Assembly: GCA_964552395.1 (NCBI GenBank)
Contig: CAZKGM010000008.1
Coordinates: 24,063 to 88,062, forward strand
Source of the DNA: an uncultured Thermoanaerobaculia bacterium
Lineage (GTDB): Bacteria; Acidobacteriota; Thermoanaerobaculia; Thermoanaerobaculales; Sulfomarinibacteraceae
Length of the DNA stretch: 64,000 nt
Reading direction: 5' to 3'
Below, piece after piece: positions 1 to 64,000 of this stretch. Made by a program: the position numbers and the translations under genes. The notes under the pieces were generated by a model, which saw only the letters and a list, made by a program, of their open reading frames with translations, was not told the origin of the DNA and did not search any database. How positions within the stretch are numbered: the first letter of the stretch is position 1; each line of letters begins with the position of its first letter.

Positions 1-1
1 T

Positions 2-712
2 GATCGCTTCCGAGACCCGGCGTTCATGCTGCTGCTGTGGACGGGAGTCGGGCTGCTGCCAGCGGTCCTTCTCAGACACGTGGAGTTTCGACGCCTCCTG
101 CTTGTCGAGCTCGCAGCGGAGGTGCTGGCGGCCATCATGCTGACGGAGGCGGGCCGGCTCGCAGCTCGGTCGCGTGGAGGACGCCGAGCCATGTTCTTGG
201 CCGTTCCGCTCATCGTCGTCGCCTGGGCCGCCGTCGCTACGTACACGTTTTGGGACCGTGTCACGGTGTTCGAAAGTCGCAGCTCGACCTACTGGGTACA
301 GCTCGTGGACGACATTCGCGGGCGGCTGGGCAAAGAGGGCATTGTGGCAGTCGTGGCGGCCAACCGGGACCAGACCGCCGAGCACCTTGATGCGATCCGG
401 CTTGGCGCCTACGGCCAGGTGCGTGCCCTCGCCCAGCGAGGCGTGCCGTTGGAACGCGCCGTGCAGGTGGTGCCTGTGCAAGACGCCCAGACGGCCATCC
501 AAGGGGACCTGAGGAAGGGCGTCCCGGTGCGAGTGGTGCTGTCGCGGAGCCTGGCCGACGACAAGCCACTGGCACAGAAACTCGAGCGCGTCGTCTACTC
601 GTTGGATCCGAAGGCTCACCGGGAGGGCGTGGTAGATCAGCTTGGCAACGTCGCCCTGATCGCATGGACTGTTGCACCGGCGCAACCGGAGCCCGGACCC
701 CTGCAGCCTTAG
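2..712 (+). CDS. C-terminal part of a membrane protein entering from the left window edge (partial; possibly another GT-C-like protein)
   Basis: The frame is open from nt 2 to the stop at 710-712; the listed ORF 26..712 is the in-window part. There are two hydrophobic helices (LLLWTGVGLLPAVLL; MFLAVPLIVVAWAAVATYTF) followed by a soluble tail of about 150 aa. No catalytic motif was recognised. The function is guessed only from the neighbouring genes. Confidence 0.4.
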   Translation, partial: DRFRDPAFMLLLWTGVGLLPAVLLRHVEFRRLLLVELAAEVLAAIMLTEAGRLAARSRGGRRAMFLAVPLIVVAWAAVATYTFWDRVTVFESRSSTYWVQLVDDIRGRLGKEGIVAVVAANRDQTAEHLDAIRLGAYGQVRALAQRGVPLERAVQVVPVQDAQTAIQGDLRKGVPVRVVLSRSLADDKPLAQKLERVVYSLDPKAHREGVVDQLGNVALIAWTVAPAQPEPGPLQP

Positions 713-753
713 CCGGCGGCGTCCGCGGTGCCGGCGACACGCCTTGCCTCGGG

Positions 754-2946
754 CTACGGATGCCGCGGGCCGACCGGCTCGGGCGGGACCCCAGCTTTTT
801 CCGGCTGGAGGTCGACCACAACGACCGTCAGCCGGTAGTCGGGGTTGGGACCGGCGAGCTCGCTCACCCGGGACCTGGGGTAACGCCGCAGAGCTTCTTG
901 CAGGTCTGCGATAGCGGGCGGCTGCTGCTCACCGTGGACCACGGTCTGAAAGAGGAACACGGCCCGTTTCCAGTCCTTGATGCCCCTCAGGGGGTGGATC
1001 AGCGGGCGCAGCTTGGTCCACGTGTACCACGGCGTTCGCGGCAGTGAGCTCAGGCCTGAGGCTGGATCTTCGAGCAGCCGGGGGAATGGTGCGACACCGT
1101 CAGCACACGGGATCCAAGCGACCGGAAAGCGGTCCTTCTCGGCCAAGGTGTCAAGTAGGAGATAGGTGGTCATCGCGGGAAGGTTGGGGTGGGACGCATC
1201 GAGCACAGCGATCGTGCCGGGCTCGAGATAGGGCCGAAGGGAGCGCAGGCTGACCTCGATGCCGGGGGTCCCGGCAGGGTAGTTGGCGCCGGAAAACCAG
1301 AGGAAGGACTGCAAGGCCGCCAGACACGAGAAGGCCACGATGGCCGTTGCGGAGATGGCAAGACGGAGCGCGCGACGGTGCTGTGTGGCCCAGTGCCAGA
1401 GGACGGAGAATCCGACCCCGCCAAGGACCAGCAGGGCGGGGTACAGGGTGGCGGCGCGCTTGACGTAGCCCTCTGACGACAGAACCGACGGCAGGACGGC
1501 GGCGATCGCCCATGCCAGGACGACTCGGGAACGCCGGAGTGTCGGCACGAGGCATGCGAGACAGATCCCGAGCACCGCGAATGGCAGCGCTGTCCAGTTG
1601 AGCGATCTCTGAAGGAAGTCGGGAGCCGTCGGGAGGAATGTCTGGTGGAAGAGGTTTGGCACCCGGTAGAAGAGCCCGCTCAGGAGCTCGAGCGTGTTCC
1701 TGCCGGTCAGGTGAAGAATCTGCAGGAGAGCGTCGGAGAGAGCATGCACCGGAGCTGCGTCCCATGATGTGCGGTTGCCGAACTCGTGGACGAGGTCAGG
1801 GAACTGCCACCGGTGCGAGGCGATCAGCCACGGCAGGGGGATCGATGCCGCCCACAGTGCGAGGCCCGAGACAACGGCCAAAAGTGGCTTGAAGCCCAGG
1901 CGCCGGATCCGGGGAGAGCGTGTCAGGTAGGCGGTCCCGAACACGAACACCGGTATCAGGACCGCGCTTTGTCCGGATGGGTAGGTCTGCCAGCTGGCGC
2001 CCATCGCCAGGGCGAGCAGGGCGAAATCCAGCGGCCGGCGGCGTTCCTCCGCGCGGAACAGGGCGAGACACACGATGAGGGGCGCCCACAGCGTCGAGGC
2101 ATGCGGGTGGACGTCGCTGCGGCCCCAGCCGATCTGCAGCGGATCCAGAACGAAGAAGGAGGTCGCGAGCAGGGCGGCGGGTCGACCCCCCACCCGTCGG
2201 GCGACGGCGTAGAGGAGAGGCACCGAGGCCAGCGACACGAGCGCAGCGGCGACCCGGATCGAGAGCACCGTGGATCCGAGGAGGTGTGTCGTCAGCCATA
2301 CGGGCAGGTAGAAGGAAAGGTGCAGCGGCGCCCACGGGCCGTTCTTGCCGGCATCGGCCAGCCACATGCCGTGTAGGCTGGTGGCGCCGGCGTAGTACGG
2401 CGCCAGCTCGCCCTCGAAGTAGTCGACGATCCTGTCGAGCTGGTAGAACCGGAACAGCGCGGCGACGAGGATCAGGAGCACCAGGGCCAGAACATCGGTG
2501 CGATCCCACACCGCCGTTCGGGGAGCCGCGTGCCGCCACGCCGTGGCGTCGGTCCTGGCAACCTTGATCAGGCCGCAGGCGGCCAGGCCGCCTCCGACAA
2601 GCCACAGCCCGGCGCCGGCGGTCGGATGTCTCAGAACCAGCGCGACCTGGCCCCAGGTGGCGGCAACCAGGCCGGCGATCAGCCACCGGGTGGGAGCGTA
2701 CCGGCCAGCGGCCCTTCCCAGCGCGGCCCAGCACCAGAGAGCGGTGAGAGCAGTCGCTACCCCCACGGTCAACGGGCCAAAACGGGAGGCGATCGCCGCG
2801 CCTGCCGCGACCAACCAGTCCATGAGAGGCGCTGCGACAGCCCAGACCTCGCAACGGGCAGCCTGGTCGTGCACAGCGACGGCCACGAAAAGGGCGCTCA
2901 CGCCGAAGAAGGCGCCGGCAACCAGGACTCCCGCCCCCCGCTTCAC
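754..2946 (-). CDS. Polytopic membrane glycosyltransferase-like protein, GT-C fold (ArnT/PMT, GT39/GT83-like)
   Basis: 730-aa ORF with many hydrophobic helices across the first ~470 aa and then a soluble C-terminal domain. The early loop FRFYQLDRIVDYFEGELAPYY and the overall architecture resemble ArnT/PMT-type lipid-linked sugar transferases. This is a family-level call only. Confidence 0.55.
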   Translation of the reverse strand: MKRGAGVLVAGAFFGVSALFVAVAVHDQAARCEVWAVAAPLMDWLVAAGAAIASRFGPLTVGVATALTALWCWAALGRAAGRYAPTRWLIAGLVAATWGQVALVLRHPTAGAGLWLVGGGLAACGLIKVARTDATAWRHAAPRTAVWDRTDVLALVLLILVAALFRFYQLDRIVDYFEGELAPYYAGATSLHGMWLADAGKNGPWAPLHLSFYLPVWLTTHLLGSTVLSIRVAAALVSLASVPLLYAVARRVGGRPAALLATSFFVLDPLQIGWGRSDVHPHASTLWAPLIVCLALFRAEERRRPLDFALLALAMGASWQTYPSGQSAVLIPVFVFGTAYLTRSPRIRRLGFKPLLAVVSGLALWAASIPLPWLIASHRWQFPDLVHEFGNRTSWDAAPVHALSDALLQILHLTGRNTLELLSGLFYRVPNLFHQTFLPTAPDFLQRSLNWTALPFAVLGICLACLVPTLRRSRVVLAWAIAAVLPSVLSSEGYVKRAATLYPALLVLGGVGFSVLWHWATQHRRALRLAISATAIVAFSCLAALQSFLWFSGANYPAGTPGIEVSLRSLRPYLEPGTIAVLDASHPNLPAMTTYLLLDTLAEKDRFPVAWIPCADGVAPFPRLLEDPASGLSSLPRTPWYTWTKLRPLIHPLRGIKDWKRAVFLFQTVVHGEQQPPAIADLQEALRRYPRSRVSELAGPNPDYRLTVVVVDLQPEKAGVPPEPVGPRHP

Positions 2947-3002
2947 GGCGGCAATCGTACATGATCCCTTGCAACCCTGGATGTTCCCGTTACAGTTGAG
3001 AC

Positions 3003-5405
3003 GTGTTGGGCGGTACGACCTCCCGCCGGCGACTCGTTGCCTGGGCCGCGCTGCTGGTGCTGAGCCTGGGGCTTCACCTGTGGCGGCTGGGGGTGCGATC
3101 GTTCCACCACGACGAGGCCATTCACGCTTCGCTTTCCTTCAACCTCGCCCAGCACGGGACCTACCGCTACGATCCCACCTATCACGGGCCGCTGCTGTAC
3201 GCACTGACCGCCGCCGGGTTCACGGTCCTTGGCGACTCCGATTTCACCGCACGCCTTCCGATCGCGCTCGCCGGCGTCCTGCTGCTGGGAGTGGCGTGGA
3301 GCCTGCGGCGCGAGATCGGCGAGCGGGCGGCGTGGTGGACGGGTTTGCTGGTCACCATTTCGCCGGTGTTCCTGTACTACGGCCGCTTCCTGCGCATGGA
3401 CGTGCTGGAGGTGCTGACGGTGACGGCGGCGCTGGTCGCCTTCCTGCGGCTCGTACGCGGGAGCGTCCGCGCCTGGCCGTGGCTCGGGCTGTGGGCCGGG
3501 CTCGCCCTCGCCACCAAGGAGACCGCATACGTGACCGCCTTCCTGCTGGGCCTGACGGTGCTCGTCATGGCGGTCGGACGGGGGTTGGCCGGCCCCGTCT
3601 CGGCGGGCGGCAGATGGCTCTTCGAGCACCGCTTCGGTGTTGCCACATCGCTGCTGGTTGCCGTGGCCGTGGCGGTGCCGCTGTACACAGTCCTGTTCCG
3701 GTGGCCGCAGGACGCGATGTTCCCGGTCAAGGCGGTGTCGTACTGGTGGCACCAGCACAGCATCGAGAGGGTGCGAGGGCCGTGGTGGTACCACTTGCCG
3801 CGCCTCGTCCAGTACGAGCTCCTGCCCCTGGCGGCGGCCACGGTGCTGATGCTGCGCAGGCGGGCGAAGCGTCCGCTGGAGGTCTTCCTCTTCACCTTCG
3901 GCGTGCTGTCGATCGTCATGTACTGCTACCTGGGCGAAAAGGTGCCGTGGCTGGAGGTTCATCAGGTGTGGCCGTTCATCCCGCTGGCGGGGATCGAGCT
4001 GGCAGAGGTCTTCGGCGGACGGCGGCGCTGGCCCAAGGCGGTCGCCGGCGCGGCCCTTCTGCTCACCGCCGCCACGGCGGTGACGGCGGCGTTCGTTACT
4101 GACGAGATCTCCCCGTCACTGCCGCGGGTCGAGTCGCTGGTGTACGTCCAGACCTGTCCGGAGGCGGTCGCGCTGGCGCGGGCGGGCGAGAAGTTGAGCG
4201 CGAGCGGGGGGCCGGTGGCAGCGGTCAGCGGCCAGGCCGAATGGCCCCTGTCATGGTACTGGCGGCACCTCGACGTCTGGTGGGGGTTGCCGCCGCCCGG
4301 CATGCGCCCGCCGCTGGCGGTGTGCGATCCCGAGCAGGAGGCGGAGCTCCGCACCCGGCTCGGGCCGGTCTACAGTGCCAGGCGGATCCCGCTGCGGGCG
4401 TGGTGGGTGCCGGCCGGGACCCACCCGAGCCTCGGCGATGTCGTGCGCTACCTGCTGACTCGGAGGCCCTGGTCGGCGATCGGCTCGACCGACGTTGTCG
4501 TGCTCGAGCGGCAGGCGTCGCCGGCCGCCATGGTTCGCGAGGTGGCGGTGCCGCAGGTGCTGCGAGACCAGCTCGGCGTGACGGCGGTCGAGGCTCTCGG
4601 GGAGGGCTACCTGAGTTCGCCAAGGGGGCTCGCCGTCTCCGGTCGGCGGCTCGCCGTGGCCGACCCGGGCCTGTCACAGATCGTCTTCTTCGACCTATCC
4701 GGCAAGCCGCTCGACATCTCCCTGGCGACCGAGCTGAAGGAGCCGGAGGACGTCGCCTGGTTGCCGGGCGGTGTGCTCGCCGTTGCCGACACCTGGAACC
4801 ACCGGGTGCTGGTCACCGACCCTGCCTCCGACAAGGTGAGACCGGTGCCCGAGCCTGACGGCGGCTGGTACGGGCCCAGGTCGGTCGCTGTCTCCCCGGG
4901 GGGCACGCTCGCCGTCAGCGATACCGGCAACAAGCGCATCGTGCTGATCGCGCCGGGCGGCCGGCGCGTCTGGACCATCGGGGGGCCGGGCTCGAGGCCC
5001 GGTGAGCTGGACGAGCCGGTGGGCATCGCTTGGCTGGGCAGGCGGCGGCTGCTGGTGTGCGACACCGGCAACCACAGGCTGCAGGTGTTGAGTCAAGACG
5101 GGCGCGTGCAGCAGGTCGTACCGCTTCCCGCGGCCTGGCCGGACCGCTACTCGCGGCCGCAGGTCGCCGTGCTTTCTCCCGATCGCTGGGTTGTCAGCGA
5201 CACCCCGAACCGGGCGCTGTGGGTGATCCGGGATGGCCGTCCGGCGCGGGTCGACCTGGCGGTGCTCGGCATTGCGCCGACCGGTGTCGCCTGGTCCGCC
5301 CCGCTCCTGCTGGTTGGCGATGCGGGCGGGCGCGTGTGGAGGCTCGAGGTCGCGCCTGGGAGCAGCGGCGGCGCTGTGGCCCGGTCAGGCTCGGCGACGC
5401 GGTAA
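3003..5405 (+). CDS. GT-C-like membrane protein (TIGR03663/Agl23-like N-terminal domain) fused to a C-terminal NHL-repeat beta-propeller
   Basis: 800 aa with a GTG start at 3003. The N-terminal polytopic domain carries FHHDEAIHA...YRYDPTYHGPLLY, which I recognise as the TIGR03663-family signature. The C-terminal ~300 aa has repeated NHL-type strands (DTWNHRVLV, DTGNKRIVLI, DTGNHRLQVL, DTPNRALWVI). Confidence 0.6.
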   Translation: MLGGTTSRRRLVAWAALLVLSLGLHLWRLGVRSFHHDEAIHASLSFNLAQHGTYRYDPTYHGPLLYALTAAGFTVLGDSDFTARLPIALAGVLLLGVAWSLRREIGERAAWWTGLLVTISPVFLYYGRFLRMDVLEVLTVTAALVAFLRLVRGSVRAWPWLGLWAGLALATKETAYVTAFLLGLTVLVMAVGRGLAGPVSAGGRWLFEHRFGVATSLLVAVAVAVPLYTVLFRWPQDAMFPVKAVSYWWHQHSIERVRGPWWYHLPRLVQYELLPLAAATVLMLRRRAKRPLEVFLFTFGVLSIVMYCYLGEKVPWLEVHQVWPFIPLAGIELAEVFGGRRRWPKAVAGAALLLTAATAVTAAFVTDEISPSLPRVESLVYVQTCPEAVALARAGEKLSASGGPVAAVSGQAEWPLSWYWRHLDVWWGLPPPGMRPPLAVCDPEQEAELRTRLGPVYSARRIPLRAWWVPAGTHPSLGDVVRYLLTRRPWSAIGSTDVVVLERQASPAAMVREVAVPQVLRDQLGVTAVEALGEGYLSSPRGLAVSGRRLAVADPGLSQIVFFDLSGKPLDISLATELKEPEDVAWLPGGVLAVADTWNHRVLVTDPASDKVRPVPEPDGGWYGPRSVAVSPGGTLAVSDTGNKRIVLIAPGGRRVWTIGGPGSRPGELDEPVGIAWLGRRRLLVCDTGNHRLQVLSQDGRVQQVVPLPAAWPDRYSRPQVAVLSPDRWVVSDTPNRALWVIRDGRPARVDLAVLGIAPTGVAWSAPLLLVGDAGGRVWRLEVAPGSSGGAVARSGSATR

Positions 5406-5463
5406 TTGTCAAAGGTTCTTGAAAGGGCTCGCTGTGCCCTTGACTCCCGATTGGCGGGGCCGG

Positions 5464-6132
5464 ATGATGAAAGCGATGGGTAACCATGTCCAGGAGTATG
5501 TGTTCAGAGGACGACGGCACGGGACGGACCGCTGCGTCGGCCGGGCGGCTCGTTCACGCGAGCTTGGCTTCACGCTGATGGAGGCGCTGGTCGTGGTGGC
5601 GATCCTCGGCATCGTTCTTGCCGTCGCCATCCCGAACATGCAGCGGGCACGCGTGCGGGCGCACATGCTCGAGCAGGTCCGCTCCCTGAAGCAGGCGGCG
5701 GCGCTGGGCCGCATCTACGCCATCAGGAACGGATCCACGGTGGTTCTCGGCGTCCCGGAGGGGTCCGGAGTCACGGTCACCATGTGGGTCGACAACGGCG
5801 CGACCCCGCTCGTGTATGACGACGGTGAGATGGTGCTGGAACGGTGGCGCATCGCCGACGACGTCAGCCTCGCCGAAGCGACAGACGCAACCCGCAGGCT
5901 GCGGCCGTTGTCTGCAGGTGCCAAGGGCATCGTCTTTCGCGCTGACGGCGTCGTGGAGTCCAACGTGACGCCGCCGCACGACAGCGGCTACGGCGCCGTC
6001 GAGCTCACGGGGCCTTTTGGCAATGATCTGCGGATCAGCGTCCTCGGCGGTCCCGGGACAACCGTCGTCGAGATGAAGGACGCTTCCGCTTCCGGGGGCT
6101 GGACCACCGACATGAAGTACTGGAGGTACTGA
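5464..6132 (+). CDS. Type IV pilus minor pilin / pseudopilin, GspH-FimT-like
   Basis: Prepilin cleavage/methylation motif ...RELG|FTLMEALVVVAILGIVLAVAIPNM with Glu at +5. The following ARVRAHMLEQVRSLKQAAALGRIYAI helix is typical of GspH/FimT. The start is uncertain: ATG at 5464/5467/5476 or GTG near 5500. Any of these gives an unusually long leader of 23-35 aa. The listed ORF start at 5233 is an upstream in-frame extension overlapping the previous gene. Confidence 0.7.
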   Translation: MMKAMGNHVQEYVFRGRRHGTDRCVGRAARSRELGFTLMEALVVVAILGIVLAVAIPNMQRARVRAHMLEQVRSLKQAAALGRIYAIRNGSTVVLGVPEGSGVTVTMWVDNGATPLVYDDGEMVLERWRIADDVSLAEATDATRRLRPLSAGAKGIVFRADGVVESNVTPPHDSGYGAVELTGPFGNDLRISVLGGPGTTVVEMKDASASGGWTTDMKYWRY

Positions 6133-6626
6133 TGAGGGAGGCGTCGACGGGCGCTCGGCAGCGGGGCTTTTCTCTGATCGAGGTTCTCGTCGCGCTGGCG
6201 ATCCTGGGGTTTGTGGTGCTCGGGATCGTGGGCCTGTTCTCGCGGTCGGTGCTCGAGAACGCGAGCGGGTTCGATTATGCACGCCTGTCCGCCGTCGCCC
6301 GGCACATCGTTGAGGACATGCAGTCCCGGCCGTTCACCGACCCGGTGCTGGCGGCTGGAACGAGGCAGTGGACGGGCACTTTGCCGCAGGGATTCAGAGT
6401 CGACTATGCAGTAGAGGATTTCAGGGTCTTCAACTGGGCCGAGGTCCAGGCCACTCCCTGGCCGGCGCCGGCGCCGACCGCGGTGCCGACGCCCGGGGTG
6501 CCGACGCCGGTCCCGGGCGCCAACACCGTGGCCAACCTGAAGCGGGTGACCTTGCATATCCGCACGACCAAGGTGGCCGGCATCGGGCTGCGGGACTTCG
6601 TGGTCACCGCGCTGATTGCACCGTAG
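6132..6626 (+). CDS. pilV: Type IV pilus minor pilin, PilV-like
   Basis: N-terminus RQRG|FSLIEVLVALAILGFVVLGIVGLF is a class III signal peptide with E+5. The ATG overlaps the previous stop (ATGA at 6129-6132). Its position is second in a minor-pilin operon. Confidence 0.7.
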   Translation: MREASTGARQRGFSLIEVLVALAILGFVVLGIVGLFSRSVLENASGFDYARLSAVARHIVEDMQSRPFTDPVLAAGTRQWTGTLPQGFRVDYAVEDFRVFNWAEVQATPWPAPAPTAVPTPGVPTPVPGANTVANLKRVTLHIRTTKVAGIGLRDFVVTALIAP

Positions 6627-6631
6627 GAGTC

Positions 6632-7711
6632 ATGAGCATGCAGGACAACGAGCTGAGCCGGGGATTCACCCTCATCGAGATGCTCATTGCGGTCGCCGTC
6701 TTGGTGGTCGTGTTCGTGGGCCTGCTGGGGATGCTCGAGAGCTCGTCGAGGGTTTCCAAGGTCGAGTCCGAGCTGGCCGACGTGCAGGAGAACGTGCGCT
6801 ACGCAACCTACGCCCTGGTCCGTGTCGTGCGTACCGCGGGCGGTACGAACCTGCCCCTGGCCCAGATGGTGGGTGGCAGCCTCAACTGGGTGTCCCTGCA
6901 GATCCTGGACAACCAGACGGCGGCCTTCACCGATGACATGAGCGGCAGTCACACCCCGTTCCCGGGCAGCGACGTGCTCCTCGTCCGTGGGTTTTTCCAG
7001 TACCCGGTGTACTTCGTCGATCCCCATATTGACGTCGACGTCTCCGCGGGGACGGTGACCCTGAAGGCAACCACCGGCGGCTCCGGCATGACCCAGGCGG
7101 TGCCAGCCACCGGAACGGAGATCACCGGCAAGGGGCTGGTGCTGATCGGCCGCAACCAGTACGCGGTGGCCACGATCACGGGTGGGACCGCCAGCGGCAG
7201 CGACATGACGGTGACCTTTGCCGGCGGCGGCAGCGACACCTGGAACACGCTCAACCCCGGTGGCAGCTATACGCCTCCCGGGTTCGACGTCTACCAGGTG
7301 GGGATTCTCGATTCATACGCCTTCTTTGTCGACCAGTCGTACCAGCTGATGCGGTGGCGCGCGGGGGCGAGCGGCGGGGTCACCGAGCCGGTGGCCCTCG
7401 GCATCGGCGGCTTCCAGGTGGCGCTGGAGCTGAGGGTCGACACCAACGGCGATGGGGTCCCGGATACTCCCCAGTGGTTCTACACCGGTGGCGCCGGCGC
7501 CCCCACCGACCCACAAGCGGTGAACGGCGAGCCGCTGATGCTGCGCCTGACGGTTCTCGGCCGAACGTCCTTTCCGGTCCCCAACTGGGGCGAGCCGACT
7601 GCCACCTTCAACGTCGAAAACATGGATCCCACGACCGTGACTCCGTCCATGCGCCGGTCCAAGTGGCGCACCCTGCAGGTGCAGGCGGCGTTGCGGGACT
7701 TCGTGCTGTGA
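6632..7711 (+). CDS. pilW: Type IV pilus minor pilin, PilW-like
   Basis: The in-frame ATG at 6632 gives MSMQDNELSRG|FTLIEMLIAVAVLVVVFVGLLGM. This is followed by ...VQENVRYATYALVRVVRTAG, which is typical of PilW. The listed ORF start at 6368 overlaps pilV and was rejected. Confidence 0.7.
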   Translation: MSMQDNELSRGFTLIEMLIAVAVLVVVFVGLLGMLESSSRVSKVESELADVQENVRYATYALVRVVRTAGGTNLPLAQMVGGSLNWVSLQILDNQTAAFTDDMSGSHTPFPGSDVLLVRGFFQYPVYFVDPHIDVDVSAGTVTLKATTGGSGMTQAVPATGTEITGKGLVLIGRNQYAVATITGGTASGSDMTVTFAGGGSDTWNTLNPGGSYTPPGFDVYQVGILDSYAFFVDQSYQLMRWRAGASGGVTEPVALGIGGFQVALELRVDTNGDGVPDTPQWFYTGGAGAPTDPQAVNGEPLMLRLTVLGRTSFPVPNWGEPTATFNVENMDPTTVTPSMRRSKWRTLQVQAALRDFVL

Positions 7712-7715
7712 GGAA

Positions 7716-8276
7716 ATGATGACGGAAAGAAACGCCGAGCCTGTCGAGAGCTGTACCGCCGAGGAGATCGGCCGCGCCGCCGGCGAGCGCGGATTCGCGC
7801 TCATCCTGGCGCTGATGGTGGCGCTGGTCCTGGCCTTCTTGGGCGTCGGCCTGTTGCTCCAGACCTCCCTCGGCCTGCAGGCGAGCGGCGCCGACCGCTG
7901 GGTGGTCAAGTCCCTCAACGCGGCGGACGCCGGCGTCATGATGGAGATCGAGCTGATTCAGTCCGGGTATGTCCTCGATCCCAACACCCTTCCCGGCGCC
8001 AACAACAACCGCTTCGTTCTTCAGGACGACCCCTCGCTTCCGGGCCTGCTGCGGGGCGAGTACGAGGTTCGGATCGGACGTCTGTGCGAGGTCCAGCCGG
8101 CGACGCCGATTATCGGCTGGGAGGAGCAGTACCGGCAGCGGTACCTGCACGTCGAAAGCCGCGCCACCCGCTCGATCGGCGCCCTGGTCGGCACGACCGG
8201 CGCACAGGTGCGGGCCGACGTCACGATCTGGCCTTTCGACATGACCAACATCACTCCTCTGACGAGATGCTACTAG
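7716..8276 (+). CDS. pilX: Type IV pilus minor pilin, PilX-like (non-canonical leader, no E+5)
   Basis: N-terminus ...GERG|FALILALMVALVLAFLGVGLLLQTSL...SLNAADAGV matches the PilX N-terminal pattern. It is fourth in the operon, 4 nt after the pilW stop. Confidence 0.6.
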   Translation: MMTERNAEPVESCTAEEIGRAAGERGFALILALMVALVLAFLGVGLLLQTSLGLQASGADRWVVKSLNAADAGVMMEIELIQSGYVLDPNTLPGANNNRFVLQDDPSLPGLLRGEYEVRIGRLCEVQPATPIIGWEEQYRQRYLHVESRATRSIGALVGTTGAQVRADVTIWPFDMTNITPLTRCY

Positions 8277-8285
8277 GGGGCGAAG

Positions 8286-17702: not shown

Positions 17703-20315
17703 ATGGCGCATCACTTCGAGCAGGTGGAAGCTCTCGATGGGTTCCAGTACTGGAAACATCCCGGCAACGGCCTGACGGTCATCACCTGCACGACGCCGGT
17801 CGCTCCCGTCGCGAGCTTTTGTGTGGTCTACCGGGTCGGGTCGAGACACGAGGCGACGGGGCATACCGGTGCGACGCACATCCTCGAGCACCTGATGTTC
17901 AAGGGGACGGAGCGGTTCAACCGTGACCGTGGGACGGAGATTGCGCGCGTTCTGCAGCGGGTCGGCGCGTCATTCAACGCCACCACCTGGCTCGACCGCA
18001 CCAGCTACTACGAGACCGTTCCGGTCGAGCACCTGCCGCTGGCGATGGAGATCGAGGCCGACCGCATGCGCGGTGCCCTGGTTCGGGACCAGGACCTCGC
18101 GAGTGAGCGGACGGTGGTTCTGAACGAACTGGCGCGGGGCGAAAACGATGCCTTCGATCTACTGCTGAAGGCATCCTTCGGCCACGCCTTTCTCGAGCAC
18201 CCGTACCACCACCCGACGATCGGCTGGCGGTGCGACGTCGAGAACGTCTCGGCCGGCGTGCTGCGCCGCTTCTACGACACCTACTACTACCCTGACAACG
18301 CGACCGTCATGGTGGTCGGTGACATCAATGAAGAGGCGGCGCTGACCGAGGTGGAGCGGCACTTCGGAGCGATCCCGCCGGCGCCGGCGCCCGTGCCCGA
18401 GGTGCTGGCTCGTGAGAGCGAGCAGCGCGGCGAGAATCGCTTCCAGCTTCACCGTGCCGGCGAGGTCGGCTGGTTGGCGCTGTCGTGGCACATTCCGGAC
18501 GGCCTTCACGGGGATCTGCCGGCGCTGTCAGTGCTCGCGCAGGTGCTGGCCGAGGGTGTCACCTCGCGCCTGTACCAGAAGCTGGTCGAGGCCAACCTCT
18601 GCCTGAGCGTGCACGCGTTCGCGTGGCAGCTGCATGACCCGGGGCTGCTGCAGATCTTCGCGACCCTCGCCCCGGGCGTGGACCACGCACGGATCGAGGC
18701 CATGATCCGCGACGAGATCTCGGCCCTGCGCAGCGCCTCGCCGGAGACAGCCGAGGTCGAGAGAGCGAAGATCCAGGTACGGACGGATCTGGCGTTCCAC
18801 CGCGAGTCACCTGCCCGAATGGTGGCGGCGCTAACGGAGGCGGTGGCGATCGGCGACTGGCGCCGCTTCGTGCGGGAGCTCGACGAGATCCAGGCCGTGA
18901 CCGCAGAAGATGTGCGCAGGGTCGCCGAGTGCTACCTGACCGACCTCGGTCTCACGGTCGGCTGGTTCGTGCCCGAGGGTGGCGGCGGCATCGAACTGGC
19001 GACCGTTGCGCCCGCCCCGTGCTTCTATCGGGCGCCGTTTTCCGAGCGGGTAACCGTGAAGGACCTTCCCGGTCGCGCGCGTCTGGCGGTCCTTCCCAAC
19101 CCGCATGCGCCGACCGTGACGATCGCCGGGTCGCTGCTCGCAGGGCGGGCGCTGGTGGAGGACGGGCGTGCCTCTGTCGCGGCGTTCACCGCCGCCATGG
19201 CCGAGCGCGGGACTCGCCGGCGGGGGCGCCTCGAGCTGGCCCGTGAGCTGGAAGACCACGGCTTGGAGCTGGCCGTCGACGCCCCATCCGGGTCACCGAC
19301 GCTGGCGACCTTCTCGGCACAGGGTCTGGCCGAGCACCTGCCCCGACTCGCCTCGCTGCTCGCCGAGGTGCTGAGGGAGCCTACGTTCCCTTCACAGGAG
19401 CTGGAGAAGCTGCGTGAGCAGGCGCTCGGCCAGCTCGCCCGCGAGCGGCAGGAGACCTTTCCAAGGGCGTTCGCTGCACTCACCCGGCATCTGTACCCGC
19501 CGACGCATCCCCTCTTCCGTCGCACCATCGCGGAGCGGGAGCAGGAGGTGCGCGGTCTCGTGCGCGAAGATCTGGAGGCGTTCCACGGCAGTGCCTACGG
19601 CCCGGCGTCGCTGGTGATCGCAGTTGTCGGGCAGGTCGATCCCGATGACGTGCCAGCGGTCCTCGCCGATGCCTTTGACGGCTGGGAGGGGGGAGTCGCG
19701 TCTCCTCCCGGTTTCCCCGTTCCGCCACCCTGCGGTCGCGCCGAGGAGCTGATTCGCCTGTCCGACCGGCCCAACGTCGACGTTCTGCTCGGTCACGCGG
19801 CGGGGCTGCACCGCGGCAGCGCGGACTACCCGGCGGCGGTGCTGGCCAACGCCTGCCTCGGCCACTCGACGCTGACATCACGCCTCGGCCTCGAGCTCCG
19901 CGACCGGGCCGGGCTCACCTACGGCGTCTACAGTCGCTTCTTCGGCGTTGTCCACGTGCCGGGCCCGTGGGCCGTCTACCTCAGCGTGGCGCCCGAGAAC
20001 CTGCGCCGGGCGGAAGCGCTCTGCCGGTCGACGATCGAGCGCTACGTCAGCGACGGGCCGACGGACGCGGAGGTGGCGGAGGAGCGGGACGCCCAGTCGG
20101 GCTCGTACCGCGTCGGCCTGGCGACCAACAGCGGCGTCGCCCGCGAGCTGGTGACGGCGCTGACCTGCGGTCTGGACGTCGGCCTTCTCGACGACTATCC
20201 CTCCCGCCTGGCCGAGCTGTCTCGCGACGAGGTCCTCGAGGCCCTGCGCCGTCACCTGGATCCGGAGTCGCTGGTCATGACCGCCGCCGGCTCGCTCGGC
20301 GAGCAGGCCTCATAG
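17703..20315 (+). CDS. M16 (pitrilysin/insulinase) family zinc peptidase, fused double-module form
   Basis: The inverted zinc motif HXXEH is present in GATHILEHLMFKGTERF. The 870-aa length suggests a second M16-like half. Confidence 0.85.
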   Translation: MAHHFEQVEALDGFQYWKHPGNGLTVITCTTPVAPVASFCVVYRVGSRHEATGHTGATHILEHLMFKGTERFNRDRGTEIARVLQRVGASFNATTWLDRTSYYETVPVEHLPLAMEIEADRMRGALVRDQDLASERTVVLNELARGENDAFDLLLKASFGHAFLEHPYHHPTIGWRCDVENVSAGVLRRFYDTYYYPDNATVMVVGDINEEAALTEVERHFGAIPPAPAPVPEVLARESEQRGENRFQLHRAGEVGWLALSWHIPDGLHGDLPALSVLAQVLAEGVTSRLYQKLVEANLCLSVHAFAWQLHDPGLLQIFATLAPGVDHARIEAMIRDEISALRSASPETAEVERAKIQVRTDLAFHRESPARMVAALTEAVAIGDWRRFVRELDEIQAVTAEDVRRVAECYLTDLGLTVGWFVPEGGGGIELATVAPAPCFYRAPFSERVTVKDLPGRARLAVLPNPHAPTVTIAGSLLAGRALVEDGRASVAAFTAAMAERGTRRRGRLELARELEDHGLELAVDAPSGSPTLATFSAQGLAEHLPRLASLLAEVLREPTFPSQELEKLREQALGQLARERQETFPRAFAALTRHLYPPTHPLFRRTIAEREQEVRGLVREDLEAFHGSAYGPASLVIAVVGQVDPDDVPAVLADAFDGWEGGVASPPGFPVPPPCGRAEELIRLSDRPNVDVLLGHAAGLHRGSADYPAAVLANACLGHSTLTSRLGLELRDRAGLTYGVYSRFFGVVHVPGPWAVYLSVAPENLRRAEALCRSTIERYVSDGPTDAEVAEERDAQSGSYRVGLATNSGVARELVTALTCGLDVGLLDDYPSRLAELSRDEVLEALRRHLDPESLVMTAAGSLGEQAS

Positions 20316-20485
20316 CGACCTGGACGGCGGGTCCCGCGGCAGGGGGGAGAGGGCACCGTTCAGGGAGAGGCCTCGGATGTGAGACCGGATCGTGCTACTA
20401 TTCCTCTACCTGAGATATCCAGTGCGTGGAGGGGTGGGAGACCGACGCTTCGGTCGCTTCATGAACAGGTGGAAGGAGGAGCAAG

Positions 20486-20815
20486 ATGGCCACGTATGTC
20501 GAAGTCACGATCGCGTTCGAAAACGGTGTCGTGAAGTGCAGTCCGGACACGGTTCAGCTGCACTACAACAACCCATTGGGTCCGGACTCGGTGCGCTGGA
20601 TCCTCAGTACCGGGACCACCAGCCTCAAGCCGGAGTTTTCCTGGAGCCCTGACTGTCCGTTCGCGACCATGCGCGAGAACCTCAACCAGCGCGAGGTCGT
20701 GGGGACGGACAACAAGAAGGTGCAGGGCAGCTACAGCTACACCGTGAGGCTGACGAATGCTCAGGGTGAAGGAGTTGGTGGGGTAGACCCCATGATCCAG
20801 AACGAACCGTTCTAG
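20486..20815 (+). CDS. Orphan small hypothetical protein (109 aa) in a lower-GC islet
   Basis: A strong SD (GGAAGGAGGAGCAAG) immediately precedes the ATG. The composition looks like a globular protein (MATYVEVTIAFENGVVKCSPDTVQLHYNN...GSYSYTVRLTNAQGEGVGGVDPMIQNEPF). I recognise no family. Confidence 0.55.
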   Translation: MATYVEVTIAFENGVVKCSPDTVQLHYNNPLGPDSVRWILSTGTTSLKPEFSWSPDCPFATMRENLNQREVVGTDNKKVQGSYSYTVRLTNAQGEGVGGVDPMIQNEPF

Positions 20816-20978
20816 GAGCCTGTAGCACATAGAGCGAACGGCGCTATTCGGGCGGCGCGAGGTCCCGTCTTCGTTACATTCTCGGACCGTACTCGGAGTA
20901 CTGTTCCTCAAATGCGCCTCAACGGGCCACTCGCGACGCTCCGAAATCCACCATCCGCCTATGAACTACAGGCTCCTA
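20813..20978. repeat. 13-bp perfect inverted repeat (TAGGAGCCTGTAG / CTACAGGCTCCTA) bracketing 140 nt between convergent gene ends
   Basis: The arms are at 20813-20825 and 20966-20978, extendable by one more C:G pair at 20812/20979. The left arm includes the stop codon of the 109-aa ORF. The right arm ends 17 nt before the kinase stop at 20995-20997. Confidence 0.8.
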
Positions 20979-20994
20979 GCGGGCGGCCGTACGA

Positions 20995-23553
20995 TCAGCG
21001 GGCGGGCGTGCCCCCCGCGGCGGGGGCCAGGAGAGCTCGAAACTCCGGGTCGTCGCGCAGGGGCTTGAAGAACGGCAGCTCGAGCCAGCGGGGGTTGAGG
21101 CCCATCTCGACGGCCTTCTCGGCGTGGACCACAGCGGTCGTGCGGTCGCCGATGATCGCGTAGACGAGCGCCGCGTCGATGTACACCGCCGGCTCGTCGG
21201 GTGACGTCCGCAGCTCCTCCTGGACCGCCTTGACGGCCTCCCGCGCCTCGCCCAGATGCGCGAGGCACTGGGCGCGCAGGCCCCAGTAGGCCGCTTGATC
21301 GGACTCGCGAAGCGGCTTGCCGAGATCCAGGGCCTGCCGGTATGACTTGTCCGCGGCCGCCGTGTCCCCAAGCAGGAGCTGGCAGTCGCCAATGCTCATG
21401 ACCGTGATCGGCTCCTTCGGGGCGAGCTCGTGGGCGGTGCTGTAGGCATCGAGCGCCCCCGCGACCTTGCCCTGGAGGAGGCGCGCCAGGGCCAGGTTGT
21501 TGTAGTAGATCGAGGCATGGTACTCACGGGCGAGCCCGCCGAAGAGGCGCTCGGCCTCGGCCGGGTCGCCGTTCAACAGCTCGAGCTGGGCGAGCTTGGC
21601 CCGCGTGCGACGAACTCGCGGTGCGATCTTGAGGGCGTGCTGCAGGTGACGGCGCGCGTCGCCGACTCTGCCGCTGTGCAGCTCGGCCTCGGCGAGCGAC
21701 CACAGGTTGGTCACCGAAGGATAAGCTGTCACGAGCCGCTGGAGGAGCGCGAGCGCCTTTCCCGTCTGTCCCTGCCGGCGCAACAGGCCGGCGCGCAACC
21801 GCAGGGCGTCCGGGGAGCCGGGCTCCAGGCGTTCGAGCCGCGCCACAGCTGCGTTGCAAGCCTTGACGTCGCCGGCGGCGAGCGCGAGCTCGGCCTCACC
21901 GGCCACCACCCGCGGGTCCTCGGGCGCCAGCTCGTGCGCATGCCGCAGCAGGTCGCGCGCGCGGTCCTGGTAGGCGGGCTCGGCCTTCGTGATGAACAGG
22001 TAGCGTGCAATCGAGGCGGCGGTGAGGTACGGCAGCAGGAAGCGCGGGCTGGCCTCGCGCAGATGTTCGAGCGCGTCGAGGGTTTGCTCGCTGGTGACGC
22101 CGGTCGGCGGCGTCTGGTACTGACGAAGCAGATGCAGGTACTCGGTCAGCGCCTGCGGCGACGGGGGCTGGGCGCGCCCGGCCTGCCGCCTTTTCAGCTT
22201 CGGGTAGGCCTGGCGCAGGTGGGCCGCCACCGCGTCCGAGATCAGCGCGAGGTCGTCCGCGGGGACGGAGAAGGTCGAGCTCCACAGCACCGCGCCGTCG
22301 TCGCCCCGCAGGCGCCGGAGCGTTACCTGGACCGTGGCGCCGTGCCGCTCGAGGTCGGTGGTGACGACCTCGGACGCCGCCACCGCGCGCGCGATGGCCT
22401 TCGGGTCTGTGCCGGCGCTGTCGATTTCCTGGGGTGCCGGCACGGCCAGACCGCGCAGCCCGACGATGGTGTTGGTCGCGGCGGTGCGTACGGCGGTTGC
22501 GAGGAGGTCGGTCCCGTCGTCTTCCTTGCCGGCCGCCAACTGGGGCTCGAGTACGGCCACGATGCGCGGCGGTCCCGGCCTGCTCAGCCACCACCAGCCG
22601 AGGGCGGCCGCGACGGCAAGAACTGGAAGGATGCCGGCGGCCAGGAGCCACCTCTTGCGCGCTGCCCGCCGCCGCCGCGCCGCCATAGTCAGGCGCGAGA
22701 GGGAGGCATGGCCGCTGCTCGCGGTTGACCACAGCCCGGACAGCTCCCGCAGCGCAAGCGCCACCTCGAGGGCGGAGGAGGGCCGCTTGCCGGGGCTCTT
22801 CTCCAGCAGGTTCTCGATCAGGTAAGAGAGCTCCTCGGGTACCTCGGAGCCGACCTGCTCCGCCGGCGGCGGCCGGTGACGGACCACCCGTTGCATGGTG
22901 TCGAGGGGGCTCGAGCCCTGGAATGGGTGCTGTCCCGTGGTCATCTCGTACAGCAGGGAGCCGAGCGAGAACAGGTCGGAGCGGTGGTCGATGGCAACGC
23001 CCTGCGCCTGCTCCGGCGACATGGCGCGGCTGGTGCCCATGACGACGCCGTCCTCGGTCAGGCTGACCTCTCCCTCCTCGGGGTCGAGGCTCTTGGCGAG
23101 GCCGAAGTCCAGGATCTTCACCTGGCCGGTGGGTGTGATGATGATGTTCTCGCTCTTGAGGTCGCGATGGACGATCCCGTGCTGGTGAGCGGTCGCCAGC
23201 CCCTCGGCGATTTGGCGGCCGATGTCGACTGCCTGCTCGATGTCGATCGTGTGTGCGGCGAGGAGGCTCGTCAAGGAGCGTCCCTCGATGTACTCCATGA
23301 CGATGTGGTCGCGATCGCCTTCTTGCAGGATATCGAAGACCTGAGCAATGGCAGGGTGAGACAACCCGGCGGCGGCGCGGGCCTCGCGCAGGAGTCGTTC
23401 GCGGCGGTCGTCTGAAAGCTCCTTGCCGGGGTGGATCGACTTGATTGCGACGCGCCGACGCAGGCGTTCGTCCCAGGCCAGGTAGACCACCCCCATCCCG
23501 CCGCTGCCGAGGGTCTTCTCGATCCGATAGGGGCCGATGCGCTCGGTGTCCAC
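20995..23553 (-). CDS. Ser/Thr protein kinase with transmembrane segment and C-terminal TPR-repeat domain
   Basis: Hanks kinase motifs are GSGGMGVVYLA, VAIK, HRDLKSENIII, DFGLAK and SPEQ. A transmembrane helix WLLAAGILPVLAVAAALGWWWL is followed by about 450 aa of TPR-like repeats. Confidence 0.9.
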   Translation of the reverse strand: MDTERIGPYRIEKTLGSGGMGVVYLAWDERLRRRVAIKSIHPGKELSDDRRERLLREARAAAGLSHPAIAQVFDILQEGDRDHIVMEYIEGRSLTSLLAAHTIDIEQAVDIGRQIAEGLATAHQHGIVHRDLKSENIIITPTGQVKILDFGLAKSLDPEEGEVSLTEDGVVMGTSRAMSPEQAQGVAIDHRSDLFSLGSLLYEMTTGQHPFQGSSPLDTMQRVVRHRPPPAEQVGSEVPEELSYLIENLLEKSPGKRPSSALEVALALRELSGLWSTASSGHASLSRLTMAARRRRAARKRWLLAAGILPVLAVAAALGWWWLSRPGPPRIVAVLEPQLAAGKEDDGTDLLATAVRTAATNTIVGLRGLAVPAPQEIDSAGTDPKAIARAVAASEVVTTDLERHGATVQVTLRRLRGDDGAVLWSSTFSVPADDLALISDAVAAHLRQAYPKLKRRQAGRAQPPSPQALTEYLHLLRQYQTPPTGVTSEQTLDALEHLREASPRFLLPYLTAASIARYLFITKAEPAYQDRARDLLRHAHELAPEDPRVVAGEAELALAAGDVKACNAAVARLERLEPGSPDALRLRAGLLRRQGQTGKALALLQRLVTAYPSVTNLWSLAEAELHSGRVGDARRHLQHALKIAPRVRRTRAKLAQLELLNGDPAEAERLFGGLAREYHASIYYNNLALARLLQGKVAGALDAYSTAHELAPKEPITVMSIGDCQLLLGDTAAADKSYRQALDLGKPLRESDQAAYWGLRAQCLAHLGEAREAVKAVQEELRTSPDEPAVYIDAALVYAIIGDRTTAVVHAEKAVEMGLNPRWLELPFFKPLRDDPEFRALLAPAAGGTPAR

Positions 23554-23642
23554 CGTCTGACATTGTAGATGGGATCAAGCAGGCAGGTAAGACCCAGGAC
23601 CCGGCATGGCGGAGGCTGGTTCTCGTTCGTTGGCCCGCCGGC

Positions 23643-24494
23643 TCACTCCCAGTCGACCGCCAGGCTGTGGGCCTTGCCGGTCAACCTGGGCTCGATCTCC
23701 TCATGTACGATGCGCGACGCCTCGGCCAGACGATGGCGGCGCGAGGGGTGGAGGACGACGAGGTGCCGGCACCTCAGAGAGGGAGCGATCGCGAGCAGGT
23801 CGTCGAGATGGAGATGGCCGAATTCACGTGCCCGGCCACGGTCGGCAGGTCGCCAGAATGAGCACTCGAGGAGCACGACCTCGGCGTCAAGAGCCTCTGG
23901 ATGGGCCGTGAAGAGGCCGGGTCCGGTGTCGGCGGTATAGGACAGCAGCGGCAGGAGCAGCGTCTCATCCACCTCCTCGCCGGCTAGCCTGCGGCGTACG
24001 ATCTCGGCCTCTGGCAGGCCGGCGAGCTCGGGGCGAAGGTGGTGCTTTTGCCACATGAGTCGGGCGCCCAGGGTCGGCACCCAGTGATCGGTGGCGAAGA
24101 AGGCGAGCTCCATGTCCTTGCGCAGGGTGAAGACACCGCCGTCTTTGACAGGGACGACCTCCACGTCATATGGACGCCCGCCCTCGAGCTCGGCGTGCAG
24201 CTCAAGGAGGCGGCAGACGTTGTCCGCGATCGCTTCCGGAGCGAGCAGTGTGCCGTGGCGCATCGCTCCCAGGAACCGCTGACTCGCCCAGTACGCGACC
24301 GCTCCGATGTGATCGAGGTGGCCGTGGCTGACAAGCACGGTCGACATCGGCGGCAGGGCGCGGTGGGGACGCCCGGCGTCGAGGGCAAGGCGCAGCTGAG
24401 GCAGGAGGATCAGGGTTCCCTCGCCGGCCCGGGAGCCTCCGCTGATCAGCAACGGTCCCCACGAGGTCGGGAGCTCGAGCCGGCGCAGCGTCAT
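23643..24494 (-). CDS. MBL-fold metallo-hydrolase (RNase Z-like)
   Basis: The HxHxDH motif is present in VLVSHGHLDHIG. The size (283 aa) and later His/Asp positions fit the metallo-beta-lactamase fold. Confidence 0.75.
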   Translation of the reverse strand: MTLRRLELPTSWGPLLISGGSRAGEGTLILLPQLRLALDAGRPHRALPPMSTVLVSHGHLDHIGAVAYWASQRFLGAMRHGTLLAPEAIADNVCRLLELHAELEGGRPYDVEVVPVKDGGVFTLRKDMELAFFATDHWVPTLGARLMWQKHHLRPELAGLPEAEIVRRRLAGEEVDETLLLPLLSYTADTGPGLFTAHPEALDAEVVLLECSFWRPADRGRAREFGHLHLDDLLAIAPSLRCRHLVVLHPSRRHRLAEASRIVHEEIEPRLTGKAHSLAVDWE

Positions 24495-24529
24495 ACCTGT
24501 TCCTCGTCAGCCGCTCGCAGGCAGGGCGT

Positions 24530-26398
24530 TCACCGGCTTGCCTGCACCAGGTAGAAGGAGGCCCGTGATGCGTTGCCGGAGAGATCGACGCGCAGCGTCC
24601 AGTCGCTGCCGGCCTCGAGTTCGCGCGTGAAAGCCGCTGCCCCGAGAGGTCCGCGTTCGGCGCCGGTGAGGACGGCAGTGATCCTGTGACGACCCGCAGG
24701 CACCACCAGGACTCTCTTGACCTGTCCGGTGCCCGATCGCTTGATGCCGAGGAAGCCGCGACGGACAAAGTTGAAGTCGATGTTTGCCAGCGAGTTGCCA
24801 TCTGAGCCCACGCTCAGCGTTCCGGCAGAGATGGGCGAGTTGAAGTACACCGTGACGCGCGCGGTTCCGGCTCTCGGCCTCGGCGTCGGTGCGGGCGGGG
24901 AGGTCGCGGGTCGGCGGCCGACCGGCCGTGCCGAGCTGGTCGGGCGGCGCTGACGGCCATGCTCGGTGGCGAGGTCGAGGAAGCTCGCCGCGAGCTCGCT
25001 GTCCGGCTGCAGTTGGAGCGCTTGCTCGAAGCTCTCTGCCGCCCTGGCATAGCGGCCGGCACGGTACAGACGTCGACCCTCGGCAATGAGGGCGTCGACA
25101 CGGGTGCGTGTGGCGGCGCTCGTGCGCTCCTCCCGCAGCGTCTCGCGGGCCGCCCGAATCAGGCTGCGGGCGCTCCGCGACGTCGGTGCCTGGTCGATCA
25201 CCGCACGGGCGAGTTCGAGAGCCTCGGCGGGGCGGTTGTCGGTCAGTGCCTGATTCGCAGCTCGCAAGGTAGTGCCCAAGCGGTGGAGGGCGTCGATACG
25301 GGCGCCGGAGGGCGATGGCGGGGGCGGCGGCGGACGCAGGGAGGCAAGCACCGCGAGCACCGCGATGCAGACGATCACCCACGCGGCCACTATCCGCCAC
25401 ACCCACTTGGTATTGACCTGACGTCGAAGCACCTCCGGCATCGGCAGCTGCACCCACGTCGTTCTCAGGCGCTCCAACAATGAGGGCGGGGCTGCCGGTG
25501 CGGGACGCACACGGGTCTCGAGGTCGGGCGAGAAGACCGCGGTCCGTGCGAGGTCATCCGGTGTGCGCTGCACCAGCGAGCGAGCCAGCGCAGCGAGCAC
25601 GTTGGCCAGCTGGGCTGCATCCTGGAAGCGCTGCTCGGGCAGCTTCGCGAGACACTTGAGAACGACCGGGTTGAAGGCCGGAGGCAAGCCCGGCCGCAAG
25701 GTCGATGGAATCGGGCACGCCTCGTGGACGATCCTGTGCGTGACCTCGGATATGTTGGTGCCCGGGAACGGTCGCTGGCCGGTCAAGAGTTCGAACAGCA
25801 CCACCCCGGTCGAGAAGATGTCGCAGCGCCCGTCCACCGCCTTGCCGCTGATCTGCTCCGGAGACATGTAATTGGGCGTGCCGATGAACTGGCCCTCAAC
25901 GGTGAGGTTCGATGACTCGAGCCGGGCGACTCCGAAATCGGTGATCTTCGGGGTGCCATCCTCGGTGAGGATGATGTTCGCCGGCTTGATGTCGCGGTGG
26001 ACAACACCCATGCGATGCGCATAGTCGACGGCCTCAGCTACACAGGCAACGATGCGTGCGACCTCGGACGGTCGGAGACCCGCGCCCGAGGCGAGGACCT
26101 GCTTGAGGTTCCTTCCGGGCACGTACTCCATGGCGATGAACAGGAGCTCACTGTCGGCATCCTCGCCGACGTCGTGGATCGTTACGATGTTGCGGTGACT
26201 GAGGCGTCCAGCGGCCCGCGCCTCACGCAGGAACCGCTCCCGAAACTCGTCCGCCACGTCGGGGTCGATGTCGAGGCGCAGCGTCTTGAGAGCGACCTGG
26301 CGGTCAATGAGAGGATCGCGGGCGAGGTAGACGACCCCCATCGCGCCCCTGCCGAGGACTTTCAGGATCTCGTAGCGGCCCACTCTGTTGAGGCTCAC
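24530..26398 (-). CDS. Ser/Thr protein kinase with transmembrane segment and extracytoplasmic TPR-like plus beta-rich C-terminal domain
   Basis: Motifs are GRGAMGVVYLA, VALK, HRDIKPANIIL, DFGVAR and SPEQ, with the transmembrane helix VWRIVAAWVIVCIAVLAVLASL. Confidence 0.9.
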   Translation of the reverse strand: MSLNRVGRYEILKVLGRGAMGVVYLARDPLIDRQVALKTLRLDIDPDVADEFRERFLREARAAGRLSHRNIVTIHDVGEDADSELLFIAMEYVPGRNLKQVLASGAGLRPSEVARIVACVAEAVDYAHRMGVVHRDIKPANIILTEDGTPKITDFGVARLESSNLTVEGQFIGTPNYMSPEQISGKAVDGRCDIFSTGVVLFELLTGQRPFPGTNISEVTHRIVHEACPIPSTLRPGLPPAFNPVVLKCLAKLPEQRFQDAAQLANVLAALARSLVQRTPDDLARTAVFSPDLETRVRPAPAAPPSLLERLRTTWVQLPMPEVLRRQVNTKWVWRIVAAWVIVCIAVLAVLASLRPPPPPPSPSGARIDALHRLGTTLRAANQALTDNRPAEALELARAVIDQAPTSRSARSLIRAARETLREERTSAATRTRVDALIAEGRRLYRAGRYARAAESFEQALQLQPDSELAASFLDLATEHGRQRRPTSSARPVGRRPATSPPAPTPRPRAGTARVTVYFNSPISAGTLSVGSDGNSLANIDFNFVRRGFLGIKRSGTGQVKRVLVVPAGRHRITAVLTGAERGPLGAAAFTRELEAGSDWTLRVDLSGNASRASFYLVQASR

Positions 26399-26642
26399 CT
26401 CGACATTCTAGCCCGGATCACCCGGTCGGGGCTGCTGAGTAGGGCTCCCGGCTGGTCCCGGCATGATTGATCTACAGAAACTCAAGATGGGCGGGGGTTT
26501 CCCCCGATTCGATGAGCCGTTGGGACGTGCCGATCTGGCGTCGCTGGTCGGATCGGCACCGCGAAGCCCTGATGGCAGCGGAGAAGGCTTGGGCGCGATC
26601 CTTGCAAAAGGATGGACCGGCCTACTGGCCGAGGGGAGAGTC

Positions 26643-27626
26643 ATGGACGCGATTGGTGACGGAATCAAGGTGGATCGGGCGACCGCCCGACTCGGCGAGC
26701 TCCAGCGGGCGGTCGGCGAGGTCGTGGTCGGTCAGGAGCGGCTGATCGAGTCGGTGCTGGTTGGCCTGTTGTGCAACGGACACGTCCTGCTCGAGGGGGT
26801 CCCGGGGCTGGCGAAGACGCTGACCGTGCGCACGTTGGCGGGGGTTGTAGGCGGGAGCTTCCAGCGCCTGCAGTTCACACCGGACCTGCTGCCGGCCGAT
26901 GTCACCGGCACGCAGGTGTTCGATCCCAGAACGAGTGAGTTCGTGGCCCACACCGGGCCGGTCTTTGCCAACCTGGTGCTGGCGGACGAGATCAACCGGG
27001 CCCCGGCGAAGGTCCAGTCCGCACTGCTGGAAGCGATGGAGGAGAGGCAGGTCACTATCGGTGACTCCACCTTCAAGCTGCCGGTGCCGTTCCTCGTCCT
27101 GGCGACGCAGAACCCGATCGAGCAGGAGGGAACGTACCCGCTTCCGGAGGCCCAGCTCGACCGCTTCATGCTCAAAGCCCGCATCGGCTACCCGTCGCCC
27201 GAGGAGGAACGGAGAATCCTCGAGCTCCACCTCGGTGAGCGTTTCCCGACCCCCACACAGCTGGCAACCCTGGACGAGATCCGGGACCTGGCAGCGGTGG
27301 CGCGGCAGGTATACCTCGACGAACGGATCAACAGCTACATCGTGAGCCTGGTCGGAGCGAGCCGGGCACCGGGCGAGGTCGGCCTCGGCGATGTCGCACC
27401 GTTGATCGCCTACGGCGCCTCACCGCGAGCCACCATTGCGCTGGCGCAGGGGTCGCGTGCTCTGGCTCTGCTGCGCGGGAGGGCATACGCGACACCCGAG
27501 GATGTCAAGGAGCTGGCGCCGGCAGTCCTGCGGCATCGGCTCGTCCTGAGCTATGAGGCCGAGGCGGAGGGCGTTTCAGTAGAGGACATCATCGACCGAC
27601 TGCTGCTTGCGGTCGAGGTGCCATGA
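26643..27626 (+). CDS. moxR: MoxR-family AAA+ ATPase
   Basis: Walker A is LLEGVPGLAKT, Walker B is LVLADEINRAPAK, and there is a conserved ATQNPIEQEGTYPLPEAQLDRF block. The start is taken at ATG 26643 (MDAIGDG...). The listed ORF start at 26463 adds an atypical 60-aa extension. Confidence 0.9.
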   Translation: MDAIGDGIKVDRATARLGELQRAVGEVVVGQERLIESVLVGLLCNGHVLLEGVPGLAKTLTVRTLAGVVGGSFQRLQFTPDLLPADVTGTQVFDPRTSEFVAHTGPVFANLVLADEINRAPAKVQSALLEAMEERQVTIGDSTFKLPVPFLVLATQNPIEQEGTYPLPEAQLDRFMLKARIGYPSPEEERRILELHLGERFPTPTQLATLDEIRDLAAVARQVYLDERINSYIVSLVGASRAPGEVGLGDVAPLIAYGASPRATIALAQGSRALALLRGRAYATPEDVKELAPAVLRHRLVLSYEAEAEGVSVEDIIDRLLLAVEVP

Positions 27627-27738
27627 GGTTCCCAGGCGTCGGCGGCTCGAGCTGTGTGAAGGCAATTCGGTGCGCTGTTACAGCGTGCCTGGGCAGCGGT
27701 GAGTGTGCTGCTGTAGGGTCCGCTGCGGGAGGGCGCCA

Positions 27739-28635
27739 GTGAGCCCGATCGGCCCGCGGTTGCGCCACTTTCTGGGAGCCCCACAGCCCGAGGGCTTTGT
27801 GGCCTCGAACGGCGGGCGCCTGCTAGCCCACGTCCGTCAGCTCGAGGTGCGTGCCCGTCAGGCGATGACGGCAGGGCTCGCCGGGCAGTACAACAGCGCC
27901 TTCAAGGGCCGCGGGCTTGAGTTTGAGGAGGTGCGCGAGTATCGCCGAGGCGACGACGTGCGCACCATCGACTGGAATGTCACCGCGCGAACCGGCCGTC
28001 TCCACGTCAAGCTGTTCCGTGAAGAGCGGGACCTGACCGTTCTGCTGCTAGCTGATCTGTCTGCGTCGACGCGTTTCGGCAGCGGCCCGATGACGGTTCA
28101 TGATCTGATCGCCGAGGTCTCGGGCCTGTTCGCGCTCGCCGCCGGCCGGCGCGACCGGGTCGGCGCGGTGCTCTTCGACGATCACGTACGGGCGATCATC
28201 CCGCCGCGCCGCGGCTGGCGGCACGGGCTGCGTGTCGCCGGGCAGCTGCTGGGCGCGGAGCCGGCCGGTCGCGGCACGGCGGCCGGCGAGGCGATGGGCG
28301 CTGCCGCCCGGCTTCTGCATCGGCGCGGCATCGTGATTCCGGTCGTCGATCGGGCGTGTGTCCTGCCGTCACGCGAGCTTCGAGGCCTGGGCGCCCGCCA
28401 CGACGTTGTCGTGATCAGGGTCGGGGACCCCCTGCTCGAGCGCAGTGCGTCGGAGGTGCCGTTACCCGTGAGCTGGGCGGAGGGACCGGGGCGGGCGGTG
28501 TTCGCGGGAGGGCGCCTGAAGCCGCCGCCGCCGGTGCCGGCGGGTGTGGATGTGCTGGAGCTGTCGACCGGCGAGGATTACCTGCCGGCAGTGAGGGCCC
28601 TTTTCCGCGAAAGGGAGCGGCGCCGTGCGCGCTGA
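27739..28635 (+). CDS. DUF58 family protein (vWA-like, MoxR partner)
   Basis: The GRGLEFEEVREYRRGDDVRTIDWNVTAR signature is followed by VLLLADLSAS. The GTG at 27739 is preceded by the SD GGGAGGG. The listed start at 27703 is also possible. Confidence 0.8.
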   Translation: MSPIGPRLRHFLGAPQPEGFVASNGGRLLAHVRQLEVRARQAMTAGLAGQYNSAFKGRGLEFEEVREYRRGDDVRTIDWNVTARTGRLHVKLFREERDLTVLLLADLSASTRFGSGPMTVHDLIAEVSGLFALAAGRRDRVGAVLFDDHVRAIIPPRRGWRHGLRVAGQLLGAEPAGRGTAAGEAMGAAARLLHRRGIVIPVVDRACVLPSRELRGLGARHDVVVIRVGDPLLERSASEVPLPVSWAEGPGRAVFAGGRLKPPPPVPAGVDVLELSTGEDYLPAVRALFRERERRRAR

Positions 28636-29587
28636 GCTCTTGCGCATCCCTCTCCTGGTGGCGGCGCTGATGCCGGCAGCCGCCGGTACGGCTGCCGGGC
28701 CGAACCCACAGCTGCACGTGACAGTCCCGGCGGGACCGGCTGCAGTCGGAGATCGTGTCCCGGTCAGGGTCGAGGCGATGGACGGTGCCGGCGGGCTGTG
28801 GGGAGATGTTCAGGCGGAGGTCGGAGATCGGGGCGACTGGGCCGTGGCCGGGGCCCCGAAAACGGTGCCGGATGCCACCGTACCGACTTGGGTGGTCGAG
28901 TTGGTGCCGTTGCGCGTCGGCAAGCTGCCGCTGCCGCGGTTGCACGCCGCGCTGCGCTCGGCCGACGGTTCGCGGCGTGATGTGTCGGCGGCTGCAGAGC
29001 CCACCGTGACGGTGGCCTCGGTCCTGCCGCCCGGGAAGAAGATCAAGCCGGCTCCCCTGACTGCACCGATTGGCGCCCGAGGCTTCCCGTGGGAATGGGT
29101 GGTGCCGGGTGTCCTGCTGTTGCTGCCGGTCATCCTGCTGCTGCTGTGGTTCCTGCGCCGGCGACGGCGCCGCCGGAGCGACAGCGCGGGAGCGCCCGTG
29201 CTGTTGCCGCTGGACGAGCTGATGGCCCTAGTCGGCGAGCTGCGTGGCAGAATCGGCCACGTACCGGCCGAGCTGATCTGCGATCGTCTTGCCGCGGCTG
29301 TCCGACGCTTTCTCGCGCGTCGCAGCGGCGAGCCGGTGCAGGAAATGACCTCATTCGAAGTGCGCCGCCTGGCTCGGCGGAGTGCCTGGCCGTCCGGGGT
29401 TCAGGCTGCACTCGGAGAGGCGATGACACTGGCCGACGGTGTGCGTTTCGCCCGCCGGCCGGCAGGAGACGACGAGCTTGGACGGGGCCTCGATCGGACC
29501 GTGGAAGCGGCGCGCGAGCTCGATGCGCACCTCTCGGCCTGCGAGCTGGCGGATGCCGAGCAGGTGGCGCGGGAGGCCAGCGCATGA
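28625..29587 (+). CDS. Membrane protein of the Bat/MoxR operon (signal peptide, Ig-like periplasmic part, TM + poly-Arg, cytoplasmic tail; DUF4381/BatD-like topology)
   Basis: GTG start overlapping the DUF58 stop by 11 nt. The sequence shows MRAELLRIPLLVAALMPAAAG and then the transmembrane segment WEWVVPGVLLLLPVILLLLWFLRRRRRRR. Its position equals that of the small DUF4381 gene in Bat operons. Confidence 0.55.
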   Translation: MRAELLRIPLLVAALMPAAAGTAAGPNPQLHVTVPAGPAAVGDRVPVRVEAMDGAGGLWGDVQAEVGDRGDWAVAGAPKTVPDATVPTWVVELVPLRVGKLPLPRLHAALRSADGSRRDVSAAAEPTVTVASVLPPGKKIKPAPLTAPIGARGFPWEWVVPGVLLLLPVILLLLWFLRRRRRRRSDSAGAPVLLPLDELMALVGELRGRIGHVPAELICDRLAAAVRRFLARRSGEPVQEMTSFEVRRLARRSAWPSGVQAALGEAMTLADGVRFARRPAGDDELGRGLDRTVEAARELDAHLSACELADAEQVAREASA

Positions 29588-30582
29588 TACGCCTCGCGCA
29601 ACCGTGGTGGCTCGTGCTGGCGGGGACGGGCGTGCTGGCCGCAGCCCTGTGGTCGGTGCGGCGACTGTGGCAGCGGTACCCCTTTCCGCTGCGTATCGTG
29701 CGCAGCGCCAGAGGTGGTATTGCGGTGGGTGCGACGGTGATCGCCGGTCTTCTGGCCGCCGCCGCCCTGGTGCCGCTGGCGGTAGCTGCCGCACGTCCGC
29801 AGGAAGTTCTGTCACGGGAGATCGAGCATGCGAAGGGTGTGGACATTGTCATCGCACTCGACGTGTCGGGTTCGATGGCCGCGCTCGACTTCAAGCCGAG
29901 TGACCGTCTGGGTGTGGCCAAGCAGGTGATATCGGACTTCCTCGCCCGCCGGCCGGAGGACAGGATGGGCCTCGTCGTCTTCGCCGGCGCGGCGGTGACC
30001 CTCTGCCCGCTGACACTGGATCACGACGTGGCTCGGATGCTCCTCGACCGTGTGGCGCTGGGAGCGCTGCCGGACGGTACGGCGATCGGCATGGGGCTCG
30101 GCACCGCTGTCAACAGGCTGCGGCACTCCAAGGCGCGTTCGAAGATCATCGTCCTGGTAACAGATGGCGCGAACAACGCGGGAGAGCTCGATCCGATGGG
30201 GGCCGCAGAGCTGGCGCATGAGCAGGGCATCAAGGTCTACACGGTTCTGGTCGGCCGTGGCGGAGAGGTTCCGATCCCGCTGCGGTTCCAGGATCCGCGC
30301 ACAGGCCAGGTTGTCACGCAGATCAGGCAGGTGCGGGTCGACGTCAATCCGGAGTTGCTCGCCAGCATTGCGCGCCAGACGGGCGGCGCGGCGTTCCGTG
30401 CCCGCGACTCGAGAGCGCTGCAGAGGGTCTTCGATGAGATTGACAGGATGGAGAAGACCAAGTTCTCGTCCGTCAAGCTCGTGCGCTACCGCGAGCGCTT
30501 CGAGCCGTGGGCGGCGGTGGCGCTGGCGCTGGTGCTCGCGGGTATCGTGGTCGAGTCCGCCCTCGGGAGATCGCCGTGGTGA
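29584..30582 (+). CDS. batA: vWA domain membrane protein, BatA-like
   Basis: The ATG at 29584 overlaps the previous stop (ATGA). There are N- and C-terminal transmembrane helices. MIDAS is VIALDVSGSM, with VLVTDGANN and VYTVLVG. The listed ORF start at 29089 was rejected as an upstream extension. Confidence 0.8.
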   Translation: MIRLAQPWWLVLAGTGVLAAALWSVRRLWQRYPFPLRIVRSARGGIAVGATVIAGLLAAAALVPLAVAAARPQEVLSREIEHAKGVDIVIALDVSGSMAALDFKPSDRLGVAKQVISDFLARRPEDRMGLVVFAGAAVTLCPLTLDHDVARMLLDRVALGALPDGTAIGMGLGTAVNRLRHSKARSKIIVLVTDGANNAGELDPMGAAELAHEQGIKVYTVLVGRGGEVPIPLRFQDPRTGQVVTQIRQVRVDVNPELLASIARQTGGAAFRARDSRALQRVFDEIDRMEKTKFSSVKLVRYRERFEPWAAVALALVLAGIVVESALGRSPW

Positions 30583-32294
30583 GCTTTGCCGCCCCCGCGC
30601 GTCTGTGGCTGCTGGCGGTGCCGGTGGCGGCGGCGTTGGCGGTCGTCGTCCGTCACCGCTGGCGGCTTGCCGCCCAGCGGCGGCTGGCGAGCCCGTCGGT
30701 ATGGCGGCGGTTGATGGGAGCTGCGCCCTCAACCGGGATCGCCCGGCTCCTGACGTGGTGTGCAGCGGCCGTGTTCTTGGTGCTCGCGCTGGCCAGGCCC
30801 CAGTGGGGCCAGACCCCGCGGGAGGTCTCGGTGCAAACTCGCGACGTCGTGCTGGCGATCGATGTCTCCGACTCCATGCGGTGCGAGGACGTCAAGCCGT
30901 CACGGTTGCGTCTTGGCCTCGAGGTGCTGCGGCGCGCCCTGCCGACGCTGGCCGGGAACAGGGTGGCTGCCGTCGTGTTCGCGGGTGATGCCTACCCCCT
31001 GGTCCCTCTCACCACCGACGTGGAGGCCGTGGCGACGTTCCTGGACAGCGTCGAGCCGGGCTCGATCGCCCTTCCGGGCTCGAACTTGGAGCGCGCCGTT
31101 GCAACCAGTCTTGAGCTGCTGCCGGACGCGGGCAAGGGTCGGGTCATCGTGCTCGTGACCGATGGCGAGAACCTGCAGGGAGACCTCGACCACGCCGTCT
31201 CGAGCCTCAAGGCCGCGGGTGTCCACCTCCTCGGCCTTCTCGTCGGGACCGCGGACGGCGGGCCGATTCCGCTGGCCGGACGGGACGGAAGTCTGCACTA
31301 CAAGCATGATCGCAGCGGCGGGGTGGTGGTGACCCATGCCCGGCGTGCGACCCTGGAGCGCCTCGCCAAGGCTACCGGCGGCACGGTTGTCGATGCCTCG
31401 CAGCTGGAGTCGCCGGCCGATCTGGCGCGGCGGGTCGCCGCCCTTCAAAGCCGCACGGTCGGCAGCCGCCGCCGGGTCGCGCGCGTGGAGCGCTTCCAGC
31501 TCTTCCTGGCTGTAGCGGCGGGGCTGTTGCTGGCAGGGTTCGCCCTGTCGCCGTGGCGGCGCCTGACGGCGGTACTGGCGATCGTGTTGGCGCTCGGTGC
31601 TCCGGGTGCCTCGGCCCAAACGCCGACTCCGGCTGCGACCGGTGTCGCCGGGCCCCACGATGGTCGGGTCGAGGTGCCCTGGTACCAGCGCTGGGTTCCG
31701 GGAGGAAGCCGGCGCCTGGCGCGGTCAGGGGCCCGCTGCTACGAGAAGGGCGACCTGCCGAAGGCGACGCAGGCGTTCGCGGGAGCGGCGAGCCTCGACC
31801 CGCAGGATCCGGAACGCCAGTTCGACCTTGGAACGACCCTGGCGGCGCAGGGGAAGGTCAAGGACGCGACCCCATTCCTCGACCGGGCGAGGAAAGGCGG
31901 AGTGCCCGATGCGGCCTACAACCTCGGCACGGCGGCGCTGCAAGCGGAGCAGGCCGAGCCGGCAGTGAGATGGCTGCGTGACGCCCTCTTGGAGAACCCC
32001 AAGGACCCGCGTGCCAAGAGGAACTACGAGCTTGCCTTGCGGCTACTGAAGCAGCAGGAGAAGCACAACAAGAACCAGCCTGACAAGAAGGGCCGCAAGC
32101 AGCAGCAACCTCAGTCCCGGCAACAGAAGCCCGGGGCGACCCCGACCCCGACGCCGGCCTCCGGCGCCCGGCGGCGGCCGACCCCGGCTGCTGCCAACCC
32201 GTTGTACGGCGCCCTGGAGAGGGCGGAGGCCAAAGCGCGCAAGGCCATGCAGCGGCCGACTCCCAAGGCCGCCAAGGTGGAGGAGGACTGGTAG
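30576..32294 (+). CDS. batB: vWA domain + TPR protein, BatB/BatC-like fusion with Lys/Gln-rich tail
   Basis: The GTG start overlaps the batA stop. MIDAS is VLAIDVSDSM, with VLVTDGENL. After a transmembrane segment come TPR repeats (YEKGDLPKATQAFAGAASLDPQD...), then QQEKHNKNQPDKKGRKQQQPQSRQQKP. Confidence 0.75.
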   Translation: MVSFAAPARLWLLAVPVAAALAVVVRHRWRLAAQRRLASPSVWRRLMGAAPSTGIARLLTWCAAAVFLVLALARPQWGQTPREVSVQTRDVVLAIDVSDSMRCEDVKPSRLRLGLEVLRRALPTLAGNRVAAVVFAGDAYPLVPLTTDVEAVATFLDSVEPGSIALPGSNLERAVATSLELLPDAGKGRVIVLVTDGENLQGDLDHAVSSLKAAGVHLLGLLVGTADGGPIPLAGRDGSLHYKHDRSGGVVVTHARRATLERLAKATGGTVVDASQLESPADLARRVAALQSRTVGSRRRVARVERFQLFLAVAAGLLLAGFALSPWRRLTAVLAIVLALGAPGASAQTPTPAATGVAGPHDGRVEVPWYQRWVPGGSRRLARSGARCYEKGDLPKATQAFAGAASLDPQDPERQFDLGTTLAAQGKVKDATPFLDRARKGGVPDAAYNLGTAALQAEQAEPAVRWLRDALLENPKDPRAKRNYELALRLLKQQEKHNKNQPDKKGRKQQQPQSRQQKPGATPTPTPASGARRRPTPAAANPLYGALERAEAKARKAMQRPTPKAAKVEEDW

Positions 32295-33961
32295 TGCGAC
32301 GCCCGGTTTCGACCGTGATGGTCGCGCTCCTGGCGCTCTTGGTGGCGGTCGTGGCCGGCGCGGACGAACCCTCGCTCGAGGTCCATCTGAACCCCCAGCG
32401 GCTCGGCCTCCAAGACGTGACGCGGCTTACGATAACTGTCTCCGGAGGGAAGATCGAGGGGGCGCCGCCGCGCCCCGCCCAGCTGTCGAACCTCGAGATT
32501 GTCGGCGGCCCCAGCACCGAGCAGCAGTTCTCCTGGGTCAACGGCGTCGCGTCGTCGAGCACGCGGTTCGTCTACGTCCTCCAGCCCCTGGGGCTGGGGT
32601 CGGCCCGGGTCGGGCCGGTGACGGTGCGGATCGGCGGCAAAGAGCTGGCCTCGGCAGCGATCGAAGCCGAGGTGGTCGAGGGCAGTCTGGCCCCGCCGCA
32701 ACGTCAGCGCCGGCTGCCGTGGAGCCCCTTGGATGATGTCCTCGGGCCCCGCTCCCGGCGCCAGGTGCAGGCGGAGGTGCGCCTGCTGGCGCCCAAGACG
32801 AAGCTGTACCTTGGTGAGTCCATCCCGATCACGGTGGTTCTCGAGACGACCGCCAGCGTCGAGGGCTTCCAGTGGGTCGACCCGCCGTCGTTTCCCGGCT
32901 GGTGGGTGCAGCGCGTGGACCTTCCCCAACAGGTGAGCGGTTCCTTGGTCGAGCGCGGCGGCAGGCGCCTGATGCAGTACCCCGTGGCACGCTACGTGAT
33001 CATTCCACTCAAGGCGGGGATGCTGAAGGTGCCGGCGACCCGCGCGCGCATCGGGATTGGAGCGCCGAGCCTGTTCGGCCCCGGGCAGGTTCTGGAGCGG
33101 ACGTCATCACAGCGTGACTTCGAGGTCATGCAGCGGCCGGTGCCGCCCGGCGGGTTCAGCGGTGCCGTGGGGAAGCTGTCGTACAGCGGCAAGGTGTCGC
33201 CGCAGAAGGTCCGTGTCGGCGACCCGCTGACAGTGACCATCAGCCTCGCGGGGAACGGCAATCTGCCGTTGGTCGGAGCCCCTGCGAGGTGGCCTTCGTG
33301 TAGCACGTGTGAGGCCTATCCGCCGGAAGAGAACAGCTCGGTGAAGGTGGATGGGGACGGCATCCATGGCACACGTACGTGGTCGACGACGATGGTGCCG
33401 CGGCAGTGGGGCGACCTCCGACTGCCCGCGGTCTCGCTGGCCGTCTTCGACCCCGTGAGCGTGACCTACCGGCGCCAGTCCGTCGGCCCCTTCACGGTCA
33501 TGGTGTCGCCGCCGGCGGTCACGCCGACGCCGACGCCGCCAGCCGTGCCGCTTCCGCGACGGGCCGCGGCCGGCGCCGTGCGCACCATTGAGCACGACCG
33601 GCCCGCGCCCCGCTCGGATCGGGAGGGGTCGGCACCTTGGAGGTGGGTCCTGGGCGCTCTCGCCGTGGGCCTTTTTCTCGGCGCCGCGACGGCCCTGCTC
33701 CTACGCCGCCGGCGCCGGGTGCGAATCCCGAAGGCTGCCGCCGGTGAGTCAGCCGCCGAAAGGGCCAGGGAGCTGCAGGGTGTGCTCGAGCGCTGGTGGA
33801 GCGGTCTGCGGGAGAACGAGAAGACCCGGCCGCACGAGGAGAATGTCAGCTCCCTCAGGCGGGAGCTCGAGGGGATCCGCTTCGCGCCGGGACGCGCGGA
33901 CCACACGGAGACCGTGCGGCAGCTCGAGGAGAGGCTCCGCAAGCTGCTGAGAGACGCGTGA
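32294..33961 (+). CDS. batD: BatD-like oxygen-tolerance family protein
   Basis: GTG overlaps the previous TAG (TAGTG). The protein has a signal peptide, repeated Ig-like segments, a late transmembrane helix (WRWVLGALAVGLFLGAATALLL) followed by RRRRR, and a cytoplasmic tail. This is the BatD architecture. Confidence 0.7.
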   Translation: MRRPVSTVMVALLALLVAVVAGADEPSLEVHLNPQRLGLQDVTRLTITVSGGKIEGAPPRPAQLSNLEIVGGPSTEQQFSWVNGVASSSTRFVYVLQPLGLGSARVGPVTVRIGGKELASAAIEAEVVEGSLAPPQRQRRLPWSPLDDVLGPRSRRQVQAEVRLLAPKTKLYLGESIPITVVLETTASVEGFQWVDPPSFPGWWVQRVDLPQQVSGSLVERGGRRLMQYPVARYVIIPLKAGMLKVPATRARIGIGAPSLFGPGQVLERTSSQRDFEVMQRPVPPGGFSGAVGKLSYSGKVSPQKVRVGDPLTVTISLAGNGNLPLVGAPARWPSCSTCEAYPPEENSSVKVDGDGIHGTRTWSTTMVPRQWGDLRLPAVSLAVFDPVSVTYRRQSVGPFTVMVSPPAVTPTPTPPAVPLPRRAAAGAVRTIEHDRPAPRSDREGSAPWRWVLGALAVGLFLGAATALLLRRRRRVRIPKAAAGESAAERARELQGVLERWWSGLRENEKTRPHEENVSSLRRELEGIRFAPGRADHTETVRQLEERLRKLLRDA

Positions 33962-33973
33962 TAAACTGCCTGC

Positions 33974-35101
33974 GTGTCTGACTTTCAGGTCTTCAGTCTG
34001 GCGCTGGAGGAGATCGAGCCGTTTCTCGACAGGCGACGGTATGCGGCGTTCGTGCCGGTGCGTCTGCGGGCGGATGTCTTCCTGCGCGAGATCCTGAGTA
34101 AGGCGAACGACTTCTTGCCTTCGGGTGGCGGCTCCATTCTCATGGACAAGCCGTTCGAGAGGGGACGAAGCCCGGGCGAGACGCGGCTGCATTTCGTGGC
34201 GACGTTCGGGGCGCTAGCGGACCAGCTGGTGGGGATGTCACTGTCCGCCGACGAAGGTGTGGCGGGTCATGTGTATCGCACCGGTGAGCCGTACCTGATG
34301 GCAACGCCCGAGAGCGACCCGAACTTCTATGCCAAGTTCGACGAAACACACGGCTTTCACACCGAGAGTATGGTTGCAGTCCCGATCCGGATCGAGCGGA
34401 CAGTGTGCGGCGTGCTCGAGCTCATCAACCGCTCCGACGGTCGTCCGTTTACCGAGAGGGACCGGCAGCTGCTCGAGATCTTCGCCCGCTACACGTCAGT
34501 GTTTATCGAGAACCTCCTGGATGCACAGCGGGCCAACGAGATGGCGCGGCGCGATGATCTTACCGGCCTCTACAACGACCGTTTCTTCCATCATCGGCTG
34601 ACGGAGGACCTGGTCCGCGCCGACGTCATTGGGTCGTCGGTAGCGCTACTGTTCCTGGATCTGGACAACTTCAAGGATGTCAATGACACGCACGGACATC
34701 TCGCGGGCTCCCAGGTGCTCAAAGAGTTCGGGTTCTTGCTAAGCAAGACGGTGACAAGGGGAGGCGCAACCCTCGCTCGGTACGGCGGTGACGAGTTCGT
34801 GGTGATCCTGGCCGACGACGGGGAAGACGAAGCGCTCGAAACGGCGCGGCGGATTCAGTCCGCGATGCGTGACGCGACCTTCCTTCAGGGCACCTACACA
34901 TGGGCAGAGAGGCCTGTCGTGTGGCGGCGCGATCTGACATGCTCGCTGGGTGTGGCCGTGTACCCCGACCACGTCTCACGCGAGGGCACCACGGACCTGA
35001 AGAAGAACCTGCTCCTACGGGCGGCGGACCAGGCCATGTACCGAGCCAAGGACGAGGGCAAAGATCGCATTCGGGTGGCTGAGGCGATCACGGTAGCGTA
35101 G
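33974..35101 (+). CDS. GAF-domain diguanylate cyclase (GGDEF)
   Basis: A GAF-like N-terminal half (…GVAGHVYRTGEPYLM…VAVPIRIERTVCGVLELINR) is followed by the GGDEF active site RYGGDEFVVIL with upstream DLDNFKDVNDTHGH. It starts 12 nt after batD. Confidence 0.85.
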   Translation: MSDFQVFSLALEEIEPFLDRRRYAAFVPVRLRADVFLREILSKANDFLPSGGGSILMDKPFERGRSPGETRLHFVATFGALADQLVGMSLSADEGVAGHVYRTGEPYLMATPESDPNFYAKFDETHGFHTESMVAVPIRIERTVCGVLELINRSDGRPFTERDRQLLEIFARYTSVFIENLLDAQRANEMARRDDLTGLYNDRFFHHRLTEDLVRADVIGSSVALLFLDLDNFKDVNDTHGHLAGSQVLKEFGFLLSKTVTRGGATLARYGGDEFVVILADDGEDEALETARRIQSAMRDATFLQGTYTWAERPVVWRRDLTCSLGVAVYPDHVSREGTTDLKKNLLLRAADQAMYRAKDEGKDRIRVAEAITVA

Positions 35102-35415
35102 CCCCGGCCATCGGTTGAGGATCTGAGCGACATGCAGAAGGGCCTACCACTCTTCCGTCAACCGACTCACGGCGGCCGGCTTGCCCCGCGGGGTGTGCTG
35201 GAGGTGACCGGTGGGAGGGCGGAGGAAGGGATCTACAGCTCGACCTTCAAGGCTCGGCCATGGCGGAGGCGCCGCAGGTCTCGCGGCGATCGCTCCGGAA
35301 TGACTCGAGCCTATCATCCGCTGTGCGTCCCATGACGGAGACGGCTCCGTGGGCGAAGAGGGACTACGCCAGATTGGCACTCCTCGCCGCCGCGCGGTGG
35401 GAAGGATCATGGCAG

Positions 35416-35443
35416 GGAACTTGCTTTACTGTGCGGTGGTCGT
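35416..35443 (+). promoter_or_regulatory. Weak candidate ECF/sigmaE-type promoter (GGAAC...CGT) upstream of htrA
   Basis: GGAACTT at 35416-35422 and GTCGT at 35439-35443 lie about 40 nt upstream of the htrA ATG. The AAC-to-CGT spacing is 20 nt, longer than the usual 16-17 nt. Confidence 0.15.
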
Positions 35444-35482
35444 GAGCGACCGCTCCGACCGCGACTCTACTGGAGGTGAAAG

Positions 35483-36991
35483 ATGAAGCAGGAGCGGATG
35501 AGGCTCTTCTCCCTTGCCGGCGTGATCGTCGCCGCTGTGTTGTTCGGGATGGTCGTGGCAGGGGGCCTCAACCTGACGCCGCAGGTGGCGGCCGACCGCC
35601 CGGCGGCGACGCCGGCGGCGGCGCCGGCGCCGATGGCAGCACCGGACTTCGCGTCGCTCGCGGAGAGGGTCGTGCCGTCGGTGGTTTCGGTCTACGCGAA
35701 GGAGATCATCAAGCCCGGTGATCAGCAGCAGATGCGGGGCATGCCCAACGATCCCTTCCACTTCTTCTTCGGTCCGTTCAACAACCGGGACCGTCAGCAA
35801 CAACAGGAACCGATCGTGCGGCCATCGGCGGGATCGGGGTTCTTCATCTCGTCGGACGGCGAGTTGCTCACCAACAACCACGTGGTCGAGAACGCCGATC
35901 AGCTCGAGATCCGCCTCAAGGACGGCAGCCGGTACGCGGTGAAGGTGGTCGGCCGGGACCCGGCGACGGACGTTGCCCTGATTCGGGTGGTCAAGCCGGA
36001 CCGCGAGTTCCCGGTGCTGCCGCTCGGTGAGTCCAAGGCGGCGCGGGTCGGAGAGTGGGTGATGGCCGTGGGCAATCCCCTCAACATGGACCACACAGTG
36101 ACCGTCGGCGTGGTGTCGGCGAAGGGGCGTGTGCTCGGAATCTCCGACACCTCTTTCGAGAACTTCATTCAGACCGACGCCGCCATCAACTTCGGAAACT
36201 CGGGCGGACCGCTGGTCGATCTCCAGGGTCGGGTGATCGGCATCAACACGGCGATCAACGCTCGCGGTCAAGGAATGGGCTTTGCGGTCCCGATCGATAC
36301 CGCCAAGCTGATCCTGCCGCAGCTGCGGGAGCACGGCAAGGTTGTTCGCGGCTACCTCGGAGTGACCGTTCGCAACATCGGCCCCGAGCTGCAGGACGCG
36401 TTCGGTCTCAAGGATCGCAACGGCGCCTTTGTCGAGGAGGTGCTTTCGGGTCACTCCGGTGACAAGGCCGGGCTCGAGCACGGCGACGTCATCACCGAGA
36501 TCAACGGCGATCCCGTCAAGGACACTCGCGGCCTGATCGATCGGATCTCGGCGACCCCGCCGGGTACCAAGGTCCGGCTCGAGGTCCTCCGCAACGGGAA
36601 GAACAAGGAGCTGTCGGCGGTGCTCGAGGAGCGCAAGGGCGACGAGAACAAGGAGGAAGGCGAGTCCGACCACGTCGAAGAGCAGGGCAGTCTCTCCGAT
36701 CGTCTCGGCATCACGGTTTCCGACCTCACGCCCCGCGCACGCCAGATGTACCGCATCGATGACAGCGTCAGCGGTGTTGTGATCACGCATGTCAAGCCCG
36801 TGTCGGCAGCTGCGGACGACGGGCTGCAGCGTGGTGACGTCGTGACCGAGGTCAACGGCACCAAGGTCACCTCCGCGTCCGGCCTGGTGAACGCGGTGAA
36901 GGCGGTGCAGCGCGGCGGCTATGCACGCCTGTACGTGTACCGTCCGCAGGCGGACCGATCGTTCTTCGCCATCATCAAGCTCGACAAGTAA
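35483..36991 (+). CDS. htrA: HtrA/DegP/DegQ-family periplasmic serine protease with two PDZ domains
   Basis: The catalytic triad contexts are TNNHVVENA, DVALIRV and GNSGGPLV. Two PDZ-like segments follow. An N-terminal anchor is present. Confidence 0.9.
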   Translation: MKQERMRLFSLAGVIVAAVLFGMVVAGGLNLTPQVAADRPAATPAAAPAPMAAPDFASLAERVVPSVVSVYAKEIIKPGDQQQMRGMPNDPFHFFFGPFNNRDRQQQQEPIVRPSAGSGFFISSDGELLTNNHVVENADQLEIRLKDGSRYAVKVVGRDPATDVALIRVVKPDREFPVLPLGESKAARVGEWVMAVGNPLNMDHTVTVGVVSAKGRVLGISDTSFENFIQTDAAINFGNSGGPLVDLQGRVIGINTAINARGQGMGFAVPIDTAKLILPQLREHGKVVRGYLGVTVRNIGPELQDAFGLKDRNGAFVEEVLSGHSGDKAGLEHGDVITEINGDPVKDTRGLIDRISATPPGTKVRLEVLRNGKNKELSAVLEERKGDENKEEGESDHVEEQGSLSDRLGITVSDLTPRARQMYRIDDSVSGVVITHVKPVSAAADDGLQRGDVVTEVNGTKVTSASGLVNAVKAVQRGGYARLYVYRPQADRSFFAIIKLDK

Positions 36992-37010
36992 CCCGCTCGC
37001 GAACCAACTT

Positions 37011-37042
37011 GAGGGCCCCGCCCGGCGGGGCCCTCTTTCTTT
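37011..37042 (+). terminator. Rho-independent terminator after htrA
   Basis: GAGGGCCCCGCC (37011-37022) pairs perfectly with GGCGGGGCCCTC (37024-37035). TTTCTTT follows immediately at 37036-37042. Confidence 0.85.
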
Positions 37043-37083
37043 GGTTCGGAATACACTGTCGGAGTGGATGTTGTGGTGAGCGC

Positions 37084-38154
37084 ATGAAGGTCCTTGTGGC
37101 GATGTCCGGAGGGCTCGACTCCTCGGTCGCGGCTCTCGAGATGGTGAAGGCAGGCCACCAGGTGGAGGCGATATTCCTACGGCTGTGGGATCCGCTCGCG
37201 AGCGGGAAGGGCTCACGCTGCTGCTCCATCGAGGACATGGAGGACGCGAGAATCGTGGCCGATGCCCTCGGCATACCGCTTCGCGAGGAGTGCACTTCGC
37301 GGCGGTTCTTCGACCAGGTGTTTCATGCCTCCCTGGAGCGCTACGCCGAGGGGCTGACGCCGAACCCGTGCGTCGTGTGCAATGAGAAGATCAAGTTCGC
37401 CGAGCTGGAGGCGGTGGCGGACGCGGCTGGTGCCGAGGTCCTGGTGACAGGGCACTACGCCCGACTGCGTGGCGGGGAAGGAGGGCCGGTGCAGCTGCTG
37501 CGGGGAGCCGACGCCGCGAAGGACCAGTCCTACTTTCTCCACCGGCTCGGGCAGGATCGCCTGCGGCGGGTGGCGTTTCCCGTCGGCGGCATGACGAAGG
37601 ACGAGGTCCGCCGGAAGGCACGGGAGGCGGGCCTACACGTCGCGGGCAAGACAGAGAGCCAGGAGCTCTGCTTCGTTCCCGAGGGGACCTCGTATGCAGA
37701 TCTGATGGAGGCCTGGCTGCCGGACCGAGTGCGAGCCGGCGAGATCGTGGACAGCGGCGGCCGGCGCCTTGGTTCGCACGGCGGCGTTCACCGTTTTACT
37801 GTGGGCCAGCGCCGCGGCCTCGGTGTTGCCTCGGACCGGCCCCTGTACGTCCTGAAGCTGCAGGCCGATACCGGGACCGTCGTGATCGGCGACCGTGACG
37901 AGCTGATGGCGTTCTCGTTCGAAGCAGACGATGCGCGCTGGGTCTCGGGTCGGCCCCCGGCCGCCAGGTTCACCTGCTCGGTGCAGGTTCGCTCGCGGCA
38001 CCGTGCCGTTCCAGCCCGGGTCGAGGTTCGGGGTGAGGGCGTCCTGATCGTGCCGGTGGAGCCGATGCCGGCGCCTGCGCCGGGGCAAGCTGCCGTCCTT
38101 TACGACGGCGATGAAGTTCTCGGCGGCGGCTGGATCAGTGCCGCTGAGCGATGA
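37084..38154 (+). CDS. mnmA: tRNA-specific 2-thiouridylase MnmA
   Basis: The PP-loop is MKVLVAMSGGLDSSVAA. Also present are CNEKIKF, KDQSYFL and full-length MnmA-like collinearity. The start is taken at ATG 37084; the listed ORF start at 37009 overlaps the terminator. Confidence 0.9.
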   Translation: MKVLVAMSGGLDSSVAALEMVKAGHQVEAIFLRLWDPLASGKGSRCCSIEDMEDARIVADALGIPLREECTSRRFFDQVFHASLERYAEGLTPNPCVVCNEKIKFAELEAVADAAGAEVLVTGHYARLRGGEGGPVQLLRGADAAKDQSYFLHRLGQDRLRRVAFPVGGMTKDEVRRKAREAGLHVAGKTESQELCFVPEGTSYADLMEAWLPDRVRAGEIVDSGGRRLGSHGGVHRFTVGQRRGLGVASDRPLYVLKLQADTGTVVIGDRDELMAFSFEADDARWVSGRPPAARFTCSVQVRSRHRAVPARVEVRGEGVLIVPVEPMPAPAPGQAAVLYDGDEVLGGGWISAAER

Positions 38155-39187
38155 GCCTGCGGTGGAGCCCAGGAGGAAATGACCCGCGCCACGGCAGATC
38201 CGCGGCCTGCGGCCGCACCCCTCGGGGACCGTCAGTCGGTCCTCGAGGCAAGCCTCGGTCCGTCCTGCCGGCCCTGAGGGGCCGCTGCGCTCGGATCTGC
38301 CTCCCGAGTCCTCCAGAGCATCAGGAGGCCCCCCTCCCTTCTGATGGGGGAGGGATCGCGCAGGAGCGCCCTCTCGCCCCCCGCCGCTGCACGAGTTTCG
38401 TCGCCGCGACCACGAGGTCAGCGACTCCTCGCTCGCTGGCAGCGAGGCGCGAGGAGAACGCCCTGCGCGATCCCGCTTGCACGGGTGTGGCGCGATCGCA
38501 TGTCCCGTGCGGGCGTTGCCCGCAGCCCGCTGTGCGGGCCGGCGGGGCGGGAACGGACCGGTGCGTCGGCTCACGGCCGCACCCGTCGCGGTCGCCGGGA
38601 GGAACCGTGCTCGGAGGCTTACCCTCACCAGAGTTCGGGCCAAGTCTCCTGCGCCCGGTCCCCCCGCCGCCCGCGGCGGGACGGCCGCTCGCCTCCTTCC
38701 GTCCCGTCCCCGCCCCGCCGCGGGACCGTTCCTGGGGGAATACCCCGCGCCCGCCAAGCCGGTGATGAAGTGATTGAGTGATTACATGATGAAGTTCCCC
38801 CGCCCACCCGGGAGAAGGCGGACGTAGCGCGCTTCAGAAGACGGTGCGTTCGACGGAATGTGCCATCTATGACATCTCCGCTGGACGCGCTTCACGAGCC
38901 CATCGCGCTCGCGCGGAATGTCATAGGTGGCAATTCGCGGGGAAGGCGATCGGCTGTGTGGCCTCAGGGACCAGGGAGGCGGCTCGAGCGATTCCGAGCG
39001 GTCGCCGTGGAGACGCGGAACCGTTCTGGTGGCCTTGCGACCGCCCGGAATCGTGAGACGGGCGTTCGCCACGCGAACGCACGGCCGCCGGAGCCACAGA
39101 GAAGACCGCTCTCCCACGGCCCTTGGCTTTCGGAGAAGATGCCCCACCACTGACTTCACGACGCTACGGCCGGTCCGCGCCGCCGCG
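38155..39187. other. About 1 kb non-coding, GC-rich, hairpin-dense region between two convergent 3' ends (candidate structured-RNA locus or decayed gene)
   Basis: All six-frame ORFs here translate to R/P/G/A-rich nonsense. A/T positions show no codon phase: I counted 9/10/7 over 38461-38580 and 11/12/14 over 38941-39060, against 3/19/10 in mnmA at 37981-38100. There are many perfect helices, including a nested multi-stem element at 38193-38301 and a 13-bp helix at 38863-38875/38918-38930. Confidence 0.6.
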
Positions 39188-39502
39188 TCAATTCGTCGAT
39201 TTCGTTGGCCCGCCGTCGGGGGATCTTGGTGTGGGCGGCTCCTGGATCGGACCGAACGTCTGCTCGTACATTTGCAGGTTGTGGGTGAGGGCGCGGAGCA
39301 GCTGACGTGCCTGGAACGGAGTCATCATGAGACGTGCGACAACCGGGATGTCCTGGCGGCCGGGAAGCGTGCGGCCGAAGTCGAGCACGACCTCGGAGTA
39401 GTTGTGGGCGATGCTAACGAAGTTCGAGTACTCACCCATGGCGACCTCTGCCGGCACACTCAGCTTGGGTGGTTGCGGCGGGCTGGATGGCTGGTTCGTC
39501 AT
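39188..39502 (-). CDS. DUF3467 family small protein
   Basis: The 104-aa product from ATG 39502 is MTNQPSS...AMGEYSNFVSIAHNYSEVVLDFGRTLPGRQDIPVVARLMMTPFQARQLLRALTHNLQMYEQTFG. This matches the DUF3467 pattern as I remember it. The listed ORF start at 39790 is an upstream extension. Confidence 0.65.
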   Translation of the reverse strand: MTNQPSSPPQPPKLSVPAEVAMGEYSNFVSIAHNYSEVVLDFGRTLPGRQDIPVVARLMMTPFQARQLLRALTHNLQMYEQTFGPIQEPPTPRSPDGGPTKSTN

Positions 39503-39595
39503 GATTCCCTCCGGCGCCATTGTAGCCCTCACGACCCGAGCGGTGCTGCACGGTCTCCAGTGTGGGACAATGCTGCGCGAGCAGGAGGTTGCGCC

Positions 39596-40474
39596 ATGAA
39601 TAGGCTCGTAGCTGCGTCCCTGGTTGTGGCGGTGGTGGCGACCGTGGCGGTGGCGCAAGAGGCGGCCGATCCGTACGCCGCAGTCGACGCCGCCTGGCAG
39701 CAGAGAAGCGTGGGACAGAAGGACGGGTGGGCCGATCCAGCGGTTGCCAAGCGGGTCGGCGGCACGGCGGGGGAGGCGCTGAAGGCGCACCCGGGGGATC
39801 TCGGCGCGGCGTGGCGGGCGCTGCGGGCCGCCTACTACCTGGGGGAGGTGTCAGCGACAACCCAGGACGAGAAGCAGGCTGCCTTCGCCCGTGTCAAGCC
39901 GCTGTACGACAGATTCTGGCCGGTGCTCGTCCATCACGTTGAGGCGGCCTCCAACACCCGCTTCAAGCGTCTCGACGAAAGCCAGCGCGCTCGGGCTCTT
40001 GCCGACATGCCGGGCGCCAAGGAGTTCGTCTTCTGGTCGGCCGCGTGCTGGGGGAAGTGGGGGCTGGCCTACGGCAAGATGAAGGCGGCTCGGCAGGGAG
40101 TGGCGCACAAGGTGCGGGATCTTGCTGAGATTGTCGTCGCGATGGACGAGGGGTTCGAGTTCGCCGGCGGTCGCCGCATCCTCGGCCGTCTGCACGAGGT
40201 GTCGCCGCGGATCCCCTTCATTACCGGTTTCATCAAGCGCTCGTTGGCGCTCGAGAACCTGCGCCGGGCGGTCGAGATCGCTCCGCAGTACGGGCAGAAC
40301 CAGCTCTTCCTGGCGGAGGCGGAGCACGATCTTGGCACCACGGCCGAGCGCGAGGGGGCGCCGCGGCGGCTCCAGCAGCTGCTCGAAAGCGCGCCGCTGG
40401 CCGGCTACGAGATCGAGGAGGCATTGACTCGTCGCGAGGCGCGCGAGCTGCTCGCCTCGTGGGAAGGCAAGTGA
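39596..40474 (+). CDS. Secreted all-helical TPR-like protein (possibly TatT-family)
   Basis: The ATG at 39596 gives the signal peptide MNRLVAASLVVAVVATVAVAQ. The helical repeat composition and GGRRILGRLHEVSPRIPFITGFIKRSLALENLRRAVEIAP are reminiscent of TatT-like proteins. The family call is tentative. Confidence 0.45.
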   Translation: MNRLVAASLVVAVVATVAVAQEAADPYAAVDAAWQQRSVGQKDGWADPAVAKRVGGTAGEALKAHPGDLGAAWRALRAAYYLGEVSATTQDEKQAAFARVKPLYDRFWPVLVHHVEAASNTRFKRLDESQRARALADMPGAKEFVFWSAACWGKWGLAYGKMKAARQGVAHKVRDLAEIVVAMDEGFEFAGGRRILGRLHEVSPRIPFITGFIKRSLALENLRRAVEIAPQYGQNQLFLAEAEHDLGTTAEREGAPRRLQQLLESAPLAGYEIEEALTRREARELLASWEGK

Positions 40475-40549
40475 GCTCATCCCGGTTGCACACTGACGGC
40501 GTGCGAGGTCCGTCCGTGGATTCTGCGGGCCGGAAGGGGTGAGACCGGT

Positions 40550-41473
40550 ATGAACACACCGGAGCTGCAGCAGCAGACACTGGAGCTGATCGAGCGGGTC
40601 GTGGGTCGGGTGGAGCAGCGGGCGACGCCCCTGTTCCACTCCTCGTCGGACGCGCTGCCTCAAAAGAGCGAGGTCATCTCGATCCTCCGCCACTGTCAGG
40701 AGATTCTCTTTCCCGGGTACTTCGGGGCGCAGGAGCTGTACAAGGGCAACCTGCGGTATCACCTCGGCGACCAGCTCTACATCCTCGCCCGGCGCCTCCG
40801 GCGCGAGGTCACGAAGGCGTTCGTGATGCCCGGGGACGCGACGATGACGATCGACGATGCCCGGAGCAGTGCGAGCGAGGTGGTGTTCAAGTTTCTCGCC
40901 GGGCTGCCCGAGATCATGGAGCTCGTGGGAGGCGATGTGCAAGCGGCGTACGATGGCGATCCCGCAGCCACACGGTTCGAAGAGATCATCATGGCCTACC
41001 CGGGCGTCAAGGCGGTCTACACCTACCGCTTGGCCCATCTCCTCTGTCAGCTCGGGGTTCCGCTGATCCCGCGCATCATGACCGAGTTCGCGCACAACGA
41101 AACCGGCGTCGACATCCACCCGGGCGCGCGTATCGGCCGCGACTTCTTTCTCGATCACGGGACCGGGGTCGTCGTCGGCGAGACCACCCTGATCGGAGAT
41201 CGAGTGAAGCTGTATCAGGGGGTGACTCTCGGCGCCCTGTCGTTCCCGAAGGACGAGCGCGGTCGCCTCGTCCGTGGCGCCAAGCGACATCCGACCCTCG
41301 AGGACGACGTGGTGGTCTACGCACAGGCGACCATTCTGGGTGGCGACACCGTCATCGGTCGCGGTTCGGTGATCGGCGGCAACGTGTGGCTCACCTCGTC
41401 CGTACCCCCACGCACCAAGGTGGTCCTGTCGTCATCGCAGCTCGCCTATGAGGTGAAAACTACGGCCTCGTAG
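40550..41473 (+). CDS. cysE: Serine O-acetyltransferase (long EpsC/CysE type)
   Basis: The left-handed beta-helix hexapeptide region is DIHPGARIGRDFFLDHGTGVVVGETTLIGDRVKLYQGVTLG...HPTLEDDVVVYAQATILGG. The N-terminal helical domain is typical of the ~310-aa form. Confidence 0.8.
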   Translation: MNTPELQQQTLELIERVVGRVEQRATPLFHSSSDALPQKSEVISILRHCQEILFPGYFGAQELYKGNLRYHLGDQLYILARRLRREVTKAFVMPGDATMTIDDARSSASEVVFKFLAGLPEIMELVGGDVQAAYDGDPAATRFEEIIMAYPGVKAVYTYRLAHLLCQLGVPLIPRIMTEFAHNETGVDIHPGARIGRDFFLDHGTGVVVGETTLIGDRVKLYQGVTLGALSFPKDERGRLVRGAKRHPTLEDDVVVYAQATILGGDTVIGRGSVIGGNVWLTSSVPPRTKVVLSSSQLAYEVKTTAS

Positions 41474-41746
41474 GGCAGACGGCGCTTGCGCAGGCAAACT
41501 CGGCCGCTCGTCGCGGTGGGCATCCGCCCGCGGCCCTGCGCACGGGCTGAACCCGAACTGAACGGGAGACCTCCTGGGGGGACCCCGCGCTTCCTCTGGC
41601 TCTCTTCTGAATGGCGTGATTCCGGGATGCGGGCAGCGCATCCAGAGGGGCCCGTGCCGCAGAGCCCGTCGGGAGCTCCGAACAGCTCCGCCTCGCTTCT
41701 CGGAGACGGGCTCTGCAGCGCGGGCTCCTGTGGTAGATTACCGGCC

Positions 41747-42481
41747 GTGCGACGCTACCGGATCTCCGTGCCCGCAGGACTGCTCGTGGCCGGCTGCTGC
41801 CTCGCGCCGGTGGTGCTTGCCGGCGGCCGCACTCCGACGCCGACACCGCCGATCGAGCAGCTGAGCGGCGGCGAGAAGGTCCATACCCTGATCGACCGCG
41901 TGGTGGCAGTGCAGCGTTCCCTGACCTCTCTGCGCGCCCGCTTCCGGCAGACCAAACGCCTGCAGGCGCTCAAAGAACCGGCGGTGTCGACGGGCACCCT
42001 GCGATTCCTGGCTCCGGACCGGGTTCGCTGGGACTACGACGCCCCCGAGCCGATGATTGTGCTGTTCGCCGACGGCGTGCTCACGACCTATGAGGTGTCT
42101 CGCGCTCACGCCGATCGCATCCACGTGCCGGCGCGCCAGCGACGGTTCCTGCGGGTGCTTACCGGGACCGAGCCTCTCGACCAGTTGATGAACCACTTCA
42201 GGGTGACGTTGCGTGACCCCGGCGGCAACGGCCCGTTCACCCTGCTGCTGGAGCCAACTCACCGGATGACGCGCCGTAAGGTGCGGAAGGTCGAGCTCGA
42301 GATCGACCGCAAGATCCTGCTCCCCATCAGCGTCGAGTACGTGGGCGCGAACGGCGATAGCACTCGGTACGAGTTTTCCGATATCGAGATCGACCCCAAG
42401 CTGAGCGCCAAGGTGTTCTCGCTGGAAATGGGCAAGGGCGTTCAGATGCGGACCCTCGACACGGCGCCGAAAGCTCCATGA
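41747..42481 (+). CDS. lolA: LolA-like outer-membrane lipoprotein carrier family protein
   Basis: LRARFRQTKRLQALKEPAVSTGTLRFLAPDRVRWDYDAPEPMIVLFADGVLTTYE matches the LolA fold signature. The GTG at 41747 gives the signal sequence (M)RRYRISVPAGLLVAGC, a possible lipobox. Alternative in-frame starts are at 41627 and 41486. Confidence 0.65.
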   Translation: MRRYRISVPAGLLVAGCCLAPVVLAGGRTPTPTPPIEQLSGGEKVHTLIDRVVAVQRSLTSLRARFRQTKRLQALKEPAVSTGTLRFLAPDRVRWDYDAPEPMIVLFADGVLTTYEVSRAHADRIHVPARQRRFLRVLTGTEPLDQLMNHFRVTLRDPGGNGPFTLLLEPTHRMTRRKVRKVELEIDRKILLPISVEYVGANGDSTRYEFSDIEIDPKLSAKVFSLEMGKGVQMRTLDTAPKAP

Positions 42482-43650
42482 CGCTGCCATTCGCAGTCGT
42501 TCACCGGGACACGGCCACGGCCGCCCGGGCCGCGGAGCTCGCGACGCCGCACGGCGTGGTGCGGACACCCGCGTTTATGCCGGTGGGGACCGGCGGAACC
42601 GTCAAAGGGGTCGCGTCCTGGGAGCTTGAGAAGCTGGCGCCGGAGATGGTGCTGGCCAACACCTATCACCTCCTTCTCCGCCCCGGCGTCGAACGCCTGG
42701 TACGGCTCGGAGGTCTCCACCGTCTGCTGGCCTGGGACGGGCCGGTTCTCACCGACTCGGGCGGCTACCAGGTGTTTTCCCTGGCGGCGCGGCGCCGAGT
42801 CGATGATGACGGGGTGACGTTCCAGTCGCACATCGACGGTAGCTGTCAGCGTCTGACGCCGGAGTCTGTGGTCGACGTGCAGTCGCGATTCGGGGTCGAT
42901 GTGGCGATGGTACTGGACGAGTGCCTGCCGTACCCGGCGGAGCGTGAGCTGTGCCGGATATCGATGCGGCGGTCGCTGCGGTGGGCCGAACGAGGCCTGG
43001 AACGGGCGAACAGTTTGCGATCCGCGACGCCCGGCTGGCGGGGCGGTCTGTTTGCCATCCAGCAGGGAGCGCTCGACCGCGGGCTCAGGGCCGAGTGCAG
43101 CGAGCGGCTGTGCGAGAGCCCGTTTGACGGCTTCGCGGTCGGCGGCCTCGCTGTCGGCGAGCCGCGCCAACGGCTTTACGAGTCGGTCGCCGAGTTCGCG
43201 CCGATGCTACCCGGTGGCCGTCCTCGCTACCTGATGGGCGTGGGCTATCCCGAAGACCTGCTGCATGCGGTAGCCTGTGGAGTCGACCTCTTCGACTGCG
43301 TCCTACCGACGCGGTCTGCCAGGACCGGCAAGGTGTTCACCTCCCGCGGCGAGCTGGTCATCAAGAACGCCGGGTTTTCTGACGATACGGAGCCCCTCGA
43401 TCCGGCCTGCAGCTGTCCGACCTGCACGTCCTACTCCCGCGGCGCCCTCCGTCATCTCTTCGTGTCGCGCGAGGCCACCTCCGTGGTCCTGCTCACGGTT
43501 CACAACCTGACCTACTTCTTGAACTTGATGCGGAGCGCTCGGGAAGCTATCATGGCGGGCCGCTACACCGAGTTCCGGGCGCTTGTGGAGGGTGCCCGGG
43601 CGGAAGGTGGAGGGATCCCGGCCGCCGCCGGGGAAGGAGACCCGACATGA
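42478..43650 (+). CDS. tgt: Queuine tRNA-ribosyltransferase (tRNA-guanine transglycosylase)
   Basis: Motifs are RTPAFMPVGTGGTVKGV, LTDSGGYQVFSL, VLDEC and the zinc site CSCPTCTSYSRGALRHL. The ATG overlaps the lolA-like stop. Confidence 0.95.
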   Translation: MTLPFAVVHRDTATAARAAELATPHGVVRTPAFMPVGTGGTVKGVASWELEKLAPEMVLANTYHLLLRPGVERLVRLGGLHRLLAWDGPVLTDSGGYQVFSLAARRRVDDDGVTFQSHIDGSCQRLTPESVVDVQSRFGVDVAMVLDECLPYPAERELCRISMRRSLRWAERGLERANSLRSATPGWRGGLFAIQQGALDRGLRAECSERLCESPFDGFAVGGLAVGEPRQRLYESVAEFAPMLPGGRPRYLMGVGYPEDLLHAVACGVDLFDCVLPTRSARTGKVFTSRGELVIKNAGFSDDTEPLDPACSCPTCTSYSRGALRHLFVSREATSVVLLTVHNLTYFLNLMRSAREAIMAGRYTEFRALVEGARAEGGGIPAAAGEGDPT

Positions 43651-43943
43651 CACAGGCCGCCCAGGGCGCAAGCCCTCTGATGACGTTCCTGCCGATCATT
43701 GCCATCTTCGCGGTGTTCTACTTCCTTCTCATCCTGCCTGCGCGCAAGCAGCAGAAGAAGAAGGAAGCGATGATCGCCGCGCTCAAGAAGGGCGACCGGG
43801 TGATCACATCCGGCGGAGTCCACGGGACGATCGCGGGCGTGGAGGACCAGACGTTGCTGCTCAAGATCGCGGAGAACGTGAAGATCCGCGTTTCCAAGTC
43901 CGCCGTCGCCGGTAAGGCCGGCACGGGCGAAACATCCGAGTGA
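43647..43943 (+). CDS. yajC: Preprotein translocase subunit YajC
   Basis: 98 aa with a single transmembrane helix (FLPIIAIFAVFYFLLILP). This is followed by KGDRVITSGGVHGTIAGVEDQTLLLKI. The ATGA overlaps the tgt stop. Confidence 0.9.
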   Translation: MTQAAQGASPLMTFLPIIAIFAVFYFLLILPARKQQKKKEAMIAALKKGDRVITSGGVHGTIAGVEDQTLLLKIAENVKIRVSKSAVAGKAGTGETSE

Positions 43944-43959
43944 CTGTTCGGAGGAGCGA

Positions 43960-45525
43960 GTGGACAAGAAGCTGCTGTGGCGCATTGGACTGATCATCGC
44001 GGTCATCGCGATCTCGCTGGCATCGCTGTACCCGCCGAGCAAGAGGATCCACCTCGGGCTCGACCTGCGGGGAGGCATCCACCTGGTGCTGCGAGTCAAC
44101 ACGGCCGACGCGGTCAAGGCGGAGCTGGACGACGCCTCGCAGCGTCTGGTGAGCCAGGCCAAGCAGAAGGGGGTCGAGCTCGGCGACGTTCAGGTGGAGC
44201 CGAACGACCTGCTCTTCAAGGTCGAAGTTCCCTCGGGCACCGATGGGGGGACTCTGCGCGAGGTGGTCTCCTCGTACCTTCCGGAGTACAAGATGTCGCC
44301 GGGGGCGCAGGCGTGGACCTTCACGTTGCCTGCGAACGTGGCCCGCAATGTCCGCGACCTGGCGGTCAAGCAGGCCTTGGAGACGATCCGCAACCGCGTT
44401 GATCAGTTCGGCGTCTCGGAGCCGGTGATCCAGCGGCAGGGGATCGAAGGCCAGCGGATCCTGGTGCAGCTGCCGGGCGTGGATGACCCGGGGCGCGTCA
44501 AGGAGCTGATCTCCAACACCGCGTTCCTGGAGCTCAAGGAGGTCCTGGCCGGGCCGGCACAGGATCGTCAATCCCTGCTCGCCAAGTACAACGGCACACC
44601 GCCGGCGGACGGCGAGGTCCTGCTCGGCGACCGCAAGGATCTGGACGGCCGCACGGTGGGCAAGGAGTACTACCTGGTTCGCAAGGCAGCCATTGTGTCC
44701 GGCCGCGAGCTGCGCTCGGCGCGCCGAAGCCAGGACCAGTACGGGCAGCCGGCGGTCAGCTTCTCGCTGATTCCAGCAGCCGCATCGAAGTTCGGCACCT
44801 ACACCGGCTCGCACATCGGGACCAACATGGCGATCGTCCTCGACGGCAAGGTGATGTCGGCGCCTGTTATCCACGGCCGCATCACCGACTCGGGCATCAT
44901 CGAGGGCAGCTTCACCGTGCAGCAGGCCGAGGATCTCGCGCTGGTGCTGCGGGCCGGCGCGCTCCCCGCTTCCATCACCTACCTGGAGGAGCGGACCGTT
45001 GGTCCCTCGCTCGGCCACGACTCGGTGGTACGCGGGATCCGCGCCGCAATCGCCGGCCTGATTGCGGTGATGCTCTTCATGCTGGTCTACTACAAGTGGT
45101 CGGGGCTCAACGCCAACGTGGCGCTGCTGCTCAACCTGATCATCCTGATGGGCGCCATGGCATACTTTGGCGCGACGCTGACTCTGCCGGGGATCGCCGG
45201 CGTGATCCTCACGATCGGCATGGCCGTCGACGCCAACGTCCTCATTTTCGAGCGCGTCCGCGAGGAGATGGACGTCGGCAAGACCGTGCGGTCCGCCATC
45301 GATGCCGGCTTCGGACGAGCCTTCGGCACCATCCTCGACGCCAACTTGACAACGCTGATTGCCGCTCTCTTCCTCTTCCAGTTCGGTACCGGGCCGGTCA
45401 AGGGGTTCGCGGTGACGCTGAGCATCGGCATCGTCGCCAGCATGTTCACGGCCGTGTTCGTGTCCCGCACGCTGTACATGATCGTCCTCGCCGGCAAAGA
45501 CCGGGTCGAGTCGTTGAGCATCTGA
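43960..45525 (+). CDS. secD: Protein translocase subunit SecD
   Basis: GTG start. Motifs are LGLDLRGGIHLVL, the periplasmic P1 domain, VGPSLG and an RND-like C-terminal 5-TM block. Position is yajC-secD-secF. Confidence 0.95.
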   Translation: MDKKLLWRIGLIIAVIAISLASLYPPSKRIHLGLDLRGGIHLVLRVNTADAVKAELDDASQRLVSQAKQKGVELGDVQVEPNDLLFKVEVPSGTDGGTLREVVSSYLPEYKMSPGAQAWTFTLPANVARNVRDLAVKQALETIRNRVDQFGVSEPVIQRQGIEGQRILVQLPGVDDPGRVKELISNTAFLELKEVLAGPAQDRQSLLAKYNGTPPADGEVLLGDRKDLDGRTVGKEYYLVRKAAIVSGRELRSARRSQDQYGQPAVSFSLIPAAASKFGTYTGSHIGTNMAIVLDGKVMSAPVIHGRITDSGIIEGSFTVQQAEDLALVLRAGALPASITYLEERTVGPSLGHDSVVRGIRAAIAGLIAVMLFMLVYYKWSGLNANVALLLNLIILMGAMAYFGATLTLPGIAGVILTIGMAVDANVLIFERVREEMDVGKTVRSAIDAGFGRAFGTILDANLTTLIAALFLFQFGTGPVKGFAVTLSIGIVASMFTAVFVSRTLYMIVLAGKDRVESLSI

Positions 45526-45538
45526 GCCCGGGGGAACC

Positions 45539-46723
45539 ATGCGCTTCATCAAAGAAACAAATATTCCGTTCCTTTCCTACCGTTGGTACGCCATCGGCGG
45601 TTCCTGCCTCCTCATCCTCGGGGGCTTGGCGGTGATGTTCCTGGGACCTGGCCTCAACCTGGGTATTGACTTCGCCGGCGGCACCCAGGTCACGCTCAAG
45701 TTCCACCAAGCGCCGGACCTCAAGCGCCTGCGGCACACCATCGAAGGGCTCAATGTGGGCGCGCCCGTGATCCAGCGTTTCGACGAGCCGGAGAAGCACG
45801 AGATCCTGATCCGGGTGGAGAACCCCGAGGGGCAGGAGGGCGACTTCACGAAGCCGATCCTCGATCTCCTCAACAAGCAGTACAACGGCGAGCTGGGCGG
45901 CAAGTTCGACCTCAACACCCAGGGCCGCAGGGAGCTTACCGACCTTCTCGTTACCGCCGACCCGGACGGCCTCGGGGGTGACAAGGAGACGCTGACCGAG
46001 CACTACCAGCCGATGGCCGAGGCCGTTCTGGCGTACCGCAAGGACCACGGCATCTTCGCCAGCACGGACGAGATCTCCTCGATCCAAGGACTCAGCGATG
46101 CGGTGCGTTCAGCGCTGTTGGCGCGCTGCACGACCGGGGAGTACTCACTGCTCGGCGCCCAGAGCGTCGGCCCGGCGGTCGGCGCCGACCTGCGCGAGAA
46201 GGCGCAGCTGGCAATCCTGTTCTCCCTGGTCGGCATGCTCGTCTACATCTGGATCCGCTTTCAGCTGCCGTACGGGGTCGGCGCCGTGGTCGCGCTGTTC
46301 CATGACGTATTGATCACGCTGGGGGCACTTGCCTTGACGCAGCGGGAGATCAACCTGCCGACGGTCGCGGCACTGCTCACGCTCGTCGGCTACTCGGTCA
46401 ACGACACCGTGGTCGTATTCGATCGCGTGCGCGAGAACCTGCGTCTCAAACGGGGTGCGGAGCTGCAGCCGCTGATGGACGAGTCCATCAACCAGACGTT
46501 GTCGCGGACGCTGATAACGTCCGGTACGACGTTGGTTGTGGTGGTGTTCCTCTACCTCTTCGGTGGCGACGTGATCAACACCTTCGCCTTCGTTCTGCTG
46601 GTCGGGATCATCGTCGGGACCTACTCCTCGATCTTCATCGCCTCTCCCGTCGCCCTCGGCATGACGCGAGCGTTCGCGAAGATCAGGCAGCGTCGGCGCG
46701 AGAAGCGTCACCGGAGGCGCTAG
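45539..46723 (+). CDS. secF: Protein translocase subunit SecF with an ~85-aa insertion in the periplasmic domain
   Basis: Motifs are LGIDFAGGTQVTL, SVGPAVGADL and IRFQLPYGVGAVVALFHDVLITLG. At 394 aa it is longer than the ~310-320 aa I expect for SecF. The extra segment lies at about nt 45887-46147. Confidence 0.9.
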   Translation: MRFIKETNIPFLSYRWYAIGGSCLLILGGLAVMFLGPGLNLGIDFAGGTQVTLKFHQAPDLKRLRHTIEGLNVGAPVIQRFDEPEKHEILIRVENPEGQEGDFTKPILDLLNKQYNGELGGKFDLNTQGRRELTDLLVTADPDGLGGDKETLTEHYQPMAEAVLAYRKDHGIFASTDEISSIQGLSDAVRSALLARCTTGEYSLLGAQSVGPAVGADLREKAQLAILFSLVGMLVYIWIRFQLPYGVGAVVALFHDVLITLGALALTQREINLPTVAALLTLVGYSVNDTVVVFDRVRENLRLKRGAELQPLMDESINQTLSRTLITSGTTLVVVVFLYLFGGDVINTFAFVLLVGIIVGTYSSIFIASPVALGMTRAFAKIRQRRREKRHRRR

Positions 46724-47069
46724 CCCGGGGCTTGCGTATCCCCTCGAGTCAGGTTGTTTCCGTGCACGCATGATGCCGGAGGGGCAACCACTGAACCGCC
46801 AAGGCGCGAAGCACGCAAAGATGAGAAAAGGAATGTCTCATTAGCGAGTTTGGCGGCTTCGCGGTTCACAATCAAGCCCCATCGACACTCCAGACCATGC
46901 CTGACAAGAACGAAGCTGAGCGAAGGAACTTGCGAGAGCCGGGGCTACTTACTGCCACCCAGGGGTGAAGAGTTGGTGGGGGGTGAGCCCGTGACGAGCT
47001 CATTCCCCGCGCTGTTCCCTTTCGGCCACGCCGGTGGACCGCTCACAGGGCGTCGGTTGACCCCGTCGG

Positions 47070-47075
47070 TACAAT
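47070..47075 (+). promoter_or_regulatory. Candidate -10 hexamer TACAAT positioned for a leaderless relA/spoT transcript
   Basis: TACAAT ends 6 nt before the A of the ATG at 47082. There is no SD upstream of the ATG. No properly spaced -35 was found; TTGACC at 47057-47062 is only 7 nt away. Confidence 0.25.
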
Positions 47076-47081
47076 AATAGG

Positions 47082-49271
47082 ATGAGCCCGGCGGCGAAGA
47101 TCCGCATCGAGGATGTCCTCAACAGGGTGGAGCGGTACCTCCCGCAGATGGACGAGGCGCTGCTGAGGCAGGCGTACGTCTTCGCCGCCAACCGCCACCA
47201 GGGTCAGGTCCGGCGATCGGGAGAGGCATACCTGGTTCACCCCTTGAGCGTGGCATGGGTTCTCGCCGACATGGAGCTCGACGAGATCGCCATCGCGGCC
47301 GGCCTCCTCCACGATATCCTTGAGGACACCGACACCACCCAGGAGGAGATGGAGCTCGAGTTCGGCCCCGCAGTGACGCGGGTCGTGGTGGCGCTGACCA
47401 AGATCTCGTCGTACGAGAGCAGCTACTCGAGCCGCGAGGCCAACGAGGCGGAGAACTTCCGCCGCCTTCTCTTCGCATCGACCGATGATGTCCGCGTCAT
47501 CCTCGTCAAGCTGGCGGACCGCCTGCACAACATGCGAACGCTGAAGTACCTCGACCACGAACGCCAGGTCGCGATCGCACGCGAGACCCTCGAGATTTAC
47601 GCTCCAATCGCCCACCGGCTCGGCATCGGGAGCATCAAGACGGAGCTCGAGGACCTCTGCTTCCGCAGCCTGCACCCGCGCGAGGTGCAGCGCCTGGAGC
47701 GCGCCATCGAGGAGCGGGCGCACGTTGCTGAGCGGTGGTTTACCGAGATCAAGGGGGTCCTGGGAGGCATCCTGAAGGAGCATGGGCTGTCGGGCGAGAT
47801 CCAGGGGCGCGTCAAGCACCTGTACTCGATCTGGCAGAAGTTGCGGCGCCAGGGCGTCGATGTTGAGAGCGTGTTCGACTTTCTCGCCTTTCGCATCGTT
47901 GTCGACACGGTGGCCGAGTGCTACGCAGCCCTGGGCCTGATTCACCAGAAGTGGCAGCCGGTGCCGGGTCGGATCAAGGACTTCATCGCCATGCCCAAGC
48001 CGAACGCCTACCGGTCGCTGCACACGACCGTGATCGGTCCGGAGGGCCACCCGTTCGAGATCCAGATCCGGACCGCGGACATGCACAGGATCGCCGAGCA
48101 CGGCATCGCGGCGCACTGGAGCTACAAGGAGAAGGGCTCGCGGCCGGCGGAGGACTCCCGCATGGCCTGGTTGAGCAGCCTGCTCGACACCACTCAGGGC
48201 TCCTCGCCGCGGGAGTTCCTCGACTCGCTCAGAGTCGACCTCTACCCCGACGAGGTCTACTGCTTCACACCGCGAGGGGATGTCTTCTCCTTTCCCCGTG
48301 GCGCCACGGTGCTGGACTTCGCATACCGTGTGCACACCGAGGTCGGCCACCGGTGTGTCGGCGCCACCGTCAACGGGCGATGGGTGCCGTTGAGGACGGA
48401 GCTGAAGAACGGCGACATCGTACAGATCTCGACCTCTCCTCAGCAGTCGCCGCATCATGACTGGCTGGGGGTCGCCGCCACCGGGCGGACCCGTTCCAAG
48501 ATCCGCGCCTGGTTGAAGCGCGAGGAGAAGGTGCGCGCGATCGAGGTCGGCAAGAAGCTGCTGGAGCGCGAGCTCCGTCGCACTGGCTGGTCGTTGAAGC
48601 GGCTGGGGGACTCGGAGGAGCTGAAGAGCATCCTCACATCCCACGGGCTGTCGAAGCTTGATGACCTTCTGGCGGCGGTCGGCTTCGGCAGGATGGGGGC
48701 CGCCGTCGTCACCGAGCAGCTCATGCCGGCGGCAGAGGCTCCAGCGGAGCCGATGCTTCCGGCTACCGAGAGACGAGCGGCTCCGACGACGGAGACGCCG
48801 GTGCTCGAGGTCACGGGCGACTCGGACTTCCTGGTCTACGTGGCGAAGTGCTGCAACCCGCTCCCGGGCGAAGAGATCGTTGGTTATGTGACGCGCGGGA
48901 AGGGGGTCGCCGTGCATTCGCGGTCGTGCCCAAATGTGCGCCGGCTGCTCTACCATCCGGAGCGGGAGATCGAGGTGCGGTGGGCGGCGGCCGCAATGGA
49001 GGGACGGGTCGGCCGCTCACGGGTCGACCTGGACATGAAGTACCAGGATCGCTCGGGCCTCCTGGCGTCGGTCTCGCAGGCCATCTCCTCCGAGGGCAGC
49101 AATATCCTCAGCTGCAGCCTACAAACTCACGATGGGGGAGCCGGCACGGTTGCGATGTCCATCGAGGTTCGTGACGCGGCTCACTTGAATCGTATTGTGC
49201 AAAAACTCGAAGCAGTCGACGGCATGCTCCATGTGGAGCGGCGGGGCTTTGTTACACGCGCGGGGCCTTGA
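47082..49271 (+). CDS. relA: Bifunctional (p)ppGpp synthetase/hydrolase RelA/SpoT (Rel)
   Basis: The HD hydrolase domain is HPLSVAWVLA...LLHDILEDT. The synthetase block is YRSLHTTVIGPEGHPFEIQIRT. A TGS region (FTPRGDVFSFPRGATVLDFAY) and a C-terminal ACT-like domain are present. Confidence 0.95.
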   Translation: MSPAAKIRIEDVLNRVERYLPQMDEALLRQAYVFAANRHQGQVRRSGEAYLVHPLSVAWVLADMELDEIAIAAGLLHDILEDTDTTQEEMELEFGPAVTRVVVALTKISSYESSYSSREANEAENFRRLLFASTDDVRVILVKLADRLHNMRTLKYLDHERQVAIARETLEIYAPIAHRLGIGSIKTELEDLCFRSLHPREVQRLERAIEERAHVAERWFTEIKGVLGGILKEHGLSGEIQGRVKHLYSIWQKLRRQGVDVESVFDFLAFRIVVDTVAECYAALGLIHQKWQPVPGRIKDFIAMPKPNAYRSLHTTVIGPEGHPFEIQIRTADMHRIAEHGIAAHWSYKEKGSRPAEDSRMAWLSSLLDTTQGSSPREFLDSLRVDLYPDEVYCFTPRGDVFSFPRGATVLDFAYRVHTEVGHRCVGATVNGRWVPLRTELKNGDIVQISTSPQQSPHHDWLGVAATGRTRSKIRAWLKREEKVRAIEVGKKLLERELRRTGWSLKRLGDSEELKSILTSHGLSKLDDLLAAVGFGRMGAAVVTEQLMPAAEAPAEPMLPATERRAAPTTETPVLEVTGDSDFLVYVAKCCNPLPGEEIVGYVTRGKGVAVHSRSCPNVRRLLYHPEREIEVRWAAAAMEGRVGRSRVDLDMKYQDRSGLLASVSQAISSEGSNILSCSLQTHDGGAGTVAMSIEVRDAAHLNRIVQKLEAVDGMLHVERRGFVTRAGP

Positions 49272-49449
49272 CGACCTTCCCCGACCGCAGACAGCGGGTG
49301 CAGACACGGATGTACTGAGGGCTGCCATCGACCAGCGCGCGGACCCGTTGCGTGTTGGGTAACCACCTGCGTCGAGTGAGGTTATGCGCGTGACTCACGT
49401 TGTTTCCGGTCATCGGTCCCTTACCACAAATCTCACATCGCTGGGCCAT
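49252..49449 (-). CDS. rpmB: 50S ribosomal protein L28
   Basis: The 65-aa product is MAQRCEICGKGPMTGNNVSHAHNLTRRRWLPNTQRVRALVDG.... The SD AGGAGGA precedes the ATG at 49449. The listed ORF start at 49515 is an extension. The 3' end overlaps relA by 20 nt. Confidence 0.9.
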   Translation of the reverse strand: MAQRCEICGKGPMTGNNVSHAHNLTRRRWLPNTQRVRALVDGSPQYIRVCTRCLRSGKVVKAPRV

Positions 49450-49558
49450 TTCTCGGGTCCTCCTGAGCCCCCGCGGGGGAAAGGAGTTAATAGCACAAGT
49501 GGTCGTCCGATGCAAGAGATGGCGGGCAAATCTCGCCGGGAGCCGGGTCCGAATCTCC

Positions 49559-49588
49559 TTGACAGTGCGATATCCCCTTTGCTAGCCT
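49559..49588 (+). promoter_or_regulatory. Candidate sigma70-type promoter for pilM (TTGACA-N18-TAGCCT)
   Basis: A perfect -35 TTGACA lies at 49559-49564 and TAGCCT (TAnnnT) at 49583-49588, in the A/T-richer divergent region between rpmB and pilM. The pilM GTG at 49646 is preceded by the SD AAGGTG. Confidence 0.4.
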
Positions 49589-49645
49589 GCTCACAGAGGT
49601 GATATGGCTCAGGTTCTTAAAACTTTTGGAGTTAAGGTGTAAACC

Positions 49646-50695
49646 GTGTTTGGAAAACGCAGAAGGCAAATTGTCGGTTGCGATATCGGTTCTTCCGCGA
49701 TCAAGCTGGTTGAGCTCAGGCCCCTAAAAAACGGTGAATTCCAACTCCTCCACGCGGCCTCCGCCTCGCTCTCCGCCGAGGCCATCGTGGACGGCGCCAT
49801 CATGGACTCCTCCCTCGTGGTGGAGGCGCTGTCGCACCTTATTGCGGAGAACAACATCAAGAATCCGAGTTTCGGTACCGCACTTTCCGGGCACTCGGTC
49901 ATCATCAAGCGCATCCAACTGCCGATGATGAGCGAGGCCGAGCTGTCCGAGTCGATCCAGTGGGAGGCCGAGCAGTACATTCCGTTCGACATCAACGACG
50001 TCAACCTCGACTACGTGGTGCTGGACACCTCGGGTGGAGATAGCATGGACGTGCTGTTGGTGGCGGTGAAGAAGGACCGGATCGCGGACTACACATCGGT
50101 GGTGGTCCAGGCCGGCCGCGAGCCCTCGCTGGTCGACGTCGATGTGTTCGCGCTACAAAACGCCTACGAAGCGAACTACGATGTGCTCCAGGACACCATG
50201 GCGCTCGTCAACATCGGCGCCTCGGTGATGAATATCAACGTCCTCCACCAGGGCTCATCGGTGTTCTGGCGCGATGTGGCCTTTGGGGGGAACCAGTACA
50301 CGGAGGCGATCCAGCGTGAGCTCAACCTGCCGCGTGAGGAGGCGGAGAGGCTGAAGCTGGGCGAGCGGGTCGGCGACCACTCGCTGCAGAGCGTTCTCGG
50401 GATCCTCAACAGCGTTTCCGAGGACCTCGCCGCCGAGCTCCAGAAGACCATCGACTTCTTCGTCGCCACCTCATCCATCGATCGGCTGGAGCGATTGGTG
50501 CTCGCCGGCGGCGGCTCGCAGATACTCAACCTGGACGAGGTTCTCAAGGAGCGTTTTCAGGTTGCGGTCGAGGTCATGAACCCCTTCAGGAACATCCGCT
50601 ACAGTGAGTCCGACTTCGATCCCGAGTGGATCAACCGCCACGCCCCGGCCATGAGCGTCGCGGTTGGACTTGCGGTGCGCGCGGTTGGAGACTGA
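49646..50695 (+). CDS. pilM: Type IV pilus assembly protein PilM (actin-like ATPase fold)
   Basis: The N-terminus (M)FGKRRRQIVGCDIGSSAIKLVEL is typical of PilM. The full-length FtsA/actin-like pattern ends in LAGGGSQ. It is first in the pilMNOPQ order. Confidence 0.9.
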   Translation: MFGKRRRQIVGCDIGSSAIKLVELRPLKNGEFQLLHAASASLSAEAIVDGAIMDSSLVVEALSHLIAENNIKNPSFGTALSGHSVIIKRIQLPMMSEAELSESIQWEAEQYIPFDINDVNLDYVVLDTSGGDSMDVLLVAVKKDRIADYTSVVVQAGREPSLVDVDVFALQNAYEANYDVLQDTMALVNIGASVMNINVLHQGSSVFWRDVAFGGNQYTEAIQRELNLPREEAERLKLGERVGDHSLQSVLGILNSVSEDLAAELQKTIDFFVATSSIDRLERLVLAGGGSQILNLDEVLKERFQVAVEVMNPFRNIRYSESDFDPEWINRHAPAMSVAVGLAVRAVGD

Positions 50696-50697
50696 CG

Positions 50698-51303
50698 ATG
50701 ATCAAGATCAACCTCGTTGCGGAGGCGGCAGCTCCTGCAGCGGCACGGCGTGCCCGGCGAGAGATCTCGCTCGGGGTCAAGCAGGGGGACCTCATCCTCC
50801 TCATGGTGCTCGTGCTCGCCTTCGTGGTCGTCGGTGGGAACTGGTATCTCCTCAGCTCGAAGCGGACAACCCTGCAGAACCAACAGCGGGAGCTCCAGGC
50901 CGAGCGGGACAAGCTCCAGGTCTACATCGACAAGGTCAAGGAGCTCGAGGTCAAGCGCGACGCGCTCAAGCACAAGATCGAGATCATCGACCAGCTCAAG
51001 GAGAACCAGCACGGTCCCGTCCGCATCATGGACGAGGTGTCGCGTGCTCTCCCGGACCTGGTGTGGCTGACGAACATGACGGTCGCCAACAACGTGGTGA
51101 CCCTGAACGGGCAGGCGATGGACGAGAATGCGGTCGCCAACTACATCGCCAATCTGGATGCCTCGCCGTTCTTCCAGGAGCCAACGCTTGTCGACCTCTC
51201 GCGAGCAAGCCGCGACATCTTCAACTTCAGGCTGACTTGCGTTTTCACGTACAAACCGCCAGAGATCAAGAGCTCCACCGATACGGGAGGCGCTGGGCAA
51301 TGA
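50698..51303 (+). CDS. pilN: Type IV pilus assembly protein PilN
   Basis: MIKINLV... is followed by a single transmembrane helix (LILLMVLVLAFVVVGGNWYLL), a coiled coil and a ferredoxin-like C-terminus. The ATG is 2 nt after the pilM stop. Confidence 0.85.
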   Translation: MIKINLVAEAAAPAAARRARREISLGVKQGDLILLMVLVLAFVVVGGNWYLLSSKRTTLQNQQRELQAERDKLQVYIDKVKELEVKRDALKHKIEIIDQLKENQHGPVRIMDEVSRALPDLVWLTNMTVANNVVTLNGQAMDENAVANYIANLDASPFFQEPTLVDLSRASRDIFNFRLTCVFTYKPPEIKSSTDTGGAGQ

Positions 51304-51324
51304 AGGTTGGCGAGGAGGCAGGCG

Positions 51325-51921
51325 ATGGCATTTGATCTCAACGAGAAGCCATGGTACGTCGCGCTCCTGATCGGGGTTGTCCTCGGCGTCGTCCTCTACC
51401 TGGTCATGAACAGCTATGTGTTCAAGCCAATCCGCCAGGACATCTCGACCTTGAACGAGAGCATCGCCAAGCTGCAACGAGAGATCCAGAAGGGACGCGC
51501 TGCCAAGCGGGACCTGCCGAAGCTGGAGGAGGAAATCCGCAACCTCGAGCTGGAGCTCGACCGGCTGCGCCGCATCCTGCCGACTCGACGGGAGACTGAC
51601 ACACTTCTGAAGAAACTGAAGCAGCTGACCGAGATCGGGCACTTCCAGCTCGGGCGCTTCACCCCGCAACCATTCATCGATCGTGATTTCTACTGGGAGT
51701 GGCCGATCAACGTCTCTCTCAGCGGTACGTACCACGAGCTCGGCCTGTTCTTCGATCGTCTGAGCCGCTTCTCACGCATCATCAATGTCAGCAACCTCAA
51801 GATTGTCGCCATGCACAAGCGCGGCAGCCCGTTTACGATCAAGGCGGACTTTACGCAGCAGACCTTCATCTATAAGGAAGAGAAGGAGGGGGCTCCAGCT
51901 TCCGGGGAGGCGCCGCAATGA
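51325..51921 (+). CDS. pilO: Type IV pilus assembly protein PilO
   Basis: The ATG at 51325 is preceded by the SD GAGGAGG. The protein shows a transmembrane helix (WYVALLIGVVLGVVLYLV), a coiled coil, then WPINVSLSGTYHELGLFFDRLSRFSRIINVSNLKI. The listed TTG at 51307 is an alternative start. Confidence 0.85.
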   Translation: MAFDLNEKPWYVALLIGVVLGVVLYLVMNSYVFKPIRQDISTLNESIAKLQREIQKGRAAKRDLPKLEEEIRNLELELDRLRRILPTRRETDTLLKKLKQLTEIGHFQLGRFTPQPFIDRDFYWEWPINVSLSGTYHELGLFFDRLSRFSRIINVSNLKIVAMHKRGSPFTIKADFTQQTFIYKEEKEGAPASGEAPQ

Positions 51922-52469
51922 CGAGGTACATGAGGGGGCGCCGACTGGTTGGCCTACTGGCCGTCGTGCTGACGGCCGCCACTGTCGCGTTCGCCCAAGC
52001 GCCGCCGCAGCAGACCCCAACGGCTGCCGGGCAGCCGGAGGGCGCCGGCGGAGCCCTGCCCAAGGGCGACGTCGATGTCAGCCGCATCGACCAGATCCTG
52101 CGCGGTGAGGAGCGGATGTTCGAGGGCGAGAAGTTCACCTATGACCCCGCCAACCGGAGAGACCCGTTCGTTTCCCTTGCCGAGGGCGTTCCGGAAGAGG
52201 CGAAGGGACCCGAGGAGCGTCCTAAGGGGCTGGCCGGGATGATGATCGGCGAGGTTCGGCTCGAGGGGGTCGTCAAGACCACGAGCGGAATCATCGCCAT
52301 CGTGCAAGGACGTGACAAGCTGAGCTACATCCTCCGCCCCGGGACGAAGCTGTATGACGGAGAGGTCAAGACAATCCTCCCAGACAGGGTCGTCTTCAAG
52401 CAGCAGGTGAATGATCCCAAGGCGATGAAGCCGTTCCGAGAGGTCGTGCGCGAGGTGTCTGGGAAGTGA
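51918..52469 (+). CDS. pilP: Type IV pilus assembly protein PilP-like (signal peptide, no lipobox Cys)
   Basis: ATGA overlaps the pilO stop. The C-terminal beta-sandwich pattern is VRLEGVVKTTSGIIAIVQGRDKLSYILRPGTKLYDGEVKTILPDRVVF. Confidence 0.75.
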   Translation: MTRYMRGRRLVGLLAVVLTAATVAFAQAPPQQTPTAAGQPEGAGGALPKGDVDVSRIDQILRGEERMFEGEKFTYDPANRRDPFVSLAEGVPEEAKGPEERPKGLAGMMIGEVRLEGVVKTTSGIIAIVQGRDKLSYILRPGTKLYDGEVKTILPDRVVFKQQVNDPKAMKPFREVVREVSGK

Positions 52470-52480
52470 AGGAAGCAAGC

Positions 52481-55024
52481 ATGAAATTGGGGGATGACAT
52501 GAAGGTCAAGAACGCCCGCATCCTCATGGTGGTGTTGGCAGCGGTCGCGGTCGCTGCGATCGGCGTGACTCCCGTGCTGGCGGCCGCCGAGACGCCGCTC
52601 GCTGTGAGCGGACTGCGCGCCGAGGCCGGCGCCCAAGGGCCGGTCGTTCATCTCCAGGTGGCCGGCAACCCCGACACGGTGCACTACAGTCCCCAGCCGG
52701 GGGTGTGGGTGGTTGAGATGCCCGCGGCCACGTGGGACGCCGAGATCGGGTCGGTCACCGCGCCCGAGGCGGGTATCCAGCGTGCTGAGCTGTCGACGGT
52801 CGACGAGTTCGGCCGCCGTGCAACCCGTCTGACCGTGTGGTTGACTGAACCGGCCCAGCTGGACCTGACACCGACTGGTGACGGCCTCGACCTGGTCTTC
52901 TCGCACGCGGAGAAGGCGGCGGCCCCGGCCCCCCCAGTGGCTGCAGATGCTGAAGCCGGTCAGAGGGCGGCCGTTGAGTCGGCCCCCGAGAAGGGGGCTC
53001 CGGAGGTCGAGAAGGCCGCTGTCCCGCCGGAGGACGTCGCTGCCGAGAACGTTCCTGCGAAGAAGCAGGTTGCCGCCGCGTCGCCGCCGGTCTCTCCAGC
53101 CGGCAGCTTGCTGGGAGTCACGCCAACGGCGAGCGCCGACGGGCTCGTGGTTCGTCTGCGCGGTGACGGCACACTGACCGGTCGCGCCTTCACACTCAAG
53201 AACCCCGACCGGGTCGTCGTCGACCTCCCCGGTGTCGTCAACCGTGTCAAGCGCACCCTGTACAGGGTCGACGGGGCGGCGGCCAACCGGGTCCGGGTGG
53301 CGCAGTTCCGGGCGGTACCCGAGCCGATCACGCGGCTGGTGGTTGACCTCGACGGCCCTCAGCCCTACTCGTTCTCGAGCACAGCGGAGGGCGGCGAGCT
53401 GCTGGTAGGCAGTACGGACGCTGAATCCGTGCACGCCTCGGCGGCGAAGGGCATCATCGAGTTCTCACGCTCCCATCCCGAGGCTGAGAAGACGGCCCAG
53501 GCAACGGTTGAACCCGACCGGCCGGTGGCGCCGGAGGCTGCCGAGGAGCCGCAAGCGGCTGCCGTACAGGCCGTCGAGCAAGATCGTACGGTGTCGCAAC
53601 CAGAGACCGCCGTGATGTCCGATAGCGCACCGGTCCACACGCTGCCGCCGGTCGTGACCGCCTCCGATTCGGCCGCCAAGCCGAGGAACCGCAGCCCGTG
53701 GGTCGCCGATCCATCACAGCTGATCGAGCAGGGCTCGGCCAAGGAGATCGTCGGCCTTCCGGCGGGGAAGAAGGACTATCAGACCAAGGAGGTCGAGAGC
53801 GAGGAGCGGCAGTTCACCGGAGAGCCGATCACGCTCACCCTCAAGGATGCCGACATCAAGGACGTGCTGCGCACCTTCGCGCAGCTGACCAACCTCAATA
53901 TCGTGGTGGATCCCTCGGTATCGGGGTCGGTGACGGTTGAGCTGCACGACGTGCCGTGGGACCAGGCCCTGGACCTGATCCTGCGTATCAACGGTCTCGA
54001 CTATGTGCTCGAGAACAACGTGTTGCGGGTGGCGCCGATAGCGAAGCTGGCGTCGGAGAAGACCGCCGCGGCCAAGTTCATGGAGGACCAGGAGAACGCG
54101 AAGCCGCTGAAGACGGTGCTCAAGCCGCTGTCCTACGCCCAGGCCGACGAGATCGCGGGTCTCCTCGGGAAGGAGTCCTACCTGCTCTCCAAGCGGGGGT
54201 CGGTGACCGTCGACAAGCGCACCAACCAGCTCATCATTCGTGACACGATCGACAGGGTCGAGGGGATCATCCGTCTGATCGAGAGCCTGGACACGCCGAC
54301 CCAGCAGGTCGTGATCGAGGGCCGGATCGTCGAGACCACGCGCGACTTTTCCCATGAGCTGGGCGTCAACTGGGGCTTCAGCGGCGTCATGGACGCTGCG
54401 CACGGCAACGACACCGGTCTCAACTTCCCGAACAGCATCAGCACCAACGGGCGGGTCGCCCTCGAGCGCGGCAGCAACGGTGTCGTCTCGGTGACCTTCG
54501 GCGACATTCTCAACACCTTCAACCTCGACTTCCTGCTGTCGGCCGCCGAGTCGGACGGCATGGTGAGGATCGTGTCATCGCCTCGGGTGACGACCCAGAA
54601 CAACCAGAAGGCAACGGTCCGTTCGGGTCTGCAGATCCCGGTCCAGACGGTGGCCAACAACACCGTCACCGTCCAGTACCAGGACGCGACCCTGAGGCTC
54701 GAGGTGACACCACAGATCACCGCCGAGGGGACGGTGATGCTGGACCTGAATATCAAGAAGCAGGAGCCGGTGCAGGGTGTCAACGTGCAGGGCGGCCAGA
54801 ATAGCCCGATCTTCACCCGAGACGCGCAGACCAAGTTGCTGGTCAGGGATGGTGGGACGACCGTCATCGCGGGCATCTACCAGCTGAACGACCAGACGAA
54901 CATCAACCGTGTGCCCGGTCTCGCGAAGATCCCGATTCTGGGATTCCTATTCCGCAACAAGTACGTCTTCAACCGGCACGACGAGCTCCTGATCTTCATT
55001 ACACCCAGGATCGTGAAGTACTAG
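52481..55024 (+). CDS. pilQ: Type IV pilus secretin PilQ with two AMIN domains
   Basis: Two AMIN-like modules (…VHLQVAGNPD…VWVVEMP; …LVVRLRGDG…RVVVDLPGV…ITRLVVDL) precede N0/N1 domains. The secretin core ends in VPGLAKIPILGFLFRN…ELLIFITPRIV. In-frame start options are at 52466 (GTG), 52481 and 52499. Confidence 0.9.
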   Translation: MKLGDDMKVKNARILMVVLAAVAVAAIGVTPVLAAAETPLAVSGLRAEAGAQGPVVHLQVAGNPDTVHYSPQPGVWVVEMPAATWDAEIGSVTAPEAGIQRAELSTVDEFGRRATRLTVWLTEPAQLDLTPTGDGLDLVFSHAEKAAAPAPPVAADAEAGQRAAVESAPEKGAPEVEKAAVPPEDVAAENVPAKKQVAAASPPVSPAGSLLGVTPTASADGLVVRLRGDGTLTGRAFTLKNPDRVVVDLPGVVNRVKRTLYRVDGAAANRVRVAQFRAVPEPITRLVVDLDGPQPYSFSSTAEGGELLVGSTDAESVHASAAKGIIEFSRSHPEAEKTAQATVEPDRPVAPEAAEEPQAAAVQAVEQDRTVSQPETAVMSDSAPVHTLPPVVTASDSAAKPRNRSPWVADPSQLIEQGSAKEIVGLPAGKKDYQTKEVESEERQFTGEPITLTLKDADIKDVLRTFAQLTNLNIVVDPSVSGSVTVELHDVPWDQALDLILRINGLDYVLENNVLRVAPIAKLASEKTAAAKFMEDQENAKPLKTVLKPLSYAQADEIAGLLGKESYLLSKRGSVTVDKRTNQLIIRDTIDRVEGIIRLIESLDTPTQQVVIEGRIVETTRDFSHELGVNWGFSGVMDAAHGNDTGLNFPNSISTNGRVALERGSNGVVSVTFGDILNTFNLDFLLSAAESDGMVRIVSSPRVTTQNNQKATVRSGLQIPVQTVANNTVTVQYQDATLRLEVTPQITAEGTVMLDLNIKKQEPVQGVNVQGGQNSPIFTRDAQTKLLVRDGGTTVIAGIYQLNDQTNINRVPGLAKIPILGFLFRNKYVFNRHDELLIFITPRIVKY

Positions 55025-55033
55025 GAGGGATCC

Positions 55034-55579
55034 ATGAAACGCGCAATGCAGCTGTGTGCTCTGACGGTCCTGGCGGCGGTGGCCCTTTCCTGCGGCGGCA
55101 ACAGCACGCTGAACGAGACCGAGGCGGTTGTCTTCCTGACGGCTCAGGTCAAGGAGTACAACCCGGATGTGAGCATCGCGTCGACCTCCGACGTCACGAT
55201 CAGCAAGCTCACGATCGACTCGCATCCCAAGGACCCGTCCGCGACCTTGACCTCGACCCAGGACGTGCACCTGACACGCTGGCAGGTGACGCCGTACCGG
55301 ACCGACGGTGGCACGACGGCGTCGCCGATGTGGCAGCATGATCTCAACGTCTACGTGGCCGCCGGCGGCTCTGCCGATCTCGAGAACTACCGCGTGTTCC
55401 CGGCCGAGTACTTCCGCCAGGCGCCGCTGTCCTACCTCCTTCCGGAGAACGGCGGCTTCGACCCGGAGACCGGGAATACCAACATACGTCAGAGTCTCAA
55501 GGTCGAGATCTTCGGCACGACGGTGAGTGGGAAAAGCATTTCCGTGGTCTTCGAAGTTGCTTTCAACTTCTTCTACTGA
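55034..55579 (+). CDS. Small lipoprotein of unknown function immediately downstream of pilQ
   Basis: The lipobox is in MKRAMQLCALTVLAAVALS|CGG. The 181-aa beta-rich protein ends in AFNFFY. It starts 9 nt after the pilQ stop. Confidence 0.6.
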   Translation: MKRAMQLCALTVLAAVALSCGGNSTLNETEAVVFLTAQVKEYNPDVSIASTSDVTISKLTIDSHPKDPSATLTSTQDVHLTRWQVTPYRTDGGTTASPMWQHDLNVYVAAGGSADLENYRVFPAEYFRQAPLSYLLPENGGFDPETGNTNIRQSLKVEIFGTTVSGKSISVVFEVAFNFFY

Positions 55580-55591
55580 TGGGGGACGACC

Positions 55592-57934
55592 GTGATGAAG
55601 AAACTACTCACAACCGCTGTGATCGCGACGCTGACGGTCCTGGTTGGGTGCTCGGGCAGCAGCCCGACGCCGAAGGCGTTGCCGACTCCCTCGACCGACG
55701 CGTGGGTGATCTCGTCACTGACCGCGAGCTCGAGCCAGGCCATCGTCGGTGAAACGGTTTCGCTGCAGGCGGCGGTCACCAAGAACGGGAGCCCGGCCCC
55801 TGACGGTACCACGGTCACCTTCGATTGGAGCACCGGAGGCGCCTATACGGCCCTCGCCTCCGTGGCGACTTCCGGGGGAACCGCCACCACGGGCATGGTG
55901 GCAGCCTCTGCCGGGACCTACTACATCCGCGCCCGTGTCTCGGGAATCTCGAAGTCGACCACCGTCACCTTCAGGCAGCCCGACACCACCACCGACCTCC
56001 AGATCTACAACGTGGTGCCGGCGCAGGGTACGCTCGACGGCGGCGATCAGGTAACGTTCCAGGGCAAGGGCATCTTCACGCCCGTCGACCTCTACTTCTC
56101 GGTCGACGGCATCGACTACCAGGCCCAGATCGTGTCCGTGGCCGAGGACTACTCCGCGGTGACCGTGATCACCCCGAAGATCACCGGCGTCACCGACACC
56201 AGCCGGCAGTGGGTCGCCAGCGTCCGCATCGTGCGCGGTTCCGGGACGGCGTACCAGCAGCAGCTGACGGTGCCCACCGCCTACACCTTCCTGCCGACCT
56301 CCGGCGCTCCCGAGATCTACCAGCTGTTCCCCGATCACGGCAGCCCCCGCGGCGGCGAGCAGGTGACGATCTTCGGCCGCAACTTCAAGGCGCCGGTCAC
56401 TGTCACGTTCGACACCGGCTTCGGCTCGCTGAGTGCGGACGAGGTGTCGGTGTCCGAGGACGGGCGCCAGATCACGGTCATCACGCCGCAGGTCAGCGCC
56501 GACCCGATCCAGGCCGACGAGCAGGCGACGGTGACGGTGATCAACGAGGCTGGAACGCCGCGCGCGACGACGATCAGCAAGTCGAACGCGTTCACCTTCG
56601 TCGCCGACCAGCTGACGCCGCGAATCTCGACCGTGTCGCCGAACTCCGGGCCGATGGCCGGCGGTACCCGGGTGAGTATCTTCGGCGAGGAGACCTCGGG
56701 CAGCGGCTTCCAGTTCCCGGTCCAGGTCTTCTTCGAGGGCGGCGACATCGGCAGCCGCGAGGCGGATGTCGTCTCCGTCGACGTGCACAAGATCGTTTGC
56801 GTCAGCCCGGACGTCACCAACGCCGCGGTGACGCCGCCGGCGACCGTCGACATCCGAGTCGTCAACGTCACCTCGGGGCTTTCGGAAACCAAGCCGGGAG
56901 CATTCACCTACGGCGAGAACCTGTTCGTATCCGGCAACACGCCGAACCAGGGCCCGGCCACCGGCGGCACCCAGGTGACGATCCTCGGCTCCGGGTTCGC
57001 CCCGCCGCTGTTCGTGGACTGGCTGGGGGCCAGCCCGCCGCAGCGGCTGGACGTCCTGTCGGTGACCGGCGCCGAGATCCTGGTGAACATGCCGGGGCTG
57101 AGTCCGCCACCGTGCGGCGACACCACGGCTTCCTTCCGGGTCACCGAGACCGACAGCAACCAGATCTCCGAGGGCGGCAACTTCACCTACCTCGGCGAGT
57201 CGCCGACCGTGCTGTCGGTCGATCCGAACCTCGTGACCCCCACAGCCAATGATCCCAGCCAACCGATTCTCGAACCAGCGGATCACACCCTGGTGATCAC
57301 CGGTCAGGACTTCCACGCTCCGGTCCGGGTCAGCATCGGCGGCTTCGTTCTTCCGGACGCCGACGTGACCCTGGACTCGGACACCCAGATCACGGTCACC
57401 TACATCCCGACCCCCGACGAGATCAACCTGAGCTACAACACCTCATCCTGCGTCGACACGAACGGCAACCCCGGTGCACGGGACATTCCGACCAACGTGC
57501 CGGTGACCGTCACCAACATCAACGGCAACTGCAGCAATACGTTGGCTTCCGGCCTCGCCTACGAGCCGTGGGACCGTGGCAATCCCCCCGATCCCCACCT
57601 GGGCCAGTGCCACGCGGCGCCGATTCTTGTGGTGGATCCGACCTCCCTGCTCTTTCCGGATTGGGCCGCTGGCGGCGCCTGCCCGACCGGAGATACTCAG
57701 ACCTTCACGATCTCCAATACCGGTAGCGCCGACCTCAACTGGAGCATAGGCATCTCCGGTACCGACGCCAGCGATTTCACGCCGGACATAACCTCAGGAA
57801 CTCTCGGCGCGAATATTTCAGTGACGGTCACCATCGACTTCTGCCCGGCGACGACCGGCGCCAAGAGCGCCCAGGTCGACGTGAACTCGAACGGCGGGAA
57901 TGCGACCGTGACCCTGACCGGGAACGGCACCTAG
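55592..57934 (+). CDS. Large lipoprotein with Big-like domain, at least four IPT/TIG-type Ig repeats and a C-terminal ASH/choice-of-anchor-D-like domain
   Basis: The lipobox is LTVLVG|CSG. Repeated signatures are PAQGTLDGGDQVTFQGKGF, PDHGSPRGGEQVTIFGRNF, PNSGPMAGGTRVSIFG and PNQGPATGGTQVTILGSGF. The C-terminus is TQTFTISNTGSADLNWSI...AKSAQVDVNSNGGNATVTLTGNG. Confidence 0.7.
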   Translation: MMKKLLTTAVIATLTVLVGCSGSSPTPKALPTPSTDAWVISSLTASSSQAIVGETVSLQAAVTKNGSPAPDGTTVTFDWSTGGAYTALASVATSGGTATTGMVAASAGTYYIRARVSGISKSTTVTFRQPDTTTDLQIYNVVPAQGTLDGGDQVTFQGKGIFTPVDLYFSVDGIDYQAQIVSVAEDYSAVTVITPKITGVTDTSRQWVASVRIVRGSGTAYQQQLTVPTAYTFLPTSGAPEIYQLFPDHGSPRGGEQVTIFGRNFKAPVTVTFDTGFGSLSADEVSVSEDGRQITVITPQVSADPIQADEQATVTVINEAGTPRATTISKSNAFTFVADQLTPRISTVSPNSGPMAGGTRVSIFGEETSGSGFQFPVQVFFEGGDIGSREADVVSVDVHKIVCVSPDVTNAAVTPPATVDIRVVNVTSGLSETKPGAFTYGENLFVSGNTPNQGPATGGTQVTILGSGFAPPLFVDWLGASPPQRLDVLSVTGAEILVNMPGLSPPPCGDTTASFRVTETDSNQISEGGNFTYLGESPTVLSVDPNLVTPTANDPSQPILEPADHTLVITGQDFHAPVRVSIGGFVLPDADVTLDSDTQITVTYIPTPDEINLSYNTSSCVDTNGNPGARDIPTNVPVTVTNINGNCSNTLASGLAYEPWDRGNPPDPHLGQCHAAPILVVDPTSLLFPDWAAGGACPTGDTQTFTISNTGSADLNWSIGISGTDASDFTPDITSGTLGANISVTVTIDFCPATTGAKSAQVDVNSNGGNATVTLTGNGT

Positions 57935-57949
57935 GGTGTGACAGAATGA

Positions 57950-57979
57950 CGGGCGGGCGGCCGCGGGGTCGCCCGCCCG
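57950..57979 (+). terminator. GC-rich hairpin without U-tract between the TIG lipoprotein and TPR genes (possible attenuator/terminator)
   Basis: CGGGCGGGCG (57950-57959) pairs perfectly with CGCCCGCCCG (57970-57979) around a 10-nt loop. No T-run follows. Confidence 0.3.
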
Positions 57980-57989
57980 GGTCAACCAG

Positions 57990-59015
57990 ATGGACTACCG
58001 AATCGAGCAACTGCGGTTCCAGCTGCGGGAGGATCCTACCTCCCGCCAGTTCTATCAGCTCGGCGAGCTGCTGCGCCGGGAGGGTGAGCTCGAGGCGGCG
58101 GTCGCGGTCCTCCGCGCAGGGCTCGAGCACCACCCGCGCTACCTCGCGGCGTGGGTCGCCCTCGGCCGCACCCTGTACGAGCTCCATGCCTACGACGAGG
58201 CGGAGGCGGCCTTCGCCCGCGCCCTCGCGCTCGACCCCCAGAACGCGGTCGCGGCGCAGATGGTGGGCCGTTCGGCGGCCCGCCGCGGCGAGTGGGAGCG
58301 GGCGGTCAAGGGGCTGACACTGGCGCTCGCATTGGGGCCGCGAGACGACGACCTCGAGGCCGAGCTGGAGGCTGCACGGGCGCACCTGACACCGCCGCCT
58401 GAGGCGGTTGCGGCGCCCCCCGCTCCGGACCGGGGGATGATGGCGCCTGCCGTCCCGCCGCGGCCGGCCCCGGTCATCAGGTCGACCGAGATCACCGAGG
58501 TGTTCGCCGACGAGCCGTTCTCAATGGCGCCGAGGGGAGACACCGGCGTTTTCCTCGCTGCGGCGGATGTCTTCACGGCGGCCGAGGAGGAGGCGCCGGC
58601 CGACTGGGAGGAAGCGGCTGCAGTGGCGCAGGAGCCCCCTCCGTTGGCGCCGGCGGCGCAGCTGCAGCCGGACCTCGGCGTCGAGGCGCCCGAGGCTGAA
58701 GCCGACGACGGCTGGGCGGCACAGGCAGAGGACGAGGGCACGGCAGCAGGGCGGGAGGAAATCCCCCTGCCGACGGTGACCCTGGCCCGCCTGGCGGTCG
58801 AGCAGGGAGACCTCGATCTCGCCGAACGAACGCTCGACGGTGTGCTGGCGCACGATCCCGATTCCGCCGAGGCGAGAGAGCTGTACCAGGACATCCAGGG
58901 CCTCAGGGATGGCGCGGCGGTGCAGCCGCGCCCCTCTTCCGGCGCAGCCAGAGCGGCGGCGTTGCAGGCATGGCTGCGGACGTTTAGACTGGCTGCTGGA
59001 AGGGAGGAGGCGTGA
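57990..59015 (+). CDS. Cytoplasmic TPR-repeat protein with central Ala/Pro/Glu-rich linker
   Basis: There is no signal peptide. N-terminal TPRs (QLGELLRREGELEAAVAVLRAGLEHHPRY…AEAAFARALALDPQN) are followed by a low-complexity acidic linker. The C-terminal TPR is LARLAVEQGDLDLAERTLDGVLAHDPDS. Confidence 0.65.
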   Translation: MDYRIEQLRFQLREDPTSRQFYQLGELLRREGELEAAVAVLRAGLEHHPRYLAAWVALGRTLYELHAYDEAEAAFARALALDPQNAVAAQMVGRSAARRGEWERAVKGLTLALALGPRDDDLEAELEAARAHLTPPPEAVAAPPAPDRGMMAPAVPPRPAPVIRSTEITEVFADEPFSMAPRGDTGVFLAAADVFTAAEEEAPADWEEAAAVAQEPPPLAPAAQLQPDLGVEAPEAEADDGWAAQAEDEGTAAGREEIPLPTVTLARLAVEQGDLDLAERTLDGVLAHDPDSAEARELYQDIQGLRDGAAVQPRPSSGAARAAALQAWLRTFRLAAGREEA

Positions 59016-59365
59016 GCTTCCAGGCGGCCATCACCGAGCTTTGCGAGAGCTGTCCGGGGTCCGTTGGGGCGGCAATCGTCGATCCCGACGGTATTCCGGT
59101 GGCGGTGACCGAAAGCGAGGTGGTGCTGGAGGACATCGGCGCCGAGTTCGCGGCCATCGTCCAGGGCGTCGAGGAAGCCGAGCGGGAGCTCCGTCACGGC
59201 TCGCTCCGACAGCTGATCGTGTACACCAACGAGCTGGCCCTGATTCTGACACTGATGGGGGGCGGCTACTTCCTGCTCCTGCTGCTCCACTCCGATGGCC
59301 TGCTGGGCAAGGGGCGCTTCCTGTCGCGTCTGGTGGGCGAGCGGCTGTACGACGAGTTCATTTGA
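59012..59365 (+). CDS. Roadblock/LC7 (MglB-like) domain protein
   Basis: The 117-aa protein MSFQAAITELCESCPGSVGAAIVDPDGIPVAVTES…EDIGAEFAAIV…LRQLIVYTNELALILTLM fits the Roadblock/LC7 pattern. The GTG start overlaps the TPR gene stop (GTGA), suggesting translational coupling. Confidence 0.6.
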   Translation: MSFQAAITELCESCPGSVGAAIVDPDGIPVAVTESEVVLEDIGAEFAAIVQGVEEAERELRHGSLRQLIVYTNELALILTLMGGGYFLLLLLHSDGLLGKGRFLSRLVGERLYDEFI

Positions 59366-59380
59366 GGTGACCACCTAATC

Positions 59381-59872
59381 ATGTTCAAGTTCGAGGAGAT
59401 CTGCGAGCTCATTCGTCTTGTCGGTTCGAGCGGCGTGGCAAGCGTCGAGGTGGAGCACGGCGGCAGCCGCCTCCGCATCGAGGGCGTTGCCCACGGCGCG
59501 CCGATTGAGGGAACACCCCGGGCCGTGCCGCTGGAGACCGTCCCGGTCGCCCGGATGGCGACGACAGCGCCGGCGGTGGCCGCCCCTCCCCAGGCGCCGG
59601 AGGCGATGCCGGCGGCCGGTGAGGAGGAGGGGGTCCACTTCGTGACCTCTCCGATCGTCGGCACCTTCTACCGAGCCCCGAACCCGGATGCGGACCCGTA
59701 CGTCAAGGTCGGGGACTTCGTCGAAAAGGGCCAGGTGCTGTGCATCGTCGAGGCCATGAAGCTGATGAATGAGATCGAGTCCGACACCTCGGGCACGGTC
59801 GTCAAGGTGTATGCCGAGAACGCGCAGCCCGTCGAGTTCGGGGAGCGGCTGTTCGCGCTTCGTCCGGCCTGA
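59381..59872 (+). CDS. accB: Acetyl-CoA carboxylase biotin carboxyl carrier protein
   Basis: The biotinylation motif is CIVEAMKLMNEIESD. An Ala/Pro-rich linker and C-terminal lipoyl-like fold are present. Confidence 0.95.
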   Translation: MFKFEEICELIRLVGSSGVASVEVEHGGSRLRIEGVAHGAPIEGTPRAVPLETVPVARMATTAPAVAAPPQAPEAMPAAGEEEGVHFVTSPIVGTFYRAPNPDADPYVKVGDFVEKGQVLCIVEAMKLMNEIESDTSGTVVKVYAENAQPVEFGERLFALRPA

Positions 59873-59875
59873 GCC

Positions 59876-61210
59876 ATGCTCGGCAAGGTCCTCATCGCCA
59901 ACCGGGGCGAGATCGCGGTTCGGGTGATCGCCGCGTGCAAGGAGCTCGGCATCGAGACCGTTGCCGTGCACTCGGACGCGGACCGCGACTGTCTGCACGT
60001 CCGCTTCGCGGACCAGTCGGTGTGCATCGGCGGGCCCTACTCCGCCAACAGCTACCTGAATATCTCAGCCGTCATTGCCGCGGCCGAGATTACCGGTGCG
60101 GACGCGGTTCATCCCGGCTACGGGTTCCTTGCCGAGAACGCCCACTTCGCCGAGATCGTGCAGGAGTGCGGGCTGACCTTCATCGGGCCCCCGCCGGAGG
60201 CGATCCGGCTCATGGGCAACAAGTCGGCCGCTCGCCGCGCGGTCTCGGAGGCCGGTGTGCCCGTCCTCCCGGGTTCCAAGGAGCCGCTCGAGAGCCGTCG
60301 CGAGGCGCTGACTTTGGCCGACGAGATCGGGTACCCGGTGATCCTGAAGGCTTCAGCCGGGGGCGGGGGACGTGGGATGCGGCTGGCGTTCGACGCCCGC
60401 GAGCTGCGGCTCGCCTTCGACACCGCGAGGAACGAGGCCGAGAAGGCTTTCGGTGACCCGTCGGTGTACCTCGAGAAGTACCTGCAGCGTCCGCGCCACA
60501 TCGAGTTCCAGATTCTCGCAGACTCGGCGGGTCGGATCCTCCACCTCGGAGAGCGTGAGTGCTCGATCCAGAGGCGCCACCAGAAGCTCCTCGAAGAGTC
60601 GCCCTCCGCGGTCCTGACGCCGGAGCTGAGGTCAGAGATGGGGGCGGCGGCCGTTGCCGCCGCCCGCGCGGCACGCTACGTTTCCGCCGGCACGGTCGAG
60701 TTTCTCCTCGCTCCCGACGGCGGCTACTACTTCATGGAGATGAACACGAGGATCCAGGTCGAGCACCCGGTAACCGAGATGGTGACCGGCACCGACCTCG
60801 TCAAGGAGCAGCTGCTCATCGCCGGCGGCGAGCGCATGTCGCTCTCCCCTCGCAGGTCGCTGCGGCTCGACGGTCACGCGATTGAGTTTCGCATCAACGC
60901 GGAGGATCCCGAGACCTTCGCTCCGTCACCGGGCCGGGTGACGAAGCTCGTGCTCCCGGGCGGGCCCGGGGTGCGGGTGGACACTCACCTGTACGCCGGC
61001 TACCTGGTGCCGCCGTATTACGACAGCCTCATCGCCAAGATCATCGTCCATGGTCGCGACCGGGACGAGGCGATCGCGCGCGGTCGTCGTGCGTTGGCGA
61101 TGTTCGAGATCGAGGGCGTCAAGACCTCCGCCCGGCTCCACCAGCGTATCCTCGAGGACCGCGACTTCATCAACGGCGACCTCGACACCAGCTTCATGGA
61201 CCGCTACTAG
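59876..61210 (+). CDS. accC: Acetyl-CoA carboxylase biotin carboxylase subunit
   Basis: The start [33 protein letters not shown], the ATP-grasp block GGGGRGMR and [14 protein letters not shown] are present. It is collinear over 444 aa. Confidence 0.95.
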
Positions 61211-61235
61211 CGATGCGGGCGTGCCCGCATCGCTA
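61208..61235 (+). terminator. Perfect 13-bp-arm hairpin at the accC stop (terminator-like, no U-tract)
   Basis: TAGCGATGCGGGC (61208-61220) pairs with GCCCGCATCGCTA (61223-61235). The stop codon is inside the 5' arm. It is followed by GAAGTGATT. Confidence 0.5.
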
Positions 61236-61280
61236 GAAGTGATTCCGGGGCGCGAAGCGGTCCGGAATCACGGTGGTACC

Positions 61281-61808
61281 ATGTTGAGGATGCTTCGCAT
61301 CTACCTCGTGGGCTTCATGGGCTGTGGGAAGACGAAAGCGGGAGAGGCACTTGCCGCCACGCTGGGGGTCCCGTTCGTCGACCTGGATCGGCTGATCAGT
61401 CAGAGCTTCGGGTCGACGGTGTCGCAAGTCTTCTCACGGCACGGGGAGCCCGCGTTTCGCGCCGAGGAGGCTCGTCTTCTGAAGACGACGCTACAACGGC
61501 GGCGTGTCATCGTCTCGACCGGTGGCGGCACCTTCTGTCACCGTTCAAACCGCGCCGCCATCCACGAGTCGGGGGGGATCTCGGTGTTCCTCGACGTGCC
61601 GTGGGAGGTCATTGTCAGCCGCCTTCCAGGGAAAAACCTCGATCGACCGAAGTTCGAGAGCGAGGCTGCCGCGCGCCGGCTGTTCAGCGAACGTGTTGCC
61701 GACTACCGGGCGGCCCGGATTCACCTCCAGCTCGGCGGTGACGAACCGCCCGATGAGGTGGCACGAAGGGTCGTAGCGGCGCTGCCGGGGATTCCGTGCG
61801 GTACCTGA
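61281..61808 (+). CDS. aroK: Shikimate kinase
   Basis: Walker A is IYLVGFMGCGKTKAG, followed by FVDLD and VSTGGG. The size is ~175 aa from ATG 61281, or 61290. The listed ORF start at 61050 overlaps accC and was rejected. Confidence 0.85.
   Translation: MLRMLRIYLVGFMGCGKTKAGEALAATLGVPFVDLDRLISQSFGSTVSQVFSRHGEPAFRAEEARLLKTTLQRRRVIVSTGGGTFCHRSNRAAIHESGGISVFLDVPWEVIVSRLPGKNLDRPKFESEAAARRLFSERVADYRAARIHLQLGGDEPPDEVARRVVAALPGIPCGT

Positions 61809-64000: not shown

What the first reader, a model, noticed from the sequence alone, without database searches (positions are those of the whole stretch)
38155..39187. One kilobase of hairpin-dense, non-coding, very GC-rich sequence between two convergent gene ends: candidate large structured RNA
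Genes in this window are usually separated by 0-100 nt. Yet 1033 nt lie between the stop of mnmA (+) and the stop of the DUF3467 gene (-), where no promoter space is needed.

**No coding signal.**
- None of the six frames gives a believable protein. The ORFs 37633..38757(-), 38151..38765(+) and 38782..39159(-) are R/P/G/A strings.
- My A/T-phase counts are flat: 9/10/7 at 38461-38580 and 11/12/14 at 38941-39060. An adjacent real gene gives 3/19/10 (mnmA 37981-38100).

**Dense perfect helices.**
- A closed multi-stem element spans 38193-38301. The outer 10 bp are GGCAGATCCG/CGGATCTGCC.
- Inside it lie an inner CCCCTC/GAGGGG pairing, plus hairpins GGACCG..CGGTCC at 38226-38242 and CGAGGC..GCCTCG at 38244-38257.
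- Adjacent hairpins GCGGGC-GTT-GCCCGC and GCCCGC-TGT-GCGGGC lie at 38509-38539.
- CCCGCCGC..GCGGCGGG lies at 38663-38680.
- A 13-bp helix joins 38863-38875 and 38918-38930. It contains one U-G wobble only if read on the + strand.
- GCGTTCGC-CAC-GCGAACGC lies at 39062-39080.

**Strand clues.** On the minus strand two loops read as the stable tetraloops GCAA (CCCGU-GCAA-GCGGG, about 38472-38485) and CUUG (38244-38257). Strand therefore cannot be assigned, and there may be two elements. The halves are separated by an A/T-richer spacer with GATGAAGT repeated at 38764-38771 and 38788-38795.

**No known family recognised.** I could not match RNase P, tmRNA or SRP RNA signatures.
Basis: partly seen in the sequence, partly recalled or inferred. 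Interest (0 to 1): 0.7.

Follow-up and report, generated by a model that had tools for sequence, protein, structure and literature searches.

The report
Two dispersed structured non-coding repeat elements
The 1-kb hairpin-rich gap between two convergent genes is not a one-off giant RNA gene: it is two adjacent copies of non-coding repeat families, scattered in the intergenic regions of an uncultured acidobacterial lineage, whose folded shape (not sequence) is kept by evolution and whose function is unknown.

Summary
Window 38155-39187 is non-coding, GC-rich and folds far better than shuffled sequence. It matches no Rfam family, tRNA/tmRNA or Pfam domain.

It is not a single-copy RNA gene.
- Relatives L166 and L168 have only 2-12 nt between the mnmA and DUF3467 stop codons, so the kilobase is an insertion.
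- It consists of two elements. Element A is 38193-38739, with a conserved core at 38325-38739. Element B is about 38756-39187.
- A occurs at 9 different genomic sites on contigs from related Acidobacteria. Paralogues are 83-88% identical, and two more distant lineages are recognisably homologous (about 72-74% identity in L086).
- B occurs in at least 6 places.
- Three independent Logan assemblies break exactly at the first 30-mer shared with other A copies.

Both families keep their helices through compensatory changes. For A, 32 of 130 pairs changed on both sides, against 7.9 ± 2.4 in shuffles. For B, 31 of 68, against 18.3 ± 2.6.

The functional strand cannot be assigned, and RNA cannot be told from DNA. 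No promoter, terminator, terminal inverted repeats or partner gene was found.

Best reading: a mosaic of non-autonomous, structure-dependent dispersed repeats. A new family of large multi-copy structured RNAs remains a live alternative.

The parts
38155..38192 (.). Linker between the mnmA stop codon and element A. It contains GGAAATGACCCGCGCC (38175-38190), an imperfect direct repeat of 38736-38751.
   Evidence: (D3). Related ...GATNCCCCGNCAC motifs precede A in L175, L184, L186 and L190.
38193..38301 (.). Module a. A rod-like multi-helix unit closed by the 10-bp stem GGCAGATCCG/CGGATCTGCC. It forms the 5' end of element A in the window family.
   Evidence: helices 1-3, with compensatory pairs at alignment columns 38:78 and 41:75. 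It recurs after the 3' end of A in L184 (complete), in L178 (with an inserted B-like hairpin) and in L190 (5' part). L086 and L192 carry a different 5' module at this position, closed by GGGCATGGGC/GCCCATGCCC.
38302..38324 (.). Variable short hairpin region between module a and the conserved core.
   Evidence: Poorly conserved columns 109-135 of alignment A4.
38325..38739 (.). Conserved core of element A, about 415 nt and 12 helices.
- Long helix 38352-38474, with an apical hairpin GACC-ACGA-GGTC at 38408-38419.
- GCGATCGC at 38492-38499.
- Twin hairpins at 38509-38539.
- A long-range domain pairing about 38540-38561 with 38699-38720.
- It ends in CCTGGGGGA at 38731-38739.
   Evidence: nhmmer finds it at 9 distinct sites. 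On alignment A7, 93.9% of cells are paired. 32 of 130 pairs changed on both sides, against 7.9 ± 2.4 in shuffles and 4-7 in slid controls.
38736..38751 (.). GGGAATACCCCGCGCC, the second copy of the direct repeat that flanks A. It also forms the start of the B-side linker.
   Evidence: L006, which lacks A, has a single related motif (GCCCCCGCCCC) between the mnmA stop and B.
38756..39187 (.). Element B.
- An array of 4 tandem octamers GTGATKRA at 38762-38795.
- A conserved CCCACCC...GCAGCGCGC...GCGTTCGACGGAAYGTGCC block.
- Hairpin B2 at 38860-38933.
- Hairpin B3 at 38989-39053.
- Hairpin B4 at 39062-39080.
- A conserved CGGCCGCCGGAGCCACAGAGAA at 39082-39103.
- A tail running up to the DUF3467 stop codon.
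   Evidence: Copies in L184 (73% over 394 nt), L186, L191, L178 and L006. 31 of 68 pairs changed on both sides, against 18.3 ± 2.6 in shuffles and 4-12 in slid controls.

Best explanation
The spacer is a mosaic insertion made of two non-coding dispersed repeat elements. Element A runs from module a through the 415-nt core (38193-38739). Element B is about 38756-39187. They sit in what was originally a spacer of about 2-12 nt between the convergent mnmA and DUF3467 genes.

**Shown.**
- Both elements belong to lineage-restricted families.
- Family members lie in many unrelated intergenic regions of related uncultured Acidobacteria.
- The modules are shuffled between copies: a-core, a-core-a, core alone, A-B, B-A-B, and B alone.
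- The secondary structure of both families is kept by compensatory substitutions.

**Inferred (most likely mechanism).**
- These are non-autonomous, structure-dependent repeat elements in the broad sense of BIME, BOX, RIME or MITE-type elements.
- They spread or recombine between intergenic 'safe havens', mostly just downstream of stop codons and often between convergent genes.
- The folded single strand (ssDNA or transcript) is what is recognised or selected.
- When read through from the flanking gene, they would act as bulky 3' structures.

The enzyme or process that moves them is unknown.
For: **Empty site.** In L166 and L168 the two stop codons are 2 and 12 nt apart. MnmA is about 68% identical among four lineages.

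**Presence and absence.**
- A is absent from the closest relative, L006 (MnmA 84% identical). L006 keeps B and carries an IS630-type IS at the spot.
- A is present at the same site in the distant L086/L173 lineage.

**Dispersal of A.** A lies at 9 sites with different neighbours:
- window and L086/L173: mnmA/DUF3467
- L175: Lon/T2SSE
- L178: SpoIID/PALP
- L184: PgpA/ECH
- L186: radical-SAM/SMC
- L190: DUF2344/response regulator
- L192: DsbH/RluB
- L191

**Co-occurrence.** Several of these contigs come from the same JGI samples as the window's own contig.

**Assembly breaks.** The Logan contigs L003-L005 all end at 38216. That is the end of the first 30-mer shared with other A copies.

**Dispersal of B.** B-type copies are solo or combined in L184, L186, L191, L178 and L006.

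**Not protein.**
- Frame shifts between homologous 'ORFs' rule out a protein.
- An exhaustive phmmer search over 1.84 billion representative proteins finds only 15 hits. About 13 appear to be A-derived spurious ORFs, counting the query itself.

**Structure.** Covariation supports the helices of both families.

**No transcription signals.** No sigma-70-like promoter or intrinsic terminator lies in 37900-39700. No conserved motif that looks like a promoter lies upstream of the A copies.

**Position.** Four of the sites lie between convergent genes. At six of eight scorable sites A follows a co-oriented gene's stop codon.
Against: - A has no terminal inverted repeats and no clear target-site duplication. 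There is only a loose CCCCGCC-type motif on both sides.
- No transposase, RAYT or reverse transcriptase is linked to any copy.
- The paralogues are old (12-17% diverged) rather than near-identical, so there is no sign of recent mobility.
- No strain-level polymorphism between filled and empty sites was seen.
- Compensatory changes between paralogues, and recognisable homology in lineages whose coding DNA is only about 71% identical, point to long-term purifying selection on each copy. That is what a host-useful RNA would show, and it is unusual for selfish repeats.
- Whether the paralogous contigs belong to one genome is inferred from co-occurrence, not shown.
Confidence: 0.5

Rival explanations
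1. A and B are genes for a new family of large (0.4-0.55 kb), multi-copy, trans-acting structured non-coding RNAs. They would be comparable in size and complexity to ROOL, GOLLD, OLE or HEARO. Each copy would be independently transcribed and kept by selection for the host or for an unlinked protein partner.
For: - The multi-helix architecture is conserved across three lineages with many compensatory pairs.
- Sequence blocks are conserved where flanking coding DNA is only 71% identical.
- Conserved, apparently unpaired motifs exist: GCGATCGCATGTCC, CCUCCUUCC and CGGCCGCCGGAGC.ACAGAGAA.
- The paralogues are diverged yet still fold.
- The folding z-scores are extreme.
Against: - No promoter or terminator was found.
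- The strand cannot be assigned: G-U against A-C cells are symmetric.
- Orientation relative to neighbouring genes is not constant (L190, and solo B copies).
- The modules are shuffled, partial or nested.
- The closest relative has lost A at this site.
- There is no Rfam match.
- No expression data are available.
Confidence: 0.3
2. The elements are cis-acting 3'-end modules kept for the host. They would work as factor-independent termination or insulation barriers, or as mRNA 3'-end stabilisers between closely packed (often convergent) genes, as proposed for REP/BIME elements.
For: - A starts 38-123 nt after the stop codon of a co-oriented gene at most sites.
- Four sites lie between convergent genes.
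- The region has no canonical terminators.
- The structures are very stable.
Against: - 0.4-1 kb is far more than termination or stabilisation needs.
- Close relatives do without it, with stop codons 2-12 nt apart.
- Some copies are antisense to both neighbours or lie in divergent promoter regions (L190, L192).
Confidence: 0.13
3. One reading: one locus-specific large structured RNA gene (or two) that occupies the whole spacer and is unique in the genome.
For: - The region is non-coding, structured and conserved in L086 at the same site.
Against: - At least 9 A sites and at least 6 B sites lie in unrelated contexts.
- Assemblies break at the repeat boundary.
- The site is empty in L166 and L168, and A is absent from L006.
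Confidence: 0.03
4. The region is the remnant of a decayed protein-coding gene.
For: - Gene callers predicted a 204-aa ORF here, and it has 'homologues'.
Against: - There is no codon-position signal.
- There are no Pfam hits.
- The homologous ORFs switch frame relative to one another.
- Indels of 1-2 nt occur throughout the DNA alignment.
- Substitutions track base pairs, not codons.
Confidence: 0.02

Closest known systems
Mosaic intergenic repeats: BIME/REP (E. coli), BOX (S. pneumoniae), RIME (rhizobia), ERIC. Comparison from my own knowledge of these families.
   Same: - They are non-coding and dispersed in intergenic regions, typically near gene 3' ends.
- They are built of modules that occur in different combinations.
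- They form stable hairpins.
- They have no linked transposase.
   Different: - The units here are 5-10 times longer: a 415-nt core with 12 helices, against 35-300 nt.
- Copy number appears low.
- There is no sequence similarity.
- Structure is conserved deeply across lineages.
- No RAYT-type gene was seen.
Large bacterial structured ncRNAs: ROOL, GOLLD, OLE, HEARO (Rfam families).
   Same: - Size is 0.4-0.8 kb.
- Many helices are supported by covariation.
- HEARO is also multi-copy and mobile.
   Different: - No match to any of these Rfam models, even at E<=10.
- No IscB ORF, prophage or tRNA context.
- Transcription and strand are unknown.
- The modules are shuffled between copies.
[quoted passage not shown]
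   Same: - They are non-autonomous insertions relative to empty orthologous sites.
- They are dispersed and cause assembly breaks.
- A genuine MITE-like insert and an IS630 hit the same spot in relatives.
   Different: - Element A has no terminal inverted repeats and no clear target-site duplication.
- The copies are 12-17% diverged rather than the product of a recent burst.
ORF-less group II introns (especially class C, which insert after terminators).
   Same: - They are about 0.5-0.7 kb, highly structured and GC-rich.
- They are usually found just downstream of a co-oriented gene.
   Different: - No domain V/VI signal: Rfam Intron_gpII and the D1-D4 models are absent at E<=10.
- There is no GUGYG 5' end.
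- The 5' module is variable.

Membership tests
Any Rfam 15 family (RNase P, tmRNA, SRP, 6S, ROOL, GOLLD, OLE, HEARO, group II intron and others) | Covariance-model score at or above the family's gathering threshold | tested here: not met
   There are 0 hits at gathering score in the whole window. At E<=10 over 38000-39350, the only hits are weak matches to miRNA, snoRNA and viral models, all far below threshold. ARAGORN finds no tRNA or tmRNA.
MITE | Terminal inverted repeats at the element ends | tested here: not met
   The left end of A is GGCAGATCCG. The right end is ...CCGTTCCTGGGGGA, and the two are not complementary. Only the internal module a has inverted ends.
MITE | Target-site duplication flanking the insertion | tested here: inconclusive
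   An imperfect 16-nt direct repeat flanks A in the window (38175-38190 and 38736-38751). Related CCCCGCC motifs flank other copies. They look like a shared linker module rather than a duplicated target.
MITE / mobile element | Filled and empty orthologous sites, and multiple dispersed copies | tested here: met
   Empty sites in L166 and L168. A is absent from L006. A lies at 9 distinct sites.
REP/BIME-type mosaic repeats | Short (about 35 nt) imperfect palindromes in high copy number, linked to a RAYT transposase | tested here: not met
   The units are 0.4-0.55 kb. There is no further copy in the other 63 kb of the window. No Y1-transposase gene lies in any fetched flank.
REP/BIME/BOX-type mosaic repeats | Modular composition: the same modules in different combinations at different intergenic sites | tested here: met
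   Arrangements seen are a-core, a-core-a, core without a, A-B, B-A-B and solo B. A B-type hairpin is nested inside a module a in L178.
Structured non-coding RNA gene | Secondary structure conserved through compensatory substitutions | tested here: met
   For A, 32 of 130 pairs changed on both sides, against 7.9 ± 2.4 in shuffles. For B, 31 of 68, against 18.3 ± 2.6. Slid controls are much lower.
Structured non-coding RNA gene | A defined transcribed strand, with its own promoter and terminator, and a detectable transcript | not testable with these tools
   No expression data are available. The consensus scans find no promoter or terminator. G-U against A-C counts give no strand preference.
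Group II intron (ORF-less) | Catalytic domain V/VI and a GUGYG...AY boundary | tested here: not met
   There is no Intron_gpII or group-II-D1D4 hit at E<=10. A starts with GGCAGAUCC.
Protein-coding gene or pseudogene | Codon periodicity, frame-preserving conservation, and homology to a protein family | tested here: not met

The most novel reading that the evidence does not exclude
Element A, and separately element B, would be a previously undescribed class of large, multi-copy structured RNA. The A core is about 415-550 nt with at least 12 covariation-supported helices. The class would be confined to an uncultured acidobacterial lineage. It could be the RNA component of a still unidentified mobile or RNA-guided system, as HEARO turned out to be for IscB, or a self-standing RNA machine like ROOL or GOLLD.
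Probability: 0.3. Interest if true: 0.75.

Novelty: new variant of a known kind. Interest (0 to 1): 0.55.

Why it matters
**If the elements are only selfish or structural repeats.** They extend the known range of bacterial mosaic intergenic repeats to unusually long, multi-helix units whose structure has been conserved over a deep divergence. They also explain why assemblies of this lineage break here, and why gene callers emit R/P/G/A-rich 'hypothetical proteins': 13 such protein clusters in public databases, counting the one called in this window, appear to be artefacts of this one element.

**If the elements are transcribed.** They would add a new member to the very short list of bacterial non-coding RNAs longer than 400 nt with complex conserved folds, in a phylum with almost no characterised RNAs.

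**Practical value either way.** The alignments made here (A4, A7, A8) are ready seeds for covariance models.

Tried and rejected
**No hits.**
- Rfam at gathering threshold and at E<=10: nothing credible.
- ARAGORN: nothing.
- Pfam on six ORFs overlapping the region: nothing.
- blastn 'distant' against plasmids and phages: no match.
- Copies elsewhere in the 64-kb window: none.
- Promoter and terminator scan: none.

**Chance or artefact hits.**
- Three motif scans of IMG/VR viral contigs gave only chance matches. L193 is coding sequence, and nhmmer finds no element in L193-L201.
- P0133, a 1705-aa 'hit' with 30 repeats, is a sequencing-adapter artefact (VSYTHLDVYKRQ repeats). I discarded it.
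- P0013, a 568-aa MnmA, looked like read-through into a GC-rich spacer. In fact it is a differently placed mnmA with other neighbours.

**Tests that gave no answer.**
- Strand assignment by G-U/A-C asymmetry and by tetraloops gave no signal.

**Searches that returned few relatives.**
- The genome contigs and metagenome-contig scans with MnmA gave only one close relative each.

**Ideas considered and dropped.**
- Integron attC sites: no R'/R'' GTTRRRY cores, and no array.
- CsrB-like sponge: GGA loops are not conserved.
- Small ORF on the minus strand after the conserved GGAAGGAGG: no start codon follows.

Full report
**1.

The spacer between the mnmA stop codon (38154, + strand; Pfam tRNA_Me_trans) and the DUF3467 stop codon (39188, - strand) is 1033 nt.

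- The spread of GC content across codon positions collapses to 0.04-0.10 over 38176-38775 and stays at or below 0.18 over the rest of the spacer. In mnmA it is 0.22-0.48, and in the core of the DUF3467 gene 0.32-0.40.
- None of six ORFs overlapping the region has a Pfam hit.
- As a single strand, 38193-38739 folds with z = -6.8 (+) and -10.6 (-) against dinucleotide shuffles. For 38756-39187 the values are -3.4 and -2.2.
- Rfam 15 gives no hit at gathering score in the whole window. At E<=10 the region gives only noise. ARAGORN finds nothing.

**2. The kilobase is an insertion**

The window's own sequence occurs identically on JGI metagenome contigs (L001, L002). Its closest genome is an Acidobacteria MAG, L006, with MnmA 84% identical.

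- Two other relatives have the same gene order: L166 and L168, with MnmA about 68% identical. In them the two convergent stop codons are 2 and 12 nt apart.
- L006 has only about 35 nt after the mnmA stop. An IS630-type insertion sequence follows (HTH + DDE_3). After that comes sequence homologous to the second half of the spacer only.
- A fourth lineage, L086/L173 (MnmA 68% identical), does carry a homologue of the first half directly after mnmA.

**3. Both halves are dispersed repeats**

Gene callers had predicted a 204-aa ORF across the first half. I used it as a probe and found eight 'homologues'. Their alignment switches reading frame between members, so it is the DNA that is conserved, not a protein.

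Their contigs put the element in quite different neighbourhoods:
- L175: Lon/T2SSE-ATPase
- L178: SpoIID/PALP
- L184: PgpA/ECH
- L186: radical-SAM/SMC
- L190: DUF2344/response regulator
- L191

A more diverged copy lies between DsbH and RluB (L192).

A profile HMM over all 1.67 Mb fetched finds element A (window 38193-38739) at 9 distinct sites and nowhere else in the window. Paralogues are 83-88% identical to one another, and L086 is 71-75% identical to all of them.

The second half, element B (about 38756-39187), recurs in several places:
- in L184, 73% identical over 394 nt, on the far side of the ECH gene
- in L186, on both sides of A
- in L191, after A
- in L178 and in L006

An exhaustive phmmer search of 1.84 billion representative proteins finds only 15 hits to the spurious ORF. 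About 13 appear to be A-derived ORFs, counting the query itself, and one is an adapter artefact. The family is therefore rare and lineage-restricted.

Several paralogous contigs come from the same samples as the window's contig. Three independent Logan assemblies of mnmA stop at window 38216. That is exactly the end of the first 30-mer shared with other A copies, which is the signature of a de Bruijn-graph branch at a repeat boundary.

**4. Anatomy**

Element A has these parts:
- A short linker.
- Module a (38193-38301), a rod closed by GGCAGATCCG/CGGATCTGCC.
- A variable hairpin.
- A 415-nt core (38325-38739). The core contains a long helix (38352-38474) whose apex carries the invariant GACCACGAGGTCA and CUCCUCGCUCGCUGGC blocks, then GCGATCGCATGTCC, then twin hairpins (38509-38539), then a long-range helical domain (about 38540-38720). 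It ends in CCTGGGGGA.

The 5' module is interchangeable:
- L086 and L192 carry a different multi-hairpin unit closed by GGGCATGGGC/GCCCATGCCC.
- L191 has neither module.
- In L184, L178 and L190 a second, complete or partial module a follows the 3' end of A. In L178 it has a B-type hairpin nested inside it.

Element B has these parts:
- It opens with four tandem octamers. They read GTGATKRA in the window and L184, and AGTGACGR in L186.
- A conserved CCCACCC...GCAGCGCGC...GTGCC block follows.
- Then come three hairpins whose sequences differ almost completely between copies.
- It ends in a conserved CGGCCGCCGGAGC.ACAGAGAA.

A is followed by B-type sequence in the window, L186 and L191, and in part in L184. 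B also occurs alone. An imperfect 16-nt direct repeat brackets A in the window (38175-38190 and 38736-38751).

**5. Structure is under selection**

- On the nine-sequence core alignment (A7), 93.9% of cells are paired. 32 of 130 pairs changed on both sides, against 7.9 ± 2.4 in column shuffles (0 of 500 reach it) and 4-7 in slid controls.
- The full-length alignment A4 gives 20 such pairs, against 7.4 ± 1.9.
- For B (A8), 31 of 68 pairs changed on both sides, against 18.3 ± 2.6 in shuffles and 4-12 in slid controls. The covariation score is 0.42 against 0.21.

One caveat applies. The structures were predicted from these same alignments, which inflates the contrast with the slid controls. Even so, whole helices are rewritten between copies. 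One example is GCCATCTATGACAT/ATGTCATAGGTGGC, against GCCGGGCACAGCTTCT/AGAAGCTGATGCCGGGC, against CCTTGATGTTTC/GAAACGTCAAGG.

A is recognisably homologous in a lineage whose flanking coding DNA is only 71% identical. That points to purifying selection.

**6. What could not be settled**

- **Strand, and RNA versus DNA.** In pairs predicted on both strands, G-U and A-C cells are balanced: 16 against 22 for A, and 7 against 5 for B. The minus strand of A folds more stably, but it is also the G-rich strand. The loops show no GNRA or UUCG preference.
- **Transcription signals.** No sigma-70-type promoter or intrinsic terminator lies in 37900-39700. The sequences upstream of the A copies share no motif that looks like a promoter.
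- **Orientation.** At six of eight scorable sites A follows the stop codon of a co-oriented gene, and four sites lie between convergent genes. L190 is antisense to both neighbours, and L192 sits in a divergent promoter region.
- **Mobility machinery.** A has no terminal inverted repeats, there is no clean target-site duplication, and no flank carries a linked enzyme gene.

**7. Interpretation**

The facts above rule out three readings: a degraded gene, a chance GC-rich spacer, and a single-copy RNA gene.

What remains is a mosaic of two structure-conserving dispersed repeat families. I rate the readings as follows:
- **About 0.5.** Non-autonomous, structure-dependent mosaic repeats that have colonised gene 3' ends.
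- **About 0.3.** A family of independently expressed large structured RNAs. The age of the paralogues and their compensatory evolution are the main points in its favour.
- **About 0.13.** A host-retained 3'-end barrier.

The same intergenic spot is an insertion hot spot. An IS630 sits there in L006, and a 183-nt MITE-like insert with inverted ends sits there in L173.

**8. Novelty**

Nothing in Rfam, the phage, plasmid or viral collections, or one literature search matches. The kind of element (dispersed, modular, hairpin-forming intergenic repeats) is known. The scale is not: a 415-nt core with 12 helices, deep structural conservation and low copy number. That scale overlaps with the large ncRNAs. 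I therefore class it as a new variant of a known kind, with a substantial chance of being a new RNA class.

Noticed in passing
L006 7106-8366 (orthologous to the window position just after 38154): An IS630-type insertion sequence sits exactly where element A lies in the window. It has an HTH ORF plus a DDE_3 ORF, inverted ends ACTAAGTGCTC, and a TA target. It may have deleted A in that lineage.
   Followed up: partly
L173 7058-7240: A MITE-like insert of about 183 nt lies directly after the mnmA stop. It has terminal inverted repeats AGCCCGCATTTCTCACAC. It is absent from the 98%-identical L086 and L174, so this convergent gene junction is an insertion hot spot.
   Followed up: partly
window 46733-46926 (intergenic, SecF to RelA/SpoT): Another dispersed intergenic repeat family. 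It is 72-76% identical to L175 2172-2337 and L184 12026-12230. It is lower in GC (0.61) than the genome.
   Followed up: no
L178 7008-7209, L178 2703-2913, L186 7052-7265: A further repeat family of about 200 nt (85-87% identical). It ends in GTAGTAGATCGCGGGCGGATGACCCGGGC. The same motif precedes element A in L175 and L184.
   Followed up: no
window 39596-40474 (+): A 292-aa ORF with a signal-peptide-like N-terminus and no Pfam hit lies between DUF3467 and the hexapeptide-repeat gene. This gene is absent from L166 and L168, so it is a second lineage-specific insertion next to the spacer.
   Followed up: partly
window 38762-38795; L184 7740-7775; L186 5840-5875: Four tandem octamers open element B. 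The period and the copy number are conserved, but the unit differs: GTGATTAA-like in the window and L184, AGTGACGG in L186. This could be a protein-binding array or slippage-prone DNA.
   Followed up: no
window 38691-38700 and the homologous columns in all A copies: A conserved, predicted-unpaired GCCUCCUUCC. It looks like an anti-Shine-Dalgarno sequence on the + strand and reads GGAAGGAGG on the - strand. No start codon follows it on the - strand.
   Followed up: partly
Protein clusters P0121-P0129 and P0134-P0137 in public databases: These 'hypothetical proteins', rich in R, P, G and A, appear to be spurious translations of element A in various frames. P0133 (1705 aa) is a Nextera-adapter concatemer artefact.
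   Followed up: yes

What the first reader, a model, noticed from the sequence alone, without database searches (positions are those of the whole stretch)
55034..59365. Four uncharacterised genes grafted onto the 3' end of pilMNOPQ: small lipoprotein, IPT/TIG-repeat lipoprotein, TPR protein and Roadblock/LC7 protein
pilQ is followed after 9 nt by a 181-aa lipoprotein. After a further 12 nt comes a 780-aa lipoprotein built from Ig-like IPT/TIG repeats, ending in an ASH/choice-of-anchor-D-like domain. After a GC hairpin (57950-57979) come a cytoplasmic TPR protein and a Roadblock/LC7 protein, whose GTG overlaps the TPR stop.

Roadblock/LC7 proteins of the MglB type act as regulators (GAPs or GEF components) of small Ras-like GTPases. 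In Myxococcus these set the polarity of type IV pilus motility. TPR lipoproteins such as Tgl act as secretin pilotins.

Here the Roadblock gene has no GTPase partner within the window, and the TPR protein lacks a signal peptide. The known models therefore do not map directly. The arrangement suggests two things:
- an outer-membrane or surface accessory pair for the secretin;
- a cytoplasmic TPR-Roadblock regulatory pair co-expressed with the pilus alignment complex.

Neither is part of the canonical machinery as I know it.
Basis: partly seen in the sequence, partly recalled or inferred. Interest (0 to 1): 0.55.

Follow-up and report, generated by a model that had tools for sequence, protein, structure and literature searches.

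The report
Pilus secretin lipoproteins plus MglC-like polarity pair
The four genes after the pilus secretin gene pilQ are real and conserved, but they form two units: a pair of envelope lipoproteins that travels with pilQ, and a TPR protein paired with a likely ortholog of MglC, a known Myxococcus cell-polarity protein encoded at the same position there.

Summary
All four ORFs, their spacing, domain assignments and the GC hairpin are confirmed. The window comes from a Thermoanaerobaculia (Acidobacteriota) genome. In all 53 related genome loci long enough to show it, the order is relA-pilMNOPQ-Lipo-TIG-TPR-Roadblock-accB-accC-aroK.

Three results change the interpretation.
1. The Roadblock protein is not MglB-like. 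Its best solved relative is Myxococcus xanthus MglC (E 2.4e-10, full length), and it keeps MglC's D-G signature and the K/R/R patch that binds RomR. In a Myxococcus and a Stigmatella genome, mglC lies in the same place: pilMNOPQ, small lipoprotein, mglC, efp, accB, accC. MglC is by definition an orphan, so the missing GTPase neighbour is expected.
2. The 181-aa lipoprotein family follows pilQ even in much more distant lineages, including one that lacks TPR and Roadblock. It shows weak but above-null similarity to the Myxococcus post-pilQ lipoprotein.
3. The hairpin between TIG and TPR is conserved in 37 of 40 loci and looks like a terminator in about half. It splits the four genes into an envelope module and a cytoplasmic module.

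The TPR partner and both lipoproteins remain functionally uncharacterised. Verdict: a new variant of a known kind, of moderate interest.

The parts
52466..55024 (+). pilQ, the type IV pilus secretin (AMIN, N0/STN, Secretin_N and Secretin domains). It anchors the envelope module.
   Evidence: Pfam Secretin 1.5e-44 and NCBIfam TIGR02515 386 bits. Public gene calls start at 52481 (847 aa).
55034..55579 (+). Small lipoprotein ('Lipo', 181 aa) encoded 9 nt after pilQ. It is a beta-sandwich and belongs to an uncharacterised family that follows pilQ in several divergent lineages.
   Evidence: No Pfam or NCBIfam hit. 340 close homologs, with Cys20 invariant. The exhaustive profile search found 195 representative clusters. 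AF2 gives pLDDT 90.4 and an all-beta model, with only generic Ig-like PDB matches. The gene lies directly after pilQ in 53 of 53 genome loci and in distant loci L059, L143, L144, L145 and L146.
55592..57934 (+). Ig-repeat lipoprotein ('TIG', 779-780 aa; the likely start is ATG 55595). It has an N-terminal lipobox, at least 4 IPT/TIG stretches, and a C-terminal choice-of-anchor-D / HYDIN-like Ig domain.
   Evidence: Its length and sequence vary among relatives (about 660-1070 aa, 33-77% identity). In distant loci a Big_1, PKD or TIG lipoprotein takes this position.
57950..57979 (+). GC-rich hairpin between the TIG stop and the TPR start. It is a conserved terminator-like or attenuator element and marks the boundary between the two modules.
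   Evidence: -36.7 kcal/mol, z -4.66. A hairpin of -20 kcal/mol or stronger lies a median of about 10 nt before the TPR ATG in 37 of 40 loci. The stem sequences differ. 21 of the 40 also have a T-rich tail. No Rfam match.
57990..59015 (+). Cytoplasmic TPR protein (341 aa). It has three N-terminal TPRs, an acidic Pro/Ala-rich disordered linker carrying a conserved short motif, a C-terminal TPR-like hairpin, and a terminal helix with an invariant Trp.
   Evidence: generic TPR only. Ortholog alignment. No signal peptide. Its stop overlaps the Roadblock start by 4 nt here and in most relatives.
59012..59365 (+). Roadblock/LC7 protein (117 aa), an MglC-type orphan paralog of MglB.
   Evidence: Best PDB sequence hit is M. 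xanthus MglC 7ct3, E 2.4e-10, over residues 1-112. No MglB chain appears at E<=10. 27% identity, E 4e-15, to a Myxococcus MglC ortholog. Reciprocal profile scores are 43.7 and 67.3 bits, while MglB scores below shuffles. D26-G27-I28 and K100/R102/R106 are conserved. The AF2 model (pLDDT 89) has the Roadblock fold.
59381..61210 (+). accB and accC (biotin carboxyl carrier protein and biotin carboxylase). They are the conserved downstream neighbours and may be co-transcribed with TPR-Roadblock.
   Evidence: Pfam hits (for accB; gene tables for both). The gap after the Roadblock gene is 15 nt. accB-accC also follow mglC, after efp, in Myxococcus and Stigmatella.

Best explanation
The four genes form two modules, separated by a conserved terminator-like hairpin.

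Module 1 is the small lipoprotein plus the Ig-repeat lipoprotein. It is an envelope accessory pair tied to the secretin. Both genes are translated from the pilMNOPQ transcript with short, SD-containing gaps. Both proteins are lipid-anchored, probably in the outer membrane. I infer that they sit at or near the PilQ channel. The small, well-conserved beta-sandwich lipoprotein would be the PilQ-contacting part, acting as an assembly or stability factor in the manner of small secretin pilotins. The variable Ig-repeat protein would be a lineage-specific extension, either a periplasmic spacer or a surface adhesin.

Module 2 is the TPR protein plus the Roadblock protein, and it is cytoplasmic. The Roadblock protein is the ortholog of Myxococcus MglC. 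MglC is a dimeric scaffold that does not touch the GTPase MglA. It bridges RomR, through its basic K/R/R cleft, to the GAP MglB, and so helps set which pole carries active type IV pili. The TPR protein is translationally coupled to it and has a RomR-like layout: a folded N-domain, an acidic disordered linker, and C-terminal helices with an invariant Trp. I infer that it is a lineage-specific MglC partner or adaptor.

Shown: gene structure, homology of Roadblock to MglC, conserved position, conserved hairpin, and linkage of Lipo to pilQ.
Inferred: physical contacts (Lipo-PilQ, TPR-MglC), outer-membrane location, and the effect of the hairpin on transcription.
For: Roadblock = MglC:
- Top solved relative is MglC 7ct3, E 2.4e-10, full length. 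MglB is absent at E<=10.
- Pairwise E 4e-15 to a Myxococcus MglC ortholog.
- Reciprocal HMM scores are 43.7 and 67.3 bits, against a maximum of about 8.6 bits for shuffles. MglB is not detected.
- The D26-G27 signature of the MglB_orphan1 clade (PMC4719450) and the K104/R106/R110 RomR-binding patch (PMC10329633; PMC12719032) are conserved as D26-G27 and K100/R102/R106.

Positional orthology: Myxococcus sp. and Stigmatella have pilMNOPQ, 214/201-aa lipoprotein, mglC, efp, accB, accC. MXAN_5772 is PilQ and MXAN_5770 is MglC.

Linkage:
- The order is identical in 53 of 53 Thermoanaerobaculia loci.
- Lipo homologs at only 24-34% identity still follow pilQ directly and precede an Ig-like lipoprotein.
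- In L145 the Lipo start overlaps the pilQ stop, and that locus has no TPR or Roadblock gene. The modules are therefore separable.
- The mature-part Lipo profile scores the two myxobacterial post-pilQ lipoproteins at 21.2 and 12.7 bits, against a maximum of 4.6 bits in 1000 shuffles. The alignments are colinear.

Coupling: the TPR stop and Roadblock start overlap by 4 nt in most loci.

Boundary: the hairpin is conserved in 37 of 40 loci with differing sequence.
Against: - The whole relA-to-aroK block is syntenic within the class. Linkage inside Thermoanaerobaculia alone is therefore weak evidence of function.
- Whether these genomes encode MglA, MglB and RomR could not be checked.
- MglC F25, part of the MglB-binding FDI surface, is Pro here.
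- hhalign of the close Lipo family against the two myxobacterial lipoproteins was not significant (7% probability). The Lipo fold is a generic beta-sandwich with no pilotin match.
- In Myxococcus the known PilQ pilotin is the TPR lipoprotein Tgl (my knowledge), not the post-pilQ lipoprotein.
- The TPR protein shows only generic TPR similarity to SgmX.
- The TPR terminal helix is basic rather than Glu-rich like RomR-C, and it lacks the invariant Pro of RomR-C.
- The window's hairpin lacks a U-tract, and there is no room for a promoter between it and the TPR start.
- One Lipo-domain protein (L060) is not next to pilQ.
Confidence: 0.55

Rival explanations
1. Inherited neighbourhood only. The four genes lie in an old, conserved string of housekeeping genes (relA, pilMNOPQ, accBC, aroK) and have no functional tie to the pilus machine.
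For: The full block from relA to the metallophosphoesterase gene is colinear in every locus of the class. Parts of the order (pilMNOPQ, then accBC, then aroK) persist in the distant locus L145. accBC are unrelated to pili. A terminator-like hairpin separates TPR-Roadblock from the pil genes.
Against: Lipo stays immediately after pilQ, with 0-17 nt gaps or an overlap, in lineages where the downstream genes have changed. MglC is experimentally a regulator of T4P and gliding polarity in Myxococcus (PMC4719450, PMC10329633), and it keeps this position in two phyla.
Confidence: 0.2
2. One reading: the Roadblock protein is an MglB-type GAP or GEF component whose GTPase is encoded elsewhere, and TPR-Roadblock directly regulates that GTPase.
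For: The protein has the Roadblock fold. JGI annotates homologs as 'predicted regulator of Ras-like GTPase activity'. Fold search finds MglB structures at TM about 0.8.
Against: Sequence searches find MglC and not MglB. The protein is 117 aa long, without MglB's C-terminal extension (my knowledge; it is deleted as the CT/CTD part in the structural constructs). It carries the D-G signature of the orphan clade rather than MglB's shifted Asp. [quoted passage not shown] MglC binds MglB and RomR, not MglA (PMC10329633).
Confidence: 0.1
3. Lipo and TIG are a cell-surface adhesin or surface-layer pair. They use the pilQ operon only for co-regulation with pili and do not contact the secretin.
For: IPT/TIG, Big_1, PKD, Invasin_D3 and choice-of-anchor-D domains are typical of surface proteins. 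The Ig-repeat gene varies strongly in length and sequence, as exposed proteins often do.
Against: The small lipoprotein is much better conserved than the Ig-repeat protein (50-88% against 33-77% identity). It is the element that always stays next to pilQ, even when the Ig-like partner changes type.
Confidence: 0.15

Closest known systems
MglC (MXAN_5770) of Myxococcus xanthus, the orphan Roadblock paralog of MglB in the front-rear polarity module
   Same: Roadblock fold of about 117-120 aa, alignable over the full length (27% identity). The D-G-I motif and the basic K/R/R cleft are conserved. The gene is not next to mglA. It is encoded downstream of pilQ plus a small lipoprotein and upstream of accB-accC.
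   Different: F25 of the FDI surface is Pro. Here the gene is preceded by, and overlaps, a TPR gene that is absent from the Myxococcus locus. The Myxococcus locus has efp between mglC and accB. The presence of MglA, MglB and RomR in this organism is unverified.
RomR (MXAN_4461), the MglC-binding polarity protein
   Same: The TPR protein has the same three-part layout: a folded N-terminal domain, a long Pro-rich and acidic disordered linker, and a C-terminal helical region with an invariant Trp (compared).
   Different: The N-domain is TPR, not a receiver domain. The C-terminal helix is not Glu-rich and lacks the invariant Pro of RomR-C. No sequence homology was shown. This is an analogy only.
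SgmX (MXAN_5766) and Bd2492, cytoplasmic TPR effectors of MglA that activate type IV pili
   Same: They are cytoplasmic TPR proteins with no signal peptide and with acidic disordered segments. They are encoded near mglC and accBC in Myxococcus. Bd2492 is of similar size at 353 aa (PMC3983030).
   Different: Only generic TPR similarity was found. The sgmX and bd2492 genes precede tamB and tamA, whereas the TPR gene here precedes mglC.
Secretin pilotins and accessory lipoproteins (Tgl, PilF and PilW for T4P; GspS, MxiM and YscW for T2SS and T3SS)
   Same: Lipo is a small lipoprotein encoded next to, and translationally linked with, a secretin gene. It lacks Asp at position +2, which is the E. 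coli rule for outer-membrane sorting.
   Different: T4P pilotins are TPR lipoproteins, whereas Lipo is a beta-sandwich with no detectable similarity to any pilotin. No assembly role has been shown.
The uncharacterised post-pilQ lipoprotein of Myxococcaceae (positional equivalent of MXAN_5771)
   Same: Same genomic slot between pilQ and mglC, with a lipobox and a similar size (201-214 aa). It gives a weak but above-null colinear profile match, including the C-terminal 'FxGxTxSGxxV' hairpin.
   Different: The match is marginal (21.2 and 12.7 bits), and hhalign with the narrow family profile was not significant. No Ig-repeat lipoprotein follows it in Myxococcus.

Membership tests
MglC / MglB_orphan1 clade (McLoon et al. 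2016) | Roadblock/LC7 fold, about 120 aa, without MglB's C-terminal extension | tested here: met
   PF03259 at 30.2 bits, above the gathering cutoff of 23. 117 aa. The AF2 model has pLDDT 89 and TM 0.8-0.87 to Roadblock structures.
MglC / MglB_orphan1 clade (McLoon et al. 2016) | Closer in sequence to MglC than to MglB | tested here: met
   A PDB phmmer search puts MglC 7ct3 first at E 2.4e-10, with no MglB chain at E<=10. Reciprocal HMMs score 43.7 and 67.3 bits, while MglB scores below shuffles. The MglB sequence was recalled from memory.
MglC / MglB_orphan1 clade (McLoon et al. 2016) | Conserved Asp directly before the invariant Gly (D26-G27) | tested here: met
   D26 and G27 are invariant or nearly invariant in the joint alignment. 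The feature is defined.
MglC / MglB_orphan1 clade (McLoon et al. 2016) | FDI surface (F25, D26, I28) that binds MglB | tested here: inconclusive
   The window family has P25-D26-G27-I28. D and I are kept, and F is replaced by Pro in all Thermoanaerobaculia members.
MglC / MglB_orphan1 clade (McLoon et al. 2016) | Basic K104/R106/R110 cleft that binds the RomR C-terminal helix | tested here: met
   These residues align to K100, R102 and R106. Both Arg are invariant. The Lys is K in most members and Q or R in a few.
MglC / MglB_orphan1 clade (McLoon et al. 2016) | [quoted passage not shown] | tested here: met
   No MglA-like ORF at E<=10 in the 64-kb window or in 53 loci of up to 20 kb.
MglC / MglB_orphan1 clade (McLoon et al. 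2016) | The genome also encodes group-1 MglA (plus MglB and RomR) | not testable with these tools
The literature reports group-1 MglA and RomR in Acidobacteria generally, but not in this class specifically.
MglB (GAP of MglA) | Encoded within four genes of mglA, with detectable MglB sequence similarity | tested here: not met
T4P pilotin (Tgl/PilF/PilW) - tested for the TPR protein | TPR protein with a signal peptide and lipobox, located in the outer membrane | tested here: not met
   TPRs are present, but the longest ORF and all orthologs start with MDYRIEQLR and have no signal peptide. NCBIfam Tgl and PilW scores are far below their cutoffs (20 against 225, and 32 against 154).
SgmX/Bd2492 family | Specific homology beyond generic TPR, and a gene upstream of tamB/tamA | tested here: not met
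   BLASTP gives E of 0.01 or weaker. hhalign matches only generic TPR repeats, and the C-terminal match has 7.7% probability. No tamB gene is nearby.
RomR | [quoted passage not shown] | tested here: not met
   There is no receiver domain. The terminal helix has an invariant Trp but no Pro and is not Glu-rich (compared).
IPT/TIG-repeat protein with a choice-of-anchor-D domain | Pfam TIG and NF012200 above their curated cutoffs | tested here: met
   TIG scores 65.4 bits against 20.9. choice_anch_D scores 48.8 bits against 45.
Bacterial lipoprotein (both envelope proteins) | Signal peptide ending in a lipobox with an invariant Cys | tested here: met
   VALSC|GG and LVGC|SG are read from the sequence. 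The Cys is invariant in 119 Lipo homologs. No dedicated predictor was available.
Intrinsic (Rho-independent) terminator | GC-rich stem-loop followed by a U-tract | tested here: inconclusive
   The stem is present and strong. The window copy has 1 T in the 9 nt after the stem. 21 of 40 loci have a stem of -20 kcal/mol or stronger plus at least 4 T. The consensus scan did not list it.

The most novel reading that the evidence does not exclude
Two claims together. First, the small post-pilQ lipoprotein family, including the unstudied Myxococcus gene between pilQ and mglC, is a previously unrecognised, widely conserved structural or assembly component of the type IVa pilus secretin complex. Second, in Thermoanaerobaculia a TPR protein replaces or supplements RomR as the MglC-binding polarity scaffold. 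This would give a receiver-less variant of the Myxococcus polarity module.
Probability: 0.25. Interest if true: 0.65.

Novelty: new variant of a known kind. Interest (0 to 1): 0.5.

Why it matters
MglC, RomR and MglB have been studied almost only in Myxococcus. A clear MglC ortholog at the same chromosomal position in an unrelated phylum shows that the tie between the polarity module and the pilus secretin locus is old.

The translationally coupled TPR protein is a concrete candidate for a new MglC partner.

The small lipoprotein that follows pilQ across divergent lineages has a possible counterpart in the model organism M. xanthus. That makes a cheap, direct experiment possible: delete the gene between pilQ and mglC and look at PilQ multimers and pili. 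The result could add a component to a machine regarded as well mapped.

The conserved hairpin also corrects the simple 'one long operon' reading of this locus.

Tried and rejected
1. Pfam, NCBIfam, PDB sequence search and Foldseek-PDB gave nothing specific for Lipo. It has no family, no solved relative, and only generic Ig-like or arrestin-like beta-sandwich matches at TM about 0.4.
3. hhalign of the narrow Lipo alignment against the two myxobacterial lipoproteins was not significant. Only the broadened profile gave a signal.
4. The TPR protein does not match SgmX beyond generic TPR. Its PDB hits are designed consensus TPRs. A Tgl-like pilotin role is rejected because there is no signal peptide.
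5. The RomR-C sequence could be recovered only around W394, from mutagenesis primers. It shows no convincing similarity to the TPR C-terminal helix.
6. The metagenome scan with a joint MglC/Roadblock alignment returned only Thermoanaerobaculia orthologs. The MglC protein search listed only close Myxococcaceae and Archangiaceae relatives. MglC loci from other phyla were therefore not sampled.
7. The promoter and terminator consensus scan found nothing above shuffle expectation. Rfam found nothing.
8. Reading the A/T-rich tails after the hairpin as a promoter for a leaderless TPR mRNA was considered and dropped. The spacing to the ATG, about 3 nt after a TAnnnT-like hexamer, is too short.
9. The literature search for the gene between pilQ and mglC (MXAN_5771) found no paper. 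The accessible MglC papers do not mention its position next to pilQ.
Full report
OBSERVATION

- pilQ ends at 55024.
- After 9 nt containing GGAGG, a 181-aa ORF (Lipo) runs 55034-55579.
- After 12 nt (GTG 55592) or 15 nt (ATG 55595, the start used in public gene calls), a 779/780-aa ORF (TIG) runs to 57934.
- A 13-pair GC hairpin occupies 57950-57979.
- A 341-aa ORF (TPR) runs 57990-59015.
- A 117-aa ORF (Roadblock) starts at GTG 59012, overlapping the TPR stop by 4 nt, and ends at 59365.
- accB starts 15 nt later, and accC, aroK and a metallophosphoesterase gene follow.

All ORFs have the GC3-rich codon pattern of real genes in this genome.

Profile searches confirm the domain calls:
- TIG (4 stretches, E 4.6e-18);
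- a HYDIN/CFAP65-type Ig domain and choice-of-anchor D (48.8 bits against a cutoff of 45) at the C-terminus;
- TPRs at about residues 20-120 and 260-305;
- Robl_LC7 (30.2 bits against a cutoff of 23).

Lipo matches no Pfam or NCBIfam family. Both envelope proteins have lipoboxes (VALSC|GG and LVGC|SG). The TPR ORF cannot be extended to include a signal peptide. The hairpin folds at -36.7 kcal/mol with z = -4.66.

SOURCE AND LINKAGE

Lipo has 340 close homologs, all unnamed or 'hypothetical', from Acidobacteria MAGs. A genome-collection scan returned 53 loci, nearly all labelled Thermoanaerobaculia, Thermoanaerobaculales or Sulfomarinibacteraceae.

In every locus long enough to show it, tblastn gives the same order: relA, pilM-N-O-P-Q, Lipo, TIG, TPR, Roadblock, accB, accC, aroK, metallophosphoesterase. 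Linkage is therefore conserved across the class. Because the entire block is colinear, however, this alone says little about function.

THE ROADBLOCK PROTEIN IS MglC, NOT MglB

A sequence search of the PDB puts Myxococcus xanthus MglC (7ct3) first, at E 2.4e-10 and aligned over residues 1-112. No MglB chain appears even at E<=10.

Further comparisons agree:
- BLASTP against a Myxococcus MglC ortholog gives 27% identity over the full length, E 4e-15.
- A profile of 117 myxobacterial MglC sequences scores the window protein at 43.7 bits.
- A profile of 116 Thermoanaerobaculia sequences scores M. xanthus MglC at 67.3 bits.
- Shuffled controls reach at most about 8.6 bits, and M. xanthus MglB (sequence from memory) is not detected.

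McLoon et al. defined MglC as the founding member of an 'orphan' clade of MglB paralogs. Members are not encoded next to mglA, and they carry a conserved Asp directly before the invariant Gly. The window family has D26-G27-I28.

Carreira et al. mapped the MglB-binding surface to F25/D26/I28 and the RomR-binding cleft to K104/R106/R110. The latter align to K100/R102/R106 and are conserved. F25 is replaced by Pro. The AlphaFold model (pLDDT 89) has the Roadblock fold. At fold level it cannot separate MglC from MglB.

SAME POSITION IN MYXOCOCCUS

Looking up MglC orthologs gave a Myxococcus sp. chromosome and the Stigmatella aurantiaca chromosome. Both read: pilM-N-O-P-Q, a 214- or 201-aa protein with no Pfam hit, mglC, efp, accB, accC, sgmX-like TPR protein, AAA protein, tamB.

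The literature confirms that MXAN_5772 is PilQ and MXAN_5770 is MglC. The protein between them is itself a small lipoprotein, with lipoboxes SVSC|VDD and APSC|VNG.

The backbone 'pilQ, small lipoprotein, mglC, accBC' is therefore shared by two phyla. No MglA-like ORF occurs in the window or the 53 loci. The MglC papers available here do not mention this neighbourhood.

THE LIPOPROTEINS

AlphaFold gives a confident all-beta sandwich for Lipo (pLDDT 90.4). Foldseek against the PDB finds only generic Ig-like, arrestin-like and transglutaminase-type sandwiches at TM about 0.4. A profile search of PDB sequences finds nothing.

An exhaustive profile search of 1.8 billion representatives finds 195 clusters, most of 180-210 aa. 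Context look-ups for distant members (24-34% identity to the window protein) are informative:
- In L059, L143, L144 and L146 the homolog again lies directly after pilQ and is followed by a lipoprotein built of TIG, PKD or Big-like Ig domains.
- L145 lies on a 4.36-Mb contig whose PilM is only 38% identical to the window's, which is more distant than Myxococcus PilM at 48%. Its order is relA, pilMNO(P)Q, Lipo homolog (its start overlaps the pilQ stop), Big_1 lipoprotein, M24 peptidase, accB, accC ... aroK. It has no TPR gene and no Roadblock gene.

Lipo plus an Ig-repeat lipoprotein therefore travel with pilQ independently of TPR-Roadblock.

One exception exists: L060 carries the Lipo domain as the C-terminal part of a 441-aa protein that is not next to pilQ.

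A broadened Lipo profile, with signal peptides removed, scores the two myxobacterial post-pilQ lipoproteins at 21.2 and 12.7 bits. The maximum in 1000 composition-matched shuffles is 4.6 bits, and the alignments are colinear. hhalign with the narrow family was not significant. I regard remote homology as probable but not established.

THE TPR PROTEIN

Ortholog alignment shows four parts:
- a well-conserved N-terminal three-TPR domain (MDYRIEQLR...HPRYVAAWVSLGRAL...LDPENAVAA);
- a linker of variable length, acidic and Pro/Ala-rich, carrying a conserved short motif ([ED]DPF..P.GDTGV[WF]....[DE]VF);
- a conserved C-terminal TPR-like hairpin (LPLPT.TLARLA..QGDL.LAE.TL);
- a terminal helix (AL..WL..VRLA.ER) with an invariant Trp.

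Its stop codon overlaps the Roadblock start by 4 nt in the window and in most relatives, which suggests coupled translation and a stoichiometric complex.

The layout recalls RomR. RomR has a folded receiver domain, a disordered Pro-rich linker, and a C-terminal helix whose W394 inserts into MglC's basic cleft. There is no receiver domain here, however. The terminal helix is not Glu-rich and lacks the invariant Pro of RomR-C. No sequence similarity to the RomR segment recovered from published primers was seen.

Similarity to SgmX is limited to generic TPRs. PDB hits are consensus TPR designs. A Tgl-type pilotin role is excluded by the lack of a signal peptide (one search scores are far below cutoffs).

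The partner role for MglC is therefore an inference from gene coupling and architecture.

THE HAIRPIN

In 37 of 40 loci, a hairpin of -20 kcal/mol or stronger (11-20 pairs) lies between the TIG stop and the TPR start, a median of about 10 nt before the ATG. The stem sequences differ between loci, so it is the structure that is conserved. In 21 of the 40 loci the hairpin is also followed by a T-rich tail, as in an intrinsic terminator.

The window copy lacks the T-tract, and the simple consensus scan does not list it. Rfam has no match. There is no room for a promoter between the hairpin and the TPR start. The most economical reading is an internal, probably partial, terminator or RNA-stabilising element. 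It would lower or uncouple expression of TPR, Roadblock and possibly accBC relative to pilMNOPQ-Lipo-TIG. This needs transcript mapping.

MECHANISM PROPOSED

Module 1: Lipo and TIG are made from the pil transcript and lipid-anchored. By the E. coli sorting rule they would go to the outer membrane (the +2 residues are Gly and Ser); this is my inference, and the rule is untested in Acidobacteria. I propose that they act at the PilQ channel. The conserved small sandwich would be the secretin-contacting assembly or stability factor. The variable Ig-repeat protein would be a lineage-specific spacer or adhesin.

Module 2: the MglC ortholog dimer acts as in Myxococcus, as a scaffold linking an acidic partner bound at its basic cleft to MglB, and so feeding into the pole choice of the pilus machine. 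The TPR protein is its co-translated partner or adaptor.

CONFIDENCE

- Roadblock is an MglC-family ortholog: about 0.8.
- Two separable modules: about 0.7.
- Lipo is a pilQ-linked accessory: about 0.5.
- TPR binds MglC: about 0.4.
- Lipo is homologous to the Myxococcus lipoprotein: about 0.5.

WHAT COULD NOT BE DONE

[quoted passage not shown] The literature reports group-1 MglA and RomR in Acidobacteria in general.
- I could not run multimer predictions.
- I could not compare the Lipo model with AlphaFold models, because those libraries were unavailable.

VERDICT

The remaining novelty is threefold: the uncharacterised pilQ-following lipoprotein family, the lineage-specific TPR partner of MglC, and the conserved internal hairpin.

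Noticed in passing
window 6368-15651 (+): A second pilus-related cluster. It holds a PA14-domain protein (8286-10367) and a 1276-aa PilY1 beta-propeller protein (10383-14213, PF05567 at 2.8e-23). Small ORFs with no Pfam hit flank them (6368-7711, 7716-8276, 14217-15101, 15163-15651) and could be minor pilins.
   Followed up: partly
window 20995-23553 (-) and 24530-26398 (-): Two adjacent Ser/Thr protein kinase genes with C-terminal TPR regions.
   Followed up: no
window 26463-33961 (+): A MoxR AAA, DUF58, VWA/TPR and BatD operon (Bat/aerotolerance-like), followed by a GAF-GGDEF diguanylate cyclase gene at 33974-35101.
   Followed up: no
L145 (4.36-Mb contig), 5546-15128: A distant lineage keeps relA, pilMNO(P)Q, a Lipo homolog, a Big_1 lipoprotein, an M24 peptidase and accBC, but has no TPR or Roadblock gene. 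Its PilQ is only 484 aa and lacks AMIN domains. pilO appears split into 145-aa and 56-aa ORFs. The +2 residue of the Big_1 lipoprotein is Asp.
   Followed up: partly
L060 892-2217: The Lipo domain occurs as the C-terminal third of a 441-aa protein that is not next to pilQ. Its neighbours are a ferritin/rubrerythrin-like gene and a 250-aa TPR gene.
   Followed up: partly
window 58400-58560 (TPR residues about 170-195) and orthologs: A conserved short linear motif, [ED]DPF..P.GDTGV[WF]....[DE]VF, lies inside the otherwise variable acidic linker of the TPR protein. It is a candidate docking site with no known counterpart.
   Followed up: no
L061 and L062 (Myxococcus sp., Stigmatella), about 9300-13200: In myxobacteria mglC lies between a post-pilQ lipoprotein and efp-accB-accC, and sgmX follows accC directly. 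The MglC papers read here do not mention this neighbourhood. Stigmatella also has a terminator-like hairpin after the lipoprotein gene.
   Followed up: partly
window 59365-61808: The Roadblock gene is only 15 nt from accB, and accC and aroK follow. The pilQ ... aroK association known from Pseudomonas and E. coli (my knowledge) appears here in an expanded form.
   Followed up: no
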